This document shows, piece after piece, positions 1 through 64,000 of a stretch of DNA of 64,000 bases (position 1 is its first letter; each line of letters starts with the position of its first letter). This stretch comes from an uncultured Gemmatimonadota bacterium (GTDB lineage Bacteria; JAAXHH01). Location: contig OX638340.1 in NCBI GenBank assembly GCA_951812955.1, positions 2,016,001 to 2,080,000 of the forward strand, in the 5' to 3' direction. Made by a program: the position numbers and the translations under genes. The notes below the pieces were generated by a model that saw only the letters and a program-made list of their open reading frames with translations, was not told where the DNA came from and ran no database searches.

Positions 1-2
1 TG

Positions 3-524
3 TTGATCACCCTGAGCTTGACCGTATTCGTCGACCTGGTCACCGCGGTGGCGATCGGACTGATCGTCGCGGGCATGGCCCACGCCAGGAAGCTGGAAAA
101 CCTGGAACTGGACAGCGTGGTCTCCGTACCGCTGCTTGACCGCCAGTTTTTCACACTGGAAGAAGACACCTCCAGAATAGACGAATTCTCGGCACGCGTA
201 GGACTGGTTGCGCTCAGGGGGAGTTTCACCGTTGCTTCGTCCAAGAAACTCGTGGGCGTGATCAGTGAGGACATCAAGGAACATGACGTTGTCATCTTCG
301 ATTTCTCCGGAGCCACCTACATCGACGACAGTGCGGCCATGGTCGTCGAACAACTGATGGACGTCGCCACGAGCGAAGACACCGAGTTTGTCGTCATGTC
401 GCTATCGGGATCCGTCGAGGATACCTTATCCGCCCTCGGTATCATCCAGCGCGTACCTGAAGCACACATTGTGGAAACGCTGGATGAAGCGCGCGTGGTA
501 GCGAGGGAGATGCTCGGGATGTGA
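3..524 (+). CDS. SulP-family anion transporter, C-terminal STAS domain (5' truncated by window edge)
   Basis: Hydrophobic TM remnant followed by a STAS-like segment (VVIFDFSGATYIDDSAAMVVEQL...) typical of SulP C-termini. The ORF runs off the 5' edge. Confidence 0.55.
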   Translation: MITLSLTVFVDLVTAVAIGLIVAGMAHARKLENLELDSVVSVPLLDRQFFTLEEDTSRIDEFSARVGLVALRGSFTVASSKKLVGVISEDIKEHDVVIFDFSGATYIDDSAAMVVEQLMDVATSEDTEFVVMSLSGSVEDTLSALGIIQRVPEAHIVETLDEARVVAREMLGM

Positions 525-540
525 GCTCCGTTCTTGGGAT

Positions 541-2328
541 GTGAGCCCCTTGAATGCAGGGGAAAGGCGAAGGCACATGATCGCACGAAGGAGACCATGC
601 CTCCCGTTCTGCCTGATCGGGCTCTTCGCCCTGTTGTTGAATTCGGCCTGCGGCGACGACCCCTCCGATCTTCCCGGCCATCCGTATGTTGAGACCATTC
701 CCGGCGAAGAAGCGGTGGCCAGGCCGCTTCCGGCGGACGCGGCGCCCCCCGAACGCCAGGTATACCGCTACTTTTCCAATGAACCCTCCAGCCTGGACGT
801 GAGCGTCGCCCTGTACGAATCCCTGGGCAGCGCCTTTCTCTTCGAACGGCTTTGCATGATCGACGAGAACGAAGAACTCACCCCGGGCGCGGCGGACCGG
901 TGGGAGCGTTCATCGGATGGAAGGACCTGGACGTTCCACCTGCATCCCGGCGCACGCTGGAGTGACGGCACGCCCGTCACCGCCCACGACTTCGAGTACA
1001 CGTTCAAGCGCCTGCTCCACCCTGACAGCGGAAACGTATACGCCTTCTTCTACTACGACATCAAGGGCGCAAGGGCGTACAACCAACGAATGAGCGACGA
1101 CCCGGACCTGCTCGGCGTGCGCGCGATCGACGACCTGACCTTCGAAATCGAAACGGAAGAACCCTGCGCCTACATGCCTTACGTTACCTCGTACACAGCC
1201 TCTTCCCCGGTACCCCGATGGCAGGTGGAGAAATACGGCGCAAGGTGGACCGAAGCCGATCGGTGCGTGAGTAATTCCGCGTACCGTCTTGATGAATGGG
1301 TCCAGGGCAAGTACATGACCTTCCGCCTCAACCCCCACTACCGAGGCAACCATCCCGGCCATTTCAGAAAGATCGTACGCTTATTCTCGGGAATGGCGGG
1401 GACCGGCAGCGCGTCCGGCGGCGTGGGACTGCTGCCGTACGAGAACGACGAGGTCGAGCTGGTCGGCGTGGGAAGTCCGGCCGATCTCGACCGCATCAGA
1501 AACGATCCTGAACTGGGCGGACAGCTATGGAAGTTCAACGGCGTGTCCACGGTGTACCTGTTTTTCCGGACCCGGGAACCACCCCTGAACGATGTCCGCG
1601 TGCGTCAGGCCATCGCGATGGCCATCGACAAACAGACCATCGCCGACGTACTGTTCAAGGGAGCCGTCCGACCGGCCTACGGTATGCGTCCTCCCAATTT
1701 TCCCGGGTACGTTGGAGAAAAGTTTCGGCATCTGCAGCGGTTCGACCCGGAAACCGCGCAACGCCTGCTGGCCGAAGCCGGGTTCCCCGGTGGAAAGGGG
1801 TTTCCCGCCATCGAAATCTGGTTGAGGGACGCGCCGCCTTCGTCACAGAGCGGCCAGGCCGCGCAGATGATCCAGGAACAACTGCACGAAATCCTGGGAA
1901 TCCGGCTCGAGATCCTCAACATGCAGGCGAACGCGTTCAACCAACTGATGTACGAATGGAAAATTCCGATCGGCATGGTGGGCTACGGCGCTGATTTTTC
2001 GGATCCGCAAAGCCTGCTCGGTGTGCCCTGGCGCTCCCAGCCCCGGGGATTCACCCGGCACGACTGGGACAACGCAAGATACAATAACCTGATCGACCGG
2101 GCCCGCGTGGAAGTCGATCGCGACAGAAGAATGCAGCTTTATGAAGAAGCGGAACGGATTCTGACCTCCGATGTCGGCGGGGCCTTTTTATGGCACGACC
2201 TCAGGTTTCAACTCCGCAAACCGTGGCTCAAGGGACTGAAACGGGACCGCGCGGGTTTCTATCCATTCTGGGAGAACAACACTGTGTACACCGAAATGTA
2301 CATCGGCAACGAGAGAATGGACGGATGA
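541..2328 (+). CDS. ABC transporter substrate-binding protein, family 5 (peptide/nickel/opine type), secreted
   Basis: 595-aa ORF with an N-terminal signal peptide (likely start at M577, MIARRRPCLPFCLIGLFALLL). Length and sequence character match DppA/OppA-like SBP family 5. Standalone, no adjacent permeases. Confidence 0.75.
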   Translation: MSPLNAGERRRHMIARRRPCLPFCLIGLFALLLNSACGDDPSDLPGHPYVETIPGEEAVARPLPADAAPPERQVYRYFSNEPSSLDVSVALYESLGSAFLFERLCMIDENEELTPGAADRWERSSDGRTWTFHLHPGARWSDGTPVTAHDFEYTFKRLLHPDSGNVYAFFYYDIKGARAYNQRMSDDPDLLGVRAIDDLTFEIETEEPCAYMPYVTSYTASSPVPRWQVEKYGARWTEADRCVSNSAYRLDEWVQGKYMTFRLNPHYRGNHPGHFRKIVRLFSGMAGTGSASGGVGLLPYENDEVELVGVGSPADLDRIRNDPELGGQLWKFNGVSTVYLFFRTREPPLNDVRVRQAIAMAIDKQTIADVLFKGAVRPAYGMRPPNFPGYVGEKFRHLQRFDPETAQRLLAEAGFPGGKGFPAIEIWLRDAPPSSQSGQAAQMIQEQLHEILGIRLEILNMQANAFNQLMYEWKIPIGMVGYGADFSDPQSLLGVPWRSQPRGFTRHDWDNARYNNLIDRARVEVDRDRRMQLYEEAERILTSDVGGAFLWHDLRFQLRKPWLKGLKRDRAGFYPFWENNTVYTEMYIGNERMDG

Positions 2329-2350
2329 AAGGGCACAGAGGGCACAGGAC

Positions 2351-3175
2351 ATGAATGACCCATATCGTATTGACGGGGCAATCGCGGTCGTGACCGGCGC
2401 GGCGCAGGGTCTCGGACTGGGTATCGCGGAACGGCTGGCACGCGGCGGCGCGACCGTGGTGATGGCGGACTTGCAGCTCGAAAAGGTCGAGGCGGAAGCA
2501 GGGAAACTCCGAGAACAGGGGCTGGCGGCAATTCCCAGGCCTCTGGACGTTTCGGATAGCGCATCGGTAAGTGCATGCTTCGATGCGGTAGCCGAAGCGC
2601 ACAGGCGGCTCGACATCCTGGTCAACAACGCCGGGGTCGGCCAGAAGGTAGCGCCCGTCGTCGAACTGAATGATTCAGAATGGGACCGGGTCATGCGGGT
2701 CACGTTGACCGGGACCTTCTACTGCTGCCGGGCCGCGGGCGGGATCATGGAACGGCAGGAGTCGGGATGCATCGTGAACATCTCTTCCATCAACGGACAG
2801 AATCCGGCGGCCCTGGTAGCGGCCTACAACGCGGCCAAGGAAGGCGTCATCAGTCTCACGCGGACCCTGGCCCTGGAGCTTGCGGCTTACGGAGTCCGGG
2901 TGAACGCCGTGTGTCCGGGCCCGGTATACACCGAGTTCAACCGGTCGAACATGGCCCAGCGCAGCAAGACCCTGGGATTGACCGAAGAGGAGATGATCGA
3001 ACGGATTCGTGGCGCCATCCCGCTAGGCAGGTGGGGCGAACCGGAAGACATCGCGAATGGAGTCGCGTTCCTCTGCAGCCCCGCGGCGGGCTGGATCACC
3101 GGGGAAGTCCTGCGGGTGAGCGGCGGCATGGAGGGAGTTGCGGCCGCTCCGCCGAGGCGGGATTCCAGGGGATGA
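2351..3175 (+). CDS. SDR-family NAD(P)-dependent oxidoreductase
   Basis: Rossmann motif TGAAQGLGLG, NNAG, and the catalytic YNAAKEG (YxxxK). Confidence 0.85.
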   Translation: MNDPYRIDGAIAVVTGAAQGLGLGIAERLARGGATVVMADLQLEKVEAEAGKLREQGLAAIPRPLDVSDSASVSACFDAVAEAHRRLDILVNNAGVGQKVAPVVELNDSEWDRVMRVTLTGTFYCCRAAGGIMERQESGCIVNISSINGQNPAALVAAYNAAKEGVISLTRTLALELAAYGVRVNAVCPGPVYTEFNRSNMAQRSKTLGLTEEEMIERIRGAIPLGRWGEPEDIANGVAFLCSPAAGWITGEVLRVSGGMEGVAAAPPRRDSRG

Positions 3176-3215
3176 GATGGCCGTTTCAGCCCCGCCTTCC
3201 TACACCCCGGCCTTT

Positions 3216-4715
3216 CTACACCCCCGCCATCATTCGCATGACTGTGCCCTGGTCCGCATCCTCGCGGGAAAGTTCACCCGCCACGCGACCTGCACGCAGC
3301 ACCATGATCCGCGTCGAAAGGTTGAGCACTTCCGGCAATTCGCTCGACACGAGCACGATGGCCGTGCCCTCATGGGCCAACTGGTCGATCAGGGCGTGTA
3401 TTTCCGACTTGGCGCCCACGTCCACGCCCCGGGTGGGTTCGTCGATCAGGAGCACCGGGCATCGCGCGGCCAGCCACTTGGCGAGGACAACCTTCTGCTG
3501 ATTGCCTCCGGACAGGCCCGCCGTGTTATACCGGACATCGTCCGGCCGCACCGATAGCCGCTTTACGTACTCGTCAGCCAAATCTTCCTCCCCTTTGCCT
3601 CGTATCCATCCGAAATTGGAACGGTGCGCCAGCGTGGGCAGACCGATGTTCTGGTCCACGCGAAGGGTAAGGACGAGGCCGAATCGTTTCCGGTCTTCGG
3701 GCACAAGCCCGATTCCGTTTCGCATCGCGTCGATCGGATGCCGGATGCTCACCGGCCGGCCGGCGACACGTAAGTGCCCTGTAACGTTGGGATCCAGCCC
3801 GAAAACGGCCTGCAGCACTTCGGTCCGCCCGGCGCCGACCAGGCCGGCCAGGGCGAGTACTTCCCCGGACCGCACCGAGAATGAGACGTTCTCAAACTTT
3901 CCGGGACTTGTAAGGCTGTCCACGGCCAGCATCTCGCCGCCGGATTCGGTGTCGACGTGGGATGGGAAGTAGGCCTCGTAGGTGCGGCCTATCATGAGAT
4001 TGATCAGCGTGGCCCGGTCGAGCTCGGCGACCGGGCGGGTAGTCACGTGCCGCCCATCGCGTAGCACGGTCACGACGTCGCACAGGCGGAAGATTTCGTC
4101 CAGGTCGTGGGAGATGTAGATCGACGTCACACCCTTCGACTTGAGATGACGGATGTTCTCCCGCAGCCGTTTCGCTTCCACGTGCGACAGACTGCTGGTC
4201 GGCTCGTCGAAGACGATCACGCGGGCGCCGCTGCCCAGGGCCGCCGCGATCTGCACCAGTTGCTGCTGGGCGACGGGCAGGTCGCCGATGGACGTTCCCA
4301 CGTCCATGTCGGCGTCAACTGCCTCCAGCATGCGACGGGCCCGTTCTTCCATCGACCGGTCGGAGACGAACCCGCCCCTGGCCGGCAGTGTACCCAGGCA
4401 GAGGTTCTCGGCGACAGACAGGTTCTCGCAGAAAACGAGTTCCTGGTGGACCATCCCGATGCCCATGTCAAGGGCATCCCGCGGTTCGATCAGCTGTACG
4501 GGACGACCGTCGATTCGGATCTGTCCGCCGTCGTGATCGTAGATGCCGGTCAGGATCCGACCCAGCGTACTCTTGCCGGCGCCGTTTTCGCCGACCACGG
4601 CGTGGCAGGTACCCGCTTCGATGCCGAAGGTAACGTCGTCGAGCGCCGTCACGCCCGGAAACCGCTTGGTGATCCGATCGAACTCGATATAGGGTTGCGC
4701 TGGATTGCGGTCCAT
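3216..4715 (-). CDS. Sugar ABC transporter ATP-binding protein with duplicated nucleotide-binding domains (RbsA/MglA type)
   Basis: Two Walker A motifs (GENGAGKST and GLVGAGRTE) and the LSGGNQQK signature. 499 aa, typical of tandem-NBD sugar importers. Confidence 0.85.
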   Translation of the reverse strand: MDRNPAQPYIEFDRITKRFPGVTALDDVTFGIEAGTCHAVVGENGAGKSTLGRILTGIYDHDGGQIRIDGRPVQLIEPRDALDMGIGMVHQELVFCENLSVAENLCLGTLPARGGFVSDRSMEERARRMLEAVDADMDVGTSIGDLPVAQQQLVQIAAALGSGARVIVFDEPTSSLSHVEAKRLRENIRHLKSKGVTSIYISHDLDEIFRLCDVVTVLRDGRHVTTRPVAELDRATLINLMIGRTYEAYFPSHVDTESGGEMLAVDSLTSPGKFENVSFSVRSGEVLALAGLVGAGRTEVLQAVFGLDPNVTGHLRVAGRPVSIRHPIDAMRNGIGLVPEDRKRFGLVLTLRVDQNIGLPTLAHRSNFGWIRGKGEEDLADEYVKRLSVRPDDVRYNTAGLSGGNQQKVVLAKWLAARCPVLLIDEPTRGVDVGAKSEIHALIDQLAHEGTAIVLVSSELPEVLNLSTRIMVLRAGRVAGELSREDADQGTVMRMMAGV

Positions 4716-4782
4716 GGTGTTACCGGGAGGTTACCGGGCGATCAGTCGTTCGAAACCTGCGAACCTCGTTCGGCCGACCTGT

Positions 4783-5823
4783 TCATTCGTCCGAAGAGGC
4801 TGGCGGATCCTCATCCTTAAGGTATCGCTCGGGAACGTCCGTGAATCCCCATCCCTGGAGCATCCCGGCCCATTCGCCGAGGTTCTCCTGCGATACGTGG
4901 ACCAGTTCGAGGGGATTGATGACGGGCACGTCCCGCTTAAGGTGGATCTTCTCGACGATCAGGCGGACGGATTCGTATCCCCACAGGTAGGTGGGCTGTC
5001 CCCAGAGCACAGGGACGATGCCCTGTTCGATGTAAGTTAGCTGGGGCGGCAGCGCGTCGACGGAGATGATCTTCATGCGGTCGGGATCCAGGTCGGTCAG
5101 CAGGGACTGGGTGAAAAGCGCCCACCCGCCGACCATGGCCCACCCCTCGATATCCGGGTAGGCGTTGTTGACCCGCACCACTTCGGCGGCGGCATCCTGG
5201 GGGGTCTCTATGTGGTAGAAAGTTCCCACGATCGAGATCTCCGGATACTCTGCGGCCTTCTGCAGGACCCCTTCGACGCGCTTACGCAGATTCGGGGCGT
5301 TCTGGTTGCCTGCAAGGATGGCCACGCGTCCCTTCCCGTCCATCGCCTTGGCCAGTTCTCCCATGATCAAGCCGCCGGTCTTGATGTCGTCCACACCGAA
5401 GAAGGCGAACCGCCTGGATTCAGGCGCGTCGCTGTCGAAAGTCATCACCGGCACGCCCCGCTCCACTGCGTCGTTAATGGCGCCCGTGACCTTGGCGGCG
5501 TCCGAACAGGAGATCAGGACCACGTCCGCGCCTTCGTTCACGGCCTGCGCGATCCGCTGCGCCTGGACCTGGCCGTCCTCCGTCGGCGGCGTGCGCCAGT
5601 CGATCACGATTTCGATACCGTGCTCGGCCGACAGCTCCCTGGCCGCGGCGTCCGCCCCGGTTCTGGAGGAGAGAAACACGGGATTGGTCGTGCTTTTGGC
5701 GATCATGGAGATCACGAGCCGGTTTTCGTCGACAGGCGCGTTCCCACCACAGCCCGTTCCGAAAACAAGCATGCTCACGGCCGGCAGGAGCAGGATCCGC
5801 AAACGCGTCATCAGGATTTCCAT
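4783..5823 (-). CDS. Sugar ABC transporter periplasmic binding protein (PBP type I, ribose/xylose family), lipoprotein-like signal
   Basis: Signal peptide with a cysteine (MLVFGTGCGG). RbsB-like fold signature along its length. Same strand and operon as the flanking permease and ATPase. Confidence 0.8.
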   Translation of the reverse strand: MEILMTRLRILLLPAVSMLVFGTGCGGNAPVDENRLVISMIAKSTTNPVFLSSRTGADAAARELSAEHGIEIVIDWRTPPTEDGQVQAQRIAQAVNEGADVVLISCSDAAKVTGAINDAVERGVPVMTFDSDAPESRRFAFFGVDDIKTGGLIMGELAKAMDGKGRVAILAGNQNAPNLRKRVEGVLQKAAEYPEISIVGTFYHIETPQDAAAEVVRVNNAYPDIEGWAMVGGWALFTQSLLTDLDPDRMKIISVDALPPQLTYIEQGIVPVLWGQPTYLWGYESVRLIVEKIHLKRDVPVINPLELVHVSQENLGEWAGMLQGWGFTDVPERYLKDEDPPASSDE

Positions 5824-5864
5824 CAGGCTAAGTCCTTTCTTTACAGGTCTGACTCGAAGTGGGC

Positions 5865-6884
5865 CTAACCCGCCTCCACCAGCCTGCGCGCGGTGAGACG
5901 ACGGTTCACCTGGTCAAGTACGACGGCGACGATGATCGCGCATCCGATCACGACCCACTCGTAGTTCTGGTCCAGGTGCAGGGTGCGGATGGACTGACGG
6001 ATCAGGACGATCAGCATGGCGCCGAGCATGGCGTTGACCGCGCTGCCCCGGCCGCCGCGTAGACTCGCGCCTCCGACGACTGCCGATGCGATGACGTATA
6101 GTTCATATCCGGTTGCGTCGGCACAGGAGGCCGAACCGTAGTAACTACTGCCCACCAGTGCGGCGATGCTCGCTGTAAGGCCCGATACCACGTACACGCC
6201 CACCAGGATTCGGTCGATCCTGAGGCCGGCATACCGGCTGGCCTCCAGGTTGCCGCCCACGGCGAATATGTGGCGCCCCATGACCGTACGGGACAGGTAC
6301 ACGGCGCCCGCGGCGGTGATGACAAGCATGATGATCATGGGCATTGGGTAAAGCGCATCGGAACCGAAGGATAGCTTGATCACATCCGTCAGCGCCTGCG
6401 GCACGAGGATGCTCTCCGCCTCGCTGATTACGAAGGCTATGCCACGGAATACCCACATCGTGCCAAGTGTTACGATAAAGGGATGTACGCGGAGTCCGAC
6501 CACCATGACCCCGTTCAACAGGCCGCACAGGAGGCCGAGACACAGACAGACCAGGACGGCCAGCATGACCACGGATAAGGGACTATCCGGCGCCATGGAC
6601 CGCAATACCATGGCGGTCAATACACCGGACAGCGCGTAGATCGAGCCGACCGATAGATCGATCCCTCCTGAGATAATCACCATGGTCGCCCCGACCGCCA
6701 TGATCACGAAGAAACTGGCGTCGGTCGCCGTCTGCATCAGAGTGCGGGAATTCAGGAAGTTGTTGACGAGTTCACCCGTCGAACGGTCCACGTGGTATCC
6801 TGCGAAAACGGAGAGTACCGCACCGAGCAGCAGGATGACGAGGAGCAAGCCTGTTTGCTGTGAACCGAGCAGGATACGAAGCAT
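5865..6884 (-). CDS. Sugar ABC transporter permease (RbsC/branched-chain-like, ~10 TM helices)
   Basis: 339-aa highly hydrophobic ORF with ribose-type permease character. First gene of the minus-strand operon (permease, then binding protein, then ATPase). Confidence 0.8.
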   Translation of the reverse strand: MLRILLGSQQTGLLLVILLLGAVLSVFAGYHVDRSTGELVNNFLNSRTLMQTATDASFFVIMAVGATMVIISGGIDLSVGSIYALSGVLTAMVLRSMAPDSPLSVVMLAVLVCLCLGLLCGLLNGVMVVGLRVHPFIVTLGTMWVFRGIAFVISEAESILVPQALTDVIKLSFGSDALYPMPMIIMLVITAAGAVYLSRTVMGRHIFAVGGNLEASRYAGLRIDRILVGVYVVSGLTASIAALVGSSYYGSASCADATGYELYVIASAVVGGASLRGGRGSAVNAMLGAMLIVLIRQSIRTLHLDQNYEWVVIGCAIIVAVVLDQVNRRLTARRLVEAG

Positions 6885-7130
6885 GAATGGGTCGGTGTTC
6901 CAGGCGTTCGCCAGGTTTCTGGATGTGATTCGGATGTCCTGGAATGGTACGGAAGCCCCGGATTAAATCAAGGAAAACGTGCAGTTGGTCAAGCACGCCG
7001 GGCGGGTCGTCAGACATGCCGAAAACCGTTCGATCGGTCGCAGGAAACTTCGCCAAAGAAAAACCCCGACATGCGTCTGCGGACATGCCGGGGTCGTGTT
7101 TGTAAGATCAGATTGCGCGGTGCCGCCGAG

Positions 7131-7469
7131 TCAGGACGCCTTCTTGTCCTCCCGTTCCTCATCCTCGTGCCGCAGTTCTTCTTCCCGGTCCGCTATGCTC
7201 TCCTGCGACGCCTTGACCCGTTCCAGAATGCCATTCACCTCCGTATCTCCCGACACGTCGGTGATTCCTTCCTCGACCACCATCTGGTGTACACGGCCGC
7301 CAAGTTCGGTCAACTGGTTGCGGATATCGGCGCGGGCCGACTGAATTTCAAGCTTAATCCGTCCTTTCCGCGTGAGGTCTTCCGCCATGTCCAGCGCGCC
7401 GGACAGGCTTTTGCGCACGGTTTCGAACGGGCCGTCCAATTCCGACTTGATCGTTTGCCAGAGGTTCAT
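7131..7469 (-). CDS. Hypothetical small coiled-coil protein
   Basis: 112-aa ORF with a good RBS (AAGGAG 7 nt upstream of ATG). Charged, heptad-like composition. No recognisable motif. Confidence 0.4.
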   Translation of the reverse strand: MNLWQTIKSELDGPFETVRKSLSGALDMAEDLTRKGRIKLEIQSARADIRNQLTELGGRVHQMVVEEGITDVSGDTEVNGILERVKASQESIADREEELRHEDEEREDKKAS

Positions 7470-7595
7470 GATGCAACTCCTTTTCCTGGTGCCTTCGTGG
7501 GTCTTTGAATCGCGGTTCGGCGGACGAAAGGTCTTTACAGGTTAGACGTTCGTTTTGCCGTCCGGGTTTCAGTATACCGCAAGCGAGAAACCGCG

Positions 7596-8285
7596 TCAAC
7601 GATAGAGCGCGTAGGCGACTATGTTGATCCCCATTCGAAAGGCGGTCTCCCGTTTCGCCGGCGGATCGTTGTGGGTCTTTTCGTCGGCCCAGCCGTCACT
7701 GACATTGCTTTCGTACGTGTAATACACTACCAGCCGTCCGTCGTGGAAGAGGCCGAATCCCCGCGGCGGTTTGCCATCGTGTTCGTGATGTTTGGGCGGG
7801 CCGGACGGGAAGTCGTAGATGATGTGATAGATCGGATGGTCGAAAGGCAACTCGACAAAATCCTGGTCGGGAAAGACGCGCTTCATTTCCCGACGAAATG
7901 CCCGGTCCATGCCGTAATCGTCATCGGCATAGAGAAACCCGCCGCGCGTCAAGTACTTACGCAGGTTGCGGATTTCCGGCTCGGTCCACTTCACTTCTCC
8001 GTGGCCGGTCATGAACAGGAAGGGTGAAGAGAACAACAGATCATCGGTCAGGGTTACGACACGCTGATCCAGATTCGTCTCTATGCCGGCGCGCAGTTGC
8101 AGTTCACGGGCCAGGTTGGGAATCGCCTCGGGGTCGTTGTACCAATCGCCCCCGCCGTCGTACTTCATCCGCGCAATGGACAGCCTGCCGTTTTCGTTCT
8201 CGGCTGCGCGCCCGTAAGAAGCCGTCCACCCGGAGGCGAGGCCGCACAGCAGGAGCGCGGTCACGCTTCTGAGGAAGGAGTTCAT
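7596..8285 (-). CDS. DUF4159 domain-containing secreted protein
   Basis: Signal peptide begins at the internal Met (MNSFLRSVTALLLCGLASG). Motifs FLFMTGHG and GGFLYADDDYGM are recognised from DUF4159 proteins. The longer Pro-rich N-terminal extension (to 8387) is probably not translated. Confidence 0.55.
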   Translation of the reverse strand: MNSFLRSVTALLLCGLASGWTASYGRAAENENGRLSIARMKYDGGGDWYNDPEAIPNLARELQLRAGIETNLDQRVVTLTDDLLFSSPFLFMTGHGEVKWTEPEIRNLRKYLTRGGFLYADDDYGMDRAFRREMKRVFPDQDFVELPFDHPIYHIIYDFPSGPPKHHEHDGKPPRGFGLFHDGRLVVYYTYESNVSDGWADEKTHNDPPAKRETAFRMGINIVAYALYR

Positions 8286-8537
8286 CGCGGGAGGCTCCGG
8301 ATCATCTGCGACCGCCGGGCCTGGCGGGCCGGGCTCTGCCGCCCGTGCGAGGTCCGGAGGCACGCACGCGCTGTCCGCCGCCGGCAAGTGCCATCAGATA
8401 GACCAGGCCAATCGCGACTAAACCCAGAATAACCGTACCGATCACGCTGAAACCAATCGTCGCCAGCATACCGTCTCCTTACAGTTGATGATGCGTCCAA
8501 GGGATACAGCCCTCAATCAAGATCCCCGAGGTTTGCT

Positions 8538-9542
8538 TCACCCGTCGACTCCCGCGGGCCGCCCGCTGTCTTTCAGGCTCCAGTCCAGCAGACGCTTCAT
8601 GTCCGTGAACCGTGTTCGGCTGGTCGGTCCGCCAAGTATGACGGCGTAAATGTCATCTCCCGAGTCTCCACGCGCACGCATGACGAGACAGTATCCGGCC
8701 CGGCGGATGTAACCTGTCTTGCTGCCCATGCTCTCCCACTGACTTTGAAACACCCTGTCGCGCACCAGCCGATTGGTGGTCCGTATAGTATGCGTCCGCC
8801 TGTTCGTACCAAACCTGTGCTCCCTTGCAAACAGGACTTCCGCCAGTAATTCATCCTGCAGCGCGGTCCACAGAAGGGCTACGCAGTCCACCGCCGAGGA
8901 AACATTACCGGCGTCCAGCCCGGTAGGTTCGGTAAATCGGGAGTTTGCCAGACCAAGTGATGCCGCAGTTGCGTTCATGCGGTTCGCGAATGCATCGATG
9001 GTAAGGCCCGATGCGCGTGCCAGTGCGCGCGCCGCTGCGTTATCCGAAGCGACCAGGGTTGCGTAAAGCAGGTCCTTCGCCGAGACCTGTTCCCCGAACC
9101 TGAGTCGTGTCCAGTTAGCCCGGTATACGTCCTGTCGTGAAATGCTGACCCGCTTATCCAGATCCGGATCCATCCGCATATAGGTCACCGCGGTCATCAG
9201 TTTCGTGATACTCGCGATCGGGAACGGCGACGTGGCATTCTTCTGATAGATCACCTCGCCCTTCTGCATATCTATGACAAGCGCGGCCCGGGAGCGTACG
9301 CGGATTCCGCGGTCGCGCGCCGTTGACCCGGCGGTCTGCGGTTCAGCCCTTCCGGGAGCCGCTTCCGGGGCAGACGGTACGGGGGGATATACGTCATCGT
9401 TGCGGACTTCAGCCCCGTTCGATACGGCCTCCGGTTCTGATCCGAAGACCGGTACCGGGTTCACGGAAACTGAAACGGCGAGAAGCACCAGAGCGCACGT
9501 AGCCCAAGCCGTCCTGTAACGGGTCGAAACGGCATTGTCCAT
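8538..9542 (-). CDS. D-alanyl-D-alanine carboxypeptidase (peptidase S11, PBP5/6 family)
   Basis: SxxK (SITKLMT), SDN (VASDNAAA) and KTG (SKTGY) active-site motifs. Signal peptide present. Confidence 0.85.
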   Translation of the reverse strand: MDNAVSTRYRTAWATCALVLLAVSVSVNPVPVFGSEPEAVSNGAEVRNDDVYPPVPSAPEAAPGRAEPQTAGSTARDRGIRVRSRAALVIDMQKGEVIYQKNATSPFPIASITKLMTAVTYMRMDPDLDKRVSISRQDVYRANWTRLRFGEQVSAKDLLYATLVASDNAAARALARASGLTIDAFANRMNATAASLGLANSRFTEPTGLDAGNVSSAVDCVALLWTALQDELLAEVLFAREHRFGTNRRTHTIRTTNRLVRDRVFQSQWESMGSKTGYIRRAGYCLVMRARGDSGDDIYAVILGGPTSRTRFTDMKRLLDWSLKDSGRPAGVDG

Positions 9543-9576
9543 AGGCTGGGATTATAGGAAGGGGGATGTACCTAAG

Positions 9577-11127
9577 TCAAGGTGATTCAAGCCGGAAATC
9601 CAGACTGGCCTGCAGGGAAGGTACATCCCTGTCCAGGCCATCTTCATCCTTCGAGACCGACTGGCCATCTCCGACGGGCTGAAGATCGATATGGACCCTG
9701 ACCTGGCGGTCCTCGATACTGAACGAGGAATAGGACAGGTCCTGAGGGAGGATTTTCAATCGGCAGTCGAAGATCCGGTTTTCGGTAATTTCGGAGAGTT
9801 CAATCGTGGGCGAAGTCACTACCCGCACGATCTGGTCAATTTCCATTTCCCGGCCGGTTATGGGTACCGAGGGCGGATCAACGGTGACCCGCACGATTTC
9901 CAGGCCCTCCGGCAATTTGCCCGCCAGTTCGTGATCGATCATGATCCGTCTGTTCACGATTCGATCGGACCTGATGGTGAGGCTTCTCGGATCGATCGAG
10001 GTGGCGTCGACCCCGAAAGGCAATTCTACATTTGCTTCCGTGAGCGGCATGGTGTGGGTCCCGGGTTCAATATCGTCCAGATCGACCATGACGCGTACTT
10101 GGTCCGACGTCAGGGTTGAAATACTGCCCTGTGGGCCCCGAACCCTTACGTTCACCTCGCTGGTCGAATTGCTGATCAACTCGATATTGGTCGGAATGTT
10201 CTGAAATTCCAACGCGGCTGTTATGGCTATTTCGGAGGTGTGCTGGCCGATCAGGGTGAACCACAACAGGCAGGAAACCCCGATCGAGGCCAATTTGGCG
10301 GTGAGGCTGCTGCGATTGAGCCGGAATCCCGACCGGAGCGCGAAGATCTTCGCCATGGCCTCCCTCAGCGACGGCCTGCTTCGTGGTATCTCGATCGGCA
10401 GCAACGATTTCTCCAGCGTCTGCCAGAGTTTTTCGCGGTCGGCCACGGCGGTGATATCACCGTTGGACGCCACGGAAACCTCGCCGCTCTCTTCGGACAC
10501 CACCACGCAAAATGTATCGCCGAGTTCTGAAACCCCCAGTGCCGCCCGGTGCCGCGTGCCGTACCGGGGCGGGAGATGGTCCCTGGACGAAAGCGGCAGG
10601 TAGGTGCCGGCTTCGACCACACGGTCCTTCTTCACGATAATCGCGCCATCGTGTATTGGCGAGGCGGGATGAAAGATGCTGACGATCAGTTCCTGGCTTA
10701 CGAGACTGTCGAGTTTGATGCCGTGCTGCACGGCGCCGGTAATCCCGGTCGCCCTGGGGAAGACCAGCAGGCCGCCGATGCGCTTCTCGGACAGTTCGAA
10801 ACAGGCCTCGGTGATCTCCTTCAGAATGCGACGGGAGACCGGGTTGTTCTTGAACCTGAAGATTACCAGGGGACTCACTCTCTCCAGCAGTTGCCTGATC
10901 TCAGGCTGGAAGACCACGATGATCAGTAGGAGAATAACACCGAGGAGGTACTGCAGAATCTGGGTGGTAAGGAGGAGTCCGCTCCAGTTCGCGATACTGT
11001 AGAGGATACCCAGACCGCCGAGACCGATCAGGATATGATAGGCCCGCGTGCCCTCCAGCCACATGTAAAGGCTGTAGATCAACGCCGCTATGATGAAAAT
11101 ATCCAGCAGGTTGACTAGATCAAACAT
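9577..11127 (-). CDS. cdaA: Diadenylate cyclase CdaA fused to CdaR/YbbR-like regulatory domains
   Basis: Three N-terminal TM helices followed by a DisA_N domain (HDGAIIV...GTRHRAALGVSE). This is followed by about 250 aa of YbbR-like repeats in the same polypeptide (516 aa total). Confidence 0.8.
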   Translation of the reverse strand: MFDLVNLLDIFIIAALIYSLYMWLEGTRAYHILIGLGGLGILYSIANWSGLLLTTQILQYLLGVILLLIIVVFQPEIRQLLERVSPLVIFRFKNNPVSRRILKEITEACFELSEKRIGGLLVFPRATGITGAVQHGIKLDSLVSQELIVSIFHPASPIHDGAIIVKKDRVVEAGTYLPLSSRDHLPPRYGTRHRAALGVSELGDTFCVVVSEESGEVSVASNGDITAVADREKLWQTLEKSLLPIEIPRSRPSLREAMAKIFALRSGFRLNRSSLTAKLASIGVSCLLWFTLIGQHTSEIAITAALEFQNIPTNIELISNSTSEVNVRVRGPQGSISTLTSDQVRVMVDLDDIEPGTHTMPLTEANVELPFGVDATSIDPRSLTIRSDRIVNRRIMIDHELAGKLPEGLEIVRVTVDPPSVPITGREMEIDQIVRVVTSPTIELSEITENRIFDCRLKILPQDLSYSSFSIEDRQVRVHIDLQPVGDGQSVSKDEDGLDRDVPSLQASLDFRLESP

Positions 11128-11252
11128 CGGTGTGGATTCCCCGGGCGTGGATTATGTTTTGCCATACTGAGGTTGACAGGATTTCACGCATATGAAAGAT
11201 AAGTCAAAATGGGACGCTTGCCAATAACAACGATTCCCGGACCGGATCGCCG

Positions 11253-12038
11253 TCAAACAGCCTGCCCGCTCCGGGATGGGGGCACTGTACGTTCGCTCCG
11301 GGATGGGGATGCCGCCCGATCGTCGCGGGATGCAGTTGCCGCACGGTCGCTCCGGGATGGGGGCGCCGCACGGTCGCCGGTCCGCAGCGGAGGCAGGGTC
11401 AGGACGTTGCTGAAGGCCGTTCCGCCCGAAACGACGAATTCCAGGGCTTCCTCCACGGGCAGGTCCACGGGTATCACGTCCCGCCGAGGCACGATCACGA
11501 CGCGGCCGGCCGCGGGATTGGGTGTGTTGGGAACGAAGACGCTGACCATATTCTCGCGATCGTCCTCACTGGGGATCTCCCCGGCTATGAAAGCGATCAT
11601 CCACGCCCCGCGGCGCGGGTACTCCACCAACACCGTCTTCCATGTGCGGGTCTCACCCACCTTCGCGAAGGAGTCCAGCAGTTTCTTTACCGGGTGGTAG
11701 ACTCTTCGTGCGACGGGCAGCCGCATCATCTGGTCCTCGAACCAGGAAATCAACCTGCTGCCCAGAACGTTCGACGCTACGAAGCCGGCCAGGTAGATCA
11801 CGACCAGCATGAGCAGAATTCCCAGTCCCGGTATGCGGGTATCCAGGTCCAGCAGTCCCCGGATGACCGGTTCGGCGAACGAGTCCAGCCAGGTCAGTAG
11901 CCAACTCAGTATGGCGACCGTGGCGGCGAGCGGGATCAGCACGAGCAATCCCGACACCATCGTTCGCTTCACGTTCTGACGGATACGCGCTATCGCCGAA
12001 GGGCGCTTCAAATTGGAATCGAGATGGAAGGTGGACAT
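11253..12038 (-). CDS. DUF502 family membrane protein with repetitive Arg/Ser/Asp-rich C-terminal tail
   Basis: GLLVLIPLAATVAILSWLL motif and overall layout match DUF502. The C-terminal about 40 aa are encoded by the imperfect 27-30 bp tandem repeats. Start taken at the internal Met (MSTFHL); the ORF could extend to 12089. Confidence 0.6.
   Translation of the reverse strand: MSTFHLDSNLKRPSAIARIRQNVKRTMVSGLLVLIPLAATVAILSWLLTWLDSFAEPVIRGLLDLDTRIPGLGILLMLVVIYLAGFVASNVLGSRLISWFEDQMMRLPVARRVYHPVKKLLDSFAKVGETRTWKTVLVEYPRRGAWMIAFIAGEIPSEDDRENMVSVFVPNTPNPAAGRVVIVPRRDVIPVDLPVEEALEFVVSGGTAFSNVLTLPPLRTGDRAAPPSRSDRAATASRDDRAASPSRSERTVPPSRSGQAV
11263..11400. repeat. Imperfect 24-30 bp tandem repeats (CGCTCCGGGATGGGG core) encoding the C-terminal tail of the DUF502 protein
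   Basis: Four consecutive units beginning CGCTCCGGGATGGGG, CGCTCCGGGATGGGGAT, CGCGGGATGCAG, CGCTCCGGGATGGGGG. They translate (minus strand) to RS/DR-rich repeats. Confidence 0.6.
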
Positions 12039-12194
12039 AGGCACATTGCTCGAAAAATCGACAACCCGGGAATACGGTACCGGCCACACGGCCGCATGGA
12101 ATTCCTTGGCGTTCCATCGATCCGGCCAGCCGCATCAGGCTATTGACCGGCTACCCTGGCTACCCTATTTGACGCTGAATCTGCTACGATGGTT

Positions 12195-13895
12195 CTATAC
12201 CTTGAACAGCTGGCCCATCCTCTTGCCAAGTACTTTACCTGTAAATAGCAAACTGCATGCCAACAGGACCATACCCAGCATGCCCATGGCACTCGCCATG
12301 TAGGGACCGTCGGTAATGCGGCCCATCAGGCTGTATATAGCCTTGGTGATGGGATAATACGGTTCCTTGATGGCCAGGATCAGGCTGTCGCTCACTTCGA
12401 GCATGGCGAAGGAAAAAGAGAGAATGGCGCCTGCCGCGATATTGGCCAGTACGAGCGGCATGGTGATCTTCCATAGCGTTCTCAAGGGGCCGGCGCCCAT
12501 GTTCATGGAGGCCTCTTCCAGGGTGACGCTCATCTGCTGGAATCCGGCGTAGGCCGCCCGGACCATGTACGGAAGGCGGCGCACGGCGTAGGCGATGATC
12601 AACAGGGGAACGGGGGAAATGCGGACGTCCAGTACGGTTCCCGAAAAACCGGAGATGTAGCCGAATGCGAGTACCAGGCCCGGCAGCGCAAGGGGCAACA
12701 TGGCCACGGCGTCCAGCGTGTCCCGGAACGGAAAACGGCGCCGGGTAAGCAGGTAGGCGATGGCGACGCCGAGGACGATATCGATGGCGGTGCTCATCAC
12801 ACTCAGCCACAGGCTGTTCCTGATGGAGAGCAGCGTCAGGTCGTGCTCGAAGATCTGACCGTAATAGGCCGTGGTATAATCGGAGGGAAGCACAGTCATG
12901 AACCAGCGCTCGGTCACGGAAGTGAGCACCACACTGAGGTGGGGGATCAGCGCGATACCCGTGATGGAGAGCAGCATGCCCCAGATCAGTACGGTCTCGA
13001 AAGAGGTCGCGCGTTTCGAGGCCGACGTCACGTGGCCGCGGGCGACCATTTCGTAGTGACGGCCGCCGAAGAACTTCTTGGACAGGTAGAACAGGGCGAG
13101 GGTGACCAGGACGACGAAGACGACCAGGGCGTATCCCAGCGGATTCCCATGGACATCGGTGGACATGTTGAAGATCTGGACCGCCACCACCTCGCGAAAC
13201 TCGAAGATCAGGGGCGTGCCCAGGTCCGTAAAAGCCCAGATGAACACGATGATCGCGCCGGCGAAGTATCCGGGCAGCATGAGGGGAAACGTGATGGTGC
13301 GAAACAGCCGGAAGCCGCCGGCGCCCACGTTGCGGGCCGACTCCTCCAGGCTCGGGTCCACGTTGGCCAGCCCGGCGGCGATGTTCAGGTACATGATGGG
13401 GTAGAGGTGCAGCGCTTCGAGGATCACCACGCCCCAGAATCCGCCGCCTCCGAACCAGTCGATGGGTGCGTCGATCAAGCCCGATTCGAGCAGGAACAGG
13501 TTGATCGAGCCGAAACGGGCGAACATCTGTTTCATCCCGATGGCGCCCACGAAAGGGGGCATGATCATGGGCACCAGCGCGAGTCCGCCCAGCAACCCCC
13601 TCCCAATGAAATCGTACCTGACCAGCGCGACGGCCATGGGCAGGCTGATGATCGTCGTCAGCGCGGTGGTCACGATACCCAGCTCAAAACTGTTTAGCAG
13701 GGCGCGTTGCTGGACCGGGCTCTGCAACATCAGCCCGAAGAACTCCATGGAGAACTGCTCGTCCGTGTAGAAAGCGTTCATCAGGACGTGCAGGATCGGA
13801 TAGAACAGGAAGAGGCCGAAGAAAAGGACGAGGACGCCCAGAATGGCGATGACGCCGGGAGTGAGGTCCGAGAGATCGAATCGGGTACGGTTCAT
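12195..13895 (-). CDS. ABC transporter permease, fused two-domain type (FbpB/ThiP-like, ~12 TM)
   Basis: 566-aa hydrophobic protein with duplicated permease domains, characteristic of iron(III)/thiamine-type importers. Confidence 0.8.
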   Translation of the reverse strand: MNRTRFDLSDLTPGVIAILGVLVLFFGLFLFYPILHVLMNAFYTDEQFSMEFFGLMLQSPVQQRALLNSFELGIVTTALTTIISLPMAVALVRYDFIGRGLLGGLALVPMIMPPFVGAIGMKQMFARFGSINLFLLESGLIDAPIDWFGGGGFWGVVILEALHLYPIMYLNIAAGLANVDPSLEESARNVGAGGFRLFRTITFPLMLPGYFAGAIIVFIWAFTDLGTPLIFEFREVVAVQIFNMSTDVHGNPLGYALVVFVVLVTLALFYLSKKFFGGRHYEMVARGHVTSASKRATSFETVLIWGMLLSITGIALIPHLSVVLTSVTERWFMTVLPSDYTTAYYGQIFEHDLTLLSIRNSLWLSVMSTAIDIVLGVAIAYLLTRRRFPFRDTLDAVAMLPLALPGLVLAFGYISGFSGTVLDVRISPVPLLIIAYAVRRLPYMVRAAYAGFQQMSVTLEEASMNMGAGPLRTLWKITMPLVLANIAAGAILSFSFAMLEVSDSLILAIKEPYYPITKAIYSLMGRITDGPYMASAMGMLGMVLLACSLLFTGKVLGKRMGQLFKV

Positions 13896-13916
13896 GAGCG
13901 TATGCTTCGCGGCACC

Positions 13917-15002
13917 TTATCCCGGTTTCCCGATCACGACGACCCGGGATGGATCGCATGACAATCGGATCGGCGCACCGGGACCGGCAAGTCGCTGGCC
14001 GGGACGATGGTCAACCAGCTTCACCAGCGTGCCGTCGTCCAACTGGACCGAATACTGCTCGTGGTCTCCAAGATAGACGGTCTGCCGGACGACGCCGGAT
14101 AGCACGTTTTCTTCCTCGCCGCCGGTGGGGTCCGGTCTCGAAACACGGATGGCCTCGGGCCGGATGGAGCAGACCACCTCGTCTCCCGGCGACAGGTCCT
14201 CAGCGGGTTCGATCGTCGAATGGAGTATGCCGACCGGGGTCTCAACGGCCAGTGGCATGTCCAACCGCGTCAACCTTCCGGCCACGAAATTCGTCTCCCC
14301 GATGAAATCCGCCACGAATGCGTTCGCGGGCCGGTCGTAGATCGAACGCGGTTCACCGGTCTGGGCGACGGCCCCCGTATCCATCACGGCCACACGGTCC
14401 GCCATGGAGAGGGCCTCCTTCTGATCGTGGGTCACGTAGATCATCGTCGTGGCGGTCTCATCGTGAATACGCCGGATCTCATCGCGCATTTCCAGGCGAA
14501 GCCGGGCGTCCAGGTTGGACAGCGGCTCGTCCAGCAGCACCACGTCGGGGCGGATCACGAGGGCGCGGGCAAGCGCCACACGCTGCTGCTGGCCGCCGGA
14601 CAGCTGGTTCGGCGACCGCTCCCCGTAGCGTTCCATCCGCACCATCCTCAGCGCTTCGGCGACGCGGTCGTTCTGTTCGGAAGGCGGCACTTTGCGCAGG
14701 ACGAGTCCGTAGGCCACGTTCTCCCGGACGGTCATATGCGGCCAGAGCGCATAATTCTGAAACACCATGCCCGTGTTTCTCCGGTGGGGCGGTCTGCGCG
14801 TCACCTCCTGACCGTCGAACAGGATGCTGCCCGCATCTGGTGCATAGAACCCGGCGATCAGTCTCAGGAGGGTCGTCTTGCCGCAGCCGGATGGGCCCAG
14901 AAGAAAGAACAGTTCACCTCGCGCGATCTCCAGAGATACATCGTCAACCGCCGTCACGTCACCGAATTTCCGGGTGATTCCCTGCAGTGTAAGACTGACC
15001 AT
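13917..15002 (-). CDS. ABC transporter ATP-binding protein with C-terminal TOBE/MOP domain (FbpC/PotA-like)
   Basis: Walker A GPSGCGKTT, signature LSGGQQQRVALARAL, Walker B VVLLDEP, plus a C-terminal about 120-aa TOBE-like extension. Start chosen at MVSLTLQGITRKFG; a GTG 48 nt upstream is also possible. Confidence 0.8.
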   Translation of the reverse strand: MVSLTLQGITRKFGDVTAVDDVSLEIARGELFFLLGPSGCGKTTLLRLIAGFYAPDAGSILFDGQEVTRRPPHRRNTGMVFQNYALWPHMTVRENVAYGLVLRKVPPSEQNDRVAEALRMVRMERYGERSPNQLSGGQQQRVALARALVIRPDVVLLDEPLSNLDARLRLEMRDEIRRIHDETATTMIYVTHDQKEALSMADRVAVMDTGAVAQTGEPRSIYDRPANAFVADFIGETNFVAGRLTRLDMPLAVETPVGILHSTIEPAEDLSPGDEVVCSIRPEAIRVSRPDPTGGEEENVLSGVVRQTVYLGDHEQYSVQLDDGTLVKLVDHRPGQRLAGPGAPIRLSCDPSRVVVIGKPG

Positions 15003-15111
15003 AATTGGTTTCTCAAGATATGAAATTACGTTCAGGGTATGAAAAAACACGCACCCGTCCGCGCTGATGCGACGCGCCGTACGGGACCGTACGAAGGCGG
15101 GGCCATGATCC

Positions 15112-16557
15112 TCAACGGCTTCTCCGCTTCAACCTCCACAGGTATAGTACCATTCCCGCAAGCACCAGCCCGCTGCCTGCAAAAAGCATGTACCTGGCGC
15201 CGACAGATCCAGACCCGCCCGAGGCGTACTTCTCGGCCGCCAGCCGGCTCCACGAGAGCAGGGTCCGGTTTCTGAATCCCTGGTCCCGCCAGCGTTCGCC
15301 CAGGACAAGGGATTCCTCCTCCGTAATGGGCACGGCCCCTAAAGAAGGCAGCAGACGCGCCACGTCTCCCGTCTCAATGGCGCGACGCCACCTTCGTTGC
15401 AGGGCAGCGTGCGCGTCGATGACGAATACGCCGATCATGTCGTCGACAATATGACGCCTCGCGGCGCCTTTCTCGGCATCGTACACGAAGGAAGATTTCC
15501 AGGTAAAAGGATTGAACGTGACCGAGGTATGTGCCGGATCGATGCGCTGGTACAGGTGGGGCAGAACCGTGAACCGGTTCAACTGGAACCTCTCCGGCCC
15601 GCCCGGCGTGCCGGGTTTCTGCATCCACAGGCGCTGGCCTGGCTCGGACAGGACGTAGCGAAGGAACGACTGTGCCACGGTCAGGTTGGGCGCGCCTTTC
15701 AGGATGGAAATACCGTCCGGATTCAGGATCGTTAGATTGTCCGGCATGGTGTAGCCGATCATTTCAGGGCCCACGGCGTTAATCTGTGCCCAGGCGTAGA
15801 AATCAATGGCCATCCCGTAGGCCACTTCGCCGGAAGTCACGTCCTTGGGCACCTGGCTTCCCGAATTCGCGAATCCCCTGGCGTTTGCGCCCAGCGCGGT
15901 GATGATCTGCCAACCCCTTTCCCAGCCGTATACCTGCAAGATGATCTCGAAGGGCACGTGCGCGCTGCCGCTTTTCCTGGGATCTGCCCCGCCGACCCAC
16001 GAGAAGAGCCGGGGATCGGCCAGGTCTTCCCAGGTCTCCGGCAGGGGCAACTCCACGAGTTCCGCCACCCGCTTGTTATACACGATTCCGAATCCGGCCA
16101 TCGTCGCGCCGTACCACCGGTACCCCGCGTCGTATATCGGGTAACCACCCACCTCGGCCGGTATCATCGAGAGCAGGGCATCGGGCATCCTGTACGAAGC
16201 AAGCAGGTCGAGGCGGGCCAGTTCCACGAACGGATCGCTGCCCCCGCCGAACATCATGTCGATACCGATGCCACCCGGTTTTCCGGTAAATTCCGACTTG
16301 ATGAATCGGATGATCTCGGAAGTCCCCCCGACGTCCATCCACTCGATCTCGACCCCGCGGCCGGTGTCCTCCCGGTAATAAGCGTCGAACCCCCGGGTGA
16401 ATTCGTAGCGAATGCCTTCCCAGTGCGGGGAGACGATGACCAGGCGGTCCTGTGCGGAGATATCGGCCGGGCCGCTTGCATGGCAGAAGACGCATGCGAA
16501 GAGGAAATACCGTATGACGTGATGAACGAATGGCCGACGGTTCAACGGATACCTCAA
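15112..16557 (-). CDS. Extracellular solute-binding protein family 1 with C-terminal transmembrane anchor
   Basis: N-terminal signal peptide, SBP-family-1-like body, and a C-terminal hydrophobic helix followed by basic residues (MLFAGSGLVLAGMVLYLWRLKRRSR). First gene of the minus-strand operon with the ATPase and the fused permease. Confidence 0.65.
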   Translation of the reverse strand: MRYPLNRRPFVHHVIRYFLFACVFCHASGPADISAQDRLVIVSPHWEGIRYEFTRGFDAYYREDTGRGVEIEWMDVGGTSEIIRFIKSEFTGKPGGIGIDMMFGGGSDPFVELARLDLLASYRMPDALLSMIPAEVGGYPIYDAGYRWYGATMAGFGIVYNKRVAELVELPLPETWEDLADPRLFSWVGGADPRKSGSAHVPFEIILQVYGWERGWQIITALGANARGFANSGSQVPKDVTSGEVAYGMAIDFYAWAQINAVGPEMIGYTMPDNLTILNPDGISILKGAPNLTVAQSFLRYVLSEPGQRLWMQKPGTPGGPERFQLNRFTVLPHLYQRIDPAHTSVTFNPFTWKSSFVYDAEKGAARRHIVDDMIGVFVIDAHAALQRRWRRAIETGDVARLLPSLGAVPITEEESLVLGERWRDQGFRNRTLLSWSRLAAEKYASGGSGSVGARYMLFAGSGLVLAGMVLYLWRLKRRSR

Positions 16558-16570
16558 GAATTGGAAAACC

Positions 16571-17503
16571 TTACCGCTTTCTCGCCGTCAGGACCAGCAC
16601 TACGGCGACCAGCAACGAAACCGCCAGACCGACGCCCACAACCACCGGTTTGACCGCGTTATTCACCAGGGGTTCGTCGATCCCCAGCAGGACGGAAAGA
16701 ACGAGCACGGGGAGCAGCATGGCGACCAGGAAGGTCAGCCGCCTCGCGGACGCGTCGATTCTCCTGAGTGCTTTCGTCTGGACGGCCGTGGCCCCGTCGT
16801 TCAGCATCTCCCATGAACGTGTGAGCGCGTCGGCCATGTTCCTGAAACGGTAGTACGCGTCCTGGAGCTGGACGATCGTATCCGGCTGCAGGGAGAGTTT
16901 CTCGCCGGCGTAAAGCGAATGAACGATTTCGCACTGCGGTTTGACGAGATGGATCATGTCGATGAGGCGGCGCTGCGTGTCGTATATCCATCGGGCTTCC
17001 ACGTCCTGGTCTGGCGTGATCGTTTCCGCGGTGAGTTCGGATATCAGCGGGTCCTGGCGATCCGCTATCGTCTGCATGATCAGGGCGACCGCGAGATCCG
17101 TAGACCGCATCAACTGGGCATCCTGATGGATCCGGTCCTTGACTTCCTTCAAAAGGGCCAATGGAGTGGAGTGAATGGTAATCAGGTAGTCGGGCGCCAG
17201 AAAGAAACCCAGCTTGACCGGTGGCGCGTCCAGACTCTCCTGCACGTGCAGGACGATGAACAGGTGTCCCGGAAACACCGCCGAATAAGGCCGGGTCGAA
17301 GCCTCCCGGCAAGCCTTCACCGAAAGGGGATGGGCGCCGAACTCCTTGAAGTCGCTCAGGAACGCCGCGTCTTCGTCCGTGATTTGCTCGAGGTCCAGCC
17401 AGAACAAGCCCTTGGACTCTTCCAGGGTTTCCTGGAGGTGGGAGAGAGATACATCATCATAGCGGATGACGTTATTCTGTTCTACGATAAGCAAATCCCG
17501 CAT
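16571..17503 (-). CDS. CorA/MIT-superfamily-like membrane protein (canonical GMN motif absent)
   Basis: About 250-aa soluble N-terminal domain followed by two C-terminal TM helices ending in a basic tail. Start at MRDLL with RBS AAAGGAAATTGAGGGAA. The position of the CorA YGMN motif reads LGID instead. Confidence 0.45.
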   Translation of the reverse strand: MRDLLIVEQNNVIRYDDVSLSHLQETLEESKGLFWLDLEQITDEDAAFLSDFKEFGAHPLSVKACREASTRPYSAVFPGHLFIVLHVQESLDAPPVKLGFFLAPDYLITIHSTPLALLKEVKDRIHQDAQLMRSTDLAVALIMQTIADRQDPLISELTAETITPDQDVEARWIYDTQRRLIDMIHLVKPQCEIVHSLYAGEKLSLQPDTIVQLQDAYYRFRNMADALTRSWEMLNDGATAVQTKALRRIDASARRLTFLVAMLLPVLVLSVLLGIDEPLVNNAVKPVVVGVGLAVSLLVAVVLVLTARKR

Positions 17504-17511
17504 GAGTTCCC

Positions 17512-18936
17512 TCAATTTCCTTTGTTTTTCTTTTCCCAGTAGAAGTAAAAGGGAAAGCCGGCGGCGACGATGGCCAGGCCGATAAGCGTATTGTAGATGA
17601 ACTCCACGTTGGTAAGCAGTGACACCAGGTAGCCGGTGATCACGGCAAGAAACAGCAGGGGAGTAACCGGGTATCCCCAGGCCCTGTAGGGCCGTTCCGC
17701 ATCGGGGCGGGTGAACCGCAACACGATGACCGAGCCGATGGCGATTATCGAAAAGGCGTAGTTCGTGAAGGCCCCGTAGGCAATGATCTGTTCGTAGCTT
17801 GGCGTCAGGGCGAACAGGGCGGCCAGAATGCCCTGGGTAAGGATGGAGACGGCCGGGGTGCGGAACCTGGGATGCACCCGGCTCAGCCGCTCGAAGAACA
17901 GGCCGTCTTTGCTCATGGCGTAGAAAAGGCGCGGCGCTACGAGAATCTGCACATTGACTCCGCCGAAGGTGGAACACATGACGCCTACCGAGATAAACAG
18001 GGCGCCCCAGTCGCCCAGCAGTACCTTCATCACGTCGGCCGCGATCCAGGGCGATGTCTGGACCTGCTCGAAGGGCAGGACGAGCATGTAGACGAAGTTG
18101 GCCGCCATGTAGATCAGGATCACGAACACGATTCCGGCGATGATCGACAGCGGGATATTGCGGCTCGGTTTGCGCATTTCACCCGCGACGTAGCTCGAAA
18201 ACGTCCACCCCTCGTAGGCGAATAGACCGGTGACCATGGCCGCACCGAAAGCGCCCAGCGCGAATCCACCCACGGCTTCCCCTCCGCCTCCGAACAACGG
18301 CGAGAAATGGTCCATGGAACCCTTTTCGGCCATGACCAGGCCCAGCAGGATCAGCCCCCCGAGCGCACCGACCTTGATGAAGGTGAACAGGTTGGTGACT
18401 CGGCCGCCCCAGCGTACGCCGATCACGTTGATGGCCGTCAGCACCAAGACGCACGCGCACGCGATGAGCGCGCGGGCGCCGGTGCTCAATACGATCCCCG
18501 GGACGGCCCCGTCCGCCGTGACTACGTTGACCACGCTGGCGAGGTAGGCTGCAAACACGTTGGCGACGGCGGCGATGGACACCGGCCAGACGATCCAGAA
18601 AGAGGACCAGCCGAAGATGAAGGTGAGCCATCGCCTGCGGTAGGCTTCGCGGATGTAGACGTACTGTCCCCCGGTCCGGGGGAGCATGGCGCCCATTTCA
18701 GCGATACAGAGTCCGCCGCAGAGCGCGAGGATGCCACAGACCAGCCAGACGAGGAGGCTCATGCCCGGCGAGCCCACGTTGGAGGCGATGACGCTCGGCG
18801 CCTGGAAGATGCCGGAACCGATCACTCCGCCCACGATGATGGTCGTGGCTTCGAGCGGTCCCAGCCCGCGAACCAGTCCTTCGTCCCCGGCATCGGATAT
18901 GGGAGAAGCGGCAGATTTTGCTTCCGGTTCAGCCAA
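17512..18936 (-). CDS. APC-family amino acid permease
   Basis: 474 aa, about 12 TM helices, with the typical amino acid/polyamine/organocation transporter layout. Confidence 0.75.
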   Translation of the reverse strand: MAEPEAKSAASPISDAGDEGLVRGLGPLEATTIIVGGVIGSGIFQAPSVIASNVGSPGMSLLVWLVCGILALCGGLCIAEMGAMLPRTGGQYVYIREAYRRRWLTFIFGWSSFWIVWPVSIAAVANVFAAYLASVVNVVTADGAVPGIVLSTGARALIACACVLVLTAINVIGVRWGGRVTNLFTFIKVGALGGLILLGLVMAEKGSMDHFSPLFGGGGEAVGGFALGAFGAAMVTGLFAYEGWTFSSYVAGEMRKPSRNIPLSIIAGIVFVILIYMAANFVYMLVLPFEQVQTSPWIAADVMKVLLGDWGALFISVGVMCSTFGGVNVQILVAPRLFYAMSKDGLFFERLSRVHPRFRTPAVSILTQGILAALFALTPSYEQIIAYGAFTNYAFSIIAIGSVIVLRFTRPDAERPYRAWGYPVTPLLFLAVITGYLVSLLTNVEFIYNTLIGLAIVAAGFPFYFYWEKKNKGN

Positions 18937-19049
18937 GCCTCACCTCGACGGAAATGCTTGTAAATTCAAGCAGAAACATGAATAATATAACGGCATACAC
19001 AGGTCAACAACAATCACATTTGAACCGACTGGGAATCCGCGTTAAGGCC

Positions 19050-19078
19050 TTGACAGGATACCGTCCTGGTTCTATATT
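19050..19078 (+). promoter_or_regulatory. Sigma70-type promoter for tRNA(CAT): TTGACA, 17-nt spacer, TATATT
   Basis: Consensus -35 TTGACA (19050-19055), 17-nt spacer, -10 TATATT (19073-19078), about 16 nt upstream of the tRNA 5' end. Confidence 0.6.
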
Positions 19079-19094
19079 GGGTTGTTCGATTCGA

Positions 19095-19168
19095 GGCGGC
19101 GTAGCTCAGTTGGTCAGAGCATCGGAATCATAATCCGAGTGTCCGGGGTTCGAATCCCTGCGCCGCTA
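19095..19168 (+). tRNA. tRNA with anticodon CAT (Met, or Ile2 read via lysidine)
   Basis: Cloverleaf folds by hand: acceptor GGCGGCG/CGCCGCT (G1-U72), D-arm GCTC/GAGC, anticodon stem TCGGA/TCCGA, loop ATCATAA, T-arm CGGGG TTCGAAT CCCTG. CCA is not encoded. Confidence 0.85.
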
Positions 19169-19174
19169 TTTTTC

Positions 19175-19208
19175 ATGGCCTTTCTACATTCGGAAGGCCA
19201 TTTTCGTT
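19175..19208 (+). terminator. Rho-independent terminator after tRNA(CAT)
   Basis: 8-bp stem ATGGCCTT/AAGGCCAT with an 11-nt loop, followed by TTTTCGTT. Confidence 0.55.
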
Positions 19209-19229
19209 ATGATTCCAGTTTGATTCCCC

Positions 19230-20624
19230 ATGCCTGCATCCATCGCACATAAAGTCGAGGCGACGATCCGTCGCCACGGGATGATCAAGACGGGTGACCG
19301 CGTGATCGCCGCGGTTTCCGGCGGCGCGGACTCGGTGGTCCTTCTTCACGCCCTGCACGGCCTGAGCGGCAAATTGGGCATGAAACTGGAGGTGGCTCAC
19401 CTCGACCATGGTCTCCGTGGTGAGGAAGGGCGGGAAGACGCCGTTTTCGTCGCGGAATACGCGGCGGCCCTGGGCCTTCCCTGCGTCGCGGAACGGGCGG
19501 ACGTCGCCGCCTACTGCCGAAAGACGGGTTGTTCCATCGAGCAGGGGGCGCGCAAGGCAAGGTACGGATTCCTGCGAAGGGTGCTCCTTGAAAAGGACGC
19601 GGATTCCGTGGCGACCGGACATACGGCGGACGACCAGGCCGAGACGGTGCTGATGCGCCTCCTTCGCGGCAGCGGCAGTTCGGGTCTTTCCGCCATCAGG
19701 CCGGTCAGAGACGGCTGGATCATCCGGCCGATGCTGGACGTCACCTCCGACGAGATCGCCGACTATGCACGGAACCACGGGTTGTCCTTCCGCGTCGACC
19801 ACACCAACGCCGACCAGGATATCCTCCGCAATCGTATCCGGCACCACCTGGTGCCCATGCTGCGACGGGAATACAATCCCAGGATCGTGCAGGGCCTCGG
19901 ACGGCTTGCCGACACGATTCGTTGTGAGGCGGAATATCTCGACGCAAGGGCGTCGGCCTTCCTCGCCGATCATGCGCACGCCACGGACGGGAACATCCTT
20001 TGCATGGACCTTCGTGCCTGGCCGGACGCGGCACCCGCCGTACAGCGGGTACTGATCCGGCACCTGGTCAGGTCGGTGGGCGGCAGCGAGGAGCGTCTGA
20101 ATTTCGACCGGGTGGAAAAAACCCGCACGTGGATCGGCCGGGGCGCAGTCGGCCGGATCCATGAACTGCCCGGCGGGATCCGCATGGAATGCCGAAGGTC
20201 CGAACTGGTAGCCTGCCTGGGTTCCTTTGTACCGTTCCGGCGGGACTTCGAAGTTCCCGGCCGGGTGGAAGTTCCGGCATCGAACCTGTCGATCCGCATC
20301 GAAGAAGGATCGGCAACGGACGCGCCGGCCGCGACCCCGAAGCGGGCGGTGTTCGACGCCGAGGCCGTGCCGAGACAGTGGACTGTGCGTTCGCGCGAAC
20401 CGGGAGACCGCATGTCGCCCTACGGCCTGGCGGGTCACAAGTCGCTGAAGAAACTTTTCAACGAATGGGATGTGCCCAGGCTGCTTCGCAACCGCATCCC
20501 GGTGGTTACTGGAGGCGACCGCGTGTTGTGGGTAGCCGGTCACCGGCAGAGCAATGAGGGTATGGTTACCGGGAATACCCGCCGCGTAATGGTCGCCGAA
20601 CTGATGGCGAATAACCCGGACTGA
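19230..20624 (+). CDS. tilS: tRNA(Ile)-lysidine synthetase
   Basis: PP-loop motif AAVSGGADSVVLLHAL at the N-terminus; 464 aa. Followed by hpt and ftsH, the conserved tilS-hpt-ftsH arrangement. Confidence 0.85.
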   Translation: MPASIAHKVEATIRRHGMIKTGDRVIAAVSGGADSVVLLHALHGLSGKLGMKLEVAHLDHGLRGEEGREDAVFVAEYAAALGLPCVAERADVAAYCRKTGCSIEQGARKARYGFLRRVLLEKDADSVATGHTADDQAETVLMRLLRGSGSSGLSAIRPVRDGWIIRPMLDVTSDEIADYARNHGLSFRVDHTNADQDILRNRIRHHLVPMLRREYNPRIVQGLGRLADTIRCEAEYLDARASAFLADHAHATDGNILCMDLRAWPDAAPAVQRVLIRHLVRSVGGSEERLNFDRVEKTRTWIGRGAVGRIHELPGGIRMECRRSELVACLGSFVPFRRDFEVPGRVEVPASNLSIRIEEGSATDAPAATPKRAVFDAEAVPRQWTVRSREPGDRMSPYGLAGHKSLKKLFNEWDVPRLLRNRIPVVTGGDRVLWVAGHRQSNEGMVTGNTRRVMVAELMANNPD

Positions 20625-20712
20625 AGGCGGAAGACTCAGGCCGGCGCCCATGGTGTCGATGACGGACGCGTTGAACTGAAGGCGAAGTGACCGCACCGGC
20701 CGGCGGACCAGG

Positions 20713-21240
20713 TTGGAATCCAATATGAAGATCCTGCTCACCGAAGAACAGATCGCGGAGAAGGTAAGAAGCCTCGGGGCGCAACTGTCGGGCGACTACA
20801 GGGGGAAAAACCCTGTGCTCATAGGCTGTCTCAAGGGTTGCGTGGTCTTCCTGGCCGACCTGATGCGGCAAATCACGATACCTCACTCCATCGACTTCGT
20901 ACGCACTTCATCCTACGGAAAGGGGCGGGTTTCCACGGGTACCGTACGGTCCGAAATGTTCGATTTGAATGTCCGCGGAAGACACGCTGTGATCGTCGAG
21001 GACATCGTTGACACGGGGCTGACGCTGGGCTATCTTACAGATGCGTTGACCAGGCAGGAACCCTTGTCCCTGAAGGTTTGCGCCTTGCTGGTCAAACCGG
21101 AGGCTTACCTGGCGCCCGTGACGATTGATTACAAGGGGTTCGACATACCGGGCGATTTCGTCGTAGGGTACGGTCTCGACTGGGGGGAAAGATACCGGGA
21201 CCTGCCGCACGTCGCCGTGGTCGATGAACAGGATGCCTGA
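20713..21240 (+). CDS. hpt: Hypoxanthine-guanine phosphoribosyltransferase
   Basis: PRPP-binding motif [13 protein letters not shown]; 175 aa; conserved position after tilS. Confidence 0.85.
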
Positions 21241-21384
21241 GCGTGGGGGCATGCGGGGTGTGAAACGCCTTGCATATTCTCACGCTTATTTCTTGGTTTC
21301 CGAAATGGAGACGGCGTACCGGCACCCGGGCCTGGCGGACGGAACCGTACGATACGGTCAAGCGCACAGGACGGACAGGATCGA

Positions 21385-23430
21385 ATGACGAAGACCAGAC
21401 AGCGAAACGAGAAGCAGCGGGACCGGCGGTCCGCCGTACCCCGCCAGGGCCGCGGCAACCGGCAGCACGCGCCGCGCCGGACCCGGACGATCGTCATGTG
21501 GGTGCTCCTGGCCCTGCTGTCGGTGGTGCTGGTCCAGTTCTTCAGCCGGAATCGTTCCGACGGGCTGGAAATCGGATACTCCACGTTCCGGAACCACCTG
21601 GCCAATGGGAACGTCCTGAACGTGACGATGCTCGAAAAGACCATCGTCGGCGAATTCAGAAACGGAGTCAGTACCCCGGTCGCCGGCAACCGGGAATCCC
21701 TCGAGACACGGTTCAAAGTCGAGATTCCCTTCGAAGACCCCGACCTGGTCGACGAACTGGTGCGACAGAACGTAACGATTACCGCCCGTCCGAAGTCGGC
21801 CCCGTGGTACACCCACCTGTTGACCTGGCTGCCGCTGTTCCTCATTATCGGCCTGTGGATCCTCATCTTCCGCCGGATGCAGGGCGGGCAGAAGGGGCTC
21901 TTTTCCATGGGCAAGAGCCAGGCCAGGCTCACCAGCGAGCGGGAGGGCGTAAAGTTCGGCGAAGTGGCCGGCGTCGAAGAGGCGAAGCGCGACCTCCGGG
22001 AAGTCGTGGAGTTCCTCAAGCATCCCGACAAGTTCAGGCGGTTCGGCGCACGCCTGCCGAAAGGCGTACTCCTGCTGGGACCGCCGGGTACGGGCAAGAC
22101 CCTCCTGGCACGCGCGGTCGCCGGTGAAGCGGGCGTACCGTTCTTCACCATGAGCGGCGCTGATTTCATGGAGATGTTCGTCGGAGTCGGCGCCTCCCGG
22201 GTGCGGGATCTGTTCAAGCAGGCCAAGGAAAACGCCCCGTGCATCATCTTCATCGACGAACTTGACGCCGTGGGCCGTCACCGCGGCGCGGGCCTGGGCG
22301 GGGGCCACGACGAACGGGAGCAGACCCTGAACCAGATGCTCGTGGAAATGGACGGTTTCGAACCCAACAGCGGGGTGGTCCTGATCGCCGCCACGAACCG
22401 GCCCGATGTGTTGGACCCGGCGCTGCTCCGTCCCGGACGGTTCGACCGGCACGTCACCGTGGACCGCCCGGACGTCAATGGGCGCGAGCAGATCCTGGAC
22501 ATCAAGGCCAGGGACAAGCCCCTGGCGGATTGTGTTGATTTGAAGACCATGGCCAGGCTTACGCCGGGCATGTCGGGCGCGGACCTGGAAAACATCGTAA
22601 ACGAGGCGGCCCTGCTTGCCGCGAGGGAAGATCACAAGCAAATCACCATGAAGGATCTCGAACGTTCCAGGGATCGCTTCGTCATGGGTTCGGAACACCA
22701 GTTGATCATGTCGGAGGAAGAACGCAGAACCGTCGCGTACCACGAAAGCGGCCACGCCGTGACCGCCGCACTGATCCCGGAGGTCGACTCCCCGCACTGC
22801 GTCACCATCATTCCTCGTGGACAAGCGCTGGGGACTACCTACTCCATTCCCGAGGAAGACCAGTATCTGTATTCGGAAGCCTGGTGCCGGGGGCAGATCG
22901 CCTGCCTGCTGGCCGGACAGGTCGCCGAACGCATCGGGGTCGGCGACACGTTCAACGGGGCCGGAGACGACATAAAGCGCGCCACGGTACTGGCGCGCCA
23001 CATGGTCTGCGGCTGGGGGATGGGCGAACTGGGGCCCCTTGCCCTTGGCAACCCTGAAGGGGAGGTCTTCCTGGGCCGGGAGCTCACCCGGAAACGGGAT
23101 TACAGCAACAGGACGGCCGTGAAGGTCGATGAGGAAATAAGGAAAATCATGGATGCCTGCCGGCAGCGTGCGGAAGCCATCCTTTCGAAACGGGAGGACG
23201 CCCTGCACCGGATGGCCGAGGCCCTCCTCGAGCATGAAACGCTGGACCGGAACCAGATGGAGAGGGTGATCGAAGGGAAACCGCTGGATTCGACCGTGAA
23301 GCGTGAAGTCATACCACGGCAGGACGCCGGGGATGAAACCGTAATTAAAGAGGAGGCACAGACCGACGATGCCGAAACGCCAGCTCACGCGCCGTTCAAA
23401 GAACCTCCTCTGGCCGCCCCGGGAGTCTGA
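21385..23430 (+). CDS. ftsH: ATP-dependent zinc metalloprotease FtsH
   Basis: N-terminal TM helix, AAA+ Walker [24 protein letters not shown], zinc-binding HESGHA motif. Confidence 0.9.
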
Positions 23431-23432
23431 CC

Positions 23433-24287
23433 GTGCCTGACGAACTGGTCGTCGAAGGCGACGGGTTCCAGTGGGATTGCTCGAAACGCACGCGGATCAT
23501 GGGGGTCCTGAACGTGACGCCGGATTCCTTCTATGACGGCGGTCGCTACTGGGACCCGTATACTGCGGTGCGACACGGCCAGCGATTGGCCGAGGAAGGC
23601 GCGGACATCATTGACGTCGGCGGCGAATCCACGCGGCCGGGCGCGGAGCCGGTCGAGCTGGAGGAGGAACTGCGCAGGGTCGTCCCCGTCATCGAACGGC
23701 TGAAGGACCGGACCGGGCAGCCGGTGTCCATCGATACCCGGAAAGCCGAAGTAGCCCGCAGGGCCATCTGCGCCGGGGCCCGGATGGTAAACGACGTCAG
23801 CGGGATGACGGCCGATCCTGAAATGGTCGGGACGATTGCCTCCGCCGGAGTACCCGTAGTGATTATGCACACGGCGGGCAACCCTTCGGACATGCAACGG
23901 AATCCCGGCTACCGGGATACCGTCGGCGAAGTCATCGATTGGCTGGGCGCGCGCATAGAACACGCCGTGGCGCACGGCATCCGAAGATCAAGGATCATTA
24001 TCGATCCGGGCATTGGTTTCGGCAAACGCCTCAGCGACAATCTGCTCCTGATCCAGTCTCTGGCGTCCTTTCAAAAACTGAATTGTCCCATCCTGGTCGG
24101 TCCTTCGAGGAAGTCCTTCATCGGCAGCGTACTCGACGCGGAGAAAGTCGACCGGTTGGAGGGTACGGCGGCGGCGGTCGCGCTGAGCGTAGCCAACGGC
24201 GCCAGTATCATCCGGGTCCACGACGTCATGGAAATGCGACGAGTGGTCCGCATGGCCGACGCGATCTGCAGGGCGCGACAGGAATAA
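23433..24287 (+). CDS. folP: Dihydropteroate synthase
   Basis: Pterin-binding motifs (GVLNVTPDSFYDGG, DIIDVGGESTRPGA); directly downstream of ftsH, as in many bacteria. Confidence 0.85.
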   Translation: MPDELVVEGDGFQWDCSKRTRIMGVLNVTPDSFYDGGRYWDPYTAVRHGQRLAEEGADIIDVGGESTRPGAEPVELEEELRRVVPVIERLKDRTGQPVSIDTRKAEVARRAICAGARMVNDVSGMTADPEMVGTIASAGVPVVIMHTAGNPSDMQRNPGYRDTVGEVIDWLGARIEHAVAHGIRRSRIIIDPGIGFGKRLSDNLLLIQSLASFQKLNCPILVGPSRKSFIGSVLDAEKVDRLEGTAAAVALSVANGASIIRVHDVMEMRRVVRMADAICRARQE

Positions 24288-24321
24288 GGCGTTCCCCAAA
24301 ACAGGTATCCATCTAACCACC

Positions 24322-25239
24322 ATGATCATGAATATCGTTATCCTGGGTTCCGGAGGCGCCATTCCAACCCTGAAGCGAAACCTGCCCTCCGTCGCCGTAC
24401 AGTGCGAAGGGCGCGTTTTCCTTTTCGACTGCGGCGAGGGTACCCAGACGCAGATGGTCCGTGCAAAGCTGCCCCTGAGCAAGATCGAGCGGATCTATAT
24501 TTCCCACCTGCATGGCGACCATGTCATGGGCCTGCCCGGCCTGTTGATGACGATGGGACAGATACCTCGGGAACGGGCGCTCTACATCGATGGACCGCCG
24601 GGCATCTCTGACTTCGTGGAAGGCAACCGGCGATTCCTGGGCTACCAGTGCCCCTTTCCCGTTATCGTCACGGAGCACAGGGGCGGAACGGTATCGGAGG
24701 ACGACACCATTTTCGTCGACGCCGTGCCCGCGGATCATAGTTGCTTTACACTGGCCTTCGCCTTGCAGGAAAAGGAGCGCCCCGGCCAGTTTCAGGTTGA
24801 AGAAGCGAGACGACTGGGCGTACCCCCCGGACCGTTCTATGGACGGCTGCAGGCGGGCGAAACCGTTAAACTGGGGGATGGACGTCTAATCGAGCCCGGA
24901 CAGGTACTGGGTCCCACCCGGCGGGGACGGAAGATCGTGTATGCCACAGATACCCGGCCGTGCGACCAGGTAGTCTCGCTGGCCCTCGAGGCGGACGTGC
25001 TGATCCACGACGGCATGTTCAGCGACGACCTGCGGGCGCAGGCCCGCCAGAAGCACCACTCGACGGTCGTGCAGGCGGCCCGTATCGCCCGGCGAGCAAA
25101 AGTCGGCACCCTGGTGCTGACCCATATCAGTTCCCGCTACATGCAGGACGGACCGCTGGCCGCCGAGGCGCGCAAGATCTTCCCCGCCGCGCGGGTCGCG
25201 CGGGATCTCATGGAATTCAACGTGCCCATGTACAAGTGA
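24322..25239 (+). CDS. rnz: Ribonuclease Z (tRNA 3' endonuclease, metallo-beta-lactamase fold)
   Basis: HLHGDH zinc motif; 305 aa short-form RNase Z. N-terminus ILGSGGAIP. Confidence 0.8.
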   Translation: MIMNIVILGSGGAIPTLKRNLPSVAVQCEGRVFLFDCGEGTQTQMVRAKLPLSKIERIYISHLHGDHVMGLPGLLMTMGQIPRERALYIDGPPGISDFVEGNRRFLGYQCPFPVIVTEHRGGTVSEDDTIFVDAVPADHSCFTLAFALQEKERPGQFQVEEARRLGVPPGPFYGRLQAGETVKLGDGRLIEPGQVLGPTRRGRKIVYATDTRPCDQVVSLALEADVLIHDGMFSDDLRAQARQKHHSTVVQAARIARRAKVGTLVLTHISSRYMQDGPLAAEARKIFPAARVARDLMEFNVPMYK

Positions 25240-25361
25240 GGCCGGCCCGACAGGCATAGTGAGGCCGGCCCGGCAGACTATGCAATACCGCCTGAGACGC
25301 TTCCGCCCGTTACCGGGGAACCGTGCCGCCGGGACTATGCGGGATGGGTCTATTCCGCGGG

Positions 25362-26756
25362 TCAGTCCGCGGCTTTCCGCGGGACGGCTTCCCAGGCCGC
25401 CAGTCCCCCGACAAGGTCCATCACGTCCGTGAAACCGTGCCGCTTCAGTATGCTGGCCGCCATGGCGGAACGATAGCCACCGGCGCACTGGACGACCACC
25501 GTGGTGTCGGTGGGGATCTCGACCAGGCGCTCCTCGAGGTGATTCAGGGGCACGTGCAGACTGTCCGGGATGGACTTGTCCCCGCGCTCCTGCCCGGAGC
25601 GGATATCGATCACCACGGGCGGGCATTCCATTTCCAGCCTGTCTCTCAGCGCCGCCGCGGTGATGCGCTCGGTCCGGCTCAACAGATCGGGACGTTCCTC
25701 CAGCGCGTGCATGCCGCCCTCGAGATATCCCGCGATGTGGTCGAATCCGATGCGGCCCAGCCGCAGGGCGGATTCCTCCTCGGCACCGGTTTCCGTGACC
25801 AGGACGATCGGTTTGTCCCGCCTGAGCAGCGTACCCGCCCAACTGGCGTACTGTCCCCCGAGCCCGATGTTGATGCTGCCCCCCAGGTGCGCGCCCTCGT
25901 AATCCGCGGCGTCGCGCGTGTCGAGCACCTGCGCGCCGTCTCCCGCCTTGCGCAGCACATCGTCCAGCGAAAGGGGATTCAGGCCCCTTTTCAGCAGATG
26001 GTCCAGCGTATCGTGTTCCTGTGCGTTAAACGCGGCGTCGTAAGTGAAGTACGACGGCGCCTCCGGCTGGTCTGTCGTGATCAGGCGGGTAAAGGTATCC
26101 CGGTCCATCGGCTGCAGGGCGTAGTTGTATTTCTTCTGATCGCCCATGGTGGAAACCGTATCCGTACTCAGGTTCTTCCCGCACAGCGAACCGGCGCCGT
26201 GGGCGGGATAGACGAGCGTATCGTCGACGGTAGCCGGAAGCAGCTTCCCGTGAAGGGATTCGTAAAGCAGGTTGGCGAGATCGGAAGCCTTCCATCCGAG
26301 CGCGGCTCTCAGATCCGGACGGCCCACGTCGCCGATGAACAGGGTGTCCCCGGTCAGCGCGGCGTAGGGCGCGGTCTCCCCGTCGGGATCGAAGACCAGG
26401 ATGCAGACGGATTCGGGAGAATGTCCGGGCGTTTCCAGGAATTCGAGCCGGACCGTGCCGAGGTTCATGCTTTCGCCGTCCCTCATGGGCTCGAAGGCGT
26501 AGTCCGCCTCGGCCCGCGCGCCCAGGTGGATCTCGGCGCCCGTACGGTCCCTGAGTTCGAGGTGGCCAGCGGCGAAGTCCGCGTGGAAGTGGGTCAGGAA
26601 GACATGGCCGATTGTCATGTTCCGGGCTTCGGCCTCATCGATATACTGGCCGATGTCGCGCTGGGGATCCACGACCGCCGCGACGCCCGATGGTTCGTCC
26701 CCCAGAAAATAGGACGCGTGAGCCAGACATCCCAGATAGTATTGCTTAAGTATCAT
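25362..26756 (-). CDS. Persulfide dioxygenase (ETHE1-like MBL fold) fused to rhodanese domains
   Basis: N-terminal MBL motif THFHADF. C-terminal rhodanese domain with an active-site cysteine (CAGGYRS). Confidence 0.7.
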   Translation of the reverse strand: MILKQYYLGCLAHASYFLGDEPSGVAAVVDPQRDIGQYIDEAEARNMTIGHVFLTHFHADFAAGHLELRDRTGAEIHLGARAEADYAFEPMRDGESMNLGTVRLEFLETPGHSPESVCILVFDPDGETAPYAALTGDTLFIGDVGRPDLRAALGWKASDLANLLYESLHGKLLPATVDDTLVYPAHGAGSLCGKNLSTDTVSTMGDQKKYNYALQPMDRDTFTRLITTDQPEAPSYFTYDAAFNAQEHDTLDHLLKRGLNPLSLDDVLRKAGDGAQVLDTRDAADYEGAHLGGSINIGLGGQYASWAGTLLRRDKPIVLVTETGAEEESALRLGRIGFDHIAGYLEGGMHALEERPDLLSRTERITAAALRDRLEMECPPVVIDIRSGQERGDKSIPDSLHVPLNHLEERLVEIPTDTTVVVQCAGGYRSAMAASILKRHGFTDVMDLVGGLAAWEAVPRKAAD

Positions 26757-26826
26757 GTCCGCCTCCTGAATCCTCTCCCCGCCGCGGTTCGCCGTATGCC
26801 CTTGCTCCGTAGCCTTCGCACGCGTC

Positions 26827-28563
26827 CTACCGCCCGGGAATGGCCGATCCTGATTCGTCCCCTGCGATGTACATCGTGATGGAAGAGCTCATCACCTGGT
26901 CACCCCGCCACGTTCTGAATCCCGACGCGTTCGGCTCCAGCGCCGAGCCTTTCAGGTAGGGTTTCCATACCTGCGCACGCTGCCTGTGCCACAGAAACAC
27001 GCCGGCCACATCCTCCACCAGGAGCCGTTCCGCTTCCCTGTACAGGGCAATGCGTCGATCAGGGTCCCTGACCTCGGCGTCGGCCGCGGTCATCAGGCCA
27101 TCGAAGGCGGCGTTGTTCCAGTTGTGCCGGCCGTTGGACCGCCAGAGCCCGAGGAGGTTGCTCGGATCCACGAAATCGAACTCGTAGGGCACCAGGCCGA
27201 AGGTTAACGTATGGTTGTTCAGGCCGTCCATGAAGACCTTGTTCTCCACGTTGCGCACTTCGACCTCCATATTGAGGTTGCGATTCAGCATCGCCTGCAG
27301 TCCCTCGGCCGCGTCGCGGTGCATGGCAATCTCGTTGCGCAGCCACATGTCCAGTTCGGGGAGCCCGCGACCATCCGGATAACCGGCCTCCGCGAGCAGT
27401 TCCCGGGCGCGCGCCGGGTCGTACCCCTGGTCCTCGGCGTATATCCCGTCCGAATAGGCCGGAAAACCCGGGGGCAGCATGGCGTAGCCGGGTATGGCAA
27501 AGCCCCTGAGCGCGGAATTGCAAATCGCGGCCCGATCGATGGCGAGACTGATGGCCAGGCGTACTCTCCGGTCATTGAACGGTGGTTTCGTGACGTCGAA
27601 GAACAGGTAGTGGGTCCAGAAATTGGGCCAGGTATGCACCTGGTCGCTCAGGTTGTCGTCGGAAAGCAACCGGGCCAGCTCTGCCTGGTTCTCCACGTCG
27701 GTAATGTCGATTTCTCCGGCCTCATACGCCGGCAGCCGCGGGGGCGGCGTAGTCAGGTTAAACATCCTGTAGACCAGTTTTTCCAGGAAGGGTTTGTCGG
27801 CCCCGCGGTACATGGGATTGGCCTCGTAGATCATCCGTTCGCCCTTGGTCCATTCCGCCATGACGAACGGTCCCGAGGAAATACAGGTCTCCGGTCGGGT
27901 GGACCAGGTGTCACCGTGCTTCCTGACTGCGTGCTCGGGGGAAACCCAGGAATAGGTCAGCAGCAGGGGCATGTGGGGCGTGGGTTCCTCGGTGGCGACA
28001 TGCAGCGTGAGGTCGTCAGAAGCCCACACGCCGAGCGAGTCCACGGGCACTTTCCGGGCGACGACGGCCTGCCAATTCCGGATCGGCTGGTAGTACCACC
28101 CGAAGTCGTAGGCGTTTTCGGGATCGGCGCCACGGCGCAGGGAAAAGACGTAGTCGTGAGCAGTCAGCGGACGGCCGTCGCTCCATTGCTGTCCCGGACG
28201 CAGATGGAAGGTCCACACCAGTCCGTCATCGGACATCTCCCACCGTTCCGCGGCGCCGCCCCGCAACACGAAATTCCGGTTCGTGCGCGTCAACGGCTCG
28301 GCGATGATGTATTTTCCTTCCGCACCCTTATAAACCGTGCGGAACCACTCGTTGTAGGGCCGGGATTCGGAGAATTTGTACAGGACCTGCTGACCGGGAG
28401 GCAGGGCGTCAGCGGGCAACGGCACCCCGATGGAATTGACGTAACGCGGTCCGTTGTCGGGGAGGAGGGGATCGATCAGGCCGTAAGCCGACCAGATAAT
28501 CCCCGCGACGAGAAAGAAGCAAATCGAAGGACGTAGCATCGATATGCCGGTATGTTTTCGCAT
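26827..28563 (-). CDS. ABC transporter substrate-binding protein, family 5 (Dpp/Opp type)
   Basis: 578 aa with a signal peptide. Sits directly downstream (same strand) of DppC/DppB-like permeases. Confidence 0.75.
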   Translation of the reverse strand: MRKHTGISMLRPSICFFLVAGIIWSAYGLIDPLLPDNGPRYVNSIGVPLPADALPPGQQVLYKFSESRPYNEWFRTVYKGAEGKYIIAEPLTRTNRNFVLRGGAAERWEMSDDGLVWTFHLRPGQQWSDGRPLTAHDYVFSLRRGADPENAYDFGWYYQPIRNWQAVVARKVPVDSLGVWASDDLTLHVATEEPTPHMPLLLTYSWVSPEHAVRKHGDTWSTRPETCISSGPFVMAEWTKGERMIYEANPMYRGADKPFLEKLVYRMFNLTTPPPRLPAYEAGEIDITDVENQAELARLLSDDNLSDQVHTWPNFWTHYLFFDVTKPPFNDRRVRLAISLAIDRAAICNSALRGFAIPGYAMLPPGFPAYSDGIYAEDQGYDPARARELLAEAGYPDGRGLPELDMWLRNEIAMHRDAAEGLQAMLNRNLNMEVEVRNVENKVFMDGLNNHTLTFGLVPYEFDFVDPSNLLGLWRSNGRHNWNNAAFDGLMTAADAEVRDPDRRIALYREAERLLVEDVAGVFLWHRQRAQVWKPYLKGSALEPNASGFRTWRGDQVMSSSITMYIAGDESGSAIPGR

Positions 28564-28590
28564 GATGCACCTGCCATGGATCGGAATTCC

Positions 28591-29454
28591 CTACTCGTTC
28601 ATTCTCGGGTCGAGAGCGTCGCGGAGGCCGTCGCCGATGAGTGAAAATCCAAGCATGACCAGGGCGATCATGAAAACCGGGAAGAGGGCGAGATGCCAGT
28701 AGTAGATCACATTGGGCAGGTGGCTGCTGACCATCTGTCCCCAACTCGGAGTGGGCGGATTAATGCCCAGGCCGAGGAAACTCAGTCCCGCTTCTGCGAA
28801 GATGGCCTGGGGTATGCCCATGGCCAGGCCGACGATGATGGGGCTGAGTGCGTTCGGCAGCATGTGGCGCACTATGGTGTGCACGTTGGAAGCGCCCATG
28901 GACCGGGCGGCCCTGACGAAGTCGGACGCCCTAAGCGACAGGAACTGCGCGCGGACCAGGCGGCATACGCCCACCCAGCCGGTCACGCCGATGGCGAACA
29001 GCACGTTGCTCAAGCCGCTTCCCAGCCAGGCCATGATCAGGATGGCGAACAGCAGGCTGGGAAAGACCGACATGACGTCCACCAGGCGCATGACGATGAA
29101 ATCGGCTTTGCCCCCCTTGAACCCGGCGATGGCCCCGAGCGGCACCCCGATCAGCAGGGAGATCATCTGCGCGACGAATCCCACGATGAGCGAGATCCGG
29201 GCGCCGTACACGATCCGGCTGAAGTAATCCCGGCCGATGCTGTCCGTACCCATGGGGTGGGTCCAGGACGGGAACTGCCACGCCGCGTCGAAATTGGCCT
29301 CGGAATAATGGTACGGCGAGACCCACGGCGCGAAGATGGCCATGAACGAGATGACGATGATGATGACCCCCGCCACGACGGACAGCTTGTTCTTCATGTA
29401 GCGTCGCAGGGCGTCGCGCCAAAGGCCGCCTGTGGATTGAGTGATTTCCGTCAT
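28591..29454 (-). CDS. ABC transporter permease, DppC/OppC-like
   Basis: 287 aa, 6 TM helices, conserved EAA-type loop region. Adjacent to the family-5 binding protein. Confidence 0.75.
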   Translation of the reverse strand: MTEITQSTGGLWRDALRRYMKNKLSVVAGVIIIVISFMAIFAPWVSPYHYSEANFDAAWQFPSWTHPMGTDSIGRDYFSRIVYGARISLIVGFVAQMISLLIGVPLGAIAGFKGGKADFIVMRLVDVMSVFPSLLFAILIMAWLGSGLSNVLFAIGVTGWVGVCRLVRAQFLSLRASDFVRAARSMGASNVHTIVRHMLPNALSPIIVGLAMGIPQAIFAEAGLSFLGLGINPPTPSWGQMVSSHLPNVIYYWHLALFPVFMIALVMLGFSLIGDGLRDALDPRMNE

Positions 29455-29473
29455 AGTGCTGGTTTTCCGATTG

Positions 29474-30430
29474 CTAGTCTTTCGTTTTCTCCGTGGAGCG
29501 CCTTGCAGCGAGACGCTCGATGAGCAGTACGATCGCGCAGCCGGTGATGCCCAGGGCTACGGCCAGCAGGACTTCTTCCGATACCGAAGCGGGAAGGACG
29601 TTCTGCTGTATGAGGGGTTTAACCGCGCCCTGGCGGTCCGTGAACGTCTCCACCGTCTCCTTCCACGGCCAGATCTTCCGCAATGAACCGGCCATGAGGC
29701 CGATGAGGGCCGCAACGGTCAAGTCATGGTAGCGGCGCAACAGCCATCTGAGCACCCGCGCGAAAAAGATCAGTCCCAGGATTCCGCCGCACCCGAATAT
29801 GATGATGGGCAGGAAATCCCGCTCGACCACGGCATGAAGCATGTACTCGTACTTCCCCATAATGACCAGGATGAACGAACCGGAGATGCCGGGCAGGATC
29901 ATCGCGCAGATCGCGATGGTCCCGCTCAGGAACACGAACCATGCGGCCGTGGGGGTCTCGACGGGGACGGCGCCCACCAGTACGAAGGCTGCGGCCGCCG
30001 CCAGCAGCACCGCGAGTGCTTCCGTCGCGGTCCACGTGGTCACCTTCCTGCGCACGGTGAAGATCGAAGCGAGCACCAGTCCGAAGAAAAACGCCCACAC
30101 GTAGACGGGATGATGCGCGAGTGCCCACGCGAAAAATCGGGCCAGGCTGAATATGGCCACCATGATACCGGTGACGAGGGCGATCACGAACCGGTATGGG
30201 AATCTGTCGAGGGCCTCCGTGAACCGAAAGGAAACAAGCGAACGAAGGAACCTTGCGTTGACCGCGTGCACGGCGTCGAGCAGCTCTTCGTACACCCCCA
30301 GGATGAAGGCCATCGTTCCCCCGGACACTCCGGGGACGACATCGGCGACGCCCATGCAGAATCCTCGGGCGGTGATGCCCAAGTAGTCCTTGAACGTCCG
30401 TCTCGAACGCGATGAACCTTTTTCCATCAC
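29474..30430 (-). CDS. DUF368 family membrane protein
   Basis: Internally duplicated [18 protein letters not shown] and [18 protein letters not shown] motifs characteristic of DUF368. Overlaps the upstream permease by 4 nt, indicating co-transcription. Confidence 0.6.
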
Positions 30431-31359
30431 TTGCTCCCGCGTGTGTAGCGGACCCTGGGATCCACGAGGGCATAGAGGATGTCCGTAATCAGATAGACGA
30501 TACCGATCAGCACCGCGACGAGCAGCGTCAGCGCCATGATCATGGGATAGTCCCGTTCGAAGATGCTGGTGACGAAGAACTGTCCGAGGCCCGGTATGCG
30601 GAAAATGCCTTCGACGAACAGCGACCCGGTCATTACGCCGGGCAGCATCGGACCCATGATGGTCAGCAGCGGGATCAGGGAGTTTTTCAGCACGTGTATA
30701 AACAGGACGCTACGCTCTTTAAGGCCCTTGGCGCGCGCCGTGCGCACGTAATCCATCCGCAGGTTCTCGAGCACGCTCGAACGGGTATAACGGGCGATGA
30801 TGGCCATGGGACCCAGGGCATAGACGATTACAGGCATGATCCAGGTCTCGGGTCCGCCCCATCCGCCCGTGGGCAGGATCCTCCAGATGGTCGCGAAGAT
30901 GACGATGAACAATATGGAAATGGCGAAACTGGGCACAGTGATCCCAAGCGTCGCGAGCATAGTGGTCCCATAGTCCATCCAGGTGTTCTGTCGTATCGCG
31001 GAAAGGATGCCCAGGAGGATGCCGAAGGAGAAGGCCACGGCGAGGCCCATGCCGCCCAGTTGCATGCTGATGGGCCAGGTCCGCGCGATCAGGTCCGTCA
31101 CCGTCTCGCCCGGACTTTGAAAGGGGATGCCGAAATCGAATTGCAGCGCGTTCCACATGTACCGCCCGTACTGCTCGTACAGGGGCCGGTCCAGGCCGTA
31201 CTTGCGCAGTATATTCGCCTTGGCCTCGGCCGACAGAGGCATCTTCTCCTCGTCGAACGGGCCGCCCGGAACCGCATGCATCAGACTGAAGGTGATGATC
31301 GTGACCAGAAACAGCACGCCGATCAAGCCCGCGATGCGGTATATGATGTATCGTATCAT
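30427..31359 (-). CDS. ABC transporter permease, DppB/OppB-like
   Basis: N-terminus [36 protein letters not shown] is typical of DppB. 310 aa. Confidence 0.8.
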
Positions 31360-31676
31360 AGGATCAGGTTTTCTAATGCGCCGCGGCGGTGATAGCGGGG
31401 CGACTCCGCCGGTTCGTGAAACGGGCGGGGTTACCGGCGGTCCAGCTTCAATAGTGCAAGCGGACGCGACGGGGTGTCAAGGGTTATTTGCCGGGTCCGG
31501 ACCGCGCCCCGACGCCGATCCGGCCAGGGAATCCACATGCCCTGGCGAGGTGCCAAAGGGTCCGGGTTCCACCCACGATTCCGCGGTCATCTACCCTTGA
31601 CACCCTCCGGGGCGTTTCACACATTAACCGACGAAATTCCACTTTACGGAATGGCGTGTACAAGGAGGACGCGAGC

Positions 31677-32792
31677 GTGCGGATTGTAGAAGTTTCCGCG
31701 CTGGTTCTGCGGCTGCCGGTAGTGACGGAGTCCTGTGACGGAACGCAGGATACCTGCCTGGTCAAAATCGAAACGGACGCGGGCATTACGGGTTGGGGAG
31801 AAGTCGATTCGTGTCCCACCGTGGTTAAGGCCATCATCGACGCGCCGCTGTCGCACCAGATCTGCAATGGCCTGGCCAACGCGCTGGCCGGTGCGGATCC
31901 CCTGGACATCGACGCGTGCACGTCACGGATGATGGAATCGGCCAATTACTACGGCCGGGTCGGTGTGGGCCGGCACGCCATGGCGGGGGTAAACCTGGCA
32001 CTCTGGGACATCGCGGGCAAGGCCGGCGGACGGCCCGTCTACCAACTCCTGGGTGGCGCGCACAGGCTGAAGTTCCGGGCCTATGCTTCCGTCCTGTTTG
32101 GAGACACGCCTGCCACGACCCGGACAATCGGGCAGAAGTACGCCGACCAGGGATTCACGGCAGTCAAGTTCGGCTGGGGACCCATGGGCCAGGACGAAAC
32201 GCAGGACGTCGCACTGGTGCGGGAGGCGCGCCGGGGCACGGGTGACGAGGTGGACGTACTCATCGACGCGGGGCAGGTCTGGGATTCGGAAACCGCGCTG
32301 ATCCGGTCCCGCCAGTTTGCCGAATACCGACCCTTCTGGATCGAAGAGCCGCTGCACCCCGACGACATCGATGGGTATGCCTCACTGACCGCGGAGAGTC
32401 CGGTTCCCATCGCCACAGGAGAAGCGGAATCCCGTCTCGAGGACTTTGAACGCCTGGTCACCAGGGGCGGGCTCGACTGGATTCAACCGGATCCGGGCCG
32501 CTGCGGCATTACGACCATGGCCGCGGCCGGCCGGACCGCCCACCGGCACGGCCGCAAGGTCGTTAATCACAGTTACAAGAGCGGCATTACCATGGCGGCG
32601 TCGCTCCATGCCCTGGCCTCCCTGCCCAACGCGTCCGTCTTCGAATTCTGCATGTCGGATTCGCCGCTGAGACATGAACTGACGCATGAACGTTTTACAA
32701 TTGATGAAGACGGTTTCGTGGCGGTGCCGGAAGGACCCGGACTCGGCGTCACGGTGAACGAGGAAACCGTAAACCAGTACCGCGTAGCGTAG
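31677..32792 (+). CDS. Enolase-superfamily enzyme (mandelate racemase/muconate lactonizing family; sugar-acid dehydratase-like)
   Basis: GTG start 8 nt downstream of RBS AAGGAGGA. N-terminal capping domain (VKIETDAGITGWGEV) and barrel-domain metal ligands (DAGQVWD, FWIEEP, DWIQPD). Confidence 0.75.
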   Translation: MRIVEVSALVLRLPVVTESCDGTQDTCLVKIETDAGITGWGEVDSCPTVVKAIIDAPLSHQICNGLANALAGADPLDIDACTSRMMESANYYGRVGVGRHAMAGVNLALWDIAGKAGGRPVYQLLGGAHRLKFRAYASVLFGDTPATTRTIGQKYADQGFTAVKFGWGPMGQDETQDVALVREARRGTGDEVDVLIDAGQVWDSETALIRSRQFAEYRPFWIEEPLHPDDIDGYASLTAESPVPIATGEAESRLEDFERLVTRGGLDWIQPDPGRCGITTMAAAGRTAHRHGRKVVNHSYKSGITMAASLHALASLPNASVFEFCMSDSPLRHELTHERFTIDEDGFVAVPEGPGLGVTVNEETVNQYRVA

Positions 32793-32816
32793 TCTTATCT
32801 CAAAGGAGTTGCAACG

Positions 32817-33218
32817 ATGGCCGCCCCCTCACCAGTCATGCATGCCGCACTCAACCGGATAAATATCGACGAGATCAAGGAACAGATAGGACCGCCGCCT
32901 GCATCCTGCGCGGTCGTTGCAGCAGACCACGTGACGGCGGCGTTCATCTGGCAGGAATCGGGCACGATCAACGACAACCACTGCCACGATTACGACGAAT
33001 GGTGGCTCGTACTGGAAGGCGAGATCGACTGGGTGATCGAAGGCCGGAATGAACCGGTCCACGCAAAAGCGGGAGATTTCATCTACGTGCCCGCCCTGAC
33101 CTTCCATCACATATTCCCGGTGGGCGGCAAGCCTTCGATCCGACTGGGGGTCGCCCTGACGGGACACGGCCACCTCCACGAGCGGCCGGAGCGCAAGGTA
33201 AAGGTCACGTTGGAGTAG
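32817..33218 (+). CDS. Cupin domain protein
   Basis: 133 aa; His-rich cupin motifs (NDNHCHDYDEWWLVLEGE ... GDFIYVPALTFHH). Confidence 0.6.
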   Translation: MAAPSPVMHAALNRINIDEIKEQIGPPPASCAVVAADHVTAAFIWQESGTINDNHCHDYDEWWLVLEGEIDWVIEGRNEPVHAKAGDFIYVPALTFHHIFPVGGKPSIRLGVALTGHGHLHERPERKVKVTLE

Positions 33219-33253
33219 TATCACAACGGGTAGCGCCACAACGGAGTGAATGC

Positions 33254-33913
33254 ATGTCTACGAGAAATGAAAACCTCGCATCCATGAAGGAAGGCGGTGT
33301 GGTCGCGGTGCTCAGGGCAAGCAGTCCCGACGCGCTGGTCCACGTCGCCCAGGCTATCGGGAGGGGCGGGGTCGGGGCCGTCGAGATCACCATGACGACG
33401 CCCGGCGCCCTGGGCGTCATCGAAGAATGTGCGAGCAGGCTCGGGGGCGAACTGCTCCTTGGCGCAGGTTCCGTGCTGGACCCGGAGACGGCCCGCGCCG
33501 CCATACTGGCCGGCGCCGAATACATCGTGACACCAACGTTGAACCCGGACGTCATCACCCTCTGCCGCCGGTACGACAAGGTCGTCATCCCGGGCGCGTT
33601 GACGCCGACGGAAATACTGACGGCCTGGGAATGCGGCGCGGACATCGTGAAGGTGTTTCCTGCCACCGTGGTCGGACCTCGGTATTTCAGGGACGTGAAA
33701 GCGCCGCTTCCGCAGGTCGATCTCATGCCGACGGGTGGGGTAAACCTGGATAACGCCGGAGATTTCATCCGGGCCGGGGCCTGCGCCGTCGCCGTGGGCA
33801 GCAACCTGGTCGATAAGGCCGCCGTGGCCGCGGGCGAATGGCATGTGCTCACAGATACGGCCCGGGATTATGTGGATGCGGTCAGAAACGCCCGTCAGGA
33901 TGGTGGTGGATGA
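33254..33913 (+). CDS. eda: 2-dehydro-3-deoxy-phosphogluconate (KDPG/KHG) aldolase
   Basis: Full-length similarity to Eda, including the Schiff-base lysine context (VKVFPA) and PTGGV near the C-terminus. Confidence 0.8.
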   Translation: MSTRNENLASMKEGGVVAVLRASSPDALVHVAQAIGRGGVGAVEITMTTPGALGVIEECASRLGGELLLGAGSVLDPETARAAILAGAEYIVTPTLNPDVITLCRRYDKVVIPGALTPTEILTAWECGADIVKVFPATVVGPRYFRDVKAPLPQVDLMPTGGVNLDNAGDFIRAGACAVAVGSNLVDKAAVAAGEWHVLTDTARDYVDAVRNARQDGGG

Positions 33914-34743
33914 TTCGGAAGGCCGTGGTTCCCGTTGCGGGCCTGGGCACGCGGATGCTGCCCCTCACACGGTCAGTTCCCAAGGAAATGCTGCCCCTGG
34001 GCCGAAAACCGGCGATACACCGCGTGGTCGATGAACTGGCGGCGGCGGGAATCGAACATATCCTGTTCGTGACGTCCAGCCGAAAAACGGCGATCGAAGA
34101 GTACTTCGTGTCCGGCGGTCGGGAGGGTGGCCCGCCCCCGCTCGACTACGCTTTCGCCCGTCAGGATGTCCCGGCCGGAAACGGCGACGCCGTGCGGCTG
34201 GGCAAGGCCTTTGCGGGATCTGAACCCTTCGTCGTGGCCTGGGGCGACGCCGTGATCCGGTCGGCGACGGAAGGCAGCGTCGTGCGGCGCATGATGGAAA
34301 CCCACGCGAGAGCGCACGCCGCGTGCACCATTGCGGTGGAGTATGTACCCGAGGACAAGGTGTCGCGATACGGCATCGTAAAGCCCAGGTACGAATCCGA
34401 CACGGCCTTCCCCATCGACGATATCGTGGAGAAACCGGCGGCGGAAACCGCGCCCAGCCGCTACGCTGTTTCAGCCCGGTACATATGTGGCGCCGGGATC
34501 TTTACCGCGCTGGAGGAGACTCCCAGGGGAAGGAAAGGCGAGTTGTGGCTCGCCGACGCCATCCGCAGCTTGCTCCGTGAGGGCGGTCCGGTCTGGTGTG
34601 TGCCCCTGGACACTGACAGCAGGCGCTACGACATTGGCACACCCCTGACCTACTGGGAAGCCTTTGCCGATTACGCCCTGGAGGACGAGGCGGACGGAAC
34701 CTCCTTTCGTGAACTCCTGCAAGGGCGGTTGAACGATTCATAA
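33910..34743 (+). CDS. UTP-glucose-1-phosphate uridylyltransferase family (GalU-like sugar-1-phosphate nucleotidyltransferase)
   Basis: N-terminal AVVPVAGLGTRMLPLTRSVPKEMLPL matches the GalU G-x-G-T-R-x-LP-x-T-K-x-x-PKEMLP signature. Start overlaps the eda stop (ATGA). Confidence 0.75.
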   Translation: MIRKAVVPVAGLGTRMLPLTRSVPKEMLPLGRKPAIHRVVDELAAAGIEHILFVTSSRKTAIEEYFVSGGREGGPPPLDYAFARQDVPAGNGDAVRLGKAFAGSEPFVVAWGDAVIRSATEGSVVRRMMETHARAHAACTIAVEYVPEDKVSRYGIVKPRYESDTAFPIDDIVEKPAAETAPSRYAVSARYICGAGIFTALEETPRGRKGELWLADAIRSLLREGGPVWCVPLDTDSRRYDIGTPLTYWEAFADYALEDEADGTSFRELLQGRLNDS

Positions 34744-34852
34744 CGAGCGAGTGGCAACGCGCATGGAGCATGCGTATCGGGGCACACACCTGCTTGACAA
34801 CACGCATCGGGCGTGCGTTCAGCGTGAATAGCGCGCACGCATTGGAGTCCAA

Positions 34853-35836
34853 TTGAACGGTACCGTAACCGCTTCCGCGCCCGGCCGGGTCGGCATCGTG
34901 GGCAATCCGACCGACATGTACGGCGGCAGCGTGATCTCGTGCTCGACGAAGGAAAGGGCGCGGGTCGATATACAGCCGGCGGACCGCCTGATTCTGGATG
35001 CCGGCGCCGAACAGCGGGTCATCTCGACGCCGGACGACCTGGTCACAAGGGAAGACATCTTCGATATCGCCCGGGTCGCGCTTTCCGGATCCGAATCGAC
35101 GGACCTGCGCGTCAGGATCTCCTGGACGACCGATATTCCTTTCCGTGCCGGACTGTCGGGGTCTACCGCGCTGCTCGTATCCATGGTAGCCGGCCTGCTC
35201 GCCTTCCGCGGCACCCGCCTCAGTCCCTATCACCAGGCGGAACTCGTCCGCAGAATCGAGTACCGGAACCTGACATTCTGCGGGTACCAGGATGCCTACA
35301 TGTGTACCTTCGGCGGGCTGCATTACATGGACTTCAGGGGGAAGGAATTCCACCTGGAATACGGGACCGATCCTTTCGCCACCATGGAACTGATCGAAAT
35401 GTCCGCAGCCCTGCCGGCCGTCGTGATCATCACAGGAGGGCAGCGCGTCTCCGGAGGCGTGCATACGCCCTTGCGGGAACGCTGGCTCGCCGGGGAGACA
35501 GAAGTGGTCGAGGCATACGAGGCCATCGCCGGCCTGGCCCGGGAAGGCAAGAAAGCAGTACTTGAAGACCGGCTCGACAAGCTGGGAAAGCTGATGAACG
35601 AGAACCAGACACTGACGCAGTCGCTCGGCGGATCCAATCTGGAGGACGACAGGTTCATCGAACTGGCCCGGCAGGCAGGCGCGTCCGGCGCCAAGCTCGC
35701 GGGCAGCAGCGGCGCTATCGTCGTGCTTCACGAGTCACCCGGAGATCTAGTAAAAGTAATGATGGACGCCGGTGCAGTGGGCATGCTGGAACCCGCACCG
35801 GGACCGGGGCTCCGTATCGAGCAGGAAGAATCATGA
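34853..35836 (+). CDS. GHMP kinase resembling plant glucuronokinase (sugar-1-kinase)
   Basis: The motifs RVGIVGNPTDMYGGSVIS, IPFRAGLSGSTALLVSMVAGLL, YQDAYMCTFGGLHYMDF, RERWLAGE and AKLAGSSGAIVVL match glucuronokinase from memory. TTG start with GGAG 8 nt upstream. Confidence 0.6.
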   Translation: MNGTVTASAPGRVGIVGNPTDMYGGSVISCSTKERARVDIQPADRLILDAGAEQRVISTPDDLVTREDIFDIARVALSGSESTDLRVRISWTTDIPFRAGLSGSTALLVSMVAGLLAFRGTRLSPYHQAELVRRIEYRNLTFCGYQDAYMCTFGGLHYMDFRGKEFHLEYGTDPFATMELIEMSAALPAVVIITGGQRVSGGVHTPLRERWLAGETEVVEAYEAIAGLAREGKKAVLEDRLDKLGKLMNENQTLTQSLGGSNLEDDRFIELARQAGASGAKLAGSSGAIVVLHESPGDLVKVMMDAGAVGMLEPAPGPGLRIEQEES

Positions 35837-35899
35837 GCGGGAAGAGCCATGAGCAGGAATGAATTATAGAAGAACTATATTGGTTGTAAGGGAGACGCC

Positions 35900-37192
35900 G
35901 TGAACATCACGCTCGACTACGACAGGTCCGGACTCGAAGTGCGTGTCCCGGACGAGAACCTCGTCGCGGTCCTGAACATGCGGGAGACGCCGCCGCTGGA
36001 TGACCCCGTTGCCGCGACTGGAGATGCGCTTTGCCAGCCCGTGGCCAGCCCACCGCTCGAGGAGATCGTCCGGGGCCGCCGGAACGCCTGCGTGGTTGTC
36101 TCCGACATCACGCGTCCCGTGCCCCACGACATTATCCTGCCGCCGCTGCTGGAGTGCCTGGAACGGTGCGAACTGCCGCCGGAGAATATCACCATCCTGG
36201 TCGCCACCGGGCTGCACGCTCCGATGGACGACGCGCAGCTTCGCGAGACCCTGACCGACGACGTGGTCGAGCGCTATCCCATCGTCAACCACATCGCACG
36301 CAACGGAAATGAACAGGCCGATCTGGGGACCACGAGCACCGGTATCCCCATCCACGTGGACCGCAGATATGTCGAAAGCGACCTCAAGGTGCTGACCGGG
36401 TTGATCGAGCCGCACTTCATGGCCGGGTATTCGGGTGGACGCAAGCTCGTCGCGCCCGGACTCGTGGGCGTCGAAACGATCGAGCACCTCCACGGACCTG
36501 GGATACTGGAACACCCCCGCGCCACGACGGGCGTCCTCGACGGCAACCCGCTTCACGAAGCCTCGCTTGAAATCGCCCGTAAGGCCTGGGTCGATTTCAT
36601 TCTCAACGTCGCCATGGACGAGGACCGCCGTGTCACCGGGGTGTTTGCCGGCGAACTCGACCGTGCGCACCGGTTCGGGGTCGACCACGTGAACGGCATG
36701 GTGGTGGCCACCGTCGAGGAACCGGTGGACATCGTCGTGACCTCAGCTGCAGGCTATCCCCTGGACACGACCTTCTACCAGGCCGTGAAGGGCATGGTCG
36801 GCGTGCTGGACATCCTGAAGGAGGGCGGATCCATCGTCATCGCCGCCGGATGCGCCGACGGGATCGGCAGCGCGGAGTTCGAAGGGTTGCTTCGGAAGAC
36901 GACGGACATCCACGCATTTGTCGAATGGATCCAGCAACCGGGCGTATTCACCATCGACCAGTGGGAGATCGAGGAACTGGTCAAGGCGTTGAAGAAGGGC
37001 CGGGTATATCTTTACACGGATGGATTGAGTGACGAGGACGTGCGCGCATGCCTGGTCGAGCCGGTTCCTTCCGTCGAGGCGGGCATCGCACGCGCCGTGG
37101 ATCGCCACGGCCCCAGCGCAACCATCGCCGTAGTCCCGAGAGGTCCCTACGTCATTCCCCGGGTTGTTCCCGGGCAGGACGCCGCCGGTTAG
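35900..37192 (+). CDS. LarA-family (nickel-pincer-nucleotide-dependent) 2-hydroxyacid racemase/epimerase homolog
   Basis: SDITRP, ATGLHA (His corresponding to LarA H108) and EPHFMAGYSGGRK (His/Lys corresponding to H174/K184) are conserved. About 430 aa, similar to LarA. GTG start with RBS AAGGGAGA. Confidence 0.7.
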   Translation: MNITLDYDRSGLEVRVPDENLVAVLNMRETPPLDDPVAATGDALCQPVASPPLEEIVRGRRNACVVVSDITRPVPHDIILPPLLECLERCELPPENITILVATGLHAPMDDAQLRETLTDDVVERYPIVNHIARNGNEQADLGTTSTGIPIHVDRRYVESDLKVLTGLIEPHFMAGYSGGRKLVAPGLVGVETIEHLHGPGILEHPRATTGVLDGNPLHEASLEIARKAWVDFILNVAMDEDRRVTGVFAGELDRAHRFGVDHVNGMVVATVEEPVDIVVTSAAGYPLDTTFYQAVKGMVGVLDILKEGGSIVIAAGCADGIGSAEFEGLLRKTTDIHAFVEWIQQPGVFTIDQWEIEELVKALKKGRVYLYTDGLSDEDVRACLVEPVPSVEAGIARAVDRHGPSATIAVVPRGPYVIPRVVPGQDAAG

Positions 37193-37217
37193 CGCATGGC
37201 TTAACAACGAGCTTTCC

Positions 37218-37745
37218 ATGACCTCCAACAAGTACGTCCACCATACGCCCTGCATACACCCATCCGCCTTCGTTGCGGAAAGCGCCGATCTGATCGGTGC
37301 GGTCCACATCGGCAAGGACGCAAGCGTCTGGTACCAGGTGGTGATCCGGGCGGATGACGAACCCGTGACCATCGGCGGCGGGACCAACGTACAGGACGGT
37401 AGCGTTCTCCACATCGACACGGGCATGCCCACCGTACTTGGAGAGGGCGTAACCGTGGGGCACCGGGCGATTGTCCACGGCGCGGTAGTGGAAGATCACG
37501 TATTGGTCTCCATGGGCGCCGTGATCCTCAGTGGCGCGCACATCGGCCAGAACAGCATCATCGGCGCCGGCGCACTGGTGCTCGAAAACATGGAAGTGCC
37601 TCCGGGATCCCTTGTCGTGGGCGTTCCCGGACGCGTGGTTCGGTCCGTAACGGACGAGCAGATCGAACGCATTCACCGCACCGCGGAGGGGTATGTAACA
37701 CGTCGTGGAATCTACCTCGAACGGCGCGCTCACGGTACCTCTTGA
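37218..37745 (+). CDS. Gamma-carbonic-anhydrase-like / hexapeptide-repeat (LbH) protein
   Basis: Left-handed beta-helix hexapeptide repeats with His ligands (VHIGKDASVWYQVVIRAD...VLHID...). 176 aa from the ATG at 37218. Confidence 0.7.
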   Translation: MTSNKYVHHTPCIHPSAFVAESADLIGAVHIGKDASVWYQVVIRADDEPVTIGGGTNVQDGSVLHIDTGMPTVLGEGVTVGHRAIVHGAVVEDHVLVSMGAVILSGAHIGQNSIIGAGALVLENMEVPPGSLVVGVPGRVVRSVTDEQIERIHRTAEGYVTRRGIYLERRAHGTS

Positions 37746-37849
37746 CCTCGTAATTTTGGGCGCTCCGGCTACCGTGCTTGGCTTCAAAATTCGCTTGACT
37801 TTCGCGGTCTCGACCTGTAGTTTCCGGTGCTCTGTTATGCAGGTCATGA

Positions 37850-37923
37850 GCGCCTGTAGCTCAATTGGATAGAGCACCTGACTACGGATCAGGAGGTTGG
37901 GGGTTCGACTCCCTCCGGGCGTA
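37850..37923 (+). tRNA. tRNA-Arg (anticodon ACG)
   Basis: Hand-folded cloverleaf: anticodon stem CCTGA/TCAGG, loop CTACGGA, T-arm GGGGG TTCGACT CCCTC, acceptor GCGCCTG/CGGGCGT. Confidence 0.8.
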
Positions 37924-37944
37924 TATTACGCGGGACGCGGCGCC

Positions 37945-38438
37945 ATGAGAAGCAACGGCGGAGAACACGAGGGATGGCTTCGGCTGGCCCTTGAAGAAGC
38001 CAGGTCGGCCGGCGCTGCCGGCGATGTGCCTGTCGGAGCCGTGATCGTACACGACGGCGTTGTGATCGGACGGGGTCAGAATCGCGTGGAACGTCTGCGT
38101 GATCCCACCGCCCATGCCGAAATGCTCGCGATCCGCGACGCCAGCGCCGCACTGGGTTACGAGCGGCTTGCCGGTGCCGCACTCTACGTTACGCTTGAAC
38201 CCTGCGCCATGTGCGCGGGCGCGATCGTGCTGGCCCGCTTGCAGCGCCTTGTGTACGGTGCCGCCGATCCCAAGACCGGAGCATGTGGTTCACTGCGCGA
38301 TATCGTGCGGGACACCCGGTTGAATCACCAGGTGGAAGTTGCGGGAGGTGTTCTGGCAGAGACCTGTTCAGGCCTGCTGAAGGACTTCTTCAGATCGAAA
38401 CGCAGAACGGGAGATACGGCTGTCGAACCGAGGTTGCC

Positions 38439-38460
<22 letters not shown>
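37945..38460 (+). CDS. tadA: tRNA-specific adenosine(34) deaminase
   Basis: Zinc-binding deaminase motifs HAEMLAIR and PCAMCAGAI. Start 22 nt after the tRNA-Arg(ACG) gene. The 3' end overlaps the following tRNA-Ser by about 22 nt. Confidence 0.85.
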
Positions 38461-38528
<68 letters not shown>

Positions 38529-38673
38529 CTTTCCATCTAAGCCACTCATTTAATTTGACTTATACTTTTGATACATGACAATTGCTCCGGATTCATTTCC
38601 GCAATTGTTCAGCATTTCGAATCCTAACCCTGCTTCATTCTCATCCATCCGCGTCATACCACACACACGTATC

Positions 38674-40644
38674 TCACCGCCCGGTTCGCGCGAAAGCAAC
38701 GAGCGACGCTTCTTCCCCTGAACCCGTTGCGATGACGACGAACTGCCGACCCGACCGGGTACGGTACGTCATCGGGTTCCCGTTTGCAGGATACGTCGTC
38801 CCGCCGCGCCAGATCTCGGCGCCGGTCGTCTTGTCGAAGGCGTACAGGTACGGATCGCCGCCGCCGAGGAATACGACGCCGCCCCGGGTCACCATCGGCC
38901 CGGAGTTCCCGATCGTGCCCATCCGCTCCGGCAGGTCGACACCGCTAAGCAACGGATGCTCGCGGATCTCCTCGCTACCTTCCCCGAACGGCACCCGCCA
39001 CGCAATCTCTCCCGCGTGAAGGTCAATCGCCACCAGGTGCGCGTAGGGTGGTTTGGTGAGCGGGATCGGGCCGAGTGGCCTCTCTGGGGCCTCCGCGGCA
39101 CCTGGGCCGCCGACCTCCCTGTACATGACGAGCGTCGCGCCAAAGGGACAGTTGTTGCTGTATTCCACGTCGACGCGCGGGTCGTCGCCCGTATTCTCGC
39201 AGAGCTGGTTCGTGTCGGCCTCCTCCGAAGTCCGCACGTACAGTATTCCGGTCTCGGGGTCGAAGGCCGCCCCGCCCCAGTTCGCTCCGCCGCTCGCGCC
39301 CGGGCGCTGGAGCGTCCCCCGGAGACTCGGCGGGGTGAATAGAGGACCCATCCGAAACTGCTTCATCTCTGCCACCGCGAGCGCATGGATCTCCGGTGTC
39401 AGGTCGTTCGCGTCGTCGAGCGACACCCCCTGCCTGCCGAATGGCGGCGGTTTGGTCGGGAACGGCTGCGTCGGATACAGCACCTCGCCAGGCACGTCCG
39501 TGGTCGTGTCCACGGCACGCTCCTCGATCGGCCATACCGGCTCACCTGTGACCCGGTCGAGCACGAATGTGAAGCCGTTTTTAGCTACTTGGGCCACCGC
39601 GTCGATTTCGCGGCCGCCCACCGTGATCGTCACCAGGTTCGGCGCCGCGGCCAAGTCGTAGTCCCACACGCCGTGGTGCACGGTCTGGAAGTGCCACCGC
39701 CGTTCGCCTGTGCGTGCGTCGAGACACACGAGGGACTCGGCGAAAAGATTCGCCCCCGGGCGTCGGCCTCCCCAGTAGTCGCTGCTTGGCGTGCTCGTCG
39801 GCGCATAGAGGAGTCCCCGCTCGGCGTCGAGCGACATCAGTCCCCACACGTTGGCGTGACCGCTATAACGCCAGGACTCGTCCTCCCAGGTCTCTGCACC
39901 GAAGTCGTCGCCTGATTGCGGGACAGTGAAGAATACCCAACGACGCTCGCCCGTTCGTACGTCGAAGGCCTGCACGGTTCCGGGCGGGTCAAACTTTCGC
40001 TGCACCCCGTCGGGCACCCGGCTCCCCACGATGACCAGATCTTCGAACACCACCGGAGGCGAGGTCTGGTCAAACTCATATCGGCTCACCTCGCGGCCAT
40101 GTCCCCTGGTCAACAGCACGCTCCCGTTCTCGCCAAAGTCCCTGACCAGTTTTCCGGTCACAGCGTTGATCGAATACAGCCGATCGCGGCTGTTGAGGAA
40201 TACACGGACAGCGCCTTCGTCTTTCCAGATAGCGATGCCCCGGTGCTTGAATCCGGTCGGCCCCGCACCTTCCTGCCCACCCTCGTACGCCCTGGGATCG
40301 AAAGCCCAGAGCACTACGCCAGTTTCGGCGTCAAGCGCAACGACGCGCGTGTACATGGTCGTCAGGTAGAGGACGTCACCCATCATGACGGGCGTTGCCT
40401 GGAAAGGCCCCGGTCGCGTGCCGTATTCCTGGAGGGGCGTCTCGTTTGGCTTCCACTCCCAGACGATCTCCAGATCACCGGCGTTGGCCGCCGTTATTTC
40501 TGCCGCCGCCGAGTACTTGGTGTGCTCCTGGTCGGACCCGACAAAGGGCCACTCGGCCATGACTGTCGGTTCCTGGGCGACCGAATTCCCTGTGTTCGCG
40601 AGGGAAAATGATATCAATAACGCTGTTGCAAGAATTCGTTTCAT
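38674..40644 (-). CDS. PQQ-dependent dehydrogenase, periplasmic (glucose/quinate dehydrogenase-like 8-bladed propeller)
   Basis: Signal peptide. N-terminal EWPFVGSDQEHTKYSAAAEITAANAGDLEIVWEW matches the quinoprotein xDxxxxRYSPLxQI...L..AW signature. Repeated W-containing propeller motifs; C-terminal AFDKTTGAEIWRG. Confidence 0.7.
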   Translation of the reverse strand: MKRILATALLISFSLANTGNSVAQEPTVMAEWPFVGSDQEHTKYSAAAEITAANAGDLEIVWEWKPNETPLQEYGTRPGPFQATPVMMGDVLYLTTMYTRVVALDAETGVVLWAFDPRAYEGGQEGAGPTGFKHRGIAIWKDEGAVRVFLNSRDRLYSINAVTGKLVRDFGENGSVLLTRGHGREVSRYEFDQTSPPVVFEDLVIVGSRVPDGVQRKFDPPGTVQAFDVRTGERRWVFFTVPQSGDDFGAETWEDESWRYSGHANVWGLMSLDAERGLLYAPTSTPSSDYWGGRRPGANLFAESLVCLDARTGERRWHFQTVHHGVWDYDLAAAPNLVTITVGGREIDAVAQVAKNGFTFVLDRVTGEPVWPIEERAVDTTTDVPGEVLYPTQPFPTKPPPFGRQGVSLDDANDLTPEIHALAVAEMKQFRMGPLFTPPSLRGTLQRPGASGGANWGGAAFDPETGILYVRTSEEADTNQLCENTGDDPRVDVEYSNNCPFGATLVMYREVGGPGAAEAPERPLGPIPLTKPPYAHLVAIDLHAGEIAWRVPFGEGSEEIREHPLLSGVDLPERMGTIGNSGPMVTRGGVVFLGGGDPYLYAFDKTTGAEIWRGGTTYPANGNPMTYRTRSGRQFVVIATGSGEEASLVAFARTGR

Positions 40645-41048
40645 TATATCGGCAGTTCTTGAAAACCGCTTTGACTTCAGGAATCGCAGGTACGTATCCC
40701 GACATGGGACGCCAGGTGAAGAACCCGAGCAAGACGCGCGCGGTTCGAGATTTGGTCATGGTATATAGTTATTAAACACAATCAAGATGAATTCGGGGGG
40801 TTTTCTTGCTGTATAGCGCTTTTTAAACAAACGAGGCGATTACAACCCGACTGGTGAATTTCTATTGTTTCTGCAGGTTGGAAATGTTAAGTTACCTGAC
40901 CTGAAACGACGATGAGGTGTCGATGCAATGTGGTAGCAACTGTTTTGGTTTTTAAACTCGTGCGACAGTCAAAAACCCTGTCAACATTGGCCAGGGGAAC
41001 GAATTGTTGTGGGCATATTGGCGGTATTCGAGTATGCGACAATACCTG

Positions 41049-41134
41049 GGAGAGGTGCGAGAGCGGTCGAATCGGCACGCCTGGAGAGCGTGTGTTCACC
41101 ATGTGGACCGTGGGTTCGAATCCCACCCTCTCCG
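41049..41134 (+). tRNA. tRNA-Ser (anticodon GGA), long variable arm
   Basis: Shares its 5' 15 nt and 3' 27 nt with the tRNA-Ser(CGA) copy. Anticodon stem CACGC/GCGTG, loop CTGGAGA. No CCA encoded. Confidence 0.8.
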
Positions 41135-41229
41135 TTGAAATCCGGGAAACCGGAATTGGAACGAAGGGGGAGTCGGATCTGGCCAGTCCTTGCCGGCCAT
41201 TTGGTACCGTGCCTCGTTCCACGAAATTT

Positions 41230-41302
41230 GGGGCAGTAGCTCAGTTGGGAGAGCGCCAGAATCGCAATCTGGAGGTCGGCGGTTCGATTCCGCTCTGCTC
41301 CA
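41230..41302 (+). tRNA. tRNA-Ala (anticodon CGC)
   Basis: Acceptor GGGGCAG/CTGCTCC with the G3:U70 Ala identity pair. Anticodon stem CCAGA/TCTGG, loop ATCGCAA, T-loop TTCGATT. Confidence 0.8.
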
Positions 41303-41376
41303 CTCGAGACGACGTGGCCGGCGTGATCATCAGACGGCCGTCCATGTCGTCCCGTAATACAGGCTTGGTACGAATA

Positions 41377-41661
41377 CGGTCGTGCTAGACGGGGAGTTAG
41401 CGGTGCCCTGTAACCCGCAATCCGCTACAGCGGGGTCGAATTCCCATCCCAAGGATCGCACTTGCGTCGCCGGTATGCGTTACAGCCGGTATTGAAAGTC
41501 AGGTCCTGCGCAACGTGACAACGCCCAACTCCGTCAGGACCGGAAGGTAGCAGCGGTAAGCGACTGAATCGTGTGCCGCGGGAGCGCCTGGCCGGAGCCG
41601 GCGGTACGGATGCCCCGATACGAGGAGATTCGAGGGTGGGTGCACGACCGCTTAACTGTTT
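41377..41661 (+). ncRNA. ffs: Signal recognition particle RNA, long (Bacillus-type) form with Alu domain
   Basis: 5' GGTCGTGCTAGACGGGGAG...GGTGCCCTGTAACCCGCAATCCGCTACAGCGGGGTCGAATTCCC closely resembles the B. subtilis scRNA Alu domain from memory. The S-domain core GTCAGGACCGGAAGGTAGCAGC...GTGTGCCGCGGGAGCGCCTGGCC matches the 4.5S consensus with a GGAA tetraloop. The 3' end GGGTGCACGACC pairs with the 5' end. Sits immediately upstream of dnaX, as in Bacillus. Confidence 0.8.
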
Positions 41662-41702
41662 CCTCTTGATTTCGCCTGCCTTTCGTCCCGCTTAACCCAG
41701 GC

Positions 41703-43721
41703 ATGGAGGTTTGGGCATTGGCCTACGAAGTCACGGCCCGAAAGTGGCGTCCCCAGGCATTCGACGGCGTAATCGGCCAGGACCACGTCACCACCACGCT
41801 GAAAAACGCCATACAGGCCGGCCAGATCGCCCATGCTTATCTGTTCGCCGGACCGCGCGGCGTGGGAAAGACGACCACGGCCCGCATCCTGGCCAAGGCC
41901 CTGAACTGCGTCGATGGCCCCACCGTGACGCCCTGCAACGCCTGCACGTTCTGCCATGAGATCTCGGAAGGACGCAGCGTCGACGTGCTGGAAATCGACG
42001 GCGCGTCCAACAACCGGGTCGAGCAGGTTCGCTCGCACCTGCTCGAGAGCGTCAAGTACACGCCCAGCCAGGGCAAGCACAAGATCTACATCATCGATGA
42101 AGTGCACATGCTCACCAAGGAGGCCTTCAACGCGTTGTTGAAGACGCTGGAAGAGCCGCCGGCCCACGTTTACTTCATCTTCGCGACGACCGATCCCCGG
42201 AAAGTGCTCCCCACCGTGCTTTCCCGATGCCAGCGATTCGACTTCCGGCGCATATCGGGGCCCACCATCGTGGAACACCTTGCCATGATCAGCGACAAGA
42301 GCGGGTACGGCGTGCAGCGCGAGGCCCTGGCCCTGATCGCGCGGAGGGTGGACGGCAGCATGCGGGACGCCGAAAGCCTGCTGGACCAGGTCGTCGCCTT
42401 CGGCGGCTCCGGGTTGACCGCCAGCGAGGCGGCGGAGGTCCTGGGCATCGTGGATCAGGACGTCTATTTCGAGTTGCTGGACACCGTGGCGGATCAGGAC
42501 GTCCCGAAGGGGCTGGACCTGGTCGACCGGATCTTCCGCCAGGGCCACGACCTCGAAGAGATCATCCTGGGGATCCTGGAACACCTGCGCAACCTGCTCG
42601 TAGTCAAGGCGGCGCCGGAGGTGGAAGCGCTTATCGGCGATGCCGCGCTGGAGCTCGGCCGCTACAGGGAACAGGTCGAACGATTCGATACGGAAGACCT
42701 GCTCAGGCTATCGCAACTGGCTACGCAAATGGAGGAGGCCGTCAAGCAAAGCGCGCTGCCCAGGGTGCAACTCGAGACGGGTATCGTCCGCATGATACGC
42801 ATGTCGCGATCCGTGCAACTGACGGACGTTATGACTCGGCTGTCCGAAATGGCCCGGCGCGTGGGATCCCAGGAGGATGACGTCGATGCGTCCGAAGTAG
42901 CGCGTCCCGTAGGAACAAGCCCGCCCGCCATATCGCGGGATTCGTCCCCGGAAGATGATCCGCCGGCCTCACGGGACGCTACTGATTCAGCGACTTCGTC
43001 CGGCAAGACGGCCACAGCCCCGTCTTCCCGGTCTGCCGAAACCCCGTCTTCCCGGACTGCGGATCCACCGCGTGACACAGCGCCGGAAACGTCTGTTCAG
43101 GAGGTTCGCGGCCCGGCTGCATCCGCGGGATCATCGACGTCCACCACGACTGCGCCGATACTGGAACTGCGGACGGTCCAAGACCGTTGGTCCGCGGTCG
43201 TGGAAGAGGTCACCAGGCAACGAAGCGTCCTGGGGGGCCAGTTGAAGGAAGCCGAGCTTACGGGTTGGTCGCCGGCAGATCACTCCGGGTCGGGAGGACC
43301 CGCCACGATTACGCTCAGGTTCGGGCCCGGGCAGGACTTTCATAAGCAACGGACGGAAAAACGCGAAAACGCAGCGCTGATACAGTCGGTATGCTCCGAT
43401 ATCCTGGGGGTCCGGGTACGGATCGTATGCGAGATCGACGAAATCGACGCGGCGAAGGATACCGGGTCGGGAACGGATGCCGGCCTGGGAACGGACGAAG
43501 TCGAGCCGGGAACGGACCACATCAAAAACACGGCGGATGACGCCGGACCGGTCATGGACCCGCATTCCGGCATTGATGAAGATCCTTTCGGGGAACAACG
43601 GGAAAACGCGGCGACAGGCAAAACCGTCAGGCAGGCGGCAGATGCCCGCGCTGGCGCCGCGAAAGATCCGGCCGTCATGAAGATCGTCCAGGCTTTCGAC
43701 GGCCAGATTATAACGGACTGA
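41703..43721 (+). CDS. dnaX: DNA polymerase III subunit gamma/tau
   Basis: N-terminus RKWRPQAFDGVIGQDHV, Walker A GPRGVGKTTTARILAKALNC, clamp-loader box motifs. Long Ser/Thr/Pro-rich linker with 24-bp tandem repeats. Confidence 0.9.
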   Translation: MEVWALAYEVTARKWRPQAFDGVIGQDHVTTTLKNAIQAGQIAHAYLFAGPRGVGKTTTARILAKALNCVDGPTVTPCNACTFCHEISEGRSVDVLEIDGASNNRVEQVRSHLLESVKYTPSQGKHKIYIIDEVHMLTKEAFNALLKTLEEPPAHVYFIFATTDPRKVLPTVLSRCQRFDFRRISGPTIVEHLAMISDKSGYGVQREALALIARRVDGSMRDAESLLDQVVAFGGSGLTASEAAEVLGIVDQDVYFELLDTVADQDVPKGLDLVDRIFRQGHDLEEIILGILEHLRNLLVVKAAPEVEALIGDAALELGRYREQVERFDTEDLLRLSQLATQMEEAVKQSALPRVQLETGIVRMIRMSRSVQLTDVMTRLSEMARRVGSQEDDVDASEVARPVGTSPPAISRDSSPEDDPPASRDATDSATSSGKTATAPSSRSAETPSSRTADPPRDTAPETSVQEVRGPAASAGSSTSTTTAPILELRTVQDRWSAVVEEVTRQRSVLGGQLKEAELTGWSPADHSGSGGPATITLRFGPGQDFHKQRTEKRENAALIQSVCSDILGVRVRIVCEIDEIDAAKDTGSGTDAGLGTDEVEPGTDHIKNTADDAGPVMDPHSGIDEDPFGEQRENAATGKTVRQAADARAGAAKDPAVMKIVQAFDGQIITD

Positions 43722-43765
43722 AACCCGTCAGGGGCAACCGGGCGTGTAAAGGAAAGGATGAGGTT

Positions 43766-44083
43766 ATGGCAAAAGGCATGTCGGGCATGATGAAGCGCGT
43801 TCAGAGAATGCAGAAGAAGATGATGCAGCTTCAAGAAGAAATCGCCGGGCGCCGGGTCGAAGGCACGGCCGGCGGCGGCATGGTCACCGCGGTGGTCGAC
43901 GGCAAGCTGAACGTCGTTGAGCTCAGGATCGATCCGGCCGTGGTGGACGCCGATGACGTGGGGATGCTTGAGGATCTCGTACTGGCTGCCGTCAGCCAGG
44001 GTCAGCAGAAGGCGCAGGAAATGATGGATCAGGAGATGGGCCAGATCACCGGCGGACTCAACTTACCCGGCCTGGGTCAGTAA
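43766..44083 (+). CDS. ybaB: Nucleoid-associated protein YbaB/EbfC
   Basis: 105 aa with the MMKRVQRMQKKMMQLQEE pattern. Canonical position between dnaX and recR. Confidence 0.85.
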   Translation: MAKGMSGMMKRVQRMQKKMMQLQEEIAGRRVEGTAGGGMVTAVVDGKLNVVELRIDPAVVDADDVGMLEDLVLAAVSQGQQKAQEMMDQEMGQITGGLNLPGLGQ

Positions 44084-44139
44084 CGCCCCGTCACGCGGCG
44101 TACCACTGAACCCGGCACAACGCATCAGGAATCGAAAGC

Positions 44140-44742
44140 ATGGCGCGCAAGTACAGTTCCGAGGCCCTGGCCATCCTGGTGGACGAACTGAGCCGCCTGC
44201 CCAACATCGGCAGGGTGACGGCCCAGCGGCTGGCCTTCCATATTCTGAAGGGACCGGCCGAACGCGCCTTCTCGTTGTCCGACGCCATTCGGGCGGTAAA
44301 GGAAAGGGTCCGGTACTGCGACGTGTGCTGGAACATCACCGAGTCCGAGACCTGCGAGATCTGTCACGACGCCCGGCGAAAACCGGAGACCATCTGCGTC
44401 GTGGAAGAACCACGGGACGTAATTACGCTCGAAAGCACCGGTGAGTACCGCGGCCTGTACCACGTGCTCCACGGCGCGCTTTCGCCTCTCGACAACATCA
44501 CCCCGGATGACATACGCGCCCGGGAGCTCATGCAGCGTATGGGCGAATCGGTGGAGGAGGTTATCATCGCGACCAATCCCAATATCGAGGGAGAGGCCAC
44601 CGCGCTCTACCTGAGCCGCCTGATCAAACCGCTGGGCGTACGGGTTACCCGCCTCGCCCGCGGTCTTCCCATGGGAGGCGATCTGGAATACGCCGACGAA
44701 GTGACCCTGGCCCGCGCCCTGGAAGGCCGTACAGAGTTGTAA
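44140..44742 (+). CDS. recR: Recombination protein RecR
   Basis: C4 zinc finger CDVCWNITESETCEICHD and a Toprim domain. 200 aa. Confidence 0.9.
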   Translation: MARKYSSEALAILVDELSRLPNIGRVTAQRLAFHILKGPAERAFSLSDAIRAVKERVRYCDVCWNITESETCEICHDARRKPETICVVEEPRDVITLESTGEYRGLYHVLHGALSPLDNITPDDIRARELMQRMGESVEEVIIATNPNIEGEATALYLSRLIKPLGVRVTRLARGLPMGGDLEYADEVTLARALEGRTEL

Positions 44743-44793
44743 CACGGAACAGTATCGCGATCGCCGGACCGATCCGCCGATCCTCATACCGCC

Positions 44794-45378
44794 ATGAATC
44801 TGCCAAACAAACTGACCATATTCCGGATCATCCTGAGTCCCATCTTCATGGTCTTCTTCCTGGTGGATACATTGTATACGCGGTATATCGCCCTGGTGAT
44901 CTTCATGATCGCTTCGCTGACGGACCTGTACGACGGCTACCTGGCGCGGAAGACCGGCGTGATCACCAGTTTCGGCAAGTTCATGGACCCCCTGGCGGAC
45001 AAGATCCTCACGTCCACCGCCCTGATCTGCTTCGCGTCCCTCGGATACATCTACACCTGGATGGTCCTGGTCATCATCGGGAGAGACTTCATCGTGACCG
45101 GCCTGCGATGCATCGCGGCGTACCGGGGGCAGCTCATCCTGCCGACCCAGGTCGCCAAGTGGAAGACCGCTTCGCAGATGGTGGTCATCGTGATCATCCT
45201 GCTCTACATCAACGTCCAGACGACCATGGTCGCCTTCGGACAGTGGAACGGGGAGTTCGACGATATCGCCTGGTGGGTCCTCAACGGCATGGTTTTCGTC
45301 TCCATGTCGCTCACGGTCAGTTCCGGCCTCGATTACGTCGTCAAGAACCGGTCGATCTTCACCAGTCTGCTGAGGTAG
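44794..45378 (+). CDS. pgsA: CDP-diacylglycerol-glycerol-3-phosphate 3-phosphatidyltransferase
   Basis: CDP-alcohol phosphatidyltransferase motif D-x2-DG-x2-AR (DLYDGYLARK) and G-x3-D-x3-D. 194 aa with TM helices. Confidence 0.8.
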   Translation: MNLPNKLTIFRIILSPIFMVFFLVDTLYTRYIALVIFMIASLTDLYDGYLARKTGVITSFGKFMDPLADKILTSTALICFASLGYIYTWMVLVIIGRDFIVTGLRCIAAYRGQLILPTQVAKWKTASQMVVIVIILLYINVQTTMVAFGQWNGEFDDIAWWVLNGMVFVSMSLTVSSGLDYVVKNRSIFTSLLR

Positions 45379-45380
45379 GA

Positions 45381-45836
45381 ATGGGCGCATTGATCATCCT
45401 GCTGTCGACCGGATGTTACGCCGGCTACACGCCGCGCGCGCCCGGCACGGCGGGGAGCGTGCTGGGAGTCGGACTGGTCTGGATACTTGCCGGACCGCTC
45501 GGGCTGACCCTCCCGTACTACCTGCTGGCCACCGCGGTCCTGTTCGTCCTCGGCGTCTGGGTATCGAGCCACGCGGAACCCCGGTTCGGCCACGACGGGC
45601 CCGAGATCGTAATCGACGAAATCGTGGGCGTCCTGATCGTCTTCGCCGGCATGCCGATCGATCTTTGGACGGTGGTTGCGGGCTTCGTCCTGTTTCGTGT
45701 CCTGGACATATGGAAACCATTCCCCTGCGACCGGATGCAGCGCCTCCCCGCCGGGCTTGGGGTCATGATGGACGACGCCGTGGCCGCGGTCTACGCCCAT
45801 CTCCTGTTATTGCTCATTGGATGGCTCGTTATATGA
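45381..45836 (+). CDS. pgpA: Phosphatidylglycerophosphatase A
   Basis: PgpA motifs AGYTPRAPGTAGSV, IVIDEIVGVL and RVLDIWKPFP. RBS GAGGTAGGA. Stop overlaps the cinA start. Confidence 0.75.
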   Translation: MGALIILLSTGCYAGYTPRAPGTAGSVLGVGLVWILAGPLGLTLPYYLLATAVLFVLGVWVSSHAEPRFGHDGPEIVIDEIVGVLIVFAGMPIDLWTVVAGFVLFRVLDIWKPFPCDRMQRLPAGLGVMMDDAVAAVYAHLLLLLIGWLVI

Positions 45837-47101
45837 AATCCGCCGCGATCATCACGATCGGCGACGAACTGCTCTACGGTTCCGTGGTCGACACCAACGC
45901 CGCCTACATCGGCCAGCGCCTGACGGAAACCGGTATCGAACCGGTCTTTTCCATAACCGTGGGCGACGAGGGTTCCCGCATCGGCGGGGCCCTGGAAGTC
46001 GCGTGCCGGCAGGCGGACGCCGTGCTCGTAACGGGCGGCCTGGGGCCGACCCACGACGATGTGACCAAGACCGTAATCGCCGAAGCAATCGGTCAGGACC
46101 TGGTGTTTCATCCCGATATACTCGAAACCGTGGAAAGCATGTTCACCCGGCGGGGCATGGCCATGCCGGAATCGAACCGCATCCAGGCCTACATGCCAAG
46201 GCACGCCGAGGTGCTCGACAATCCCGTCGGCACGGCACCCGGCTTTCTTGCGCACCATCACGGGACCGCTGTCTTCGTCATGCCGGGCGTTCCCCGCGAG
46301 ATGAAGCAGATGCTGAACGAACAGGTGCTGCCGCGGTTGAGGGACAAAGGCGCTGGCAGGGTCATCCTGCACCGGTGGATCCGAACGACCGGAATCGGCG
46401 AATCGAGCCTTACCCAGATCATCGGCGATGTCATCGATGAGGCCAAGGACGTAAAGATAGCTTCCCTGCCCCAGGAGACCGGCGTCAACTTCCGTCTCAC
46501 GGCCGAGGGCCGCACCGGGGACGAAGCCAGGCGGCGTATCGAAGCCGTCGAAACCCGGATGGTCTCCCGGGCCGGCGAACACATATACGGCGTGGACGAC
46601 GATACGCTCGAGGAAGTGGTTGGACGTCTGTTGAAGGACGCGGGCGCAACGGTGGCGGTCGCCGAGTCCTGCACCGGCGGCCTCGTGGCATCCCGCATGA
46701 CCGACGTGCCGGGCAGTTCCGATTACCTGAAGGAAGGGGTCGTATCCTATAGCAACGCCGCGAAAATGGCGCGCCTCGAGGTGCCCGTCGGGACGATCGA
46801 CCGGTACGGCGCGGTCAGCGCGGAAACGGCGGCCGCCATGGCCACGGGTATCCGGCAGACCAGCGGCGCCACTTACGGCCTGTCCACGACCGGCGTAGCA
46901 GGACCCGGCGGCGGAACCCCCGAGAAGCCTGTGGGACTGGTCTACCTGGGACTCGCTACTGCGGACGGCGTGGAGACGCGTAAACTCTTGCTGGGTCCGG
47001 ACCGGCATGTCAACAAGACGCGAGCCGCCCTGGCCGCCCTGAATCTGCTGCGGCAGGCGCTGACCCGCGCAGCCAGTACAAATCAGCTTCCGGGGAACTG
47101 A
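45833..47101 (+). CDS. cinA: Competence/damage-inducible protein CinA (MoCF-binding plus NMN deamidase PncC domains)
   Basis: N-terminus MKSAAIITIGDELLYGSVVDTNAAYIG and a C-terminal CinA/PncC domain. 422 aa. Confidence 0.85.
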   Translation: MKSAAIITIGDELLYGSVVDTNAAYIGQRLTETGIEPVFSITVGDEGSRIGGALEVACRQADAVLVTGGLGPTHDDVTKTVIAEAIGQDLVFHPDILETVESMFTRRGMAMPESNRIQAYMPRHAEVLDNPVGTAPGFLAHHHGTAVFVMPGVPREMKQMLNEQVLPRLRDKGAGRVILHRWIRTTGIGESSLTQIIGDVIDEAKDVKIASLPQETGVNFRLTAEGRTGDEARRRIEAVETRMVSRAGEHIYGVDDDTLEEVVGRLLKDAGATVAVAESCTGGLVASRMTDVPGSSDYLKEGVVSYSNAAKMARLEVPVGTIDRYGAVSAETAAAMATGIRQTSGATYGLSTTGVAGPGGGTPEKPVGLVYLGLATADGVETRKLLLGPDRHVNKTRAALAALNLLRQALTRAASTNQLPGN

Positions 47102-47131
47102 ATGCCCGGCCGCACTGTAGAAAGGCTACCG

Positions 47132-47686
47132 ATGCGCACGTTCATCGCCGTGGAAGTTCCGGCTGCAATCAGGGACCGTATCGCGGAACTTGAAAATCGA
47201 CTGAAAGGGACGGAGACCGATATCAAGTGGGTCGAACCGGGGAATATCCACATTACGCTGAAGTTCCTGGGCAACATCGAGACGGACCAGTCGGCGGTGA
47301 TCCGGAATGGACTGTGTTCGGCGCTGGATGCCATCGACTCATTCGACTTGAAGCTGGGGCGCGTAGGCGCATTCCCGGATTTGAACCGCCCCCGCGTCTT
47401 CTGGGTTTCCGTCGATGAAGGCCGGGAGGAACTGACCGCCATGCAGCAGTGCATCGAAAGCGAATTGCACGCCTGCGGCTTCGTTCGGGAGGAAAGACCC
47501 TTTTCGCCGCACCTGACCATCGGAAGGGTTCGGTCGCCAAAGGGTCTGGCCAAACTCACCGAAAGGGTCCAGGCGACGACCTTCGAGACCGAACCGTTTC
47601 CGGTGACTCGAGTGGCAGTCGTGAAGAGCGACCTGAAACCGGACGGACCGATCTACACGGTCATCGATCACGTAGAGCTGGGATGA
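47132..47686 (+). CDS. thpR: RNA 2',3'-cyclic phosphodiesterase (2H phosphoesterase, ThpR/LigT)
   Basis: Two H-x-T-x motifs (HITLKFLG and HLTIGR). About 185 aa. Confidence 0.8.
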   Translation: MRTFIAVEVPAAIRDRIAELENRLKGTETDIKWVEPGNIHITLKFLGNIETDQSAVIRNGLCSALDAIDSFDLKLGRVGAFPDLNRPRVFWVSVDEGREELTAMQQCIESELHACGFVREERPFSPHLTIGRVRSPKGLAKLTERVQATTFETEPFPVTRVAVVKSDLKPDGPIYTVIDHVELG

Positions 47687-48348
47687 ATATGCCGACCGTT
47701 ACGGACATCAGCGCCAGAGGCAGCGGCAGACGCCGGGAACGCAAGGTCACGATCGACGGCGAACGCACCTTGACGATCACGGAAGAAACCTTCCTCCGGT
47801 TTGGACTTTTCGACGGGCTGGCAATGGACCCGGAACGGCTGCAGGAAATGGAACTGGCCGACGGCGTCGCCCGCGCCATGACGGAAGCCCACCGGCTCAT
47901 CGACCATCGTATGCGGACCCGCCGCGAACTGACGGTTAAACTCAGATCCCGCGGCCGGCCGGAGGACGTCATCGAGGAGGTTATGGACCGGCTCGAGAAC
48001 GTGGGACTCATCGACGATGGACGTTTCGCCCGGCTGTGGATCGACGAACGGCTTCGGAAAAGGCCGGTCGGACTATCCCTGCTGCGCCGCGAGTTACGTC
48101 AGAAGGGGATCGACGCCGAGATCGTCGAAGCCGCCCTGGAGGAAAGTGCATCCGGCGAAGGGGAAACCAGCCGGGCCTACGAGGCACTGCGTCGACAGGC
48201 CCATCGCTATGCCCGGCTGGACCGCGACGCGGCCCACCGCCGCATGGTCGCATTCCTGGGAAGGCGGGGGTTCGGGCAGGCCGTGATCTACAGCGTCGTC
48301 CACCGCGTACTGGACGAGATAGACGAAATAGAGGAATCCGAAAATTGA
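47683..48348 (+). CDS. recX: Regulatory protein RecX
   Basis: Three-helix repeat RecX architecture (RLWIDERLRKRPVGLSLLRRELRQKGIDAEIVEAAL). Sits directly upstream of alaS, as usual, but no recA is adjacent. Confidence 0.75.
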   Translation: MNMPTVTDISARGSGRRRERKVTIDGERTLTITEETFLRFGLFDGLAMDPERLQEMELADGVARAMTEAHRLIDHRMRTRRELTVKLRSRGRPEDVIEEVMDRLENVGLIDDGRFARLWIDERLRKRPVGLSLLRRELRQKGIDAEIVEAALEESASGEGETSRAYEALRRQAHRYARLDRDAAHRRMVAFLGRRGFGQAVIYSVVHRVLDEIDEIEESEN

Positions 48349-50975
48349 CCGGAACCGAACTGCGCAAATCGTTTACGGGTTTTTTCGCCGACCGTGACCA
48401 CACCGTCGTCCCGAGCGCCAGCGTGGTACCCTGGGACGATCCTACCCTGCTGTTCACCAACGCAGGGATGAACCAGTTCAAGGACGTATTCCTGGGACAG
48501 AGCACCCGCGACTACGTGCGCGCGGTGGATTTCCAGAAATGCATCCGGGCCGGCGGCAAGCACAACGACCTCGAGGACGTGGGCAGGTCGCCCATCCACC
48601 AGACCTTCTTCGAGATGCTCGGCAACTGGTCCTTCGGAGACTACTACAAGGAAGAGGCCATCGTCTGGGCCTGGGAACTGCTGACCGAAGAATGGAAATT
48701 GTCCCCCGACCTGCTCTGGGCGACCGTGTTCCGGGAGGACGTCGAATCCGAGCAGCTCTGGAAGCGGCACACCGGCGTGGCGGCCGACCGGATCCTGAGA
48801 TTCGACGAGAAAGACAACTTCTGGGAGATGGGCGAGACCGGTCCGTGCGGGCCCAACTCCGAAATCCACTATGACCGGGGACCGGAACGCTGTGATTTGA
48901 AAGGCGATCCGGACCACATCTGCGAGGTTAACGGGGACTGCAAGCGGTTCGTGGAGATCTGGAACCTGGTCTTCATACAGTATGACCGGGGAACCGACGG
49001 CGTGCTGACGCCTCTGCCTGCCCGGCACGTTGACACTGGAATGGGATTCGAGCGCATGCTCAGCATATTCCAGGACGTGGATACGAATTACGAGACCGAC
49101 GTGTTCCAGCCGCTGATGGACCACATCGGCGCATTGTCGGAACGGCCCCGCATGGAAGAGGATACGGCCATGGCCTACCGCGTGGTCGCGGATCACATCC
49201 GCGCCCTTACTTTCGCCATTGCCGACGGCGTCCTGCCCTCCAACGATGGCCGGGGCTACGTGCTGCGCCGGATTCTGCGCCGTGCGTCGCGGTATGGCCG
49301 CACGCTGGGTCTTTCCAGACCCTTCCTGTATCGACTTGTGCCTACGCTGACGGAACAGATGGGCGAGGCGTACCCGGAACTCCCGGCCGCTCGTGAAAAA
49401 GTGGAGACGGTGGTCCAGTCCGAGGAAGTGGCCTTCGGCCGCACACTGGACCACGGAATCGAACTCTTCGAGGACATGGCGGAGCGGGCGGATGCCGAAG
49501 GACGCAGTGAGGTCCGGGGCGACGAGGCCTTCAAACTGTACGATACCTACGGCTTTCCCCTGGACCTGACGCAGTTGATGGCCGACGAAAAGGACCTGAC
49601 CGTGGACCTGGCCGGTTTCGAGACGGAAATGGCGCAGCAGCGGGCAAGGTCGAGGACATCTGGAACGACTTTCAGTGGCGAATCAATAGTAGGTGGCGGT
49701 CTTGCGGCCGAACGCCCTACGGAATTCGTCGGAGATGAGATGCTCTCCGTCGACAAGACCAGGGTGGAGGCGTGTGAGAACGGTTCCGTCGTCCTGACCA
49801 GCACCCCGTTCTACGGCGAATCGGGCGGACAGGTGGGCGACACAGGCTGGCTGGAGACGAAGGCGGGAGATCGGATCGCCGTGCGGGACACCACGCGGGT
49901 CGGCGACACAATCATCCACCACTGCGATCCTGACAGCGCCGCCCGTCTCGAACCCGGCATGGTCGTCGCCGCGCAAGTCGATGACGCGCGCAGGCAGGCC
50001 ATCATGCGTAACCACACGGCCACCCACTTGCTGCACGCCGTGCTGCGGGAGACCCTGGGCGCCCACGTGGAACAGCGAGGCTCCGTGGTCGCGCCCGACC
50101 GTCTTAGATTCGACTTCGCCCATTTCAAACCGGTAGACCCCGACGAACTGAACGCCATCGAACGCAGGGTCAACGAGTTGATCTGGGAAAACATCGGCGT
50201 CGAACCGTTCGAAACCGACCTGGAAGACGCCAGAAGCCAGGGCGCCATGGCGCTTTTCACGGAGAAGTACGAAGACAGGGTACGCGTGGTGCGCATCGGA
50301 GACGCGAGCCTTGAACTGTGCGGCGGCACGCACCTCGACGCCACGGGAGAGATCGGGTTGTTCCGGCTGGTCCGTGAATCGGGCATCTCTGCCGGCGTGC
50401 GGCGGGTGGAGGCCCTGACCGGCGCCGGCGCCTACGAAACCGTAAAGCGAGACGAAGGACTCGTCGCGGGAGCCGCGGAGGCCCTCAAGAGCGAGCCGGA
50501 GGACCTGTTGAAAAGAGCCGGCGACCTGAATGCGCGGGTCCGCGAACTGGAACGTCACATCAGGGAAATGGGCCGTTCCGCGGCACAGAACTGGGCCGAT
50601 GGCCTGGTCGACGGGGCCGTTGACGCGGACGGCGTCTCCGTGGCCGCCGGTCGCGTGGAATGCCCGGACATCGACACCCTCCGCGCCATGGGAGACACGT
50701 TGCGCGCGCGCCTTTCCGACGCCGCGGTGGGCGTACTCTTCGCGAGCTTCGAGGACCGGCCCGTCTGCATCGTCGTGGTGACAGATGGTGCGATCTCCGG
50801 ACACGGCCTGCACGCGGGCAGACTGGCGCGGGACGTGGCCGCCTTCATCGGCGGCGGTGGCGGCGGGAAAGCGCACATGGCGCAGGCCGGCGGAAAAGAC
50901 GCGTCCCGGATCGACGAAGCCGTCACCCGTGCCGCCGGGGTCGTTGAGAACCACCTGCGGACCGCCGGGCAATGA
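48345..50975 (+). CDS. alaS: Alanine-tRNA ligase
   Basis: Class II aaRS motifs, HxxxH zinc motif (HTATHLLH), C-terminal DHHA1 domain. 876 aa from a TTG start with GAGGAA upstream. Confidence 0.9.
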   Translation: MTGTELRKSFTGFFADRDHTVVPSASVVPWDDPTLLFTNAGMNQFKDVFLGQSTRDYVRAVDFQKCIRAGGKHNDLEDVGRSPIHQTFFEMLGNWSFGDYYKEEAIVWAWELLTEEWKLSPDLLWATVFREDVESEQLWKRHTGVAADRILRFDEKDNFWEMGETGPCGPNSEIHYDRGPERCDLKGDPDHICEVNGDCKRFVEIWNLVFIQYDRGTDGVLTPLPARHVDTGMGFERMLSIFQDVDTNYETDVFQPLMDHIGALSERPRMEEDTAMAYRVVADHIRALTFAIADGVLPSNDGRGYVLRRILRRASRYGRTLGLSRPFLYRLVPTLTEQMGEAYPELPAAREKVETVVQSEEVAFGRTLDHGIELFEDMAERADAEGRSEVRGDEAFKLYDTYGFPLDLTQLMADEKDLTVDLAGFETEMAQQRARSRTSGTTFSGESIVGGGLAAERPTEFVGDEMLSVDKTRVEACENGSVVLTSTPFYGESGGQVGDTGWLETKAGDRIAVRDTTRVGDTIIHHCDPDSAARLEPGMVVAAQVDDARRQAIMRNHTATHLLHAVLRETLGAHVEQRGSVVAPDRLRFDFAHFKPVDPDELNAIERRVNELIWENIGVEPFETDLEDARSQGAMALFTEKYEDRVRVVRIGDASLELCGGTHLDATGEIGLFRLVRESGISAGVRRVEALTGAGAYETVKRDEGLVAGAAEALKSEPEDLLKRAGDLNARVRELERHIREMGRSAAQNWADGLVDGAVDADGVSVAAGRVECPDIDTLRAMGDTLRARLSDAAVGVLFASFEDRPVCIVVVTDGAISGHGLHAGRLARDVAAFIGGGGGGKAHMAQAGGKDASRIDEAVTRAAGVVENHLRTAGQ

Positions 50976-50988
50976 TCGGCTCGAATAC

Positions 50989-51873
50989 ATGCGCATTCTC
51001 ATAACCGGCGCCCGTGGACAACTGGGTACGGACCTGCAGCGTTCACTGACGGATCACGAGTTGATACCGTGCACACGCGACGAGCTCGACGTCACGGAGA
51101 AACACCGTGTGTACGCCCTGCTGAAGGACCACCGGCCCGATGCGGTGATTAACGCCGCGGCGTACCACCGGGTCGACGAGTGCGAGTCCCATCCCGACAA
51201 GACATTTACCGTCAATGCCTTCGGTCCCTGGCACCTGGCCATGGCATGCCGCATGTACGCGGCGAAACTGGTGCACATCAGCACGAATTTCGTGTTCGAC
51301 GGCACGGCGGACAGGCCGTACCGGGAAGATGACCTGCCCCTGCCGCTGAACGTATACGGCACGGCCAAGCTGTCCGGCGAGCATTTGGTACGGTCGACCT
51401 GGGACCGTCATTTCATCATCCGGACCACCGGCCTGTTCGGACATTCCGGCGGTGGTGGCAAAGGGTACAATTTCGTCGAGGCCATGATCCGGGCGGGGAT
51501 GGAAAGACGGGAAGTGGTCGTGGTTAGCGACCAGGTGATGTCGCCCACGGCGACGGCGGACCTGGCCAGGACACTCGGGGAACTCGTCACAACCGATACC
51601 TACGGCACCTACCACGTCACCAGTGGCGGCGCGTGCTCCTACTTCGACTTCGCGCGGACCATCTTCCAGAAAACAGGAATAGAAACTGCAGTGAAACCCA
51701 CGTCCACCGAATCGTACGGCGCGCCGGCCGCCCGTCCCCTGTATACCGTACTGGACAACGGCCGGATCCGGTCCCTGGGCATCGCGGAGATGCCCCCGTG
51801 GGAAGACGCCCTGGACGACTACCTGGCGCGACGGGCCGGTCATGGCGAAGAAGCGATCGGCAGGATCCCATGA
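50989..51873 (+). CDS. dTDP-4-dehydrorhamnose reductase family (RmlD-like NDP-sugar reductase)
   Basis: N-terminus MRILITGARGQLG Rossmann motif, catalytic YGTAKLSGE (YxxxK). 294 aa. Confidence 0.75.
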   Translation: MRILITGARGQLGTDLQRSLTDHELIPCTRDELDVTEKHRVYALLKDHRPDAVINAAAYHRVDECESHPDKTFTVNAFGPWHLAMACRMYAAKLVHISTNFVFDGTADRPYREDDLPLPLNVYGTAKLSGEHLVRSTWDRHFIIRTTGLFGHSGGGGKGYNFVEAMIRAGMERREVVVVSDQVMSPTATADLARTLGELVTTDTYGTYHVTSGGACSYFDFARTIFQKTGIETAVKPTSTESYGAPAARPLYTVLDNGRIRSLGIAEMPPWEDALDDYLARRAGHGEEAIGRIP

Positions 51874-52856
51874 TCATCACCCAGACCCCCCTGCGCATCA
51901 GCTTCGCAGGCGGGCTGACGGATTTCTCCGATTTCTACGAGCGGGAAGACGGCCTGGTCGTCAGCGCGGCCATCGACAAATACATCTTCGTCATCATCAA
52001 TGAACGATTCGACGACCGGATTTACATCAACTATTCGAAAAGGGAGGCCGTCGATCATCCCGACGAGATCGAGCACGACCTGATCCGGGAGGCCCTGCGG
52101 CTTACCGGCGTGAGCCGGGGCGTGGAAATCACGACGCTGACGGACATTCCCGCCGAAGGATCTGGCCTGGGGTCCTCGAGCAGTATTACCGTGGGCCTAT
52201 TGAACGCCCTGTATACCTATTGCGGCAATCCGCAGCCCACGGAGAAACTGGCGCGGGACGCCTGCGAGATTGAAATCGACCGGTGCGCACAGCCAATCGG
52301 GAAGCAGGACCAGTACATCGCGGCCTACGGCGGGCTGCGCGGTTTCACTTTCCGGCCCGTCGGCGTGGAGGTGGAACACCTCGGCCTCGCCAACGGACAT
52401 GCGGAATGGTTGAGTGACAGTCTGATGCTGTTCTACACCAACAAGACGCGCAAGGCGGAAACCATCCTGCGCGAGCAGAAAGCGAATATGTCCGACAAAT
52501 TCACCCTCGTTAAAGAAATCAAATCCGTGGCGCAAGGTGTGCGTGCAGCCCTGACGGCCGGCCGGATCGACGGCATGGGCGAGCTGCTGGACCGGGGCTG
52601 GAAGTGGAAGTACAGGATGTCCGGCCTGGTGAGCAACGCCGAGATCGACTCCATGTACCGACGGGCCAAGGACGCCGGCGCCACCGGGGGCAAGGTATGC
52701 GGTGCGGGAGGCGGTGGTTTCCTGCTCCTGTTTTGTCCCGCATCCACCCGTTCCAGGGTCCGCGAAGCGCTGTCCGACTACAGGGAACTGCCCTTCAACC
52801 TGGAGCGGGACGGCACCAAGGTGATCTTCAATATGCGGAGGCAGGTATCAAAGTGA
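51870..52856 (+). CDS. GHMP kinase, D-glycero-D-manno-heptose 7-phosphate kinase (HddA)-like
   Basis: N-terminal PLRISFAGGLTD motif and GHMP ATP-binding loop PAEGSGLGSSSSITVGL. Start overlaps the rmlD-like stop (ATGA). Confidence 0.65.
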   Translation: MIITQTPLRISFAGGLTDFSDFYEREDGLVVSAAIDKYIFVIINERFDDRIYINYSKREAVDHPDEIEHDLIREALRLTGVSRGVEITTLTDIPAEGSGLGSSSSITVGLLNALYTYCGNPQPTEKLARDACEIEIDRCAQPIGKQDQYIAAYGGLRGFTFRPVGVEVEHLGLANGHAEWLSDSLMLFYTNKTRKAETILREQKANMSDKFTLVKEIKSVAQGVRAALTAGRIDGMGELLDRGWKWKYRMSGLVSNAEIDSMYRRAKDAGATGGKVCGAGGGGFLLLFCPASTRSRVREALSDYRELPFNLERDGTKVIFNMRRQVSK

Positions 52857-52929
52857 TCCGCGAGAACCACGACTGGACACGGGAGGTCCGATGATCCGCG
52901 AATACCTCGACTGGACACGGGAGGTCCTG
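52854..52929 (+). repeat. 38-bp imperfect tandem duplication spanning the gmhA start codon
   Basis: Unit 1 (52854-52891) TGATCCGCGAGAACCACGACTGGACACGGGAGGTCCGA; unit 2 (52892-52929) TGATCCGCGAATACCTCGACTGGACACGGGAGGTCCTG, about 32/38 identical. The upstream copy encodes a 13-codon mini-ORF (VIRENHDWTREVR) ending in ATGA at the real start. Confidence 0.7.
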
Positions 52930-53457
52930 GACCGGATCGATCCCGGCGAAGTGCAGGAACTCATCGATCTCCTGATGGACGCGCGGAAGAAAGGGCGAGG
53001 CATCTTCGTCATAGGGAACGGCGGCAGCGCGGCCACGGCCTCGCATTTCGCCGTGGACCTGGGCAAGGGCACGCTGCGCGGCACGGAAGATCAACCCCGA
53101 TTCCGGGTCAACAGCCTTACCGACAACCTCCCCTACGTCACCGCATGGGCAAACGACTTCGACTACGACCTGGTCTTCGAACAGCAACTTCGCAACCTGG
53201 GCGCCCCCGGCGATGTGGTCATCGGCATCAGCGCGTCGGGGAACAGTCCCAACGTGGTCCGCGCCCTGGAATTCGCCCGTACCGCCGGGATGGTTTCGGT
53301 CGCGATGACGGGGTTCTCAGGCGGCACGCTCATGGAAATCGCAGATCATTCTGTCCATGTCCCCGTAGACGACTACGGCATGGCGGAGAACATGCACATG
53401 CTCATCGTCCACATCATCGTCACGCAGACCACGTCCCGCGTAGCGAACGGCGAATGA
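52891..53457 (+). CDS. gmhA: D-sedoheptulose 7-phosphate isomerase (SIS domain)
   Basis: GIFVIGNGGSAATASHFAVDL SIS motif. 188 aa. Confidence 0.8.
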   Translation: MIREYLDWTREVLDRIDPGEVQELIDLLMDARKKGRGIFVIGNGGSAATASHFAVDLGKGTLRGTEDQPRFRVNSLTDNLPYVTAWANDFDYDLVFEQQLRNLGAPGDVVIGISASGNSPNVVRALEFARTAGMVSVAMTGFSGGTLMEIADHSVHVPVDDYGMAENMHMLIVHIIVTQTTSRVANGE

Positions 53458-54329
53458 CCCTACATTCCTTTGCCAAGATCAATCTCAGTATACACCTGCT
53501 CGGGAAGCGGCCCGACGGCTACCACGAGATCGTCACGCTGATGGAGACCGTAAACCTGGCCGATGACCTGGAAATAACCGGGCAGGAGGCAGGAACGACA
53601 GTCACGTGCTCCGACCCGTCCGTGCCGACGGACGGGCGTAACCTGGCGCACAGGGCGGCCGTTCTCGTGCGGGACCGTTACGGACTCGGCGACCGGGGTG
53701 TGCGCATCCATATCGAGAAGCGCATCCCGGTGACGGCGGGACTCGCCGGCGGGAGCGGCAACGCGGCCGCGACGCTGCACGGACTCAACGCGCTCTGGTC
53801 GCTGGGATTGCGGAAGGAAGACCTGATGGGCCTCGCCGGGGAGCTGGGATCCGATGTGCCCTTCTGTCTCTACGGCGGCGTGGCGGTAGCGACCGGCCGG
53901 GGAGAAAGGGTCGCCTGGTTGGATGCGGCCGGATCACGCAGCTATGTCCTGGTCTGCCCGCCCCTCGCGGTCACCAGCGGATGGGCCTACAGCAGGTGGA
54001 AAATGGAATTGACAAAAGACGGGTCCTGTATTAACTTAATCTCTTCTGTCATGCAGGCGGGGGACACAGGTAGACTGGCGTCCTGCCTGCATAACGACCT
54101 GGAACCGGCGGTCCGGGCGGCCTATCCCGAAATCGACAGGGCGAAGGGCCTGCTGGCGGACGCCGGAATGGAAGGCGTGCTGATGTCCGGCAGCGGTCCG
54201 GCGGTCTTCGGACTGGCGCCCGACCGGACGGCGGCGGAACGGATAGCAAGCGATCTGCGGGGACGGGTCGAACCGTCCTGGCGGGTCTTCGCGGTTTCCT
54301 CGTCTCCCCGCCGAAATGCCGCGGTTTAA
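53454..54329 (+). CDS. ispE: 4-(cytidine 5'-diphospho)-2-C-methyl-D-erythritol kinase
   Basis: N-terminus HSFAKINLSIHLLGKRPDGYHEIVTLM and GHMP loop. Conserved ispE-prs-rplY-pth block. Confidence 0.85.
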   Translation: MTLHSFAKINLSIHLLGKRPDGYHEIVTLMETVNLADDLEITGQEAGTTVTCSDPSVPTDGRNLAHRAAVLVRDRYGLGDRGVRIHIEKRIPVTAGLAGGSGNAAATLHGLNALWSLGLRKEDLMGLAGELGSDVPFCLYGGVAVATGRGERVAWLDAAGSRSYVLVCPPLAVTSGWAYSRWKMELTKDGSCINLISSVMQAGDTGRLASCLHNDLEPAVRAAYPEIDRAKGLLADAGMEGVLMSGSGPAVFGLAPDRTAAERIASDLRGRVEPSWRVFAVSSSPRRNAAV

Positions 54330-54355
54330 ACGAGGATCCGGAAGGAGGACGGAGC

Positions 54356-55309
54356 ATGGCGGTCGGTTTGAAGATTCTGAGTGGGAATTCAAACGCACCG
54401 CTTGCTAACGACATCTGTGATTATCTCGGCGTATCCCTGGGCAAAGCCGCCGTTTCGCGTTTCAGCGACGAGGAGATCCGGATACACATCAATGAGGACA
54501 TCCGCGGGACGGACGTGTTCGTGGTCCAATCGACCAATTCTCCGGCGGAGAACCTCCTCGAGTTGCTGCTGCTGCTCGACGCGGCGAAACGGGCTTCGGC
54601 CCGCAGGGCTACCGCGGTGATCCCCTATTACGGCTATGCCCGGCAGGACCGCAAGGCGGGGCCCCGGGTACCCATTTCCGCCAAGGTCGTCGCAAACCTG
54701 ATCGCAGCGGCCGGGGCGGACCGCGTGCTGACGATGGACCTGCACGCGCCTCAGATCCAGGGATTCTTCGACATCCCCCTGGATCATCTGTACTCCGCGC
54801 CCGTGTTTACGGGCCGGCTCAGGGAACTGGGGACTTCGGATGAACTCGTAATCGCGTCACCGGACGCGGGAGGCATGGCCATGGCCCGGTCCTACGGCAG
54901 GCGGCTGAACTGCCCCCTGGCCCTGGTGGACAAGCGGCGGCCGAGACCCAACGTGTCCGAGGTCGTCAACGTGATCGGCGAAGTGGAAGGGAAAAACGTA
55001 ATCATCCGCGACGACATGATCGACACCGGGGGAAGCCTGACCGGAGCGGCCGAGGCCTTGAAGAAGAATGGCGCTGAAACGATATACGCGGCGTGCACCC
55101 ACGCGTTGCTCTCCGGAAACGCCGTGCAGAAGGTGGAGGATTCCGTACTGGACAGCCTGATCGTCTCAGACTCGATTCGACTGAGCAAGGACAAGCAGAG
55201 CGGCAAGCTGGAACAACTGTCCGTCGCGTCCCTGTTCGGCGAGGCAATCAAGCGCATACACGAAGAAAAATCCGTCAGTTCGCTCTTCGAATCGTCGGAT
55301 CAGACCTGA
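54356..55309 (+). CDS. prs: Ribose-phosphate pyrophosphokinase
   Basis: Motifs YYGYARQDRK and DLHAPQIQGFFDIP. 317 aa. Confidence 0.9.
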   Translation: MAVGLKILSGNSNAPLANDICDYLGVSLGKAAVSRFSDEEIRIHINEDIRGTDVFVVQSTNSPAENLLELLLLLDAAKRASARRATAVIPYYGYARQDRKAGPRVPISAKVVANLIAAAGADRVLTMDLHAPQIQGFFDIPLDHLYSAPVFTGRLRELGTSDELVIASPDAGGMAMARSYGRRLNCPLALVDKRRPRPNVSEVVNVIGEVEGKNVIIRDDMIDTGGSLTGAAEALKKNGAETIYAACTHALLSGNAVQKVEDSVLDSLIVSDSIRLSKDKQSGKLEQLSVASLFGEAIKRIHEEKSVSSLFESSDQT

Positions 55310-55397
55310 GGCAGGTCATCCGTCCGGTGCCGCTGGTACGGGATAAACCACCGGCAACGGACTGCAACGGAACACCGGTATCACACAGGAGAAGGAA

Positions 55398-56063
55398 ATG
55401 AACCAGGTATCGCTAAAGGCCCGTCAACGCACGGTCACCGGTAAGCAGGTCACCAAGGTGCTTCGGCGGGACGGTGGTCTGCCCGCCGTGGTTTACGGCA
55501 GCGGGGAGTCCCCGACTTCGCTGACCATCGACTACCACGAATTCGAGGGATTTCTCAGGAAGACCAGGGGTGAAAGCGTCGTCATCAACCTGGAAATCGA
55601 AGGCATGGACGACAAAAAGGCCCTGTTGCGGGATATACAGCGGGACTATCTGAGAAACCAGCTGCTCCACGCCGATTTCCAGCAGATCAGGATGAGCGAC
55701 CAGATCACCACGGAGGTCTCGCTCGTGATGATGGGCGAACCTGTCGGCGTTACGAGAGACGGCGGGGTGCTGGACCAGTCTCTGCGGGTGATTGAGATCA
55801 GCTGTGTCGCTTCCGAGATTCCCGAACATCTGGAAGTGGACATAGGCAACCTGGGCATGGGCGAGACGATCCATGTCAGCGATCTTACCTTCGAGAACGT
55901 AGAAATCGTGACCGATGGAGAGGTCGCCGTGGTGTCCGTGCTTACGCCGATGGCCGAGGAGCCGGAAGAAGAAGAAGCCGACCTGGAGCAGGAAGAACCG
56001 GAAATCATTGGCCGGGCCCAGGAAGACGACGAGGACGAGGACGAAGACGGGGACGAAGCATAA
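55398..56063 (+). CDS. rplY: 50S ribosomal protein L25 / general stress protein Ctc
   Basis: L25/Ctc-family layout with an acidic C-terminal tail. Sits between prs and pth. Confidence 0.8.
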   Translation: MNQVSLKARQRTVTGKQVTKVLRRDGGLPAVVYGSGESPTSLTIDYHEFEGFLRKTRGESVVINLEIEGMDDKKALLRDIQRDYLRNQLLHADFQQIRMSDQITTEVSLVMMGEPVGVTRDGGVLDQSLRVIEISCVASEIPEHLEVDIGNLGMGETIHVSDLTFENVEIVTDGEVAVVSVLTPMAEEPEEEEADLEQEEPEIIGRAQEDDEDEDEDGDEA

Positions 56064-56123
56064 GGCAGCCCGGTTATGTGTCAGCATGGCGATTCCGGAT
56101 CCTTGCGGCCTGATGGTCCGTCC

Positions 56124-56699
56124 ATGCATGCCTTCATCGGCCTTGGCAATCCGGGCGTCCGGTACGCGGGCACACGCCATAACGCCGGGTTCGACGTGAT
56201 CGACACCTGGCTTCGGCGTCTCGACCTTGAACTCGCTCCGGTAAGCGATCGGTTTCACGGTACCGTCGCGACGATCGCCGGACTTCCCGTGGCGCTGGTC
56301 AAGCCACTGACTTTCATGAACCGCAGCGGGCACGCGGTCCGGGAAGCGGTGGGACATTACGAACTCGGCGTCGATCGCATCGTGGTCGTCTGCGACGACG
56401 TAAACCTGCCTTTCGGCACGCTGCGTCTCAGGGCGAAGGGCAGTCATGGCGGCCACCGGGGCCTGGAATCCATCGTCGAAGCGCTCGGAACGGAAGCTTT
56501 CAACCGTCAGCGCATCGGGATCGACGTTCCCCGGGATGCCGATACGCTCATCGACTACGTGCTGGAGGCGTTTTCCGAAGAAGAAGCAACCGATCTGCCC
56601 ATCGTCCTCGACCGGGCATGCGACCAGCTCGAGCTGTTCGTCCGTAACGGCTGGGGCGAGGCCGCGAGCAGGTATAACGGTCCTTCGTTCGAGGACTGA
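56124..56699 (+). CDS. pth: Peptidyl-tRNA hydrolase
   Basis: N-terminus MHAFIGLGNPG...RHNAGF and catalytic His context. Confidence 0.85.
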   Translation: MHAFIGLGNPGVRYAGTRHNAGFDVIDTWLRRLDLELAPVSDRFHGTVATIAGLPVALVKPLTFMNRSGHAVREAVGHYELGVDRIVVVCDDVNLPFGTLRLRAKGSHGGHRGLESIVEALGTEAFNRQRIGIDVPRDADTLIDYVLEAFSEEEATDLPIVLDRACDQLELFVRNGWGEAASRYNGPSFED

Positions 56700-56739
56700 A
56701 GGCAATCCGGACAAGCCAACCCGCATACAACCAAGGAGA

Positions 56740-57129
56740 ATGCACGTGCGGTCCTATGAAACAGTAGTGATTATCGATTCCAAGCTTGAAGAAGCGCCGC
56801 TCGATGAGGAGATCACCACCATCGAGGGCCTTATTTCGTCAAACCAGGGGGAAGTCGTCCACACGGAACGCTGGGGAAACCGGAAACTCAGTTACGAGAT
56901 CAACGATACCCACCAGGGTTTCTACACGTTGATCCGTTACGACGGCGAACCGGAGCTGGTAGACGTGCTGGACCGGTCGTTCAAGTTGAATAATCGCGTA
57001 CTCCGACACATGACGAAACGGGTCAGGAAACATCCAGCCCATGTATACGAAAAGGTGGAACAGATCGAAAAAGCGGAACAGGCCGAAAAGGCGGAACAGG
57101 CCGAAAAGGACAAGGGAGCGGAGTCATGA
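56740..57129 (+). CDS. rpsF: 30S ribosomal protein S6
   Basis: N-terminus [15 protein letters not shown]...[30 protein letters not shown]. Acidic repetitive tail [14 protein letters not shown]. Confidence 0.85.
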
Positions 57130-57359
57130 ATAAAAACAAGATAACCAGGGCGAGAAAGCAGAAGCGCATTCCGGGCCGTATCAAGAACATCGATTACAAG
57201 GACCCGAAGCAACTCCGGCGCTTCGTCACCGAACGAGGCAAAATCGTGCCCAGTCGGATTTCCGGCGCCAGCGCGTTGTGCCAACGCCGCCTGGCCAAGG
57301 CCGTCAAGCGGGCGCGGCACATCGGCCTGCTCCCCTTCATCGAAGAGACCTACAAGTAG
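57126..57359 (+). CDS. rpsR: 30S ribosomal protein S18
   Basis: [26 protein letters not shown] motif. Start overlaps the rpsF stop. Confidence 0.85.
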
Positions 57360-57373
57360 CGGAGGAGTCGGAC

Positions 57374-57817
57374 GTGAAGCTCATATTGACCGAGTCTGTG
57401 CATAACCTGGGAAACATCGGTGAAATCGTCGACGTTTCCAATGGGTACGGCAGAAACTTCCTGATGCTGACGAAGAAGGCCATCCCGGCAACTCCCGGAA
57501 ACATGAAGATGCTCCAGGGCAAATTGAAGCAGCAGTTGGCCCTGGAAGCCAAGACCATCGAACAGACTTCCGAACTCGCCAAGATCCTGGAAGAGGTCTC
57601 TCTCACCGCCGTCGTGCAGGTCGGTGAAGAGGATCGTATGTTCGGTTCCGTCACCCAGCAGCACATCGCCGATCTGCTGAAGGAAAAAGGATACGAAATC
57701 GACCGGCGCAAGATCCGTATCGACGAGCCCATCAAGGTGCTGGGCATATATACCATACCCATTATGCTGCACGCCAGGGTAGAGGCCAACGTGAAGCTCT
57801 GGGTGGTCAAGGAGTAG
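57374..57817 (+). CDS. rplI: 50S ribosomal protein L9
   Basis: GTG start after GGAGGAG. N-terminus KLILTESVHNLGNIGEIVDVSNGYGRNFLM. Confidence 0.85.
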   Translation: MKLILTESVHNLGNIGEIVDVSNGYGRNFLMLTKKAIPATPGNMKMLQGKLKQQLALEAKTIEQTSELAKILEEVSLTAVVQVGEEDRMFGSVTQQHIADLLKEKGYEIDRRKIRIDEPIKVLGIYTIPIMLHARVEANVKLWVVKE

Positions 57818-57895
57818 GGCTCCTGCAGCGTTAAATTGGCCTTGACTTGGAGCGCCCGTTTTCATATATTGGCCGTTCGTGAAGGCGGAGGAGAA

Positions 57896-58186
57896 ATGGC
57901 GAGAAGATCGCAGTCAGAGCCCGGTTCAACCCGGTCGTCCGGACGGCGTCGCGCCACGGGTCCCCAGAAGTATGTTCCACCGTTCCGGGGTTCCCATTAT
58001 CGTCTCCTCGCCGTGGTTCTCGGCGTCATACTACTGGGTTTCGTCGTGTTGGCCTACGAATCGATCACCCTGGCGCCTTTGCTGATGGTTTCCGGTTATT
58101 GTGTGGGCATACCCATAATCCTGATCTGGAGGGGTAGATTTCCTTGGGCGGGTTCGGCCAACGACCGGGGATCGCGTCGACCGTAG
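57896..58186 (+). CDS. Hypothetical small membrane protein (2 TM helices)
   Basis: ORF with Arg/Ser-rich N-terminus then two hydrophobic helices. No recognisable family. Confidence 0.3.
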   Translation: MARRSQSEPGSTRSSGRRRATGPQKYVPPFRGSHYRLLAVVLGVILLGFVVLAYESITLAPLLMVSGYCVGIPIILIWRGRFPWAGSANDRGSRRP

Positions 58187-58201
58187 CGTGAATACACGTA
58201 C

Positions 58202-58276
58202 GGGCGATTAGCTCAGTTGGTTCAGAGCGCATGCCTTACAAGCATGAGGTCACTGGTTCGAATCCAGTATCGCCCA
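58202..58276 (+). tRNA. tRNA-Val (anticodon TAC)
   Basis: Acceptor GGGCGAT/ATCGCCC, anticodon stem CATGC/GCATG, loop CTTACAA, T-arm ACTGG TTCGAAT CCAGT. Confidence 0.8.
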
Positions 58277-58288
58277 TGCAGCAAATTC

Positions 58289-58363
58289 GGGGGCGTAGTT
58301 CAATCTGGTTAGAGCACTGCCCTGTCACGGCAGAAGTTGCGGGTTCGAGTCCCGTCGTCCCCG
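58289..58363 (+). tRNA. tRNA-Asp (anticodon GTC)
   Basis: Acceptor GGGGGCG/CGTCCCC, anticodon stem CTGCC/GGCAG, loop CTGTCAC, T-arm GCGGG TTCGAGT CCCGT. Confidence 0.8.
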
Positions 58364-58421
58364 TTTATCTCGATCGATAGCCCGTCGAACATGCATGGTT
58401 CCGGCGGGCTATCTTGATTAT

Positions 58422-58505
58422 GCCGGAGTGGTGGAATTGGTAGACGCGAGGGACTCAAAATCCCTTGACCGCAAGGTCGTGTCGGTTCGAGTCCGACCTC
58501 CGGCA
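58422..58505 (+). tRNA. tRNA-Leu (anticodon CAA), long variable arm
   Basis: Acceptor GCCGGAG/CTCCGGC, anticodon stem AGGGA/TCCCT, loop CTCAAAA, 15-nt variable arm, T-arm GTCGG TTCGAGT CCGAC. Confidence 0.8.
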
Positions 58506-58596
58506 TCCCGATCCGTCGCCGGACGGGTCCTACCGGGCACGGTAGCATCCCGAATGCGGCACGACCGCCGGTTACCACGCGGATTCCGCTTTTCAG

Positions 58597-58656
58597 CAGG
58601 CCCGGCACGCCCGACAGGCCCGGCAGGCCCGGCACGCCCGGTAGGCCCGGCACGCC
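58597..58656. repeat. Intergenic GC-rich microsatellite (9/18-nt unit AGGCCCGGC[ACGCCCGNN]) x about 3.5
   Basis: Direct tandem repeats AGGCCCGGCACGCCCGAC / AGGCCCGGC / AGGCCCGGCACGCCCGGT / AGGCCCGGCACGCC, between the tRNA cluster and the peptidase gene. Confidence 0.7.
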
Positions 58657-58702
58657 TTCAGCGCCATTGCATTGTCCCTCAACAAGAAAGCAGGTTGAAG
58701 CG

Positions 58703-59818
58703 ATGTTTGATCCGGTCCAGGTCACCAGGGAACTGATCGCATTCAATTCGATCAGCGCCAACAGCAACGCGGCCGTTTCCGATTACCTGCAGGAGCAACT
58801 TGCCCGGGCGGGTTTCACGATCGAGCGCATCACCTACCAGGACGCCGGCGGCGTGGAGAAGGTCAATCTCGTCGGCCGCAAGGGCGAGGGGAAGGGCGGG
58901 CTGGCGTTGCTGGGCCATTCCGACACCGTCCCGGTGGACGGCTGGGAATCGGATCCCTTCGCGGCGGAGATCAGGGACAACCGGATATACGGCCGCGGGA
59001 GCTGCGACATGAAAGGCGCGCTGGCCACCATGCTAGCGGCTGGGGCGTCCTTCGAGCCGTCGGACCTTTCCGCACCGGTATATCTCGTGTTCACGGCCGA
59101 CGAGGAAGTCGGATGCTGGGGCGCGGCAGAAGTCAGCGAACGGTCCGAACTCCTGTCGGATAACGGCCTTCGCTACGGGATCATCTGCGAACCCACGCGC
59201 ATGGAAGTGGTGCGCGCGCACAAGGGCGCCATTTTCATCCGGGGGGAGACCAAAGGCCGGGCGGCCCACAGCAGCACCGGCAGAGGCGTCAACGCCCATC
59301 TCGCCATGATCCCATTTCTTTCGGAGATGAAGGCCATCCACGACGAGTTGCGATTGGATCCCGTCCACCTGAACGACGAATTCGATCCGCCCTTCTCCGA
59401 CTGGAACATCGGGATCAACGACGGCGGGATCGCCCTGAACATGACGGCGCCCGGCAGCGTATGTACGGTCTACTACCGGCCCATGCCCGGACAGGACCAG
59501 GAAGCCATCCTGGACCGCACGCGGCGGGCGGCCGAGGAAAACGGCGTGGAACTGACGATCCAGAAGATCGGGGATCCCTTCAGTACGTCCGAGGACTCGG
59601 AACTGGTCCGGACGGCCCTGCGGATCACGGATACGGATCGGGCCCATACGGTACCCTACGGCACCGATGGCCTGGTCTTCGGCAGGAAGATGGAGCTGAT
59701 CCTGCTGGGGCCGGGGGACATCAGCCAGGCTCATACGGTGGACGAGTGGATGGACCTGGACCAGTTCGACCTGGCCATCGACGCGTACAAGGCCATGATC
59801 CGCGCGTTCTGCGTGTGA
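58703..59818 (+). CDS. M20-family metallopeptidase (ArgE/DapE-like deacylase)
   Basis: Motifs LLGHSDTVPV and GRGSCDMKG, with a dimerisation domain. About 372 aa. Confidence 0.8.
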   Translation: MFDPVQVTRELIAFNSISANSNAAVSDYLQEQLARAGFTIERITYQDAGGVEKVNLVGRKGEGKGGLALLGHSDTVPVDGWESDPFAAEIRDNRIYGRGSCDMKGALATMLAAGASFEPSDLSAPVYLVFTADEEVGCWGAAEVSERSELLSDNGLRYGIICEPTRMEVVRAHKGAIFIRGETKGRAAHSSTGRGVNAHLAMIPFLSEMKAIHDELRLDPVHLNDEFDPPFSDWNIGINDGGIALNMTAPGSVCTVYYRPMPGQDQEAILDRTRRAAEENGVELTIQKIGDPFSTSEDSELVRTALRITDTDRAHTVPYGTDGLVFGRKMELILLGPGDISQAHTVDEWMDLDQFDLAIDAYKAMIRAFCV

Positions 59819-59859
59819 TGGACTTTGACCGATAATTGCGATATGGTTGATATGGCATC

Positions 59860-60123
59860 ATGAAGACGACGCTCAACATCCAGGACGAATTGCTGGCGCG
59901 TGCCAAGCGACACGCGCAGCGGACCGGACGGCCGCTACGCGCCGTGGTAGAAGAGGGTCTGCGCGAAGAGGGTCTGCGCAAGGTGCTCTCAACCGAATCC
60001 CCCCATGATCGCTATATTCTGCCCGACCACAGCGTGGGCGAAGCCGGGGGAAGAGACCCCCTGGAGGCGTACTCCTGGCAGGACCTCCGGGAAGTGATCT
60101 ACGGAGAGCCTCACCTCCCGTGA
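59860..60123 (+). CDS. VapB-like type II antitoxin (no cognate toxin adjacent)
   Basis: N-terminus MKTTLNIQDELLARAKRHAQRTGRPLRAVVEEGL matches the conserved VapB/DUF2191-type antitoxin N-terminus. The downstream gene is ychF, not a PIN toxin. Confidence 0.55.
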   Translation: MKTTLNIQDELLARAKRHAQRTGRPLRAVVEEGLREEGLRKVLSTESPHDRYILPDHSVGEAGGRDPLEAYSWQDLREVIYGEPHLP

Positions 60124-60150
60124 TTGCTGCGACGCAAGGAGGACACTGAA

Positions 60151-61224
60151 TTGCAGATCGGCCTCGTCGGCCTGCCCGGTTCCGGGAAAACCACGTTGTT
60201 CAACGCGCTGGTGCGAGCCAACGCCGAAACCGGGGCGTTCACGGGCAAAAACAAGGCCAACCGGGGGACGATAAAGGTTCCGGATCAACGGGTTACCCGA
60301 CTTTCGAGCCTCTTCAACCCCCTCAAGACCACCTTCGCCACCGTGGAATACCTCGATATCGGCGGTATAACCGCGGGATCCGGAAAACAAGAGGAGCAGC
60401 AGGGCGACGGAGGATTGAACGACCTGCGCAACATGGACGTGCTGGTGCATGTCCTCCGCGGGTTTCCCGACCTCTCCAATACGCCCGTTACCCCCCGCGA
60501 GGATTTCGAAACGGTGGAGCTCGAACTCGCCATCGCCGATCTCGAGATCATCGAGCGCCGGCTGGGGCGCCTATCCAAGGAAGCCCGGTCCACCAAGAGA
60601 CCGGAACTGGTGCGTGAATGGCAACTGCTTGAACAGTGCAAGGAGGAAATCGAGGGCGGCGGAGTCATCCGGAACCTCGAATTCGTTCCGGAAGATGAAA
60701 AAAGGCTGAGGGGCTATCGTTTTCTGTCCCAGAAACCCGTTCTGCTGGTGCTGAATATCCCCGAGGATAACCTGGGCCGGGAGGTGCAGGACGTGGAAGC
60801 ACTTCGCGATTACACCGACTGCAAGGACGTACTGGTCCTCTCCGCCAGGGTCGAAATGGAGATCGCCCAGCTCGACGAAGAGGATGCCGGCGCCTTCCTG
60901 GAAGACCTGGGCATTGGCGAATCCGCCCTGGACCGAATGATTATCGCCTCGTACGGGCTGCTGAACCTGATCTCCTTTTTCACGGTGGGCGAAGACGAGG
61001 TAAAGGCCTGGACCGTCACGAGAGGCGTCACGGCGCCCAAAGCGGCCGGGGCGATCCACTCCGACCTTGAACGGGGGTTCATCCGGGCCGAGACGCTGGA
61101 ATGTCAGACGCTGATCGATCTCGGCGGATTGCAGGCCGCGAAAGAGCAAGGTGCGCTGCGCGTGGAAGGCAAGCAATATGTCGTCCAGGACGGCGATGTG
61201 ATTAACGTGAGATTCAGTGTTTGA
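60151..61224 (+). CDS. ychF: Redox-regulated ATPase YchF (Obg-family GTPase, OLA1)
   Basis: G1 motif GLVGLPGSGKTTLFNAL and a C-terminal TGS domain. TTG start with GGAGGA 7 nt upstream. Confidence 0.85.
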   Translation: MQIGLVGLPGSGKTTLFNALVRANAETGAFTGKNKANRGTIKVPDQRVTRLSSLFNPLKTTFATVEYLDIGGITAGSGKQEEQQGDGGLNDLRNMDVLVHVLRGFPDLSNTPVTPREDFETVELELAIADLEIIERRLGRLSKEARSTKRPELVREWQLLEQCKEEIEGGGVIRNLEFVPEDEKRLRGYRFLSQKPVLLVLNIPEDNLGREVQDVEALRDYTDCKDVLVLSARVEMEIAQLDEEDAGAFLEDLGIGESALDRMIIASYGLLNLISFFTVGEDEVKAWTVTRGVTAPKAAGAIHSDLERGFIRAETLECQTLIDLGGLQAAKEQGALRVEGKQYVVQDGDVINVRFSV

Positions 61225-61349
61225 TCGCGCCGGAATCATGCGTTGAAGATTTCGCTTGTCAACCAGTAAGCCAGGTCGATATCATAGAATACCCGTTCTG
61301 CCCGTGACTACCGGGACTAATTCCATCACCTGAAAATGGATCGAGGATA

Positions 61350-61925
61350 ATGAAAATCCGAACCCGCTTCGTGATCGCGCTGATCCTGGCCGGGGCCCTG
61401 TCGTGGGCTTCGCAGGCCGGCGCCCAGGTCGGTACCAGCGCCAGTTTCAATCCGGAGCCGCTCACCCTCGTAGATTTCAAGAAGGCATTCAACGGCGATA
61501 CGGGCAAGGTTCGCCTCGTCCTGATGTTCTCTCCTACGTGAGGCCACTGCATAAGCGGCGCCGGGGTGGCGCAGCAGGACATACTGAAACGGTATTCTTC
61601 CGACGACCTCCGGGTCTACGTGGTTTGGCAGCGCATACTTGCTGGAGATTCGGTTAATACGGCGCGGATGGCGGCGCGTCAGGTGTTCAGCGACAAACGG
61701 GTCAGCCAGATGTGGGACCCCGCCCACGCGCTGGGGTTATGGTATAAGCAGTCGGGTGACCTGGAGCACAAGGATCCCATGGTATGGGACGCTTACTTCC
61801 TCTACGGCGCGGATTCCGAATGGAAGGACGCGCCTACCGGGCTGATCGACGCCGGTACCACGGTGTGGAACCTGAGAGAACAGCTTTTGAAATCGGTTGG
61901 ATCTACGATGGAGTCCGGAGACTGA
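61350..61925 (+). CDS. Candidate secreted thioredoxin-fold (TlpA-like) selenoprotein; in-frame TGA at 61539-61541 would encode Sec in a U-G-H-C motif
   Basis: Two same-frame ORFs (61350-61541 and 61566-61925) are separated only by TGA. Read through, they give a signal peptide plus GKVRLVLMFSPT-U-GHC, aligning with the TlpA/thioredoxin pattern GKVVLVNFWASWCGPC. A GC hairpin with a GGGGU apical loop begins about 13 nt after the TGA, in the position of a bacterial SECIS. Confidence 0.45.
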
Positions 61926-63365
61926 TCATCCTTCCAGGCTGAGGAGGAAGGGTTCCTCGAATGCCTGGACCAGCCATTGCATGAAGCGGGCGCCGTCCGC
62001 GCCGTCTATGAGCCGGTGATCATAAGAGATCATCAACGGCAGCATGAGGCGGGGCTGAAACGCGCCGTCGATGTAAACCTGTTCCATGCGGCTGCGGGCG
62101 AGGCCGAGGATGGCCACGTCCGGCGCATTCACGATCGGTGCGAAGAAGGTTCCGCCGAACCCACCCAGGTTCGAGATCGTGAAAGTACTTCCCTGCATGT
62201 CGTCCGGCGAAAGCTTCCTGTCCCGCGCCCGGCCGGCGATCTCCGCCAACTCGATGGACAGCTCGATCATGTTCTTCCGGTCGACGTCCCGAATTACCGG
62301 CACGACCAGGCCGCGGTCCGTATCCACCGCCACACCCACGTGGTAGTATTTCTTGTAGACGATTTCGTGGCTTGCCATGTCGACGCTGGCGTTGAACCGT
62401 GGGAACCGCTTTAGCGCCGCGGCCACGATCTTCAGGGCGATTGCCGTCATGGTCAGTTTGCCGCCTGCGGCTTCGGCCGCGGGGCCGAACTGTTTGCGCA
62501 GGGCTTCCATATCGGTGACATCGGCCTTGTCCCCGTAGGTGACGTGGGGGATATTCGTCCACGCGGCGGACAGGTGCTCCGCGGCGGCCCGGCGCAGGTT
62601 GCTCATCGGCTCGGTTTCTACCGGGCCCCATTTGGAGAAGTCCGGCAGAGGCGCCGAAGGAGCGGGACCGGAAGTCGCCCCCCGGCCGGCGCTCAATTGC
62701 CTGGAATGTGATTTGACGTCTTCGACGGATATCCGGCCGGCGGGACCGGTCCCCGGTACCTGGCCGACGTCGAGCCCGATCTCCCGGGCAAAGCGGCGAA
62801 CGGAAGGCGCCGCTGGTACAGGCGCGCCTGAAGAGACGGCCGGAGCGGGCGGTATTGTCGGCGATGTCGGTGTCGGCGGCGTCGGTTCCTCCGCGGGACC
62901 AGTTTTCGCGGCAGGTGGTGCGCCGGTCTCCGGTGGTGCCTGTGTGGATGAATCCGCCTCTCCGCCGGCGTCCGCCTTGCCATCTCCTACAGTAGAGGAA
63001 GGCTCACCGGCAACTGTCTCCGAGGCCTTGGCAGCGGGCGCATCGGCAACCGTCTCCGGGGCCTCGGCAACAGGAGCTTCGGCCTCCGCCTGTCCGTCCG
63101 TTTCCGTTCCGGCGGCGGTCTCACTCCCCGCATCTTCGTACATGAGCACCGGAGCGCCCACGTCGGCCGTTGCGCCGTTCTCCACGAGGATTTCCGTGAC
63201 CACGCCGCTGAATCCCGACGGAACCTCGAGGTTGGCCTTGTCGGTCTCGATCTCCAGGACGGGCTGGTTTTCTTCGACTTTATCCCCGACCTCGACCAGG
63301 ATGCCGACTACGGTCCCGGCGTCTATGTTCTCGCCGAGGGCTGGAAGATTGAAAGGCATCGCCAT
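61926..63365 (-). CDS. Dihydrolipoamide acetyltransferase (E2 component of pyruvate/2-oxoacid dehydrogenase complex)
   Basis: N-terminal lipoyl domain (IETDKANLEVPS), Ala/Pro-rich linker, E3-binding domain, C-terminal catalytic domain with DHRLIDGA. Confidence 0.85.
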   Translation of the reverse strand: MAMPFNLPALGENIDAGTVVGILVEVGDKVEENQPVLEIETDKANLEVPSGFSGVVTEILVENGATADVGAPVLMYEDAGSETAAGTETDGQAEAEAPVAEAPETVADAPAAKASETVAGEPSSTVGDGKADAGGEADSSTQAPPETGAPPAAKTGPAEEPTPPTPTSPTIPPAPAVSSGAPVPAAPSVRRFAREIGLDVGQVPGTGPAGRISVEDVKSHSRQLSAGRGATSGPAPSAPLPDFSKWGPVETEPMSNLRRAAAEHLSAAWTNIPHVTYGDKADVTDMEALRKQFGPAAEAAGGKLTMTAIALKIVAAALKRFPRFNASVDMASHEIVYKKYYHVGVAVDTDRGLVVPVIRDVDRKNMIELSIELAEIAGRARDRKLSPDDMQGSTFTISNLGGFGGTFFAPIVNAPDVAILGLARSRMEQVYIDGAFQPRLMLPLMISYDHRLIDGADGARFMQWLVQAFEEPFLLSLEG

Positions 63366-63384
63366 GGGTCTTGCTTCTCCGAAA

Positions 63385-64000
63385 TTACAGCATGAGCGGA
63401 TTCGGCTTGTCTGCGTCGATCTCCAGGTCGGCCATTGCCTGTTTCAACTTTGACGCAGGCAACTTTCCGTCACGCATCAGTCCATAGAGCGCCGATAGCG
63501 TGATATAACGGGCGTCCACCTCGAAGAAATCGCGCAGGGCTCCGCGGCTGTCGCTGCGACCGAAACCGTCGGCTCCGAGCGTGATCAAATGGCCCGGGAA
63601 CCAGGCGGACACGGTGTCCGGAAGCGCCTTCACGTAGTCGCAGGCCGCCACGTAGGGACCCGGGACATCGGCCACGCAGGAGGTCACGTAGGGTACGCGC
63701 GGCGTTTCCTCGGGATGCATGATATTCCATCGTTCCACGTCCACCGCTTCGTTGTGCAGGGCTTTGTAACTGGTGATGCTCCACACGTCCGCGGCCACGC
63801 CGTACTGTTCTTCCAGGATTCGGCCGGCCTTCAATACCTCGTTCAGTATAGCACCGCTGCCAAAGAGCTGGACGCGCAGTTCGCCGTCCTGCTTCTCAGA
63901 TTTGCGGAACAGGTACATCCCCTTCAGGATGCCCTCCCGGGTGGCTTCGGGGTCACCGGGCATGGGCGGCATGGCGTAGTTCTCGTTGTGCACGGTCAGG
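63385..64000 (-). CDS. aceE: Pyruvate dehydrogenase E1 component (AceE type), C-terminal part; gene continues beyond window
   Basis: C-terminal about 200 aa resemble E. coli AceE from memory (NENYAMPPMPGDPEA..., LLGSGAIL, ERWNIMHPEETPRVPYV, GADGFGRSDSRGALRDFFEVDA). The 5' end lies outside the window. Confidence 0.8.
   Translation of the reverse strand, partial: LTVHNENYAMPPMPGDPEATREGILKGMYLFRKSEKQDGELRVQLFGSGAILNEVLKAGRILEEQYGVAADVWSITSYKALHNEAVDVERWNIMHPEETPRVPYVTSCVADVPGPYVAACDYVKALPDTVSAWFPGHLITLGADGFGRSDSRGALRDFFEVDARYITLSALYGLMRDGKLPASKLKQAMADLEIDADKPNPLML

Follow-up and report, generated by a model that had tools for sequence, protein, structure and literature searches.

A glucuronokinase-related GHMP kinase and a GalU-like nucleotidyltransferase as a putative UDP-sugar salvage module in uncultured bacteria

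Gene Content of the Locus

Within the window, i.e., the whole 64,000-nucleotide stretch of DNA that was analyzed, a GHMP-family kinase gene and a GalU-like gene lie next to each other on the + strand, at the coordinates that a first-pass annotation had assigned to them. The features of this part of the window are:

31677..32792, + strand: enolase-superfamily acid-sugar dehydratase (Pfam MR_MLE_N and MR_MLE_C)
32817..33218, + strand: small cupin protein (Pfam Cupin_2)
33254..33913, + strand: Eda-type KDPG/KHG aldolase (Pfam Aldolase, E = 1e-41; TIGR01182 eda, 184 bits, above cut-off)
33910..34743, + strand: GalU-like sugar-1-phosphate nucleotidyltransferase, 277 aa, ATG start; predicted UDP-sugar pyrophosphorylase
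34744..34852, + strand: transferase-kinase spacer, 109 bp
34853..35836, + strand: GHMP-family sugar kinase, 327 aa, TTG start; predicted anomeric (C1) sugar kinase
35900..37192, + strand: LarA-family nickel-pincer 2-hydroxyacid racemase homolog (Pfam Lar_N and LarA_C)
37218..37745, + strand: gamma-carbonic-anhydrase-like hexapeptide protein (Pfam Hexapep; NF050158, 169 bits, below cut-off)

The ATG of the transferase gene and the TGA stop codon of the Eda aldolase gene that precedes it overlap (ATGA, 33910-33913), and homologs of the kinase are also 327 aa long, matching the window kinase as read from its TTG start. The kinase had been described as lying "immediately after" the transferase; the two genes are indeed adjacent, although the wording is slightly generous given the 109-bp spacer. 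No terminator or promoter was predicted in this spacer, and a regulatory RNA or attenuator was ruled out there by the lack of an Rfam match and by a fold z of -0.87 relative to shuffled sequences. Co-transcription of the two genes is likely. For the dehydratase, the true start is likely near V64 of the 31488 ORF. Elsewhere in the window, a separate HddA-like kinase and a GmhA-like isomerase are encoded at 51633-53457, and the region as a whole belongs to a housekeeping neighborhood (tadA, ffs, dnaX, recR, pgsA) that is common to Zixibacteria and Latescibacteria. In current annotations, genes of the pair appear only under the names "hypothetical," "galactokinase family protein," or GalU.

Sequence Relatives and Fold of the Kinase

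[quoted passage not shown] It contains the Pfam domains GHMP_kinases_N (PF00288, 42.9 bits) and GHMP_kinases_C (PF08544, 31 bits), both above cut-off, is also matched by GalKase_gal_bdg, and carries the GHMP phosphate-binding motif II (PxxGxGLxSSxA) as IPFRAGLSGSTAL. The fold agrees: in Foldseek searches of the PDB only, an AlphaFold model of the kinase (pLDDT 86.8, pTM 0.88) gave its best TM-scores, 0.81, to the sugar-1-kinases WcbL and Fkp, compared to 0.72-0.75 for mevalonate kinases, within an overall range of 0.72-0.81 across mevalonate kinase, WcbL, GalK, and Fkp. Because the PDB contains no glucuronokinase structure, the fold separates glucuronokinase from mevalonate kinase, WcbL, and GalK no further than these TM-scores do.

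The first-pass annotation had proposed kinship with Arabidopsis glucuronokinase on the basis of shared sequence blocks. All five motifs that it quoted from the window kinase are found in the translation, and the plant blocks set beside them are essentially right, except that the real plant sequences read RQRWLDGD rather than RRRWLDGD and SKFTGSGGAVVVF rather than AKFTGSGGAVVVF. The kinship itself is borne out. In BLASTP, the window kinase aligns over its full length with the Arabidopsis protein at 29% identity (112 bits, E = 1e-32), the reference being P0122, "putative glucuronokinase [Arabidopsis thaliana]." The window kinase reaches 119 bits with an HMM built from plant glucuronokinases, plant glucuronokinases reach ~160 bits with an HMM of the window family, and hhalign aligns the two families over 313 columns with 100% probability (E = 3.6e-57). 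Other characterized families score lower with the window kinase (mevalonate kinase model, 87 bits; galactokinase, 56; HddA, 48; Fkp, 25), and the Arabidopsis protein reaches at most 37 bits with any PDB chain. Judged by reciprocal sequence and profile comparison, the nearest characterized relative of the window kinase is glucuronokinase.

Could the kinase instead be a mevalonate kinase, or a heptose-7-phosphate kinase of the HddA/WcbL type, rather than a free-sugar 1-kinase? The top NCBIfam match is a mevalonate kinase model, and M. mazei mevalonate kinase and WcbL are among the top PDB sequence and Foldseek matches. However, all of these matches fall far short of the curated cut-offs (PRK03926, 86.9 bits vs. 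403; TIGR00549, 71.9 vs. 163; HddA equivalog, 48.5 vs. 600), and glucuronokinase outscores both families, which the first-pass annotation had named as the competing best homologs. In addition, "mevalonate kinase" is the top NCBIfam match of authentic Arabidopsis glucuronokinase as well, so that this label is uninformative, and the ranking of weak matches that the two proteins share reflects only the absence of a glucuronokinase model from the NCBIfam library. No mevalonate-pathway genes adjoin the kinase, a UTP-type GalU-like partner would misfit mevalonate, and the window encodes its HddA-like kinase and GmhA-like isomerase separately. We therefore consider a mevalonate or heptose kinase very improbable.

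Phylogeny and Active Site of the Kinase

In a neighbor-joining tree, the window kinase family forms a separate branch. The clade that holds the characterized plant and fish glucuronokinases excludes it in 60/60 bootstraps, and its placement as sister to that clade is recovered in 30/60. Of the 150 best representatives found with Arabidopsis glucuronokinase, none scores below 209 bits, vs. ~105-112 bits for the window kinase. On these comparisons, the window kinase falls outside the glucuronokinase clade proper and belongs to a distinct, uncharacterized clade. "Plant-type" is a misleading label, as bacterial relatives are numerous, and bacterial homologs were already noted by Pieslinger et al. 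(2010; PMC2823444). JGI product names follow the same division, with "glucuronokinase" used for core-clade proteins and no more than "galactokinase/mevalonate kinase-like predicted kinase" for the window family. No characterized bacterial member was found in the open-access literature.

The two kinase families have 30 invariant positions in common, including RxGxxGNPxD, PxxGxS, the catalytic QD, MDF, and KxxGxxG. Another eight positions are conserved within each family yet differ between them, and these cluster at the catalytic Asp, the surroundings of which read AGLQDRVxQ in glucuronokinases vs. an invariant CGYQDAYMC in the window family. In particular, the near-invariant Arg196 of glucuronokinases, which adjoins the catalytic Asp, corresponds to Ala148 in the window kinase. 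If Arg196 binds the carboxylate, glucuronate would be an unlikely substrate. Among the family swaps, we treat only the one at the catalytic Asp as solid in the alignments; an Arg108 to Asp71 swap in the MAFFT alignment was dropped, since hhalign aligns the region differently.

These features bear on the possibility that the pair conducts true bacterial UDP-glucuronate salvage (GlcA to GlcA-1-P to UDP-GlcA), as a functional ortholog of plant GlcAK and USP and of zebrafish GKUP. Consistent with this possibility, glucuronokinase is the closest characterized relative, and the shared invariant residues include an N-terminal GNP(S/T)D, which by analogy with galactokinase may bind the sugar. By contrast, the position of the family outside the glucuronokinase clade, the loss of Arg196, the family-specific motif at the catalytic Asp, and the lack of a "glucuronokinase" name for the family at JGI all argue against it. 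Together with the transferase and neighborhood evidence given below, this makes UDP-glucuronate salvage a somewhat unlikely reading.

The GalU-Like Nucleotidyltransferase

The window transferase is matched by Pfam NTP_transferase (PF00483, E = 3e-30) and retains the GalU motifs GLGTRxLPxT(K/R), PKEMLP, GD, and VEKP; GxGTRxLPxTK and VEKP are conserved across the window protein and 70 aligned relatives. All of its best named matches are GalU. With the galU model TIGR01099, however, it scores 213.8 bits, under the equivalog cut-off of 326.8, and five relatives that were tested (four kinase-linked proteins and the N-domain of one fusion) also miss this cut-off, at 193-297 bits. The window transferase scores 160-243 bits with transferases that adjoin or are fused to glucuronokinase-clade kinases (except for the truncated fusion P0404, at 89 bits), vs. 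at most 155 bits with solved GalUs, and so resembles the former more than the latter. This sharing of a transferase subfamily with glucuronokinase-clade kinases is a further point in favor of UDP-glucuronate salvage. An APSR sequence in the window protein, in place of APSN in GalU, was considered as a carboxylate-binding signature and ruled out, as the position is mixed among the 70 relatives (R in 37, N in 24).

Conservation of the Gene Pair

As an exact-sequence look-up of the window kinase (P0001) for genome context matched no record, its conservation was traced through homologs and a genome scan. Relatives of the kinase are encoded in 491 species genomes. In 73 of the 80 most similar loci, the transferase gene is directly upstream of the kinase gene on the same strand, and two of the other seven loci are at contig ends. 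These 80 loci, all from metagenome-assembled genomes (MAGs), belong to Chloroflexota, Latescibacterota, Gemmatimonadota, Zixibacteria, and Planctomycetota. The median gap between the two genes is 2 bp in the relatives, vs. 109 bp in the window. No neighbor besides the transferase is conserved across phyla in these loci.

Among the 120 best matches of the window kinase, no transferase-kinase fusions occur within its own family. Both fused and adjacent versions are present in the sister glucuronokinase clade: prokaryotic fusions of a GalU-like transferase with a glucuronokinase-clade kinase, 528-633 aa long, are represented by P0387, P0398-P0404, P0410, and P0425, and the cultured planctomycete Thermostilla marina has a transferase gene followed, 56 bp downstream, by a glucuronokinase-clade kinase gene. 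One of the prokaryotic fusions is located in an exopolysaccharide locus that also encodes a UDP-sugar dehydrogenase, which again would fit UDP-glucuronate salvage. The two activities are thus encoded together across several phyla and fused in the sister clade, as would be expected of the kinase plus pyrophosphorylase pairing put forward in the first-pass annotation, and from the genomic record the kinase and transferase appear to form a real functional pair.

The competing view is that the transferase is a housekeeping GalU for UDP-glucose synthesis and the kinase a functionally unrelated neighbor, with no module at all. The GalU identity of the best named matches, the intact GalU catalytic motifs, the housekeeping neighborhood of the region, and the 109-bp gap in the window would be compatible with it. 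It is difficult to reconcile, however, with an adjacency that persists across phyla, at a median of 2 bp between the genes, even though every other neighbor changes, with fusions of the same transferase type to glucuronokinase-clade kinases, with a transferase that resembles kinase-linked transferases more than it does solved GalUs, and with the missed GalU cut-off. A firm grouping with housekeeping GalU, which the first-pass annotation had named as a result that would weaken its proposal, was not what we found, and we regard the competing view as improbable.

Neighboring Genes

The dehydratase, aldolase, and LarA genes around the pair have a much narrower distribution. Eda is linked to the transferase in 25 loci from MAGs labeled as Gemmatimonadota, Latescibacterota, and Zixibacteria (within L013-L038), and outside those 25 loci only L089 has an Eda homolog, ~1.6 kb upstream of its transferase. 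Downstream of the kinase, 25 of the 26 loci L013-L038 encode a LarA homolog, which no other locus has in that position, and the hexapeptide protein gene comes after LarA in the related lineages. The dehydratase, whose best NCBIfam matches are galactonate, gluconate, and arabinonate dehydratases (all below cut-off), is present only in the closest relatives, where the cupin gene accompanies it. We considered whether LarA might be a sugar-acid epimerase that feeds the kinase, and left it out of the module because the window protein best matches a broad-spectrum 2-hydroxyacid racemase (PDB 9EID, "broad-substrate spectrum lactate racemase A," 452 bits) and the linkage is confined to three lineages.

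The dehydratase/aldolase/LarA context is therefore restricted to Gemmatimonadota, Latescibacterota, and Zixibacteria and stands outside the conserved unit. The first-pass annotation had called the embedding of the pair in a catabolic-looking locus unusual; the embedding is a feature of these lineages and not of the module. In this lineage, UDP-glucuronate salvage would place the pair where salvage and the catabolism of uronates and hexonates (dehydratase, Eda) diverge, and the KDG-kinase and Eda/dehydratase neighbors in related lineages do fit acid-sugar metabolism, although outside the three lineages the pair does not keep this catalytic context.

In the Chloroflexota and other loci outside L013-L038, no further neighbor recurs widely. 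A xylose-isomerase-like TIM-barrel gene is found upstream of the pair in 19 of these 54 loci, nearly all from Chloroflexota MAGs. It could not be placed in a specific family (~20-30 bits to L-ribulose-5-P 3-epimerase and Art22), and the TIM-barrel gene close to the Thermostilla pair is not related to it.

Proposed Function and Sugar Identity

Overall, we propose, with a probability of about 0.62, that the two genes encode a dedicated two-step sugar-activation (salvage) module that converts a sugar via its sugar-1-phosphate to a UDP-sugar. The GHMP kinase would transfer phosphate from ATP to the anomeric hydroxyl group of a free monosaccharide, and the GalU-like nucleotidyltransferase would then join the sugar-1-phosphate with UTP, releasing pyrophosphate and yielding a UDP-sugar that would go to glycosyltransferases. 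The proposal draws on sequence homology, on catalytic motifs that are intact, on the conserved pairing of the genes, on relatives in which the two are fused, and on transferase-kinase co-variation, whereas phosphorylation at C1, the use of UTP, and the sugar's identity are predicted parts of it.

Since glucuronokinase is the nearest characterized relative, a hexuronic acid, e.g., D-glucuronate, is our leading guess for the sugar. The sugar may nevertheless differ from glucuronate, as the kinase belongs to a distinct, uncharacterized clade. It is conceivable, and we suggest it tentatively, that the window kinase family and its GalU-derived transferase constitute an uncharacterized UDP-sugar salvage pathway for a non-glucuronate sugar, which may be one without a known bacterial anomeric kinase; the CGYQDAYMC signature and the lost glucuronokinase Arg would then mark a changed specificity. 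Such a pathway would be spread over ~490 mostly uncultured species of Chloroflexota/Anaerolineae, Latescibacterota, Gemmatimonadota, Zixibacteria, Planctomycetota, and Armatimonadota.

Salvage of free sugars by a dedicated kinase plus pyrophosphorylase is well documented for plants, for some animals, and for a few bacteria (Fkp, AmgK-MurU), and the proposed module would extend nucleotide-sugar salvage to large uncultured bacterial groups. Knowledge of the substrate would correct annotations in hundreds of genomes and reveal which environmental or host-derived sugar is recycled into the envelope or exopolysaccharides. The broadly bacterial distribution of the family also bears on the origin of eukaryotic glucuronokinase, and one-pot enzymatic synthesis of UDP-sugars could make use of a kinase-pyrophosphorylase pair as compact as this one.

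Comparison with Known Systems

Among solved proteins, GalU/YngB (UTP-glucose-1-phosphate uridylyltransferase) are the best relatives of the window transferase (YngB, 155 bits), with the same fold and catalytic motifs. The window transferase differs from them in lacking a segment of ~15-20 residues after residue 67, in having GNGDA for GLGHA and WLADA for QLTDA, in falling under the GalU threshold, and in being systematically kinase-linked.

Several bacterial systems resemble the proposed module in their logic. Bacteroides Fkp (L-fucokinase/GDP-fucose pyrophosphorylase) also combines a GHMP anomeric kinase with a nucleotidyltransferase for the salvage of one sugar, and its kinase fold is very similar (TM 0.81), but it is a fused, GTP-dependent, and fucose-specific enzyme with marginal kinase sequence similarity (25 bits). 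AmgK-MurU (the MurNAc/GlcNAc anomeric kinase and uridylyltransferase of Pseudomonas) and HddA-HddC are, like the window pair, bacterial two-gene units of a kinase and a nucleotidyltransferase for converting a sugar or sugar phosphate to a nucleotide sugar. By contrast, AmgK is not known to be a GHMP kinase, the substrate of HddA is a heptose 7-phosphate and its partner a GDP-forming transferase, and the window pair scores far below the cut-offs of the MurU, HddA, and HddC models.

Plant GlcAK (Arabidopsis GlcAK1, At3g01640, EC 2.7.1.43) and USP share with the window pair the GHMP subfamily neighborhood, full-length kinase homology, and the predicted kinase-then-pyrophosphorylase logic. The window kinase, however, is in a separate clade without the conserved Arg196, and plant USP is a eukaryotic-type protein of ~600 aa encoded elsewhere in the genome, whereas the window partner is a GalU-like protein of ~280 aa encoded next door. 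Zebrafish GKUP (glucuronokinase with putative uridyl pyrophosphorylase) is a transferase-glucuronokinase fusion in UDP-GlcA salvage, although attempts to demonstrate in vitro that its fused domain acts as a pyrophosphorylase did not succeed (Gangl et al., 2014; PMC3938481). Like the window pair, GKUP and similar eukaryotic fusions couple a short bacterial-type nucleotidyltransferase, placed first, to a glucuronokinase-family kinase. GKUP differs in being a single polypeptide with its kinase in the core glucuronokinase clade, and its N-terminal transferase gave no phmmer match with the window transferase and is therefore of a different subtype.

The closest architectural relatives of the window pair are the uncharacterized prokaryotic pairs of a GalU-like transferase and a glucuronokinase-clade kinase, whether fused (P0387, P0398, and others) or adjacent (Thermostilla marina). 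They have the same transferase subfamily and gene order as the window pair and are unlike it in that their kinase belongs to the core glucuronokinase clade rather than to the window family.

Gene Context of the Transferase and Kinase

The GalU-like nucleotidyltransferase and the GHMP kinase (hereafter the transferase and the kinase, together the pair) lie in a co-directional row of plus-strand genes, running from a dehydratase through to the tadA region in a window of 62% GC:

about 31677-32792, +, enolase-superfamily acid-sugar dehydratase
32817-33218, +, cupin
33254-33913, +, Eda-type KDPG/KHG aldolase
33910-34743, +, GalU-like nucleotidyltransferase, 277 aa
34853-35836, +, GHMP kinase, 327 aa
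35900-37192, +, LarA-family racemase homologue
about 37218-37745, +, gamma-carbonic-anhydrase-like protein
end of the row, 3' of the gamma-carbonic-anhydrase-like gene, +, tRNA-Arg(ACG), tadA and tRNA-Ser

The aldolase stop is overlapped by the transferase ATG (ATGA at 33910-33913), and a 109-bp spacer separates transferase and kinase. No terminator-like or promoter-like sites and no Rfam match were found in this spacer, and its folding is unremarkable (z -0.87).

Several other features of the window were observed. At the end of the row, tRNA-Arg(ACG) (37850-37923), A34 of which is edited by the TadA deaminase, lies directly 5' of tadA (about 37945-38460), and the 3' end of tadA is overlapped by tRNA-Ser(CGA) (38439-38526). 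The long tadA ORF call (37897) runs into the tRNA, so the true start of tadA is later. On the minus strand, a PQQ-dependent glucose/alcohol dehydrogenase (38674-40644; 656 aa; PF01011, 637 bits) is placed between tadA and a block of tRNA-Ser/tRNA-Ala, SRP RNA and dnaX (41380-41647 was also noted); the matching interval in Zixibacteria and Latescibacteria relatives has no called gene. Also on the minus strand, at 26827-31359, a DUF368/VCA0040-like gene ("undecaprenyl phosphate translocase-like", 29474-30430) is flanked by ABC permease genes at 28591-29454 and 30427-31359, with an SBP_bac_5 binding protein (26827-28563) downstream, and is an odd insertion within a Dpp/Opp/Nik-type transporter operon. 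A second GHMP kinase (407 aa), in 51633-53457, is HddA-like at 149 bits, under the cut-off of 600, and is followed by a SIS/GmhA-like protein (124 bits against a cut-off of 209). These two genes are probably a divergent heptose-nucleotide pair, separate from the transferase and kinase.

Relationship of the Kinase to Glucuronokinases

The first-pass annotation had described the kinase as a plant-type glucuronokinase homolog, and the similarity to the Arabidopsis enzyme was borne out by BLASTP, HMM and profile-profile comparison. With P0122 ("putative glucuronokinase [Arabidopsis thaliana]"), retrieved from the protein database by probing with an Arabidopsis sequence, the kinase shares 29% identity from end to end (112 bits, E 1e-32). 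Against an HMM made from 117 plant glucuronokinases the kinase scores 119 bits; in the reverse comparison, plant glucuronokinases score about 160 bits against an HMM of the window family (the kinase and its relatives), and the two families align with 100% probability (E 3.6e-57, 313 columns). All five motifs quoted in that annotation are present in the translation, and the plant blocks set against them recur in the alignment to P0122, apart from two one-letter slips.

Standard family models point elsewhere at first sight. In NCBIfam the strongest match is to mevalonate kinase (86.9 bits, cut-off 403), ahead of galactokinase (56 bits), HddA (48.5 bits, cut-off 600) and Fkp (25 bits); among PDB chains an archaeal mevalonate kinase leads at 62 bits, with WcbL (51) and HddA types (46) behind it. 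NCBIfam has no glucuronokinase model, and the PDB search returned no glucuronokinase structure. The "mevalonate kinase" label is uninformative, since authentic Arabidopsis glucuronokinase likewise gives weak matches only, with mevalonate kinase first. Structurally, the AlphaFold model (pLDDT 86.8) is closest to two anomeric sugar kinases, WcbL and Fkp (TM-score 0.81), with mevalonate kinases further off at 0.72-0.75. A mevalonate or heptose kinase is very improbable; on every available score, the closest characterised relative is glucuronokinase.

The kinase is nevertheless not a glucuronokinase orthologue: its family is related to, but outside, the glucuronokinase clade (the characterised plant and fish enzymes and their kin). 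When Arabidopsis glucuronokinase was searched against 1.84 billion representative proteins, 484 clusters passed E <= 1e-30; in the top 150, no score fell below 209 bits (38-78% identity). Some are stand-alone proteins (about 335 aa, named glucuronokinase by JGI), and many are fusions of roughly 600-680 aa, such as carp P0245 ("glucuronokinase with putative uridyl pyrophosphorylase"). Against these proteins the kinase scores only about 79-107 bits. Neighbor-joining with 118 sequences places the window family on a separate branch: plants, fusions and stand-alone glucuronokinases group without it in 60/60 bootstraps, and the family is monophyletic in 42/60 and sister to glucuronokinases in just 30/60 (HddA-like outgroup).

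The two groups share thirty invariant positions, including RxGxxGNPxD, PxxGxS, the catalytic QD, MDF, SxxxH and KxxGxxG. Eight others are conserved within each group yet differ between them, and these are concentrated at the catalytic Asp, where glucuronokinases have AGLQDRVxQ and the window family CGYQDAYMC. The near-invariant Arg196 of glucuronokinases is replaced by Ala148 in the kinase; this loss of a conserved basic residue next to the catalytic base gives reason not to take an anionic substrate for granted. Glucuronate specifically is a somewhat doubtful candidate for the sugar, and its main rival, a different monosaccharide, is a possible one.

The Transferase and Its Kinase-Linked Relatives

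In the transferase, the catalytic motifs of GalU, GxGTRxLPxT(K/R), PKEMLP, GD and VEKP, are intact, which might suggest an unrelated housekeeping GalU that merely neighbors the kinase. On the GalU equivalog model (TIGR01099) it scores 213.8 bits against a cut-off of 326.8, and five of its relatives, four kinase-linked and one the N-domain of a fusion, score 193-297 bits. Its best solved relative, B. subtilis YngB (155 bits), is outscored by transferases linked or fused to glucuronokinase-clade kinases: 243 bits for one downstream of a metagenomic "glucuronokinase" and 207 bits for that of Thermostilla marina, a cultured planctomycete in which an unfused transferase lies 56 bp upstream of a glucuronokinase-clade kinase. 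Prokaryotic fusion proteins that pair a GalU-like transferase with a kinase of the glucuronokinase clade (P0387, P0398-P0404, P0410 and P0425; 528-633 aa) were also found in this sister clade, and their N-terminal domains match the transferase at 160-192 bits in eight of nine compared, the ninth, truncated P0404, scoring 89. They recur on contigs of up to 407 kb and so are not assembly artefacts. Loci L094 6001-7902 and L093 5055-7050 belong to this set of fusions and the unfused Thermostilla pair. One fusion is part of an exopolysaccharide locus that also carries a GT4 glycosyltransferase, a UDP-GlcNAc 2-epimerase-like gene, a UDP-sugar dehydrogenase and exosortase EpsH. Transferase and kinase family co-vary, and an unrelated housekeeping GalU is highly unlikely.

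Conservation of the Pair Across Genomes

When one genome from each GTDB species was scanned, relatives of the kinase were found in 491 genomes, and neighborhoods were counted in the best 80 of these, all MAGs, from Gemmatimonadota, Latescibacterota, Zixibacteria, Chloroflexota/Anaerolineae, Planctomycetota and Armatimonadota. A transferase homologue lies directly upstream of the kinase on the same strand in 73 of the 80 loci (two of the other seven are contig ends), with a median stop-to-start gap of 2 bp and about half of the gaps at 10 bp or less. In Anaerolineales and two other contigs (46-52% kinase identity), the transferase (301 aa) and kinase alone stay together, 1-5 bp apart, and every other neighbor differs.

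Contigs from Zixibacteria and Latescibacteria begin this stretch with a PfkB kinase and Eda; next come the transferase, a hybrid histidine kinase/response regulator, the GHMP kinase, LarA and the hexapeptide protein, followed in the Latescibacteria contig by TadA. Further downstream, dnaX, ybaB, recR and pgsA form a housekeeping neighborhood also seen in the window. The inserted hybrid histidine kinase (about 550 aa, two receiver domains), seen between transferase and kinase in Zixibacteria and some Latescibacteria (L036-L038, also L001 and L004), suggests local regulation of the module.

The catabolic-looking setting remarked on in the first-pass annotation is real, with dehydratase, cupin and Eda upstream and LarA downstream, but around the pair these genes form layers specific to certain lineages. 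Only in loci L013-L038 (labelled Gemmatimonadota, Latescibacterota and Zixibacteria) does the kinase occur together with LarA and the hexapeptide protein, and only there was TadA detected near it; Eda is confined to the same loci, except for L089, which has it some 1.6 kb upstream of its transferase, and a close dehydratase homologue with cupin occurs in the nearest relatives only. In L013-L038, LarA is directly downstream of the kinase (with a 4-bp overlap in Zixibacteria) and is followed by the gamma-carbonic-anhydrase-like gene. The window LarA matches PDB 9EID ("broad-substrate spectrum lactate racemase A") at 452 bits, a broad-spectrum 2-hydroxyacid racemase and not a sugar-specific enzyme, and no larB, larC or larE was among the genes annotated. 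In this lineage, acid-sugar catabolism and activation could meet at a branch point, but this is not required by the evidence.

The 54 loci outside L013-L038 are almost entirely from Chloroflexota MAGs. Their sole other recurrent neighbor (19/54) is a divergent xylose-isomerase-like TIM-barrel gene (AP_endonuc_2) directly upstream of the pair (e.g., L054 977-1960 and L007 6233-7048). Its best matches, at 20-30 bits (L-ribulose-5-P 3-epimerase, Art22), assign no function; its product could make or convert the kinase's sugar.

Proposed Function and Comparison with Known Systems

We predict that the pair is a conserved, hitherto uncharacterised bacterial module of a kinase and a UDP-sugar pyrophosphorylase (probability about 0.6). 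The kinase would phosphorylate a free sugar at its anomeric hydroxyl, and the transferase would make a UDP-sugar from the product. Homology, intact catalytic motifs, the conserved pairing, the sister-clade fusions and the co-variation of transferase with kinase are observed; the C1 regiochemistry is inferred by analogy, as glucuronokinase, the nearest characterised relative, and WcbL and Fkp, the best structural matches, are anomeric kinases; UTP is the probable nucleotide given the GalU-type motifs, and any sugar named for the module is a candidate. The pairing observed in the first-pass annotation is confirmed, and its reading as a possible NDP-sugar salvage module holds in part, the kinase falling outside the glucuronokinase clade. 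Thermostilla marina, with its unfused pair, would offer a tractable test organism.

In the open-access full-text literature we found no characterised bacterial member and nothing on the window family. Pieslinger et al. (2010; PMC2823444), who cloned Arabidopsis glucuronokinase, mentioned homologues from Dyadobacter and Verrucomicrobium ("a few bacteria"). Zebrafish GKUP (glucuronokinase with putative uridyl pyrophosphorylase) was described as a fusion of a bacterial-type transferase domain with a glucuronokinase; its kinase was GlcA-specific, but pyrophosphorylase activity could not be demonstrated in vitro (Gangl et al., 2014; PMC3938481). In a phmmer search the window transferase gave no match to GKUP N-domains; unlike the prokaryotic fusions, eukaryotic GKUP carries a transferase of a different type at its N-terminus.

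Follow-up and report, generated by a model that had tools for sequence, protein, structure and literature searches.

A predicted UxxC selenoprotein gene of the thioredoxin fold, read through an in-frame TGA, in an uncultured Gemmatimonadota bacterium

The analysed window is a stretch of 64,000 nucleotides from an uncultured Gemmatimonadota bacterium (GenBank assembly GCA_951812955.1, contig OX638340.1, positions 2,016,001 to 2,080,000 of the forward strand). Two ORFs in the window, at 61350-61541 (63 aa, starting with ATG) and 61566-61925 (119 aa, starting with GTG), share one frame, and the TGA at 61539-61541 is the sole stop between them. The original prediction had described them as a single gene split by one TGA; this was confirmed, and the translation was identical to the one given there. 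The read-through product has 191 residues, with a signal peptide followed by LVLMFSPT-U-G-H-C (translation around the TGA: ...GKVRLVLMFSPT, stop codon, GHCISGAGVAQQ...; junction peptide: ...MFSPT-U-GHCISGAGVAQQDILK). The GTG of the downstream ORF was expected to lie inside a hairpin, and positions 61566-61568 do fall in its loop and 3′ arm. The predicted N-terminal signal peptide was inspected by eye and has a Sec-type look: the n-region carries K2, R4 and R6 and is followed by a hydrophobic core and an A-x-A cleavage motif (AGA before Q). In other clades, the equivalent N-terminal place is taken by a signal peptide or membrane anchor (also by eye). The promoter candidate sits approximately 65 nt 5′ of the ATG. 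The features are listed in Table 1.

Table 1. Features of the locus in window coordinates (A2, alignment of 34 sequences)
Feature	Position	Strand	Basis
Sigma-70-like promoter candidate, TTGTCA-18-TATCAT	61256..61285	+	10/12 consensus matches; consensus match only
Shine-Dalgarno-like GAGGA	61343..61347	+	Read from sequence; 2 nt before ATG
Complete selenoprotein CDS (predicted)	61350..61925	+	191 codons + stop, Sec = codon 64; continuous frame
Predicted signal peptide MKIRTRFVIALILAGALSWASQAGA, followed by Q	61350..61424	+	Sequence inspection only
UGA codon 64, first position of U-G-H-C	61539..61541	+	TGA in 41/41 readable loci; Cys in CxxC homologues
Cys67 codon, partner of Sec64 in UxxC	61548..61550	+	Cys in all 34 A2 sequences
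SECIS-type hairpin	61555..61575	+	RNAalifold, alignment A2, compensatory changes
True stop of the gene, TGA	61923..61925	+	Read from sequence

TGA also ends ychF (at 61222-61224) and, on the minus strand, the convergent PDH E2 gene (at 61926-61928). As the gene itself and both of these neighbors stop at TGA, the codon is an ordinary stop in this organism and is not reassigned. The window holds 44 other candidates for TGA-split ORFs with coding-like GC3, which are not discriminable in sequence of 62% GC.

Homologous loci were collected from species-representative genomes, with protein identity down to ~33-40%. An in-frame TGA was present at the homologous site in 41/41 readable loci ([SA]PT-TGA-x-x-C), and the protein was conserved on both flanks of the TGA in all homologues. 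These 41 loci came from metagenome-assembled genomes (MAGs) of Gemmatimonadota, Dormibacterota, Chloroflexota, and Acidobacteriota (four or more phyla); complete genomes with the gene include OY762445.1, OZ241920.1, OY843748.1, OZ220749.1, OZ241838.1, and OZ253560.1, and it also occurs in the ENA records ERZ25069191 (ctg587089) and ERZ25072854 (ctg60449). The names of the Gemmatimonadota MAGs hint at marine sponge and coral hosts. The database homologues of the read-through protein all corresponded to the downstream ORF alone (108-124 aa), and at the DNA level a same-frame ORF ending in TGA was always found upstream of them. A profile search with the downstream half yielded 1253 cluster representatives, and among the best 150 of these the majority begin directly after the motif.

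Full-length relatives, in contrast to the split loci, are single ORFs with SPT-C-P-x-C, that is, with Cys at the Sec position. C-x-x-C stands where the window gene has UGA in at least 17 full-length members, the Cys-form alignments show no variation in either Cys column, and BLASTP placed window position 64 opposite Cys32 of the closest Cys homologue, P0024. The metagenome scan was run with a narrowed Cys-form alignment. In alignment A2, the codon of Cys67 has invariant T10 and G11 and either C or T as its third base. The earlier proposal that the TGA occupies the first Cys position in a CxxC motif, along with the suggested check of whether homologues carry Cys or Sec there, was thus borne out by the alignment with full-length homologues and by the TGA in 41/41 loci.

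The hairpin downstream of the TGA consists of a 6-bp core stem (61558-61563 paired with 61567-61572, GCGCCG / UGGCGC) closed by the loop GGG (61564-61566), with two additional G-C pairs (61555-56 with 61574-75) beyond a 1 × 1 mismatch. The lower stem begins 13 nt past the TGA, where the hairpin had been placed, and the triloop, with G as its first base, lies 22 nt past the UGA. The published criteria for bacterial SECIS (bSECIS) elements are a loop of 3-9 nt with G in its first two positions, a stem of 4-16 bp, a spacing of 16-37 nt, and a minimum free energy (MFE) no higher than −7.5 kcal/mol (PMC13188914). The hairpin agrees with all four, including the spacing, for which a fit to bacterial SECIS elements had been claimed; the local dG of the hairpin is approximately −8.0 to −14.1 kcal/mol.

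The identical 6-bp stem was recovered independently by RNAalifold from an ungapped alignment with a 3-nt loop. Across the alignment, 99.5% of cells were paired, against 27-57% when the partner was slid by 1-3 columns. Two stem pairs covary, one between CG and GC in 12 sequences (with G-U in the window) and the other between CG and UA in two. The first loop base was G in 34/34 sequences and the second was G or U, and third codon positions were near-invariant solely within the stem. Among the Cys-form loci, 13/15 paired at 2-4 of the six positions and had no stable local fold (dG 0 to −3.7), a control that is imperfect in that slightly different residues are encoded in the stem region (G-A-x-W-I/V). 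At Cys-form locus L074, too, only four of the six positions pair, and L076 is an exception with a marginal hairpin match.

As for the level expected by chance, of the 1735 occurrences of TGA across the window, 49 (2.8%) precede a hairpin conforming to the same criteria, and an 81-nt fold of the region was no more stable than shuffled sequences (z = 0.46). Given these two values, a hairpin in one sequence is weak evidence, and it is the comparative data (TGA conservation, covariation, constraint on the stem, and contrast with the Cys forms) that raise the observation far above chance. Rfam searches of the whole window (gathering thresholds) and of 61480-61680 (E ≤ 10) returned no SECIS family, only a chance match to an sRNA. 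Rfam coverage of bacterial SECIS elements is poor. The hairpin resembles bSECIS elements and that of E. coli fdhF in lying within the ORF right after the UGA and in having a 6-bp upper stem and a loop starting G-[G/U]. It differs from the bSECIS consensus in being very compact, with a triloop and without the bulged U, and the fdhF loop is presumably about one codon nearer to the UGA.

The machinery for selenocysteine was searched for directly. ARAGORN detected no tRNA-Sec, either in the window or among 45 flanking loci, and tblastn with the E. coli SelA, SelB, and SelD queries gave no match at E ≤ 1e-3 in the window and ~0.8 Mb of flanks from related genomes. Searches of the literature turned up nothing specific on the use of Sec by Gemmatimonadota or by symbionts of sponges.

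The fold was assessed on the Cys homologue P0024, which is 38% identical to the window protein. Its AlphaFold2 model (pLDDT 92.3, pTM 0.89) has a thioredoxin fold with a beta-alpha-beta ... beta-beta-alpha core, carries CxxC at the N-terminus of the helix after the first core strand, and is nearest to TlpA/ResA/DsbE and glutathione peroxidases (GPx), which places the family, by the model of this homologue, in the thioredoxin-fold superfamily. The best PDB matches of the model in Foldseek were Hyr1, GPX5, GPX8, and GPX4 (E = 2.5e-5 to 1e-3), with TM-scores to glutathione peroxidases of 0.44-0.57. The original prediction of a TlpA/ResA-type thioredoxin fold therefore holds for the fold of P0024 and fails for Pfam family membership at the sequence level.

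In Pfam, the window protein matched no family at E ≤ 10, including GSHPx (PF00255), AhpC-TSA, and Redoxin, and there was likewise no sequence match of the TlpA/ResA/DsbE-like kind (AhpC-TSA, Redoxin, Thioredoxin_8); the similarity to glutathione peroxidases is at the level of the fold only. Of six Cys-form members searched at E ≤ 1, four had no Pfam match, P0029 had only a chance-level match to HypD (E = 0.33), and P0033 had matches only outside the domain of interest. With NCBIfam release 20.0, the window protein matched only pdi_dom (E = 0.18), seven diverse single-domain members had none at E ≤ 1, and another three members had only chance-level matches (E = 0.03-0.06) to unrelated models. 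The best E-value in a PDB profile search was 0.027. The family has motifs of its own (SPT-[U/C]-x-x-C, RVYVVW, WDP, and VWDAYFLY), and most close relatives have Sec in place of the first Cys. This is a large family, which is split in two and unnamed in public databases.

Catalogued bacterial UxxC selenoproteins of the thioredoxin fold include Sec-thioredoxin, the PF13098 thiol:disulfide interchange protein, a DsbA-like protein, DsbG-like NF041057, Redoxin PF08534, GOS_C NF045500, HUIPC-motif NF047660, and SaoT NF040730 (PMC13188914 Table 1). The window protein shares with them the UxxC at the thioredoxin active site, Cys homologues, and a SECIS hairpin directly downstream in the coding region. 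The Pfam and NCBIfam models listed for the 119 catalogued families (PMC13188914 Table 1) nevertheless match neither the window protein nor seven other members, a comparison that covers the families with such models, cd02966 and cd02970 being defined by CDD ids only. The likeness to TlpA, ResA, CcmG (DsbE), and the C-terminal domain of DipZ lies in the thioredoxin fold with its N-terminal beta-alpha extension, the dithiol-type motif at the N-terminal end of helix 1, the predicted N-terminal signal peptide or membrane anchor (by eye in the window family), and members fused or translationally coupled to CcdA-family carriers. Such fusion or coupling to CcdA is usual for the TlpA/ResA/CcmG class. 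The differences from that class are an identity of only 11-18%, the missing Pfam or NCBIfam match, and Sec in place of the first Cys.

In Gemmatimonadota, the gene has ychF on one side and the PDH E2/E1 genes on the other; its surroundings contain no redox partner, and no CcdA gene was found near it in the window or in the Gemmatimonadota loci. The link to CcdA comes from other clades and consists of one adjacency and one fusion: at L045, the stop of the gene and the ATG of a CcdA-family gene share bases in the sequence ATGA, and in P0137, which had no Pfam match, the domain follows a membrane region with homology to the CcdA gene of L045 (tblastn E = 5e-7). At L044, in an Anaerolineales MAG, the gene shares one strand with MerA (TIGR02053, 513 bits, above the cut-off), two MerB-like genes, a gene for a CopZ-type metallochaperone, and a gene with a MerR-type HTH, and at L046 a MerB-like gene lies ~1.1 kb away. 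The domain is fused ahead of a MerA (516 bits) ending in CCAG in P0110, precedes what looks by eye like the start of a pyridine-nucleotide oxidoreductase in P0101, and occurs as tandem copies together with an HMA domain in P0033 and P0064. By gene association, the neighbors and fusion partners of CcdA and MerA type seen in other members of the family suggest extracytoplasmic thiol/selenol redox or metal handling.

The stretch 61350-61925 is almost certainly a single gene for an exported redox protein in which the internal TGA encodes selenocysteine, and the earlier selenoprotein interpretation is supported. This single gene very probably encodes a selenoprotein of the thioredoxin fold, whose proposed role is that of an exported thiol-disulfide reductase of the TlpA/ResA/CcmG type. 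What the data show is conservation of the in-frame TGA and of the hairpin, the Cys/Sec pairing, and a thioredoxin fold for the family; actual Sec insertion, export, redox cycle, and electron donor are what we infer. When the ribosome reaches the UGA at codon 64, the hairpin 16-33 nt downstream would tether a SelB-type factor with Sec-tRNASec, and selenocysteine would be inserted rather than translation terminated. The signal peptide would route the chain via the Sec translocon to the periplasm, leaving a mature protein of ~165 residues after processing. Judging from the homologue model, Sec64 and Cys67 of U-G-H-C would lie at the N-terminal end of the first long helix and would most likely cycle between selenolate/thiol and selenenylsulfide. 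The protein may thus act as an extracytoplasmic reductase, presumably recharged by a membrane electron carrier of the CcdA/DsbD type.

It is extremely unlikely that the TGA terminates translation, giving a 63-residue exported peptide and a 119-residue cytoplasmic protein from GTG 61566, or that the locus is a pseudogene or contains a sequencing error. All public gene callers do split the locus in this way, and the window with its flanks yielded no Sec machinery. Against this, the identical TGA recurs in all readable loci across independent short- and long-read assemblies, the eight codons lying between the TGA and the GTG (G-H-C-I-S-G-A-G) show conservation at the protein level, each Cys homologue is one uninterrupted ORF, and the true pseudogene copy L053 differs in being frameshifted. 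According to the model, the thioredoxin fold would also require both halves, with strand 1 and the active-site turn lying upstream of or at the TGA. Decoding of the UGA without Sec, by reassignment of TGA or by a near-cognate tRNA that adds Trp or Cys while the hairpin merely slows termination, is scarcely credible either. Some database relatives have W (P0030, P0054) or G (P0058) at the site, and these records may reflect real sense codons or gene calling with an alternative code. The TGA stops of the gene, ychF, and PDH E2 speak against such decoding, as do the exact alignment of the UGA with the catalytic Cys of CxxC and the bSECIS-conforming hairpin with its invariant loop G. A UGA at a catalytic Cys followed by a bSECIS hairpin is how Sec sites are known to present themselves. 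For the reasons given in this paragraph, a pseudogene or a sequencing error, a pair of independent genes, and reassignment of TGA were all rejected.

The same selenoprotein might serve another function. The Sec-Cys pair could be a ligand site for soft metals, chiefly Hg(II), so that the protein, a selenol counterpart of MerP/NmerA, would capture or pass mercury or organomercury outside the cytoplasm instead of reducing protein disulfides. By analogy with MerP and NmerA, the two-chalcogen motif could bind Hg(II); some members hold the position of NmerA in MerA fusions or lie in a merA-merB locus, and the mer-type neighbors at L044 and L046, the fusions P0110 and P0101, and the HMA domain of P0033 and P0064 all point in this direction. 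This function is nonetheless unlikely: mer genes were seen at only two of ~60 loci examined and near the gene neither in the window nor at any Gemmatimonadota locus, and the domain in MerA fusions would reside in the cytoplasm, unlike the window protein with its predicted signal peptide. The same associations would also be expected of a disulfide reductase whose role is to keep Mer thiols reduced. In fold, the family is thioredoxin-like and differs from MerP and NmerA with their ferredoxin-like HMA fold. A thiol or selenol peroxidase of the GPx/Prx type, with Sec64 peroxidatic and Cys67 resolving, is very unlikely. Its case consists of the glutathione peroxidases among the best PDB matches in Foldseek, Sec or Cys at the equivalent strand-to-helix turn as in GPx (including the Sec-containing GPX1/4), the resemblance of S-P-T-U-G after the beta strand to A-S-x-U-G of GPx, and the invariant W-D of VWDAYFLY, which we take to be comparable to the W-N-F motif of GPx. 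However, GSHPx, AhpC-TSA, and Redoxin did not match even at the most permissive Pfam threshold used, the U/CxxC pair stands in place of a lone peroxidatic residue and has the spacing typical of disulfide oxidoreductases, and the likeness is at the fold level. An exported thiol-disulfide reductase is the preferred reading.

The family amounts to ~1250 clusters at 50% identity and, since every pipeline splits it at the UGA, it is invisible to current annotation. The public records examined, including NCBI-annotated MAGs, show a 63-residue ORF and a 118-residue "hypothetical protein", and with such split records the active-site half of the protein is lost. With a family model that admits U, many records would be put right together, and the catalogue of 119 prokaryotic selenoprotein families would grow by one. 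According to a 2026 review, Sec-rich organisms are predominantly anaerobic. If the present interpretation is true, selenocysteine would be in use, so far unrecognised, in Gemmatimonadota, Dormibacterota, Acidobacteriota, and Chloroflexota, phyla of soil and of symbionts that are largely aerobic. Speculatively, and with rather little likelihood, the window gene could stand as the founder of a large family of exported proteins with a thioredoxin fold, most of them containing Sec, which act as an extracytoplasmic selenol-thiol trap or relay for Hg(II), organomercury, or other soft metals and feed MerA/MerB-type systems. The CcdA and MerA/MerB links provide functional hypotheses open to test, and the compact SECIS element, together with a family paired in Sec and Cys forms, would offer a system for asking why selenium suits an exported redox protein.

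Translation of the window gave the predicted layout: the two ORFs share one frame, the TGA at 61539-61541 is the sole stop separating them, and read-through yields a single product of 191 residues (MKIRTRFVIALILAGALSWASQAGAQ...GKVRLVLMFSPT-[TGA]-GHCISGAGVAQQDILKRY...). The gene and the PDH E2 gene meet without a spacer, their TGA stops making the palindrome TGATCA (61923-61928), and no terminator-like hairpin was found at this convergent junction. Because both of these genes and ychF, located upstream, end in TGA, this is an ordinary stop codon in the genome.

Coordinates of features in the window and at two homologous loci (L044, L045)
Feature	Position	Strand	Remarks
Upstream ORF	61350-61541	+	63 aa
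Downstream ORF	61566-61925	+	119 aa, GTG start
GAGGA	2 nt 5' of ATG	+	candidate selenoprotein gene
Promoter-like TTGTCA-18-TATCAT	61256-61285	+	motif resemblance
TGA stop of candidate selenoprotein gene	61923-61925	+	adjoins TGA stop of convergent PDH E2 gene
PDH E2 gene	61926-63365	-	convergent with candidate selenoprotein gene
Hairpin core stem	61558-61563 / 61567-61572	+	6 bp
Hairpin apical loop	61564-61566	+	3 nt
Two extra G-C pairs	61555-56 / 61574-75	+	beyond core stem
tRNA Val-Asp-Leu cluster	58202-58508		about 3 kb upstream of candidate selenoprotein gene
Bacterial large SRP RNA	41380-41647		
Diadenylate cyclase (DAC) fused to YbbR domains	9577-11127	-	
Large PQQ-dependent dehydrogenase	38674-40644	-	
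Sec-form gene region and CcdA-family gene	L045 992-2514		Terriglobales MAG; TGA at 1313, CcdA-family gene 1675-2514
Apparent mercury-resistance locus	L044 6025-11864	one strand	Anaerolineales MAG

The read-through protein (stop replaced by Cys) retrieved 23 clusters, each of 108-124 residues and covering the downstream half only. In the DNA around several of them, a same-frame upstream ORF of 63-83 residues was present, with TGA directly before x-x-C every time. With one genome scanned per species, 43 loci were obtained, and [SA]PT-TGA-x-x-C was found in all 41 with a readable position, from MAGs labelled Gemmatimonadota, Dormibacterota, Chloroflexi/Anaerolineales, and Acidobacteriota (Pyrinomonadaceae, Terriglobales); some MAGs of the Gemmatimonadota group are labelled Latescibacterota or Zixibacteria instead. 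The lowest protein identities to the window were about 33-40%, with both sides of the TGA conserved, including the eight codons between the TGA and the annotated GTG "start". The exceptional copies resemble genuine decay: a frameshift shortly after the UxxC motif (L053, about 9995-10320), a fragment with indels that is an additional, partial copy in the Dormibacterota MAG also containing L034 (L052, 1-222), and a fragment with the C-terminal remnant alone (L054, 10001-10093). The TGA is conserved and non-accidental.

Submitters' labels varied between Gemmatimonadetes, Latescibacterota, and Zixibacteria in the clade of closest relatives (L012-L033). The isolate names of these MAGs (APA_bin, IRC1_bin, Plut_, SB0665_bin, and symbiosis-project chromosome assemblies) point to marine sponges or corals as hosts.

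Alignment of an in-frame UGA with the leading Cys of a CxxC motif is the textbook Sec/Cys signature. Scoring 1.84 billion representative proteins with a profile built on the downstream half gave 1253 at E <= 1e-3. Among the best 150 of these, at least 76 have their start no more than 30 residues from the RVYVVW strand, the pattern expected from gene calls cut at the TGA, and at least 17 are full-length with SPT-C-P-x-C, Cys standing where the window has TGA. N-terminal signal peptides (judged by eye) were present in the Cys forms too, and a second search with these added 148 proteins, all unnamed and none with a Pfam domain. Other residues at this position in database sequences were W (P0030, P0054), G (P0058), and S (P0166), in the motifs SPTWPVC, SPTGVEC, and SPTSGDC; they may be TGA translated by gene callers under genetic codes 4 or 25, or real substitutions.

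The SECIS-like hairpin proposed at about 61555-61575 was located and is kept across a gap-free alignment of 34 distinct sequences from the TGA onward. RNAalifold predicted one helix only (columns 20-25 with 29-34, 3-nt loop), with standard pairs in 99.5% of stem cells; sliding the 3' partner by 1-3 columns lowered pairing to 27-57%. The loop-closing pair was C-G in 21 sequences, G-C in 12, and G-U in the window, and in L049/L050 the second pair changed from C-G to U-A via two synonymous changes (Gly GGC to GGU, Val GUG to GUA). Third codon positions within the stem (columns 21, 24, 30, 33) were identical in 31-34 of the 34 sequences and varied freely beyond it. Loop base 1 was always G and base 2 G or U. 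With its 22-nt spacing and local dG of -8.3 to -14.1 kcal/mol in the Sec forms, the hairpin falls within published bacterial SECIS values (loop 3-9 nt, stem 4-16 bp, G in the first two loop positions, UGA-loop spacing 16-37 nt, MFE <= -7.5 kcal/mol; PMC13188914).

Fifteen Cys-form loci, taken from a metagenome scan, served as controls at the hairpin register. Thirteen paired just 2-4 of the 6 positions, and their local fold energies were 0 to -3.7 kcal/mol; L074 paired 4/6 in register, yet had an off-register hairpin at -6.0 kcal/mol, and L076 paired 6/6 (-8.0 kcal/mol), being a marginal match (E = 2e-4) probably outside the true family. By itself the hairpin is weak evidence, because 2.8% of all window TGAs precede an equally good one, a longer fold of the region was no more stable than shuffled sequence, and Rfam gave no match to it. 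The argument is carried by the comparative pattern, not by a single hairpin.

The fold was modelled on P0024, the closest full-length Cys homologue (38% identity to the window protein over 156 residues; 75-row alignment). The model (pLDDT 92.3, pTM 0.89) has the order beta-alpha-beta-[C32-x-x-C35 where helix 33-47 begins]-beta ... beta-alpha-beta-beta-alpha, and its best Foldseek matches were GPx enzymes and the ResA/CcmG group, in line with the proposed thioredoxin fold and TlpA/ResA-type active site. Sequence profiles against solved structures gave no relative better than E = 0.027. The family is therefore a separate branch of the thioredoxin-like superfamily, with TlpA-like extracytoplasmic reductases as its nearest structural kin.

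In Gemmatimonadota the gene order is fixed (M20 peptidase, ychF, selenoprotein gene, convergent PDH E2 and E1) and uninformative as to function. The tRNA cluster also lies upstream in most Gemmatimonadota loci. The remaining window genes are housekeeping, the DAC-YbbR and PQQ-dependent dehydrogenase genes standing among ABC-transporter, FtsH, DnaX, and AlaRS genes; no selenium-related genes were found in these ordinary surroundings, and no selA, selB, selD, or tRNA-Sec in the window or about 0.8 Mb of related flanks. A working Sec system is hard to avoid, because UGA stands at a catalytic Cys position under cross-phylum purifying conservation, together with a covarying SECIS-type hairpin. The conserved UGA, Cys homologues, hairpin, and P0024 fold support the original prediction, and 61350-61925 is very probably a selenoprotein gene, whose product would be exported, contain Sec, and be redox-active.

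Other members of the family offer two functional links. In L045 the Sec-form gene and a gene for a 279-residue membrane protein share an ATGA stop/start overlap; relatives of this protein bear CcdA annotation, several with PF02683 or PF13386. In P0137 a homologous membrane region (tblastn E = 5e-7) is fused N-terminal to the thioredoxin-like domain. A metal (Hg) relay is an unlikely alternative to which the L044 locus points, with MerB-like, MerA (513 bits, exceeding the curated cut-off), second MerB-like, CopZ-type Cys-rich metallochaperone, Sec-form, and MerR-type HTH genes, as do the fusion of the family's domain to MerA in P0110 and the HMA domains of P0033 and P0064. In L046 a MerB-like gene and the family's gene are about 1.1 kb apart. 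The thioredoxin-like domain is in tandem in P0033, P0064, and P0079, and a C-terminal stretch of P0033 scored 40 bits, below the cut-off of 70, against the NCBIfam "DF family (seleno)protein" NF049942. The C-terminal region of P0101 looked similar to that of P0110 (judged by eye). We favour an extracytoplasmic selenol/thiol-disulfide reductase that would receive electrons from CcdA.

At a cut-off as loose as E <= 10, the window protein still had no Pfam-A match. Among six Cys-form members, four had no Pfam match, P0029 had a lone chance-level HypD match, and P0033 matched solely outside the thioredoxin-like domain. With NCBIfam 20.0 (June 2026), which includes the selenoprotein models used in NCBI annotation, the window protein matched pdi_dom alone (E = 0.18, chance level), seven diverse single-domain members had no match, and three further members matched only unrelated models at chance level. 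The catalogue in a review of May 2026 (PMC13188914) comprises 119 families of prokaryotic selenoproteins, each linked to a Pfam, NCBIfam, or CDD identifier; none of their Pfam/NCBIfam models matched the window protein or the members scanned. Two TlpA-like entries rest on CDD cd02966 alone (PMC13188914), one described with U-G-C, whereas the window family has U-x-x-C. From the lack of significant matches to Pfam, NCBIfam, and the testable models of the catalogued families, we conclude that the family is new, though its kind is well known. The selenoprotein gene of the window, currently unannotated, would represent this uncatalogued family.
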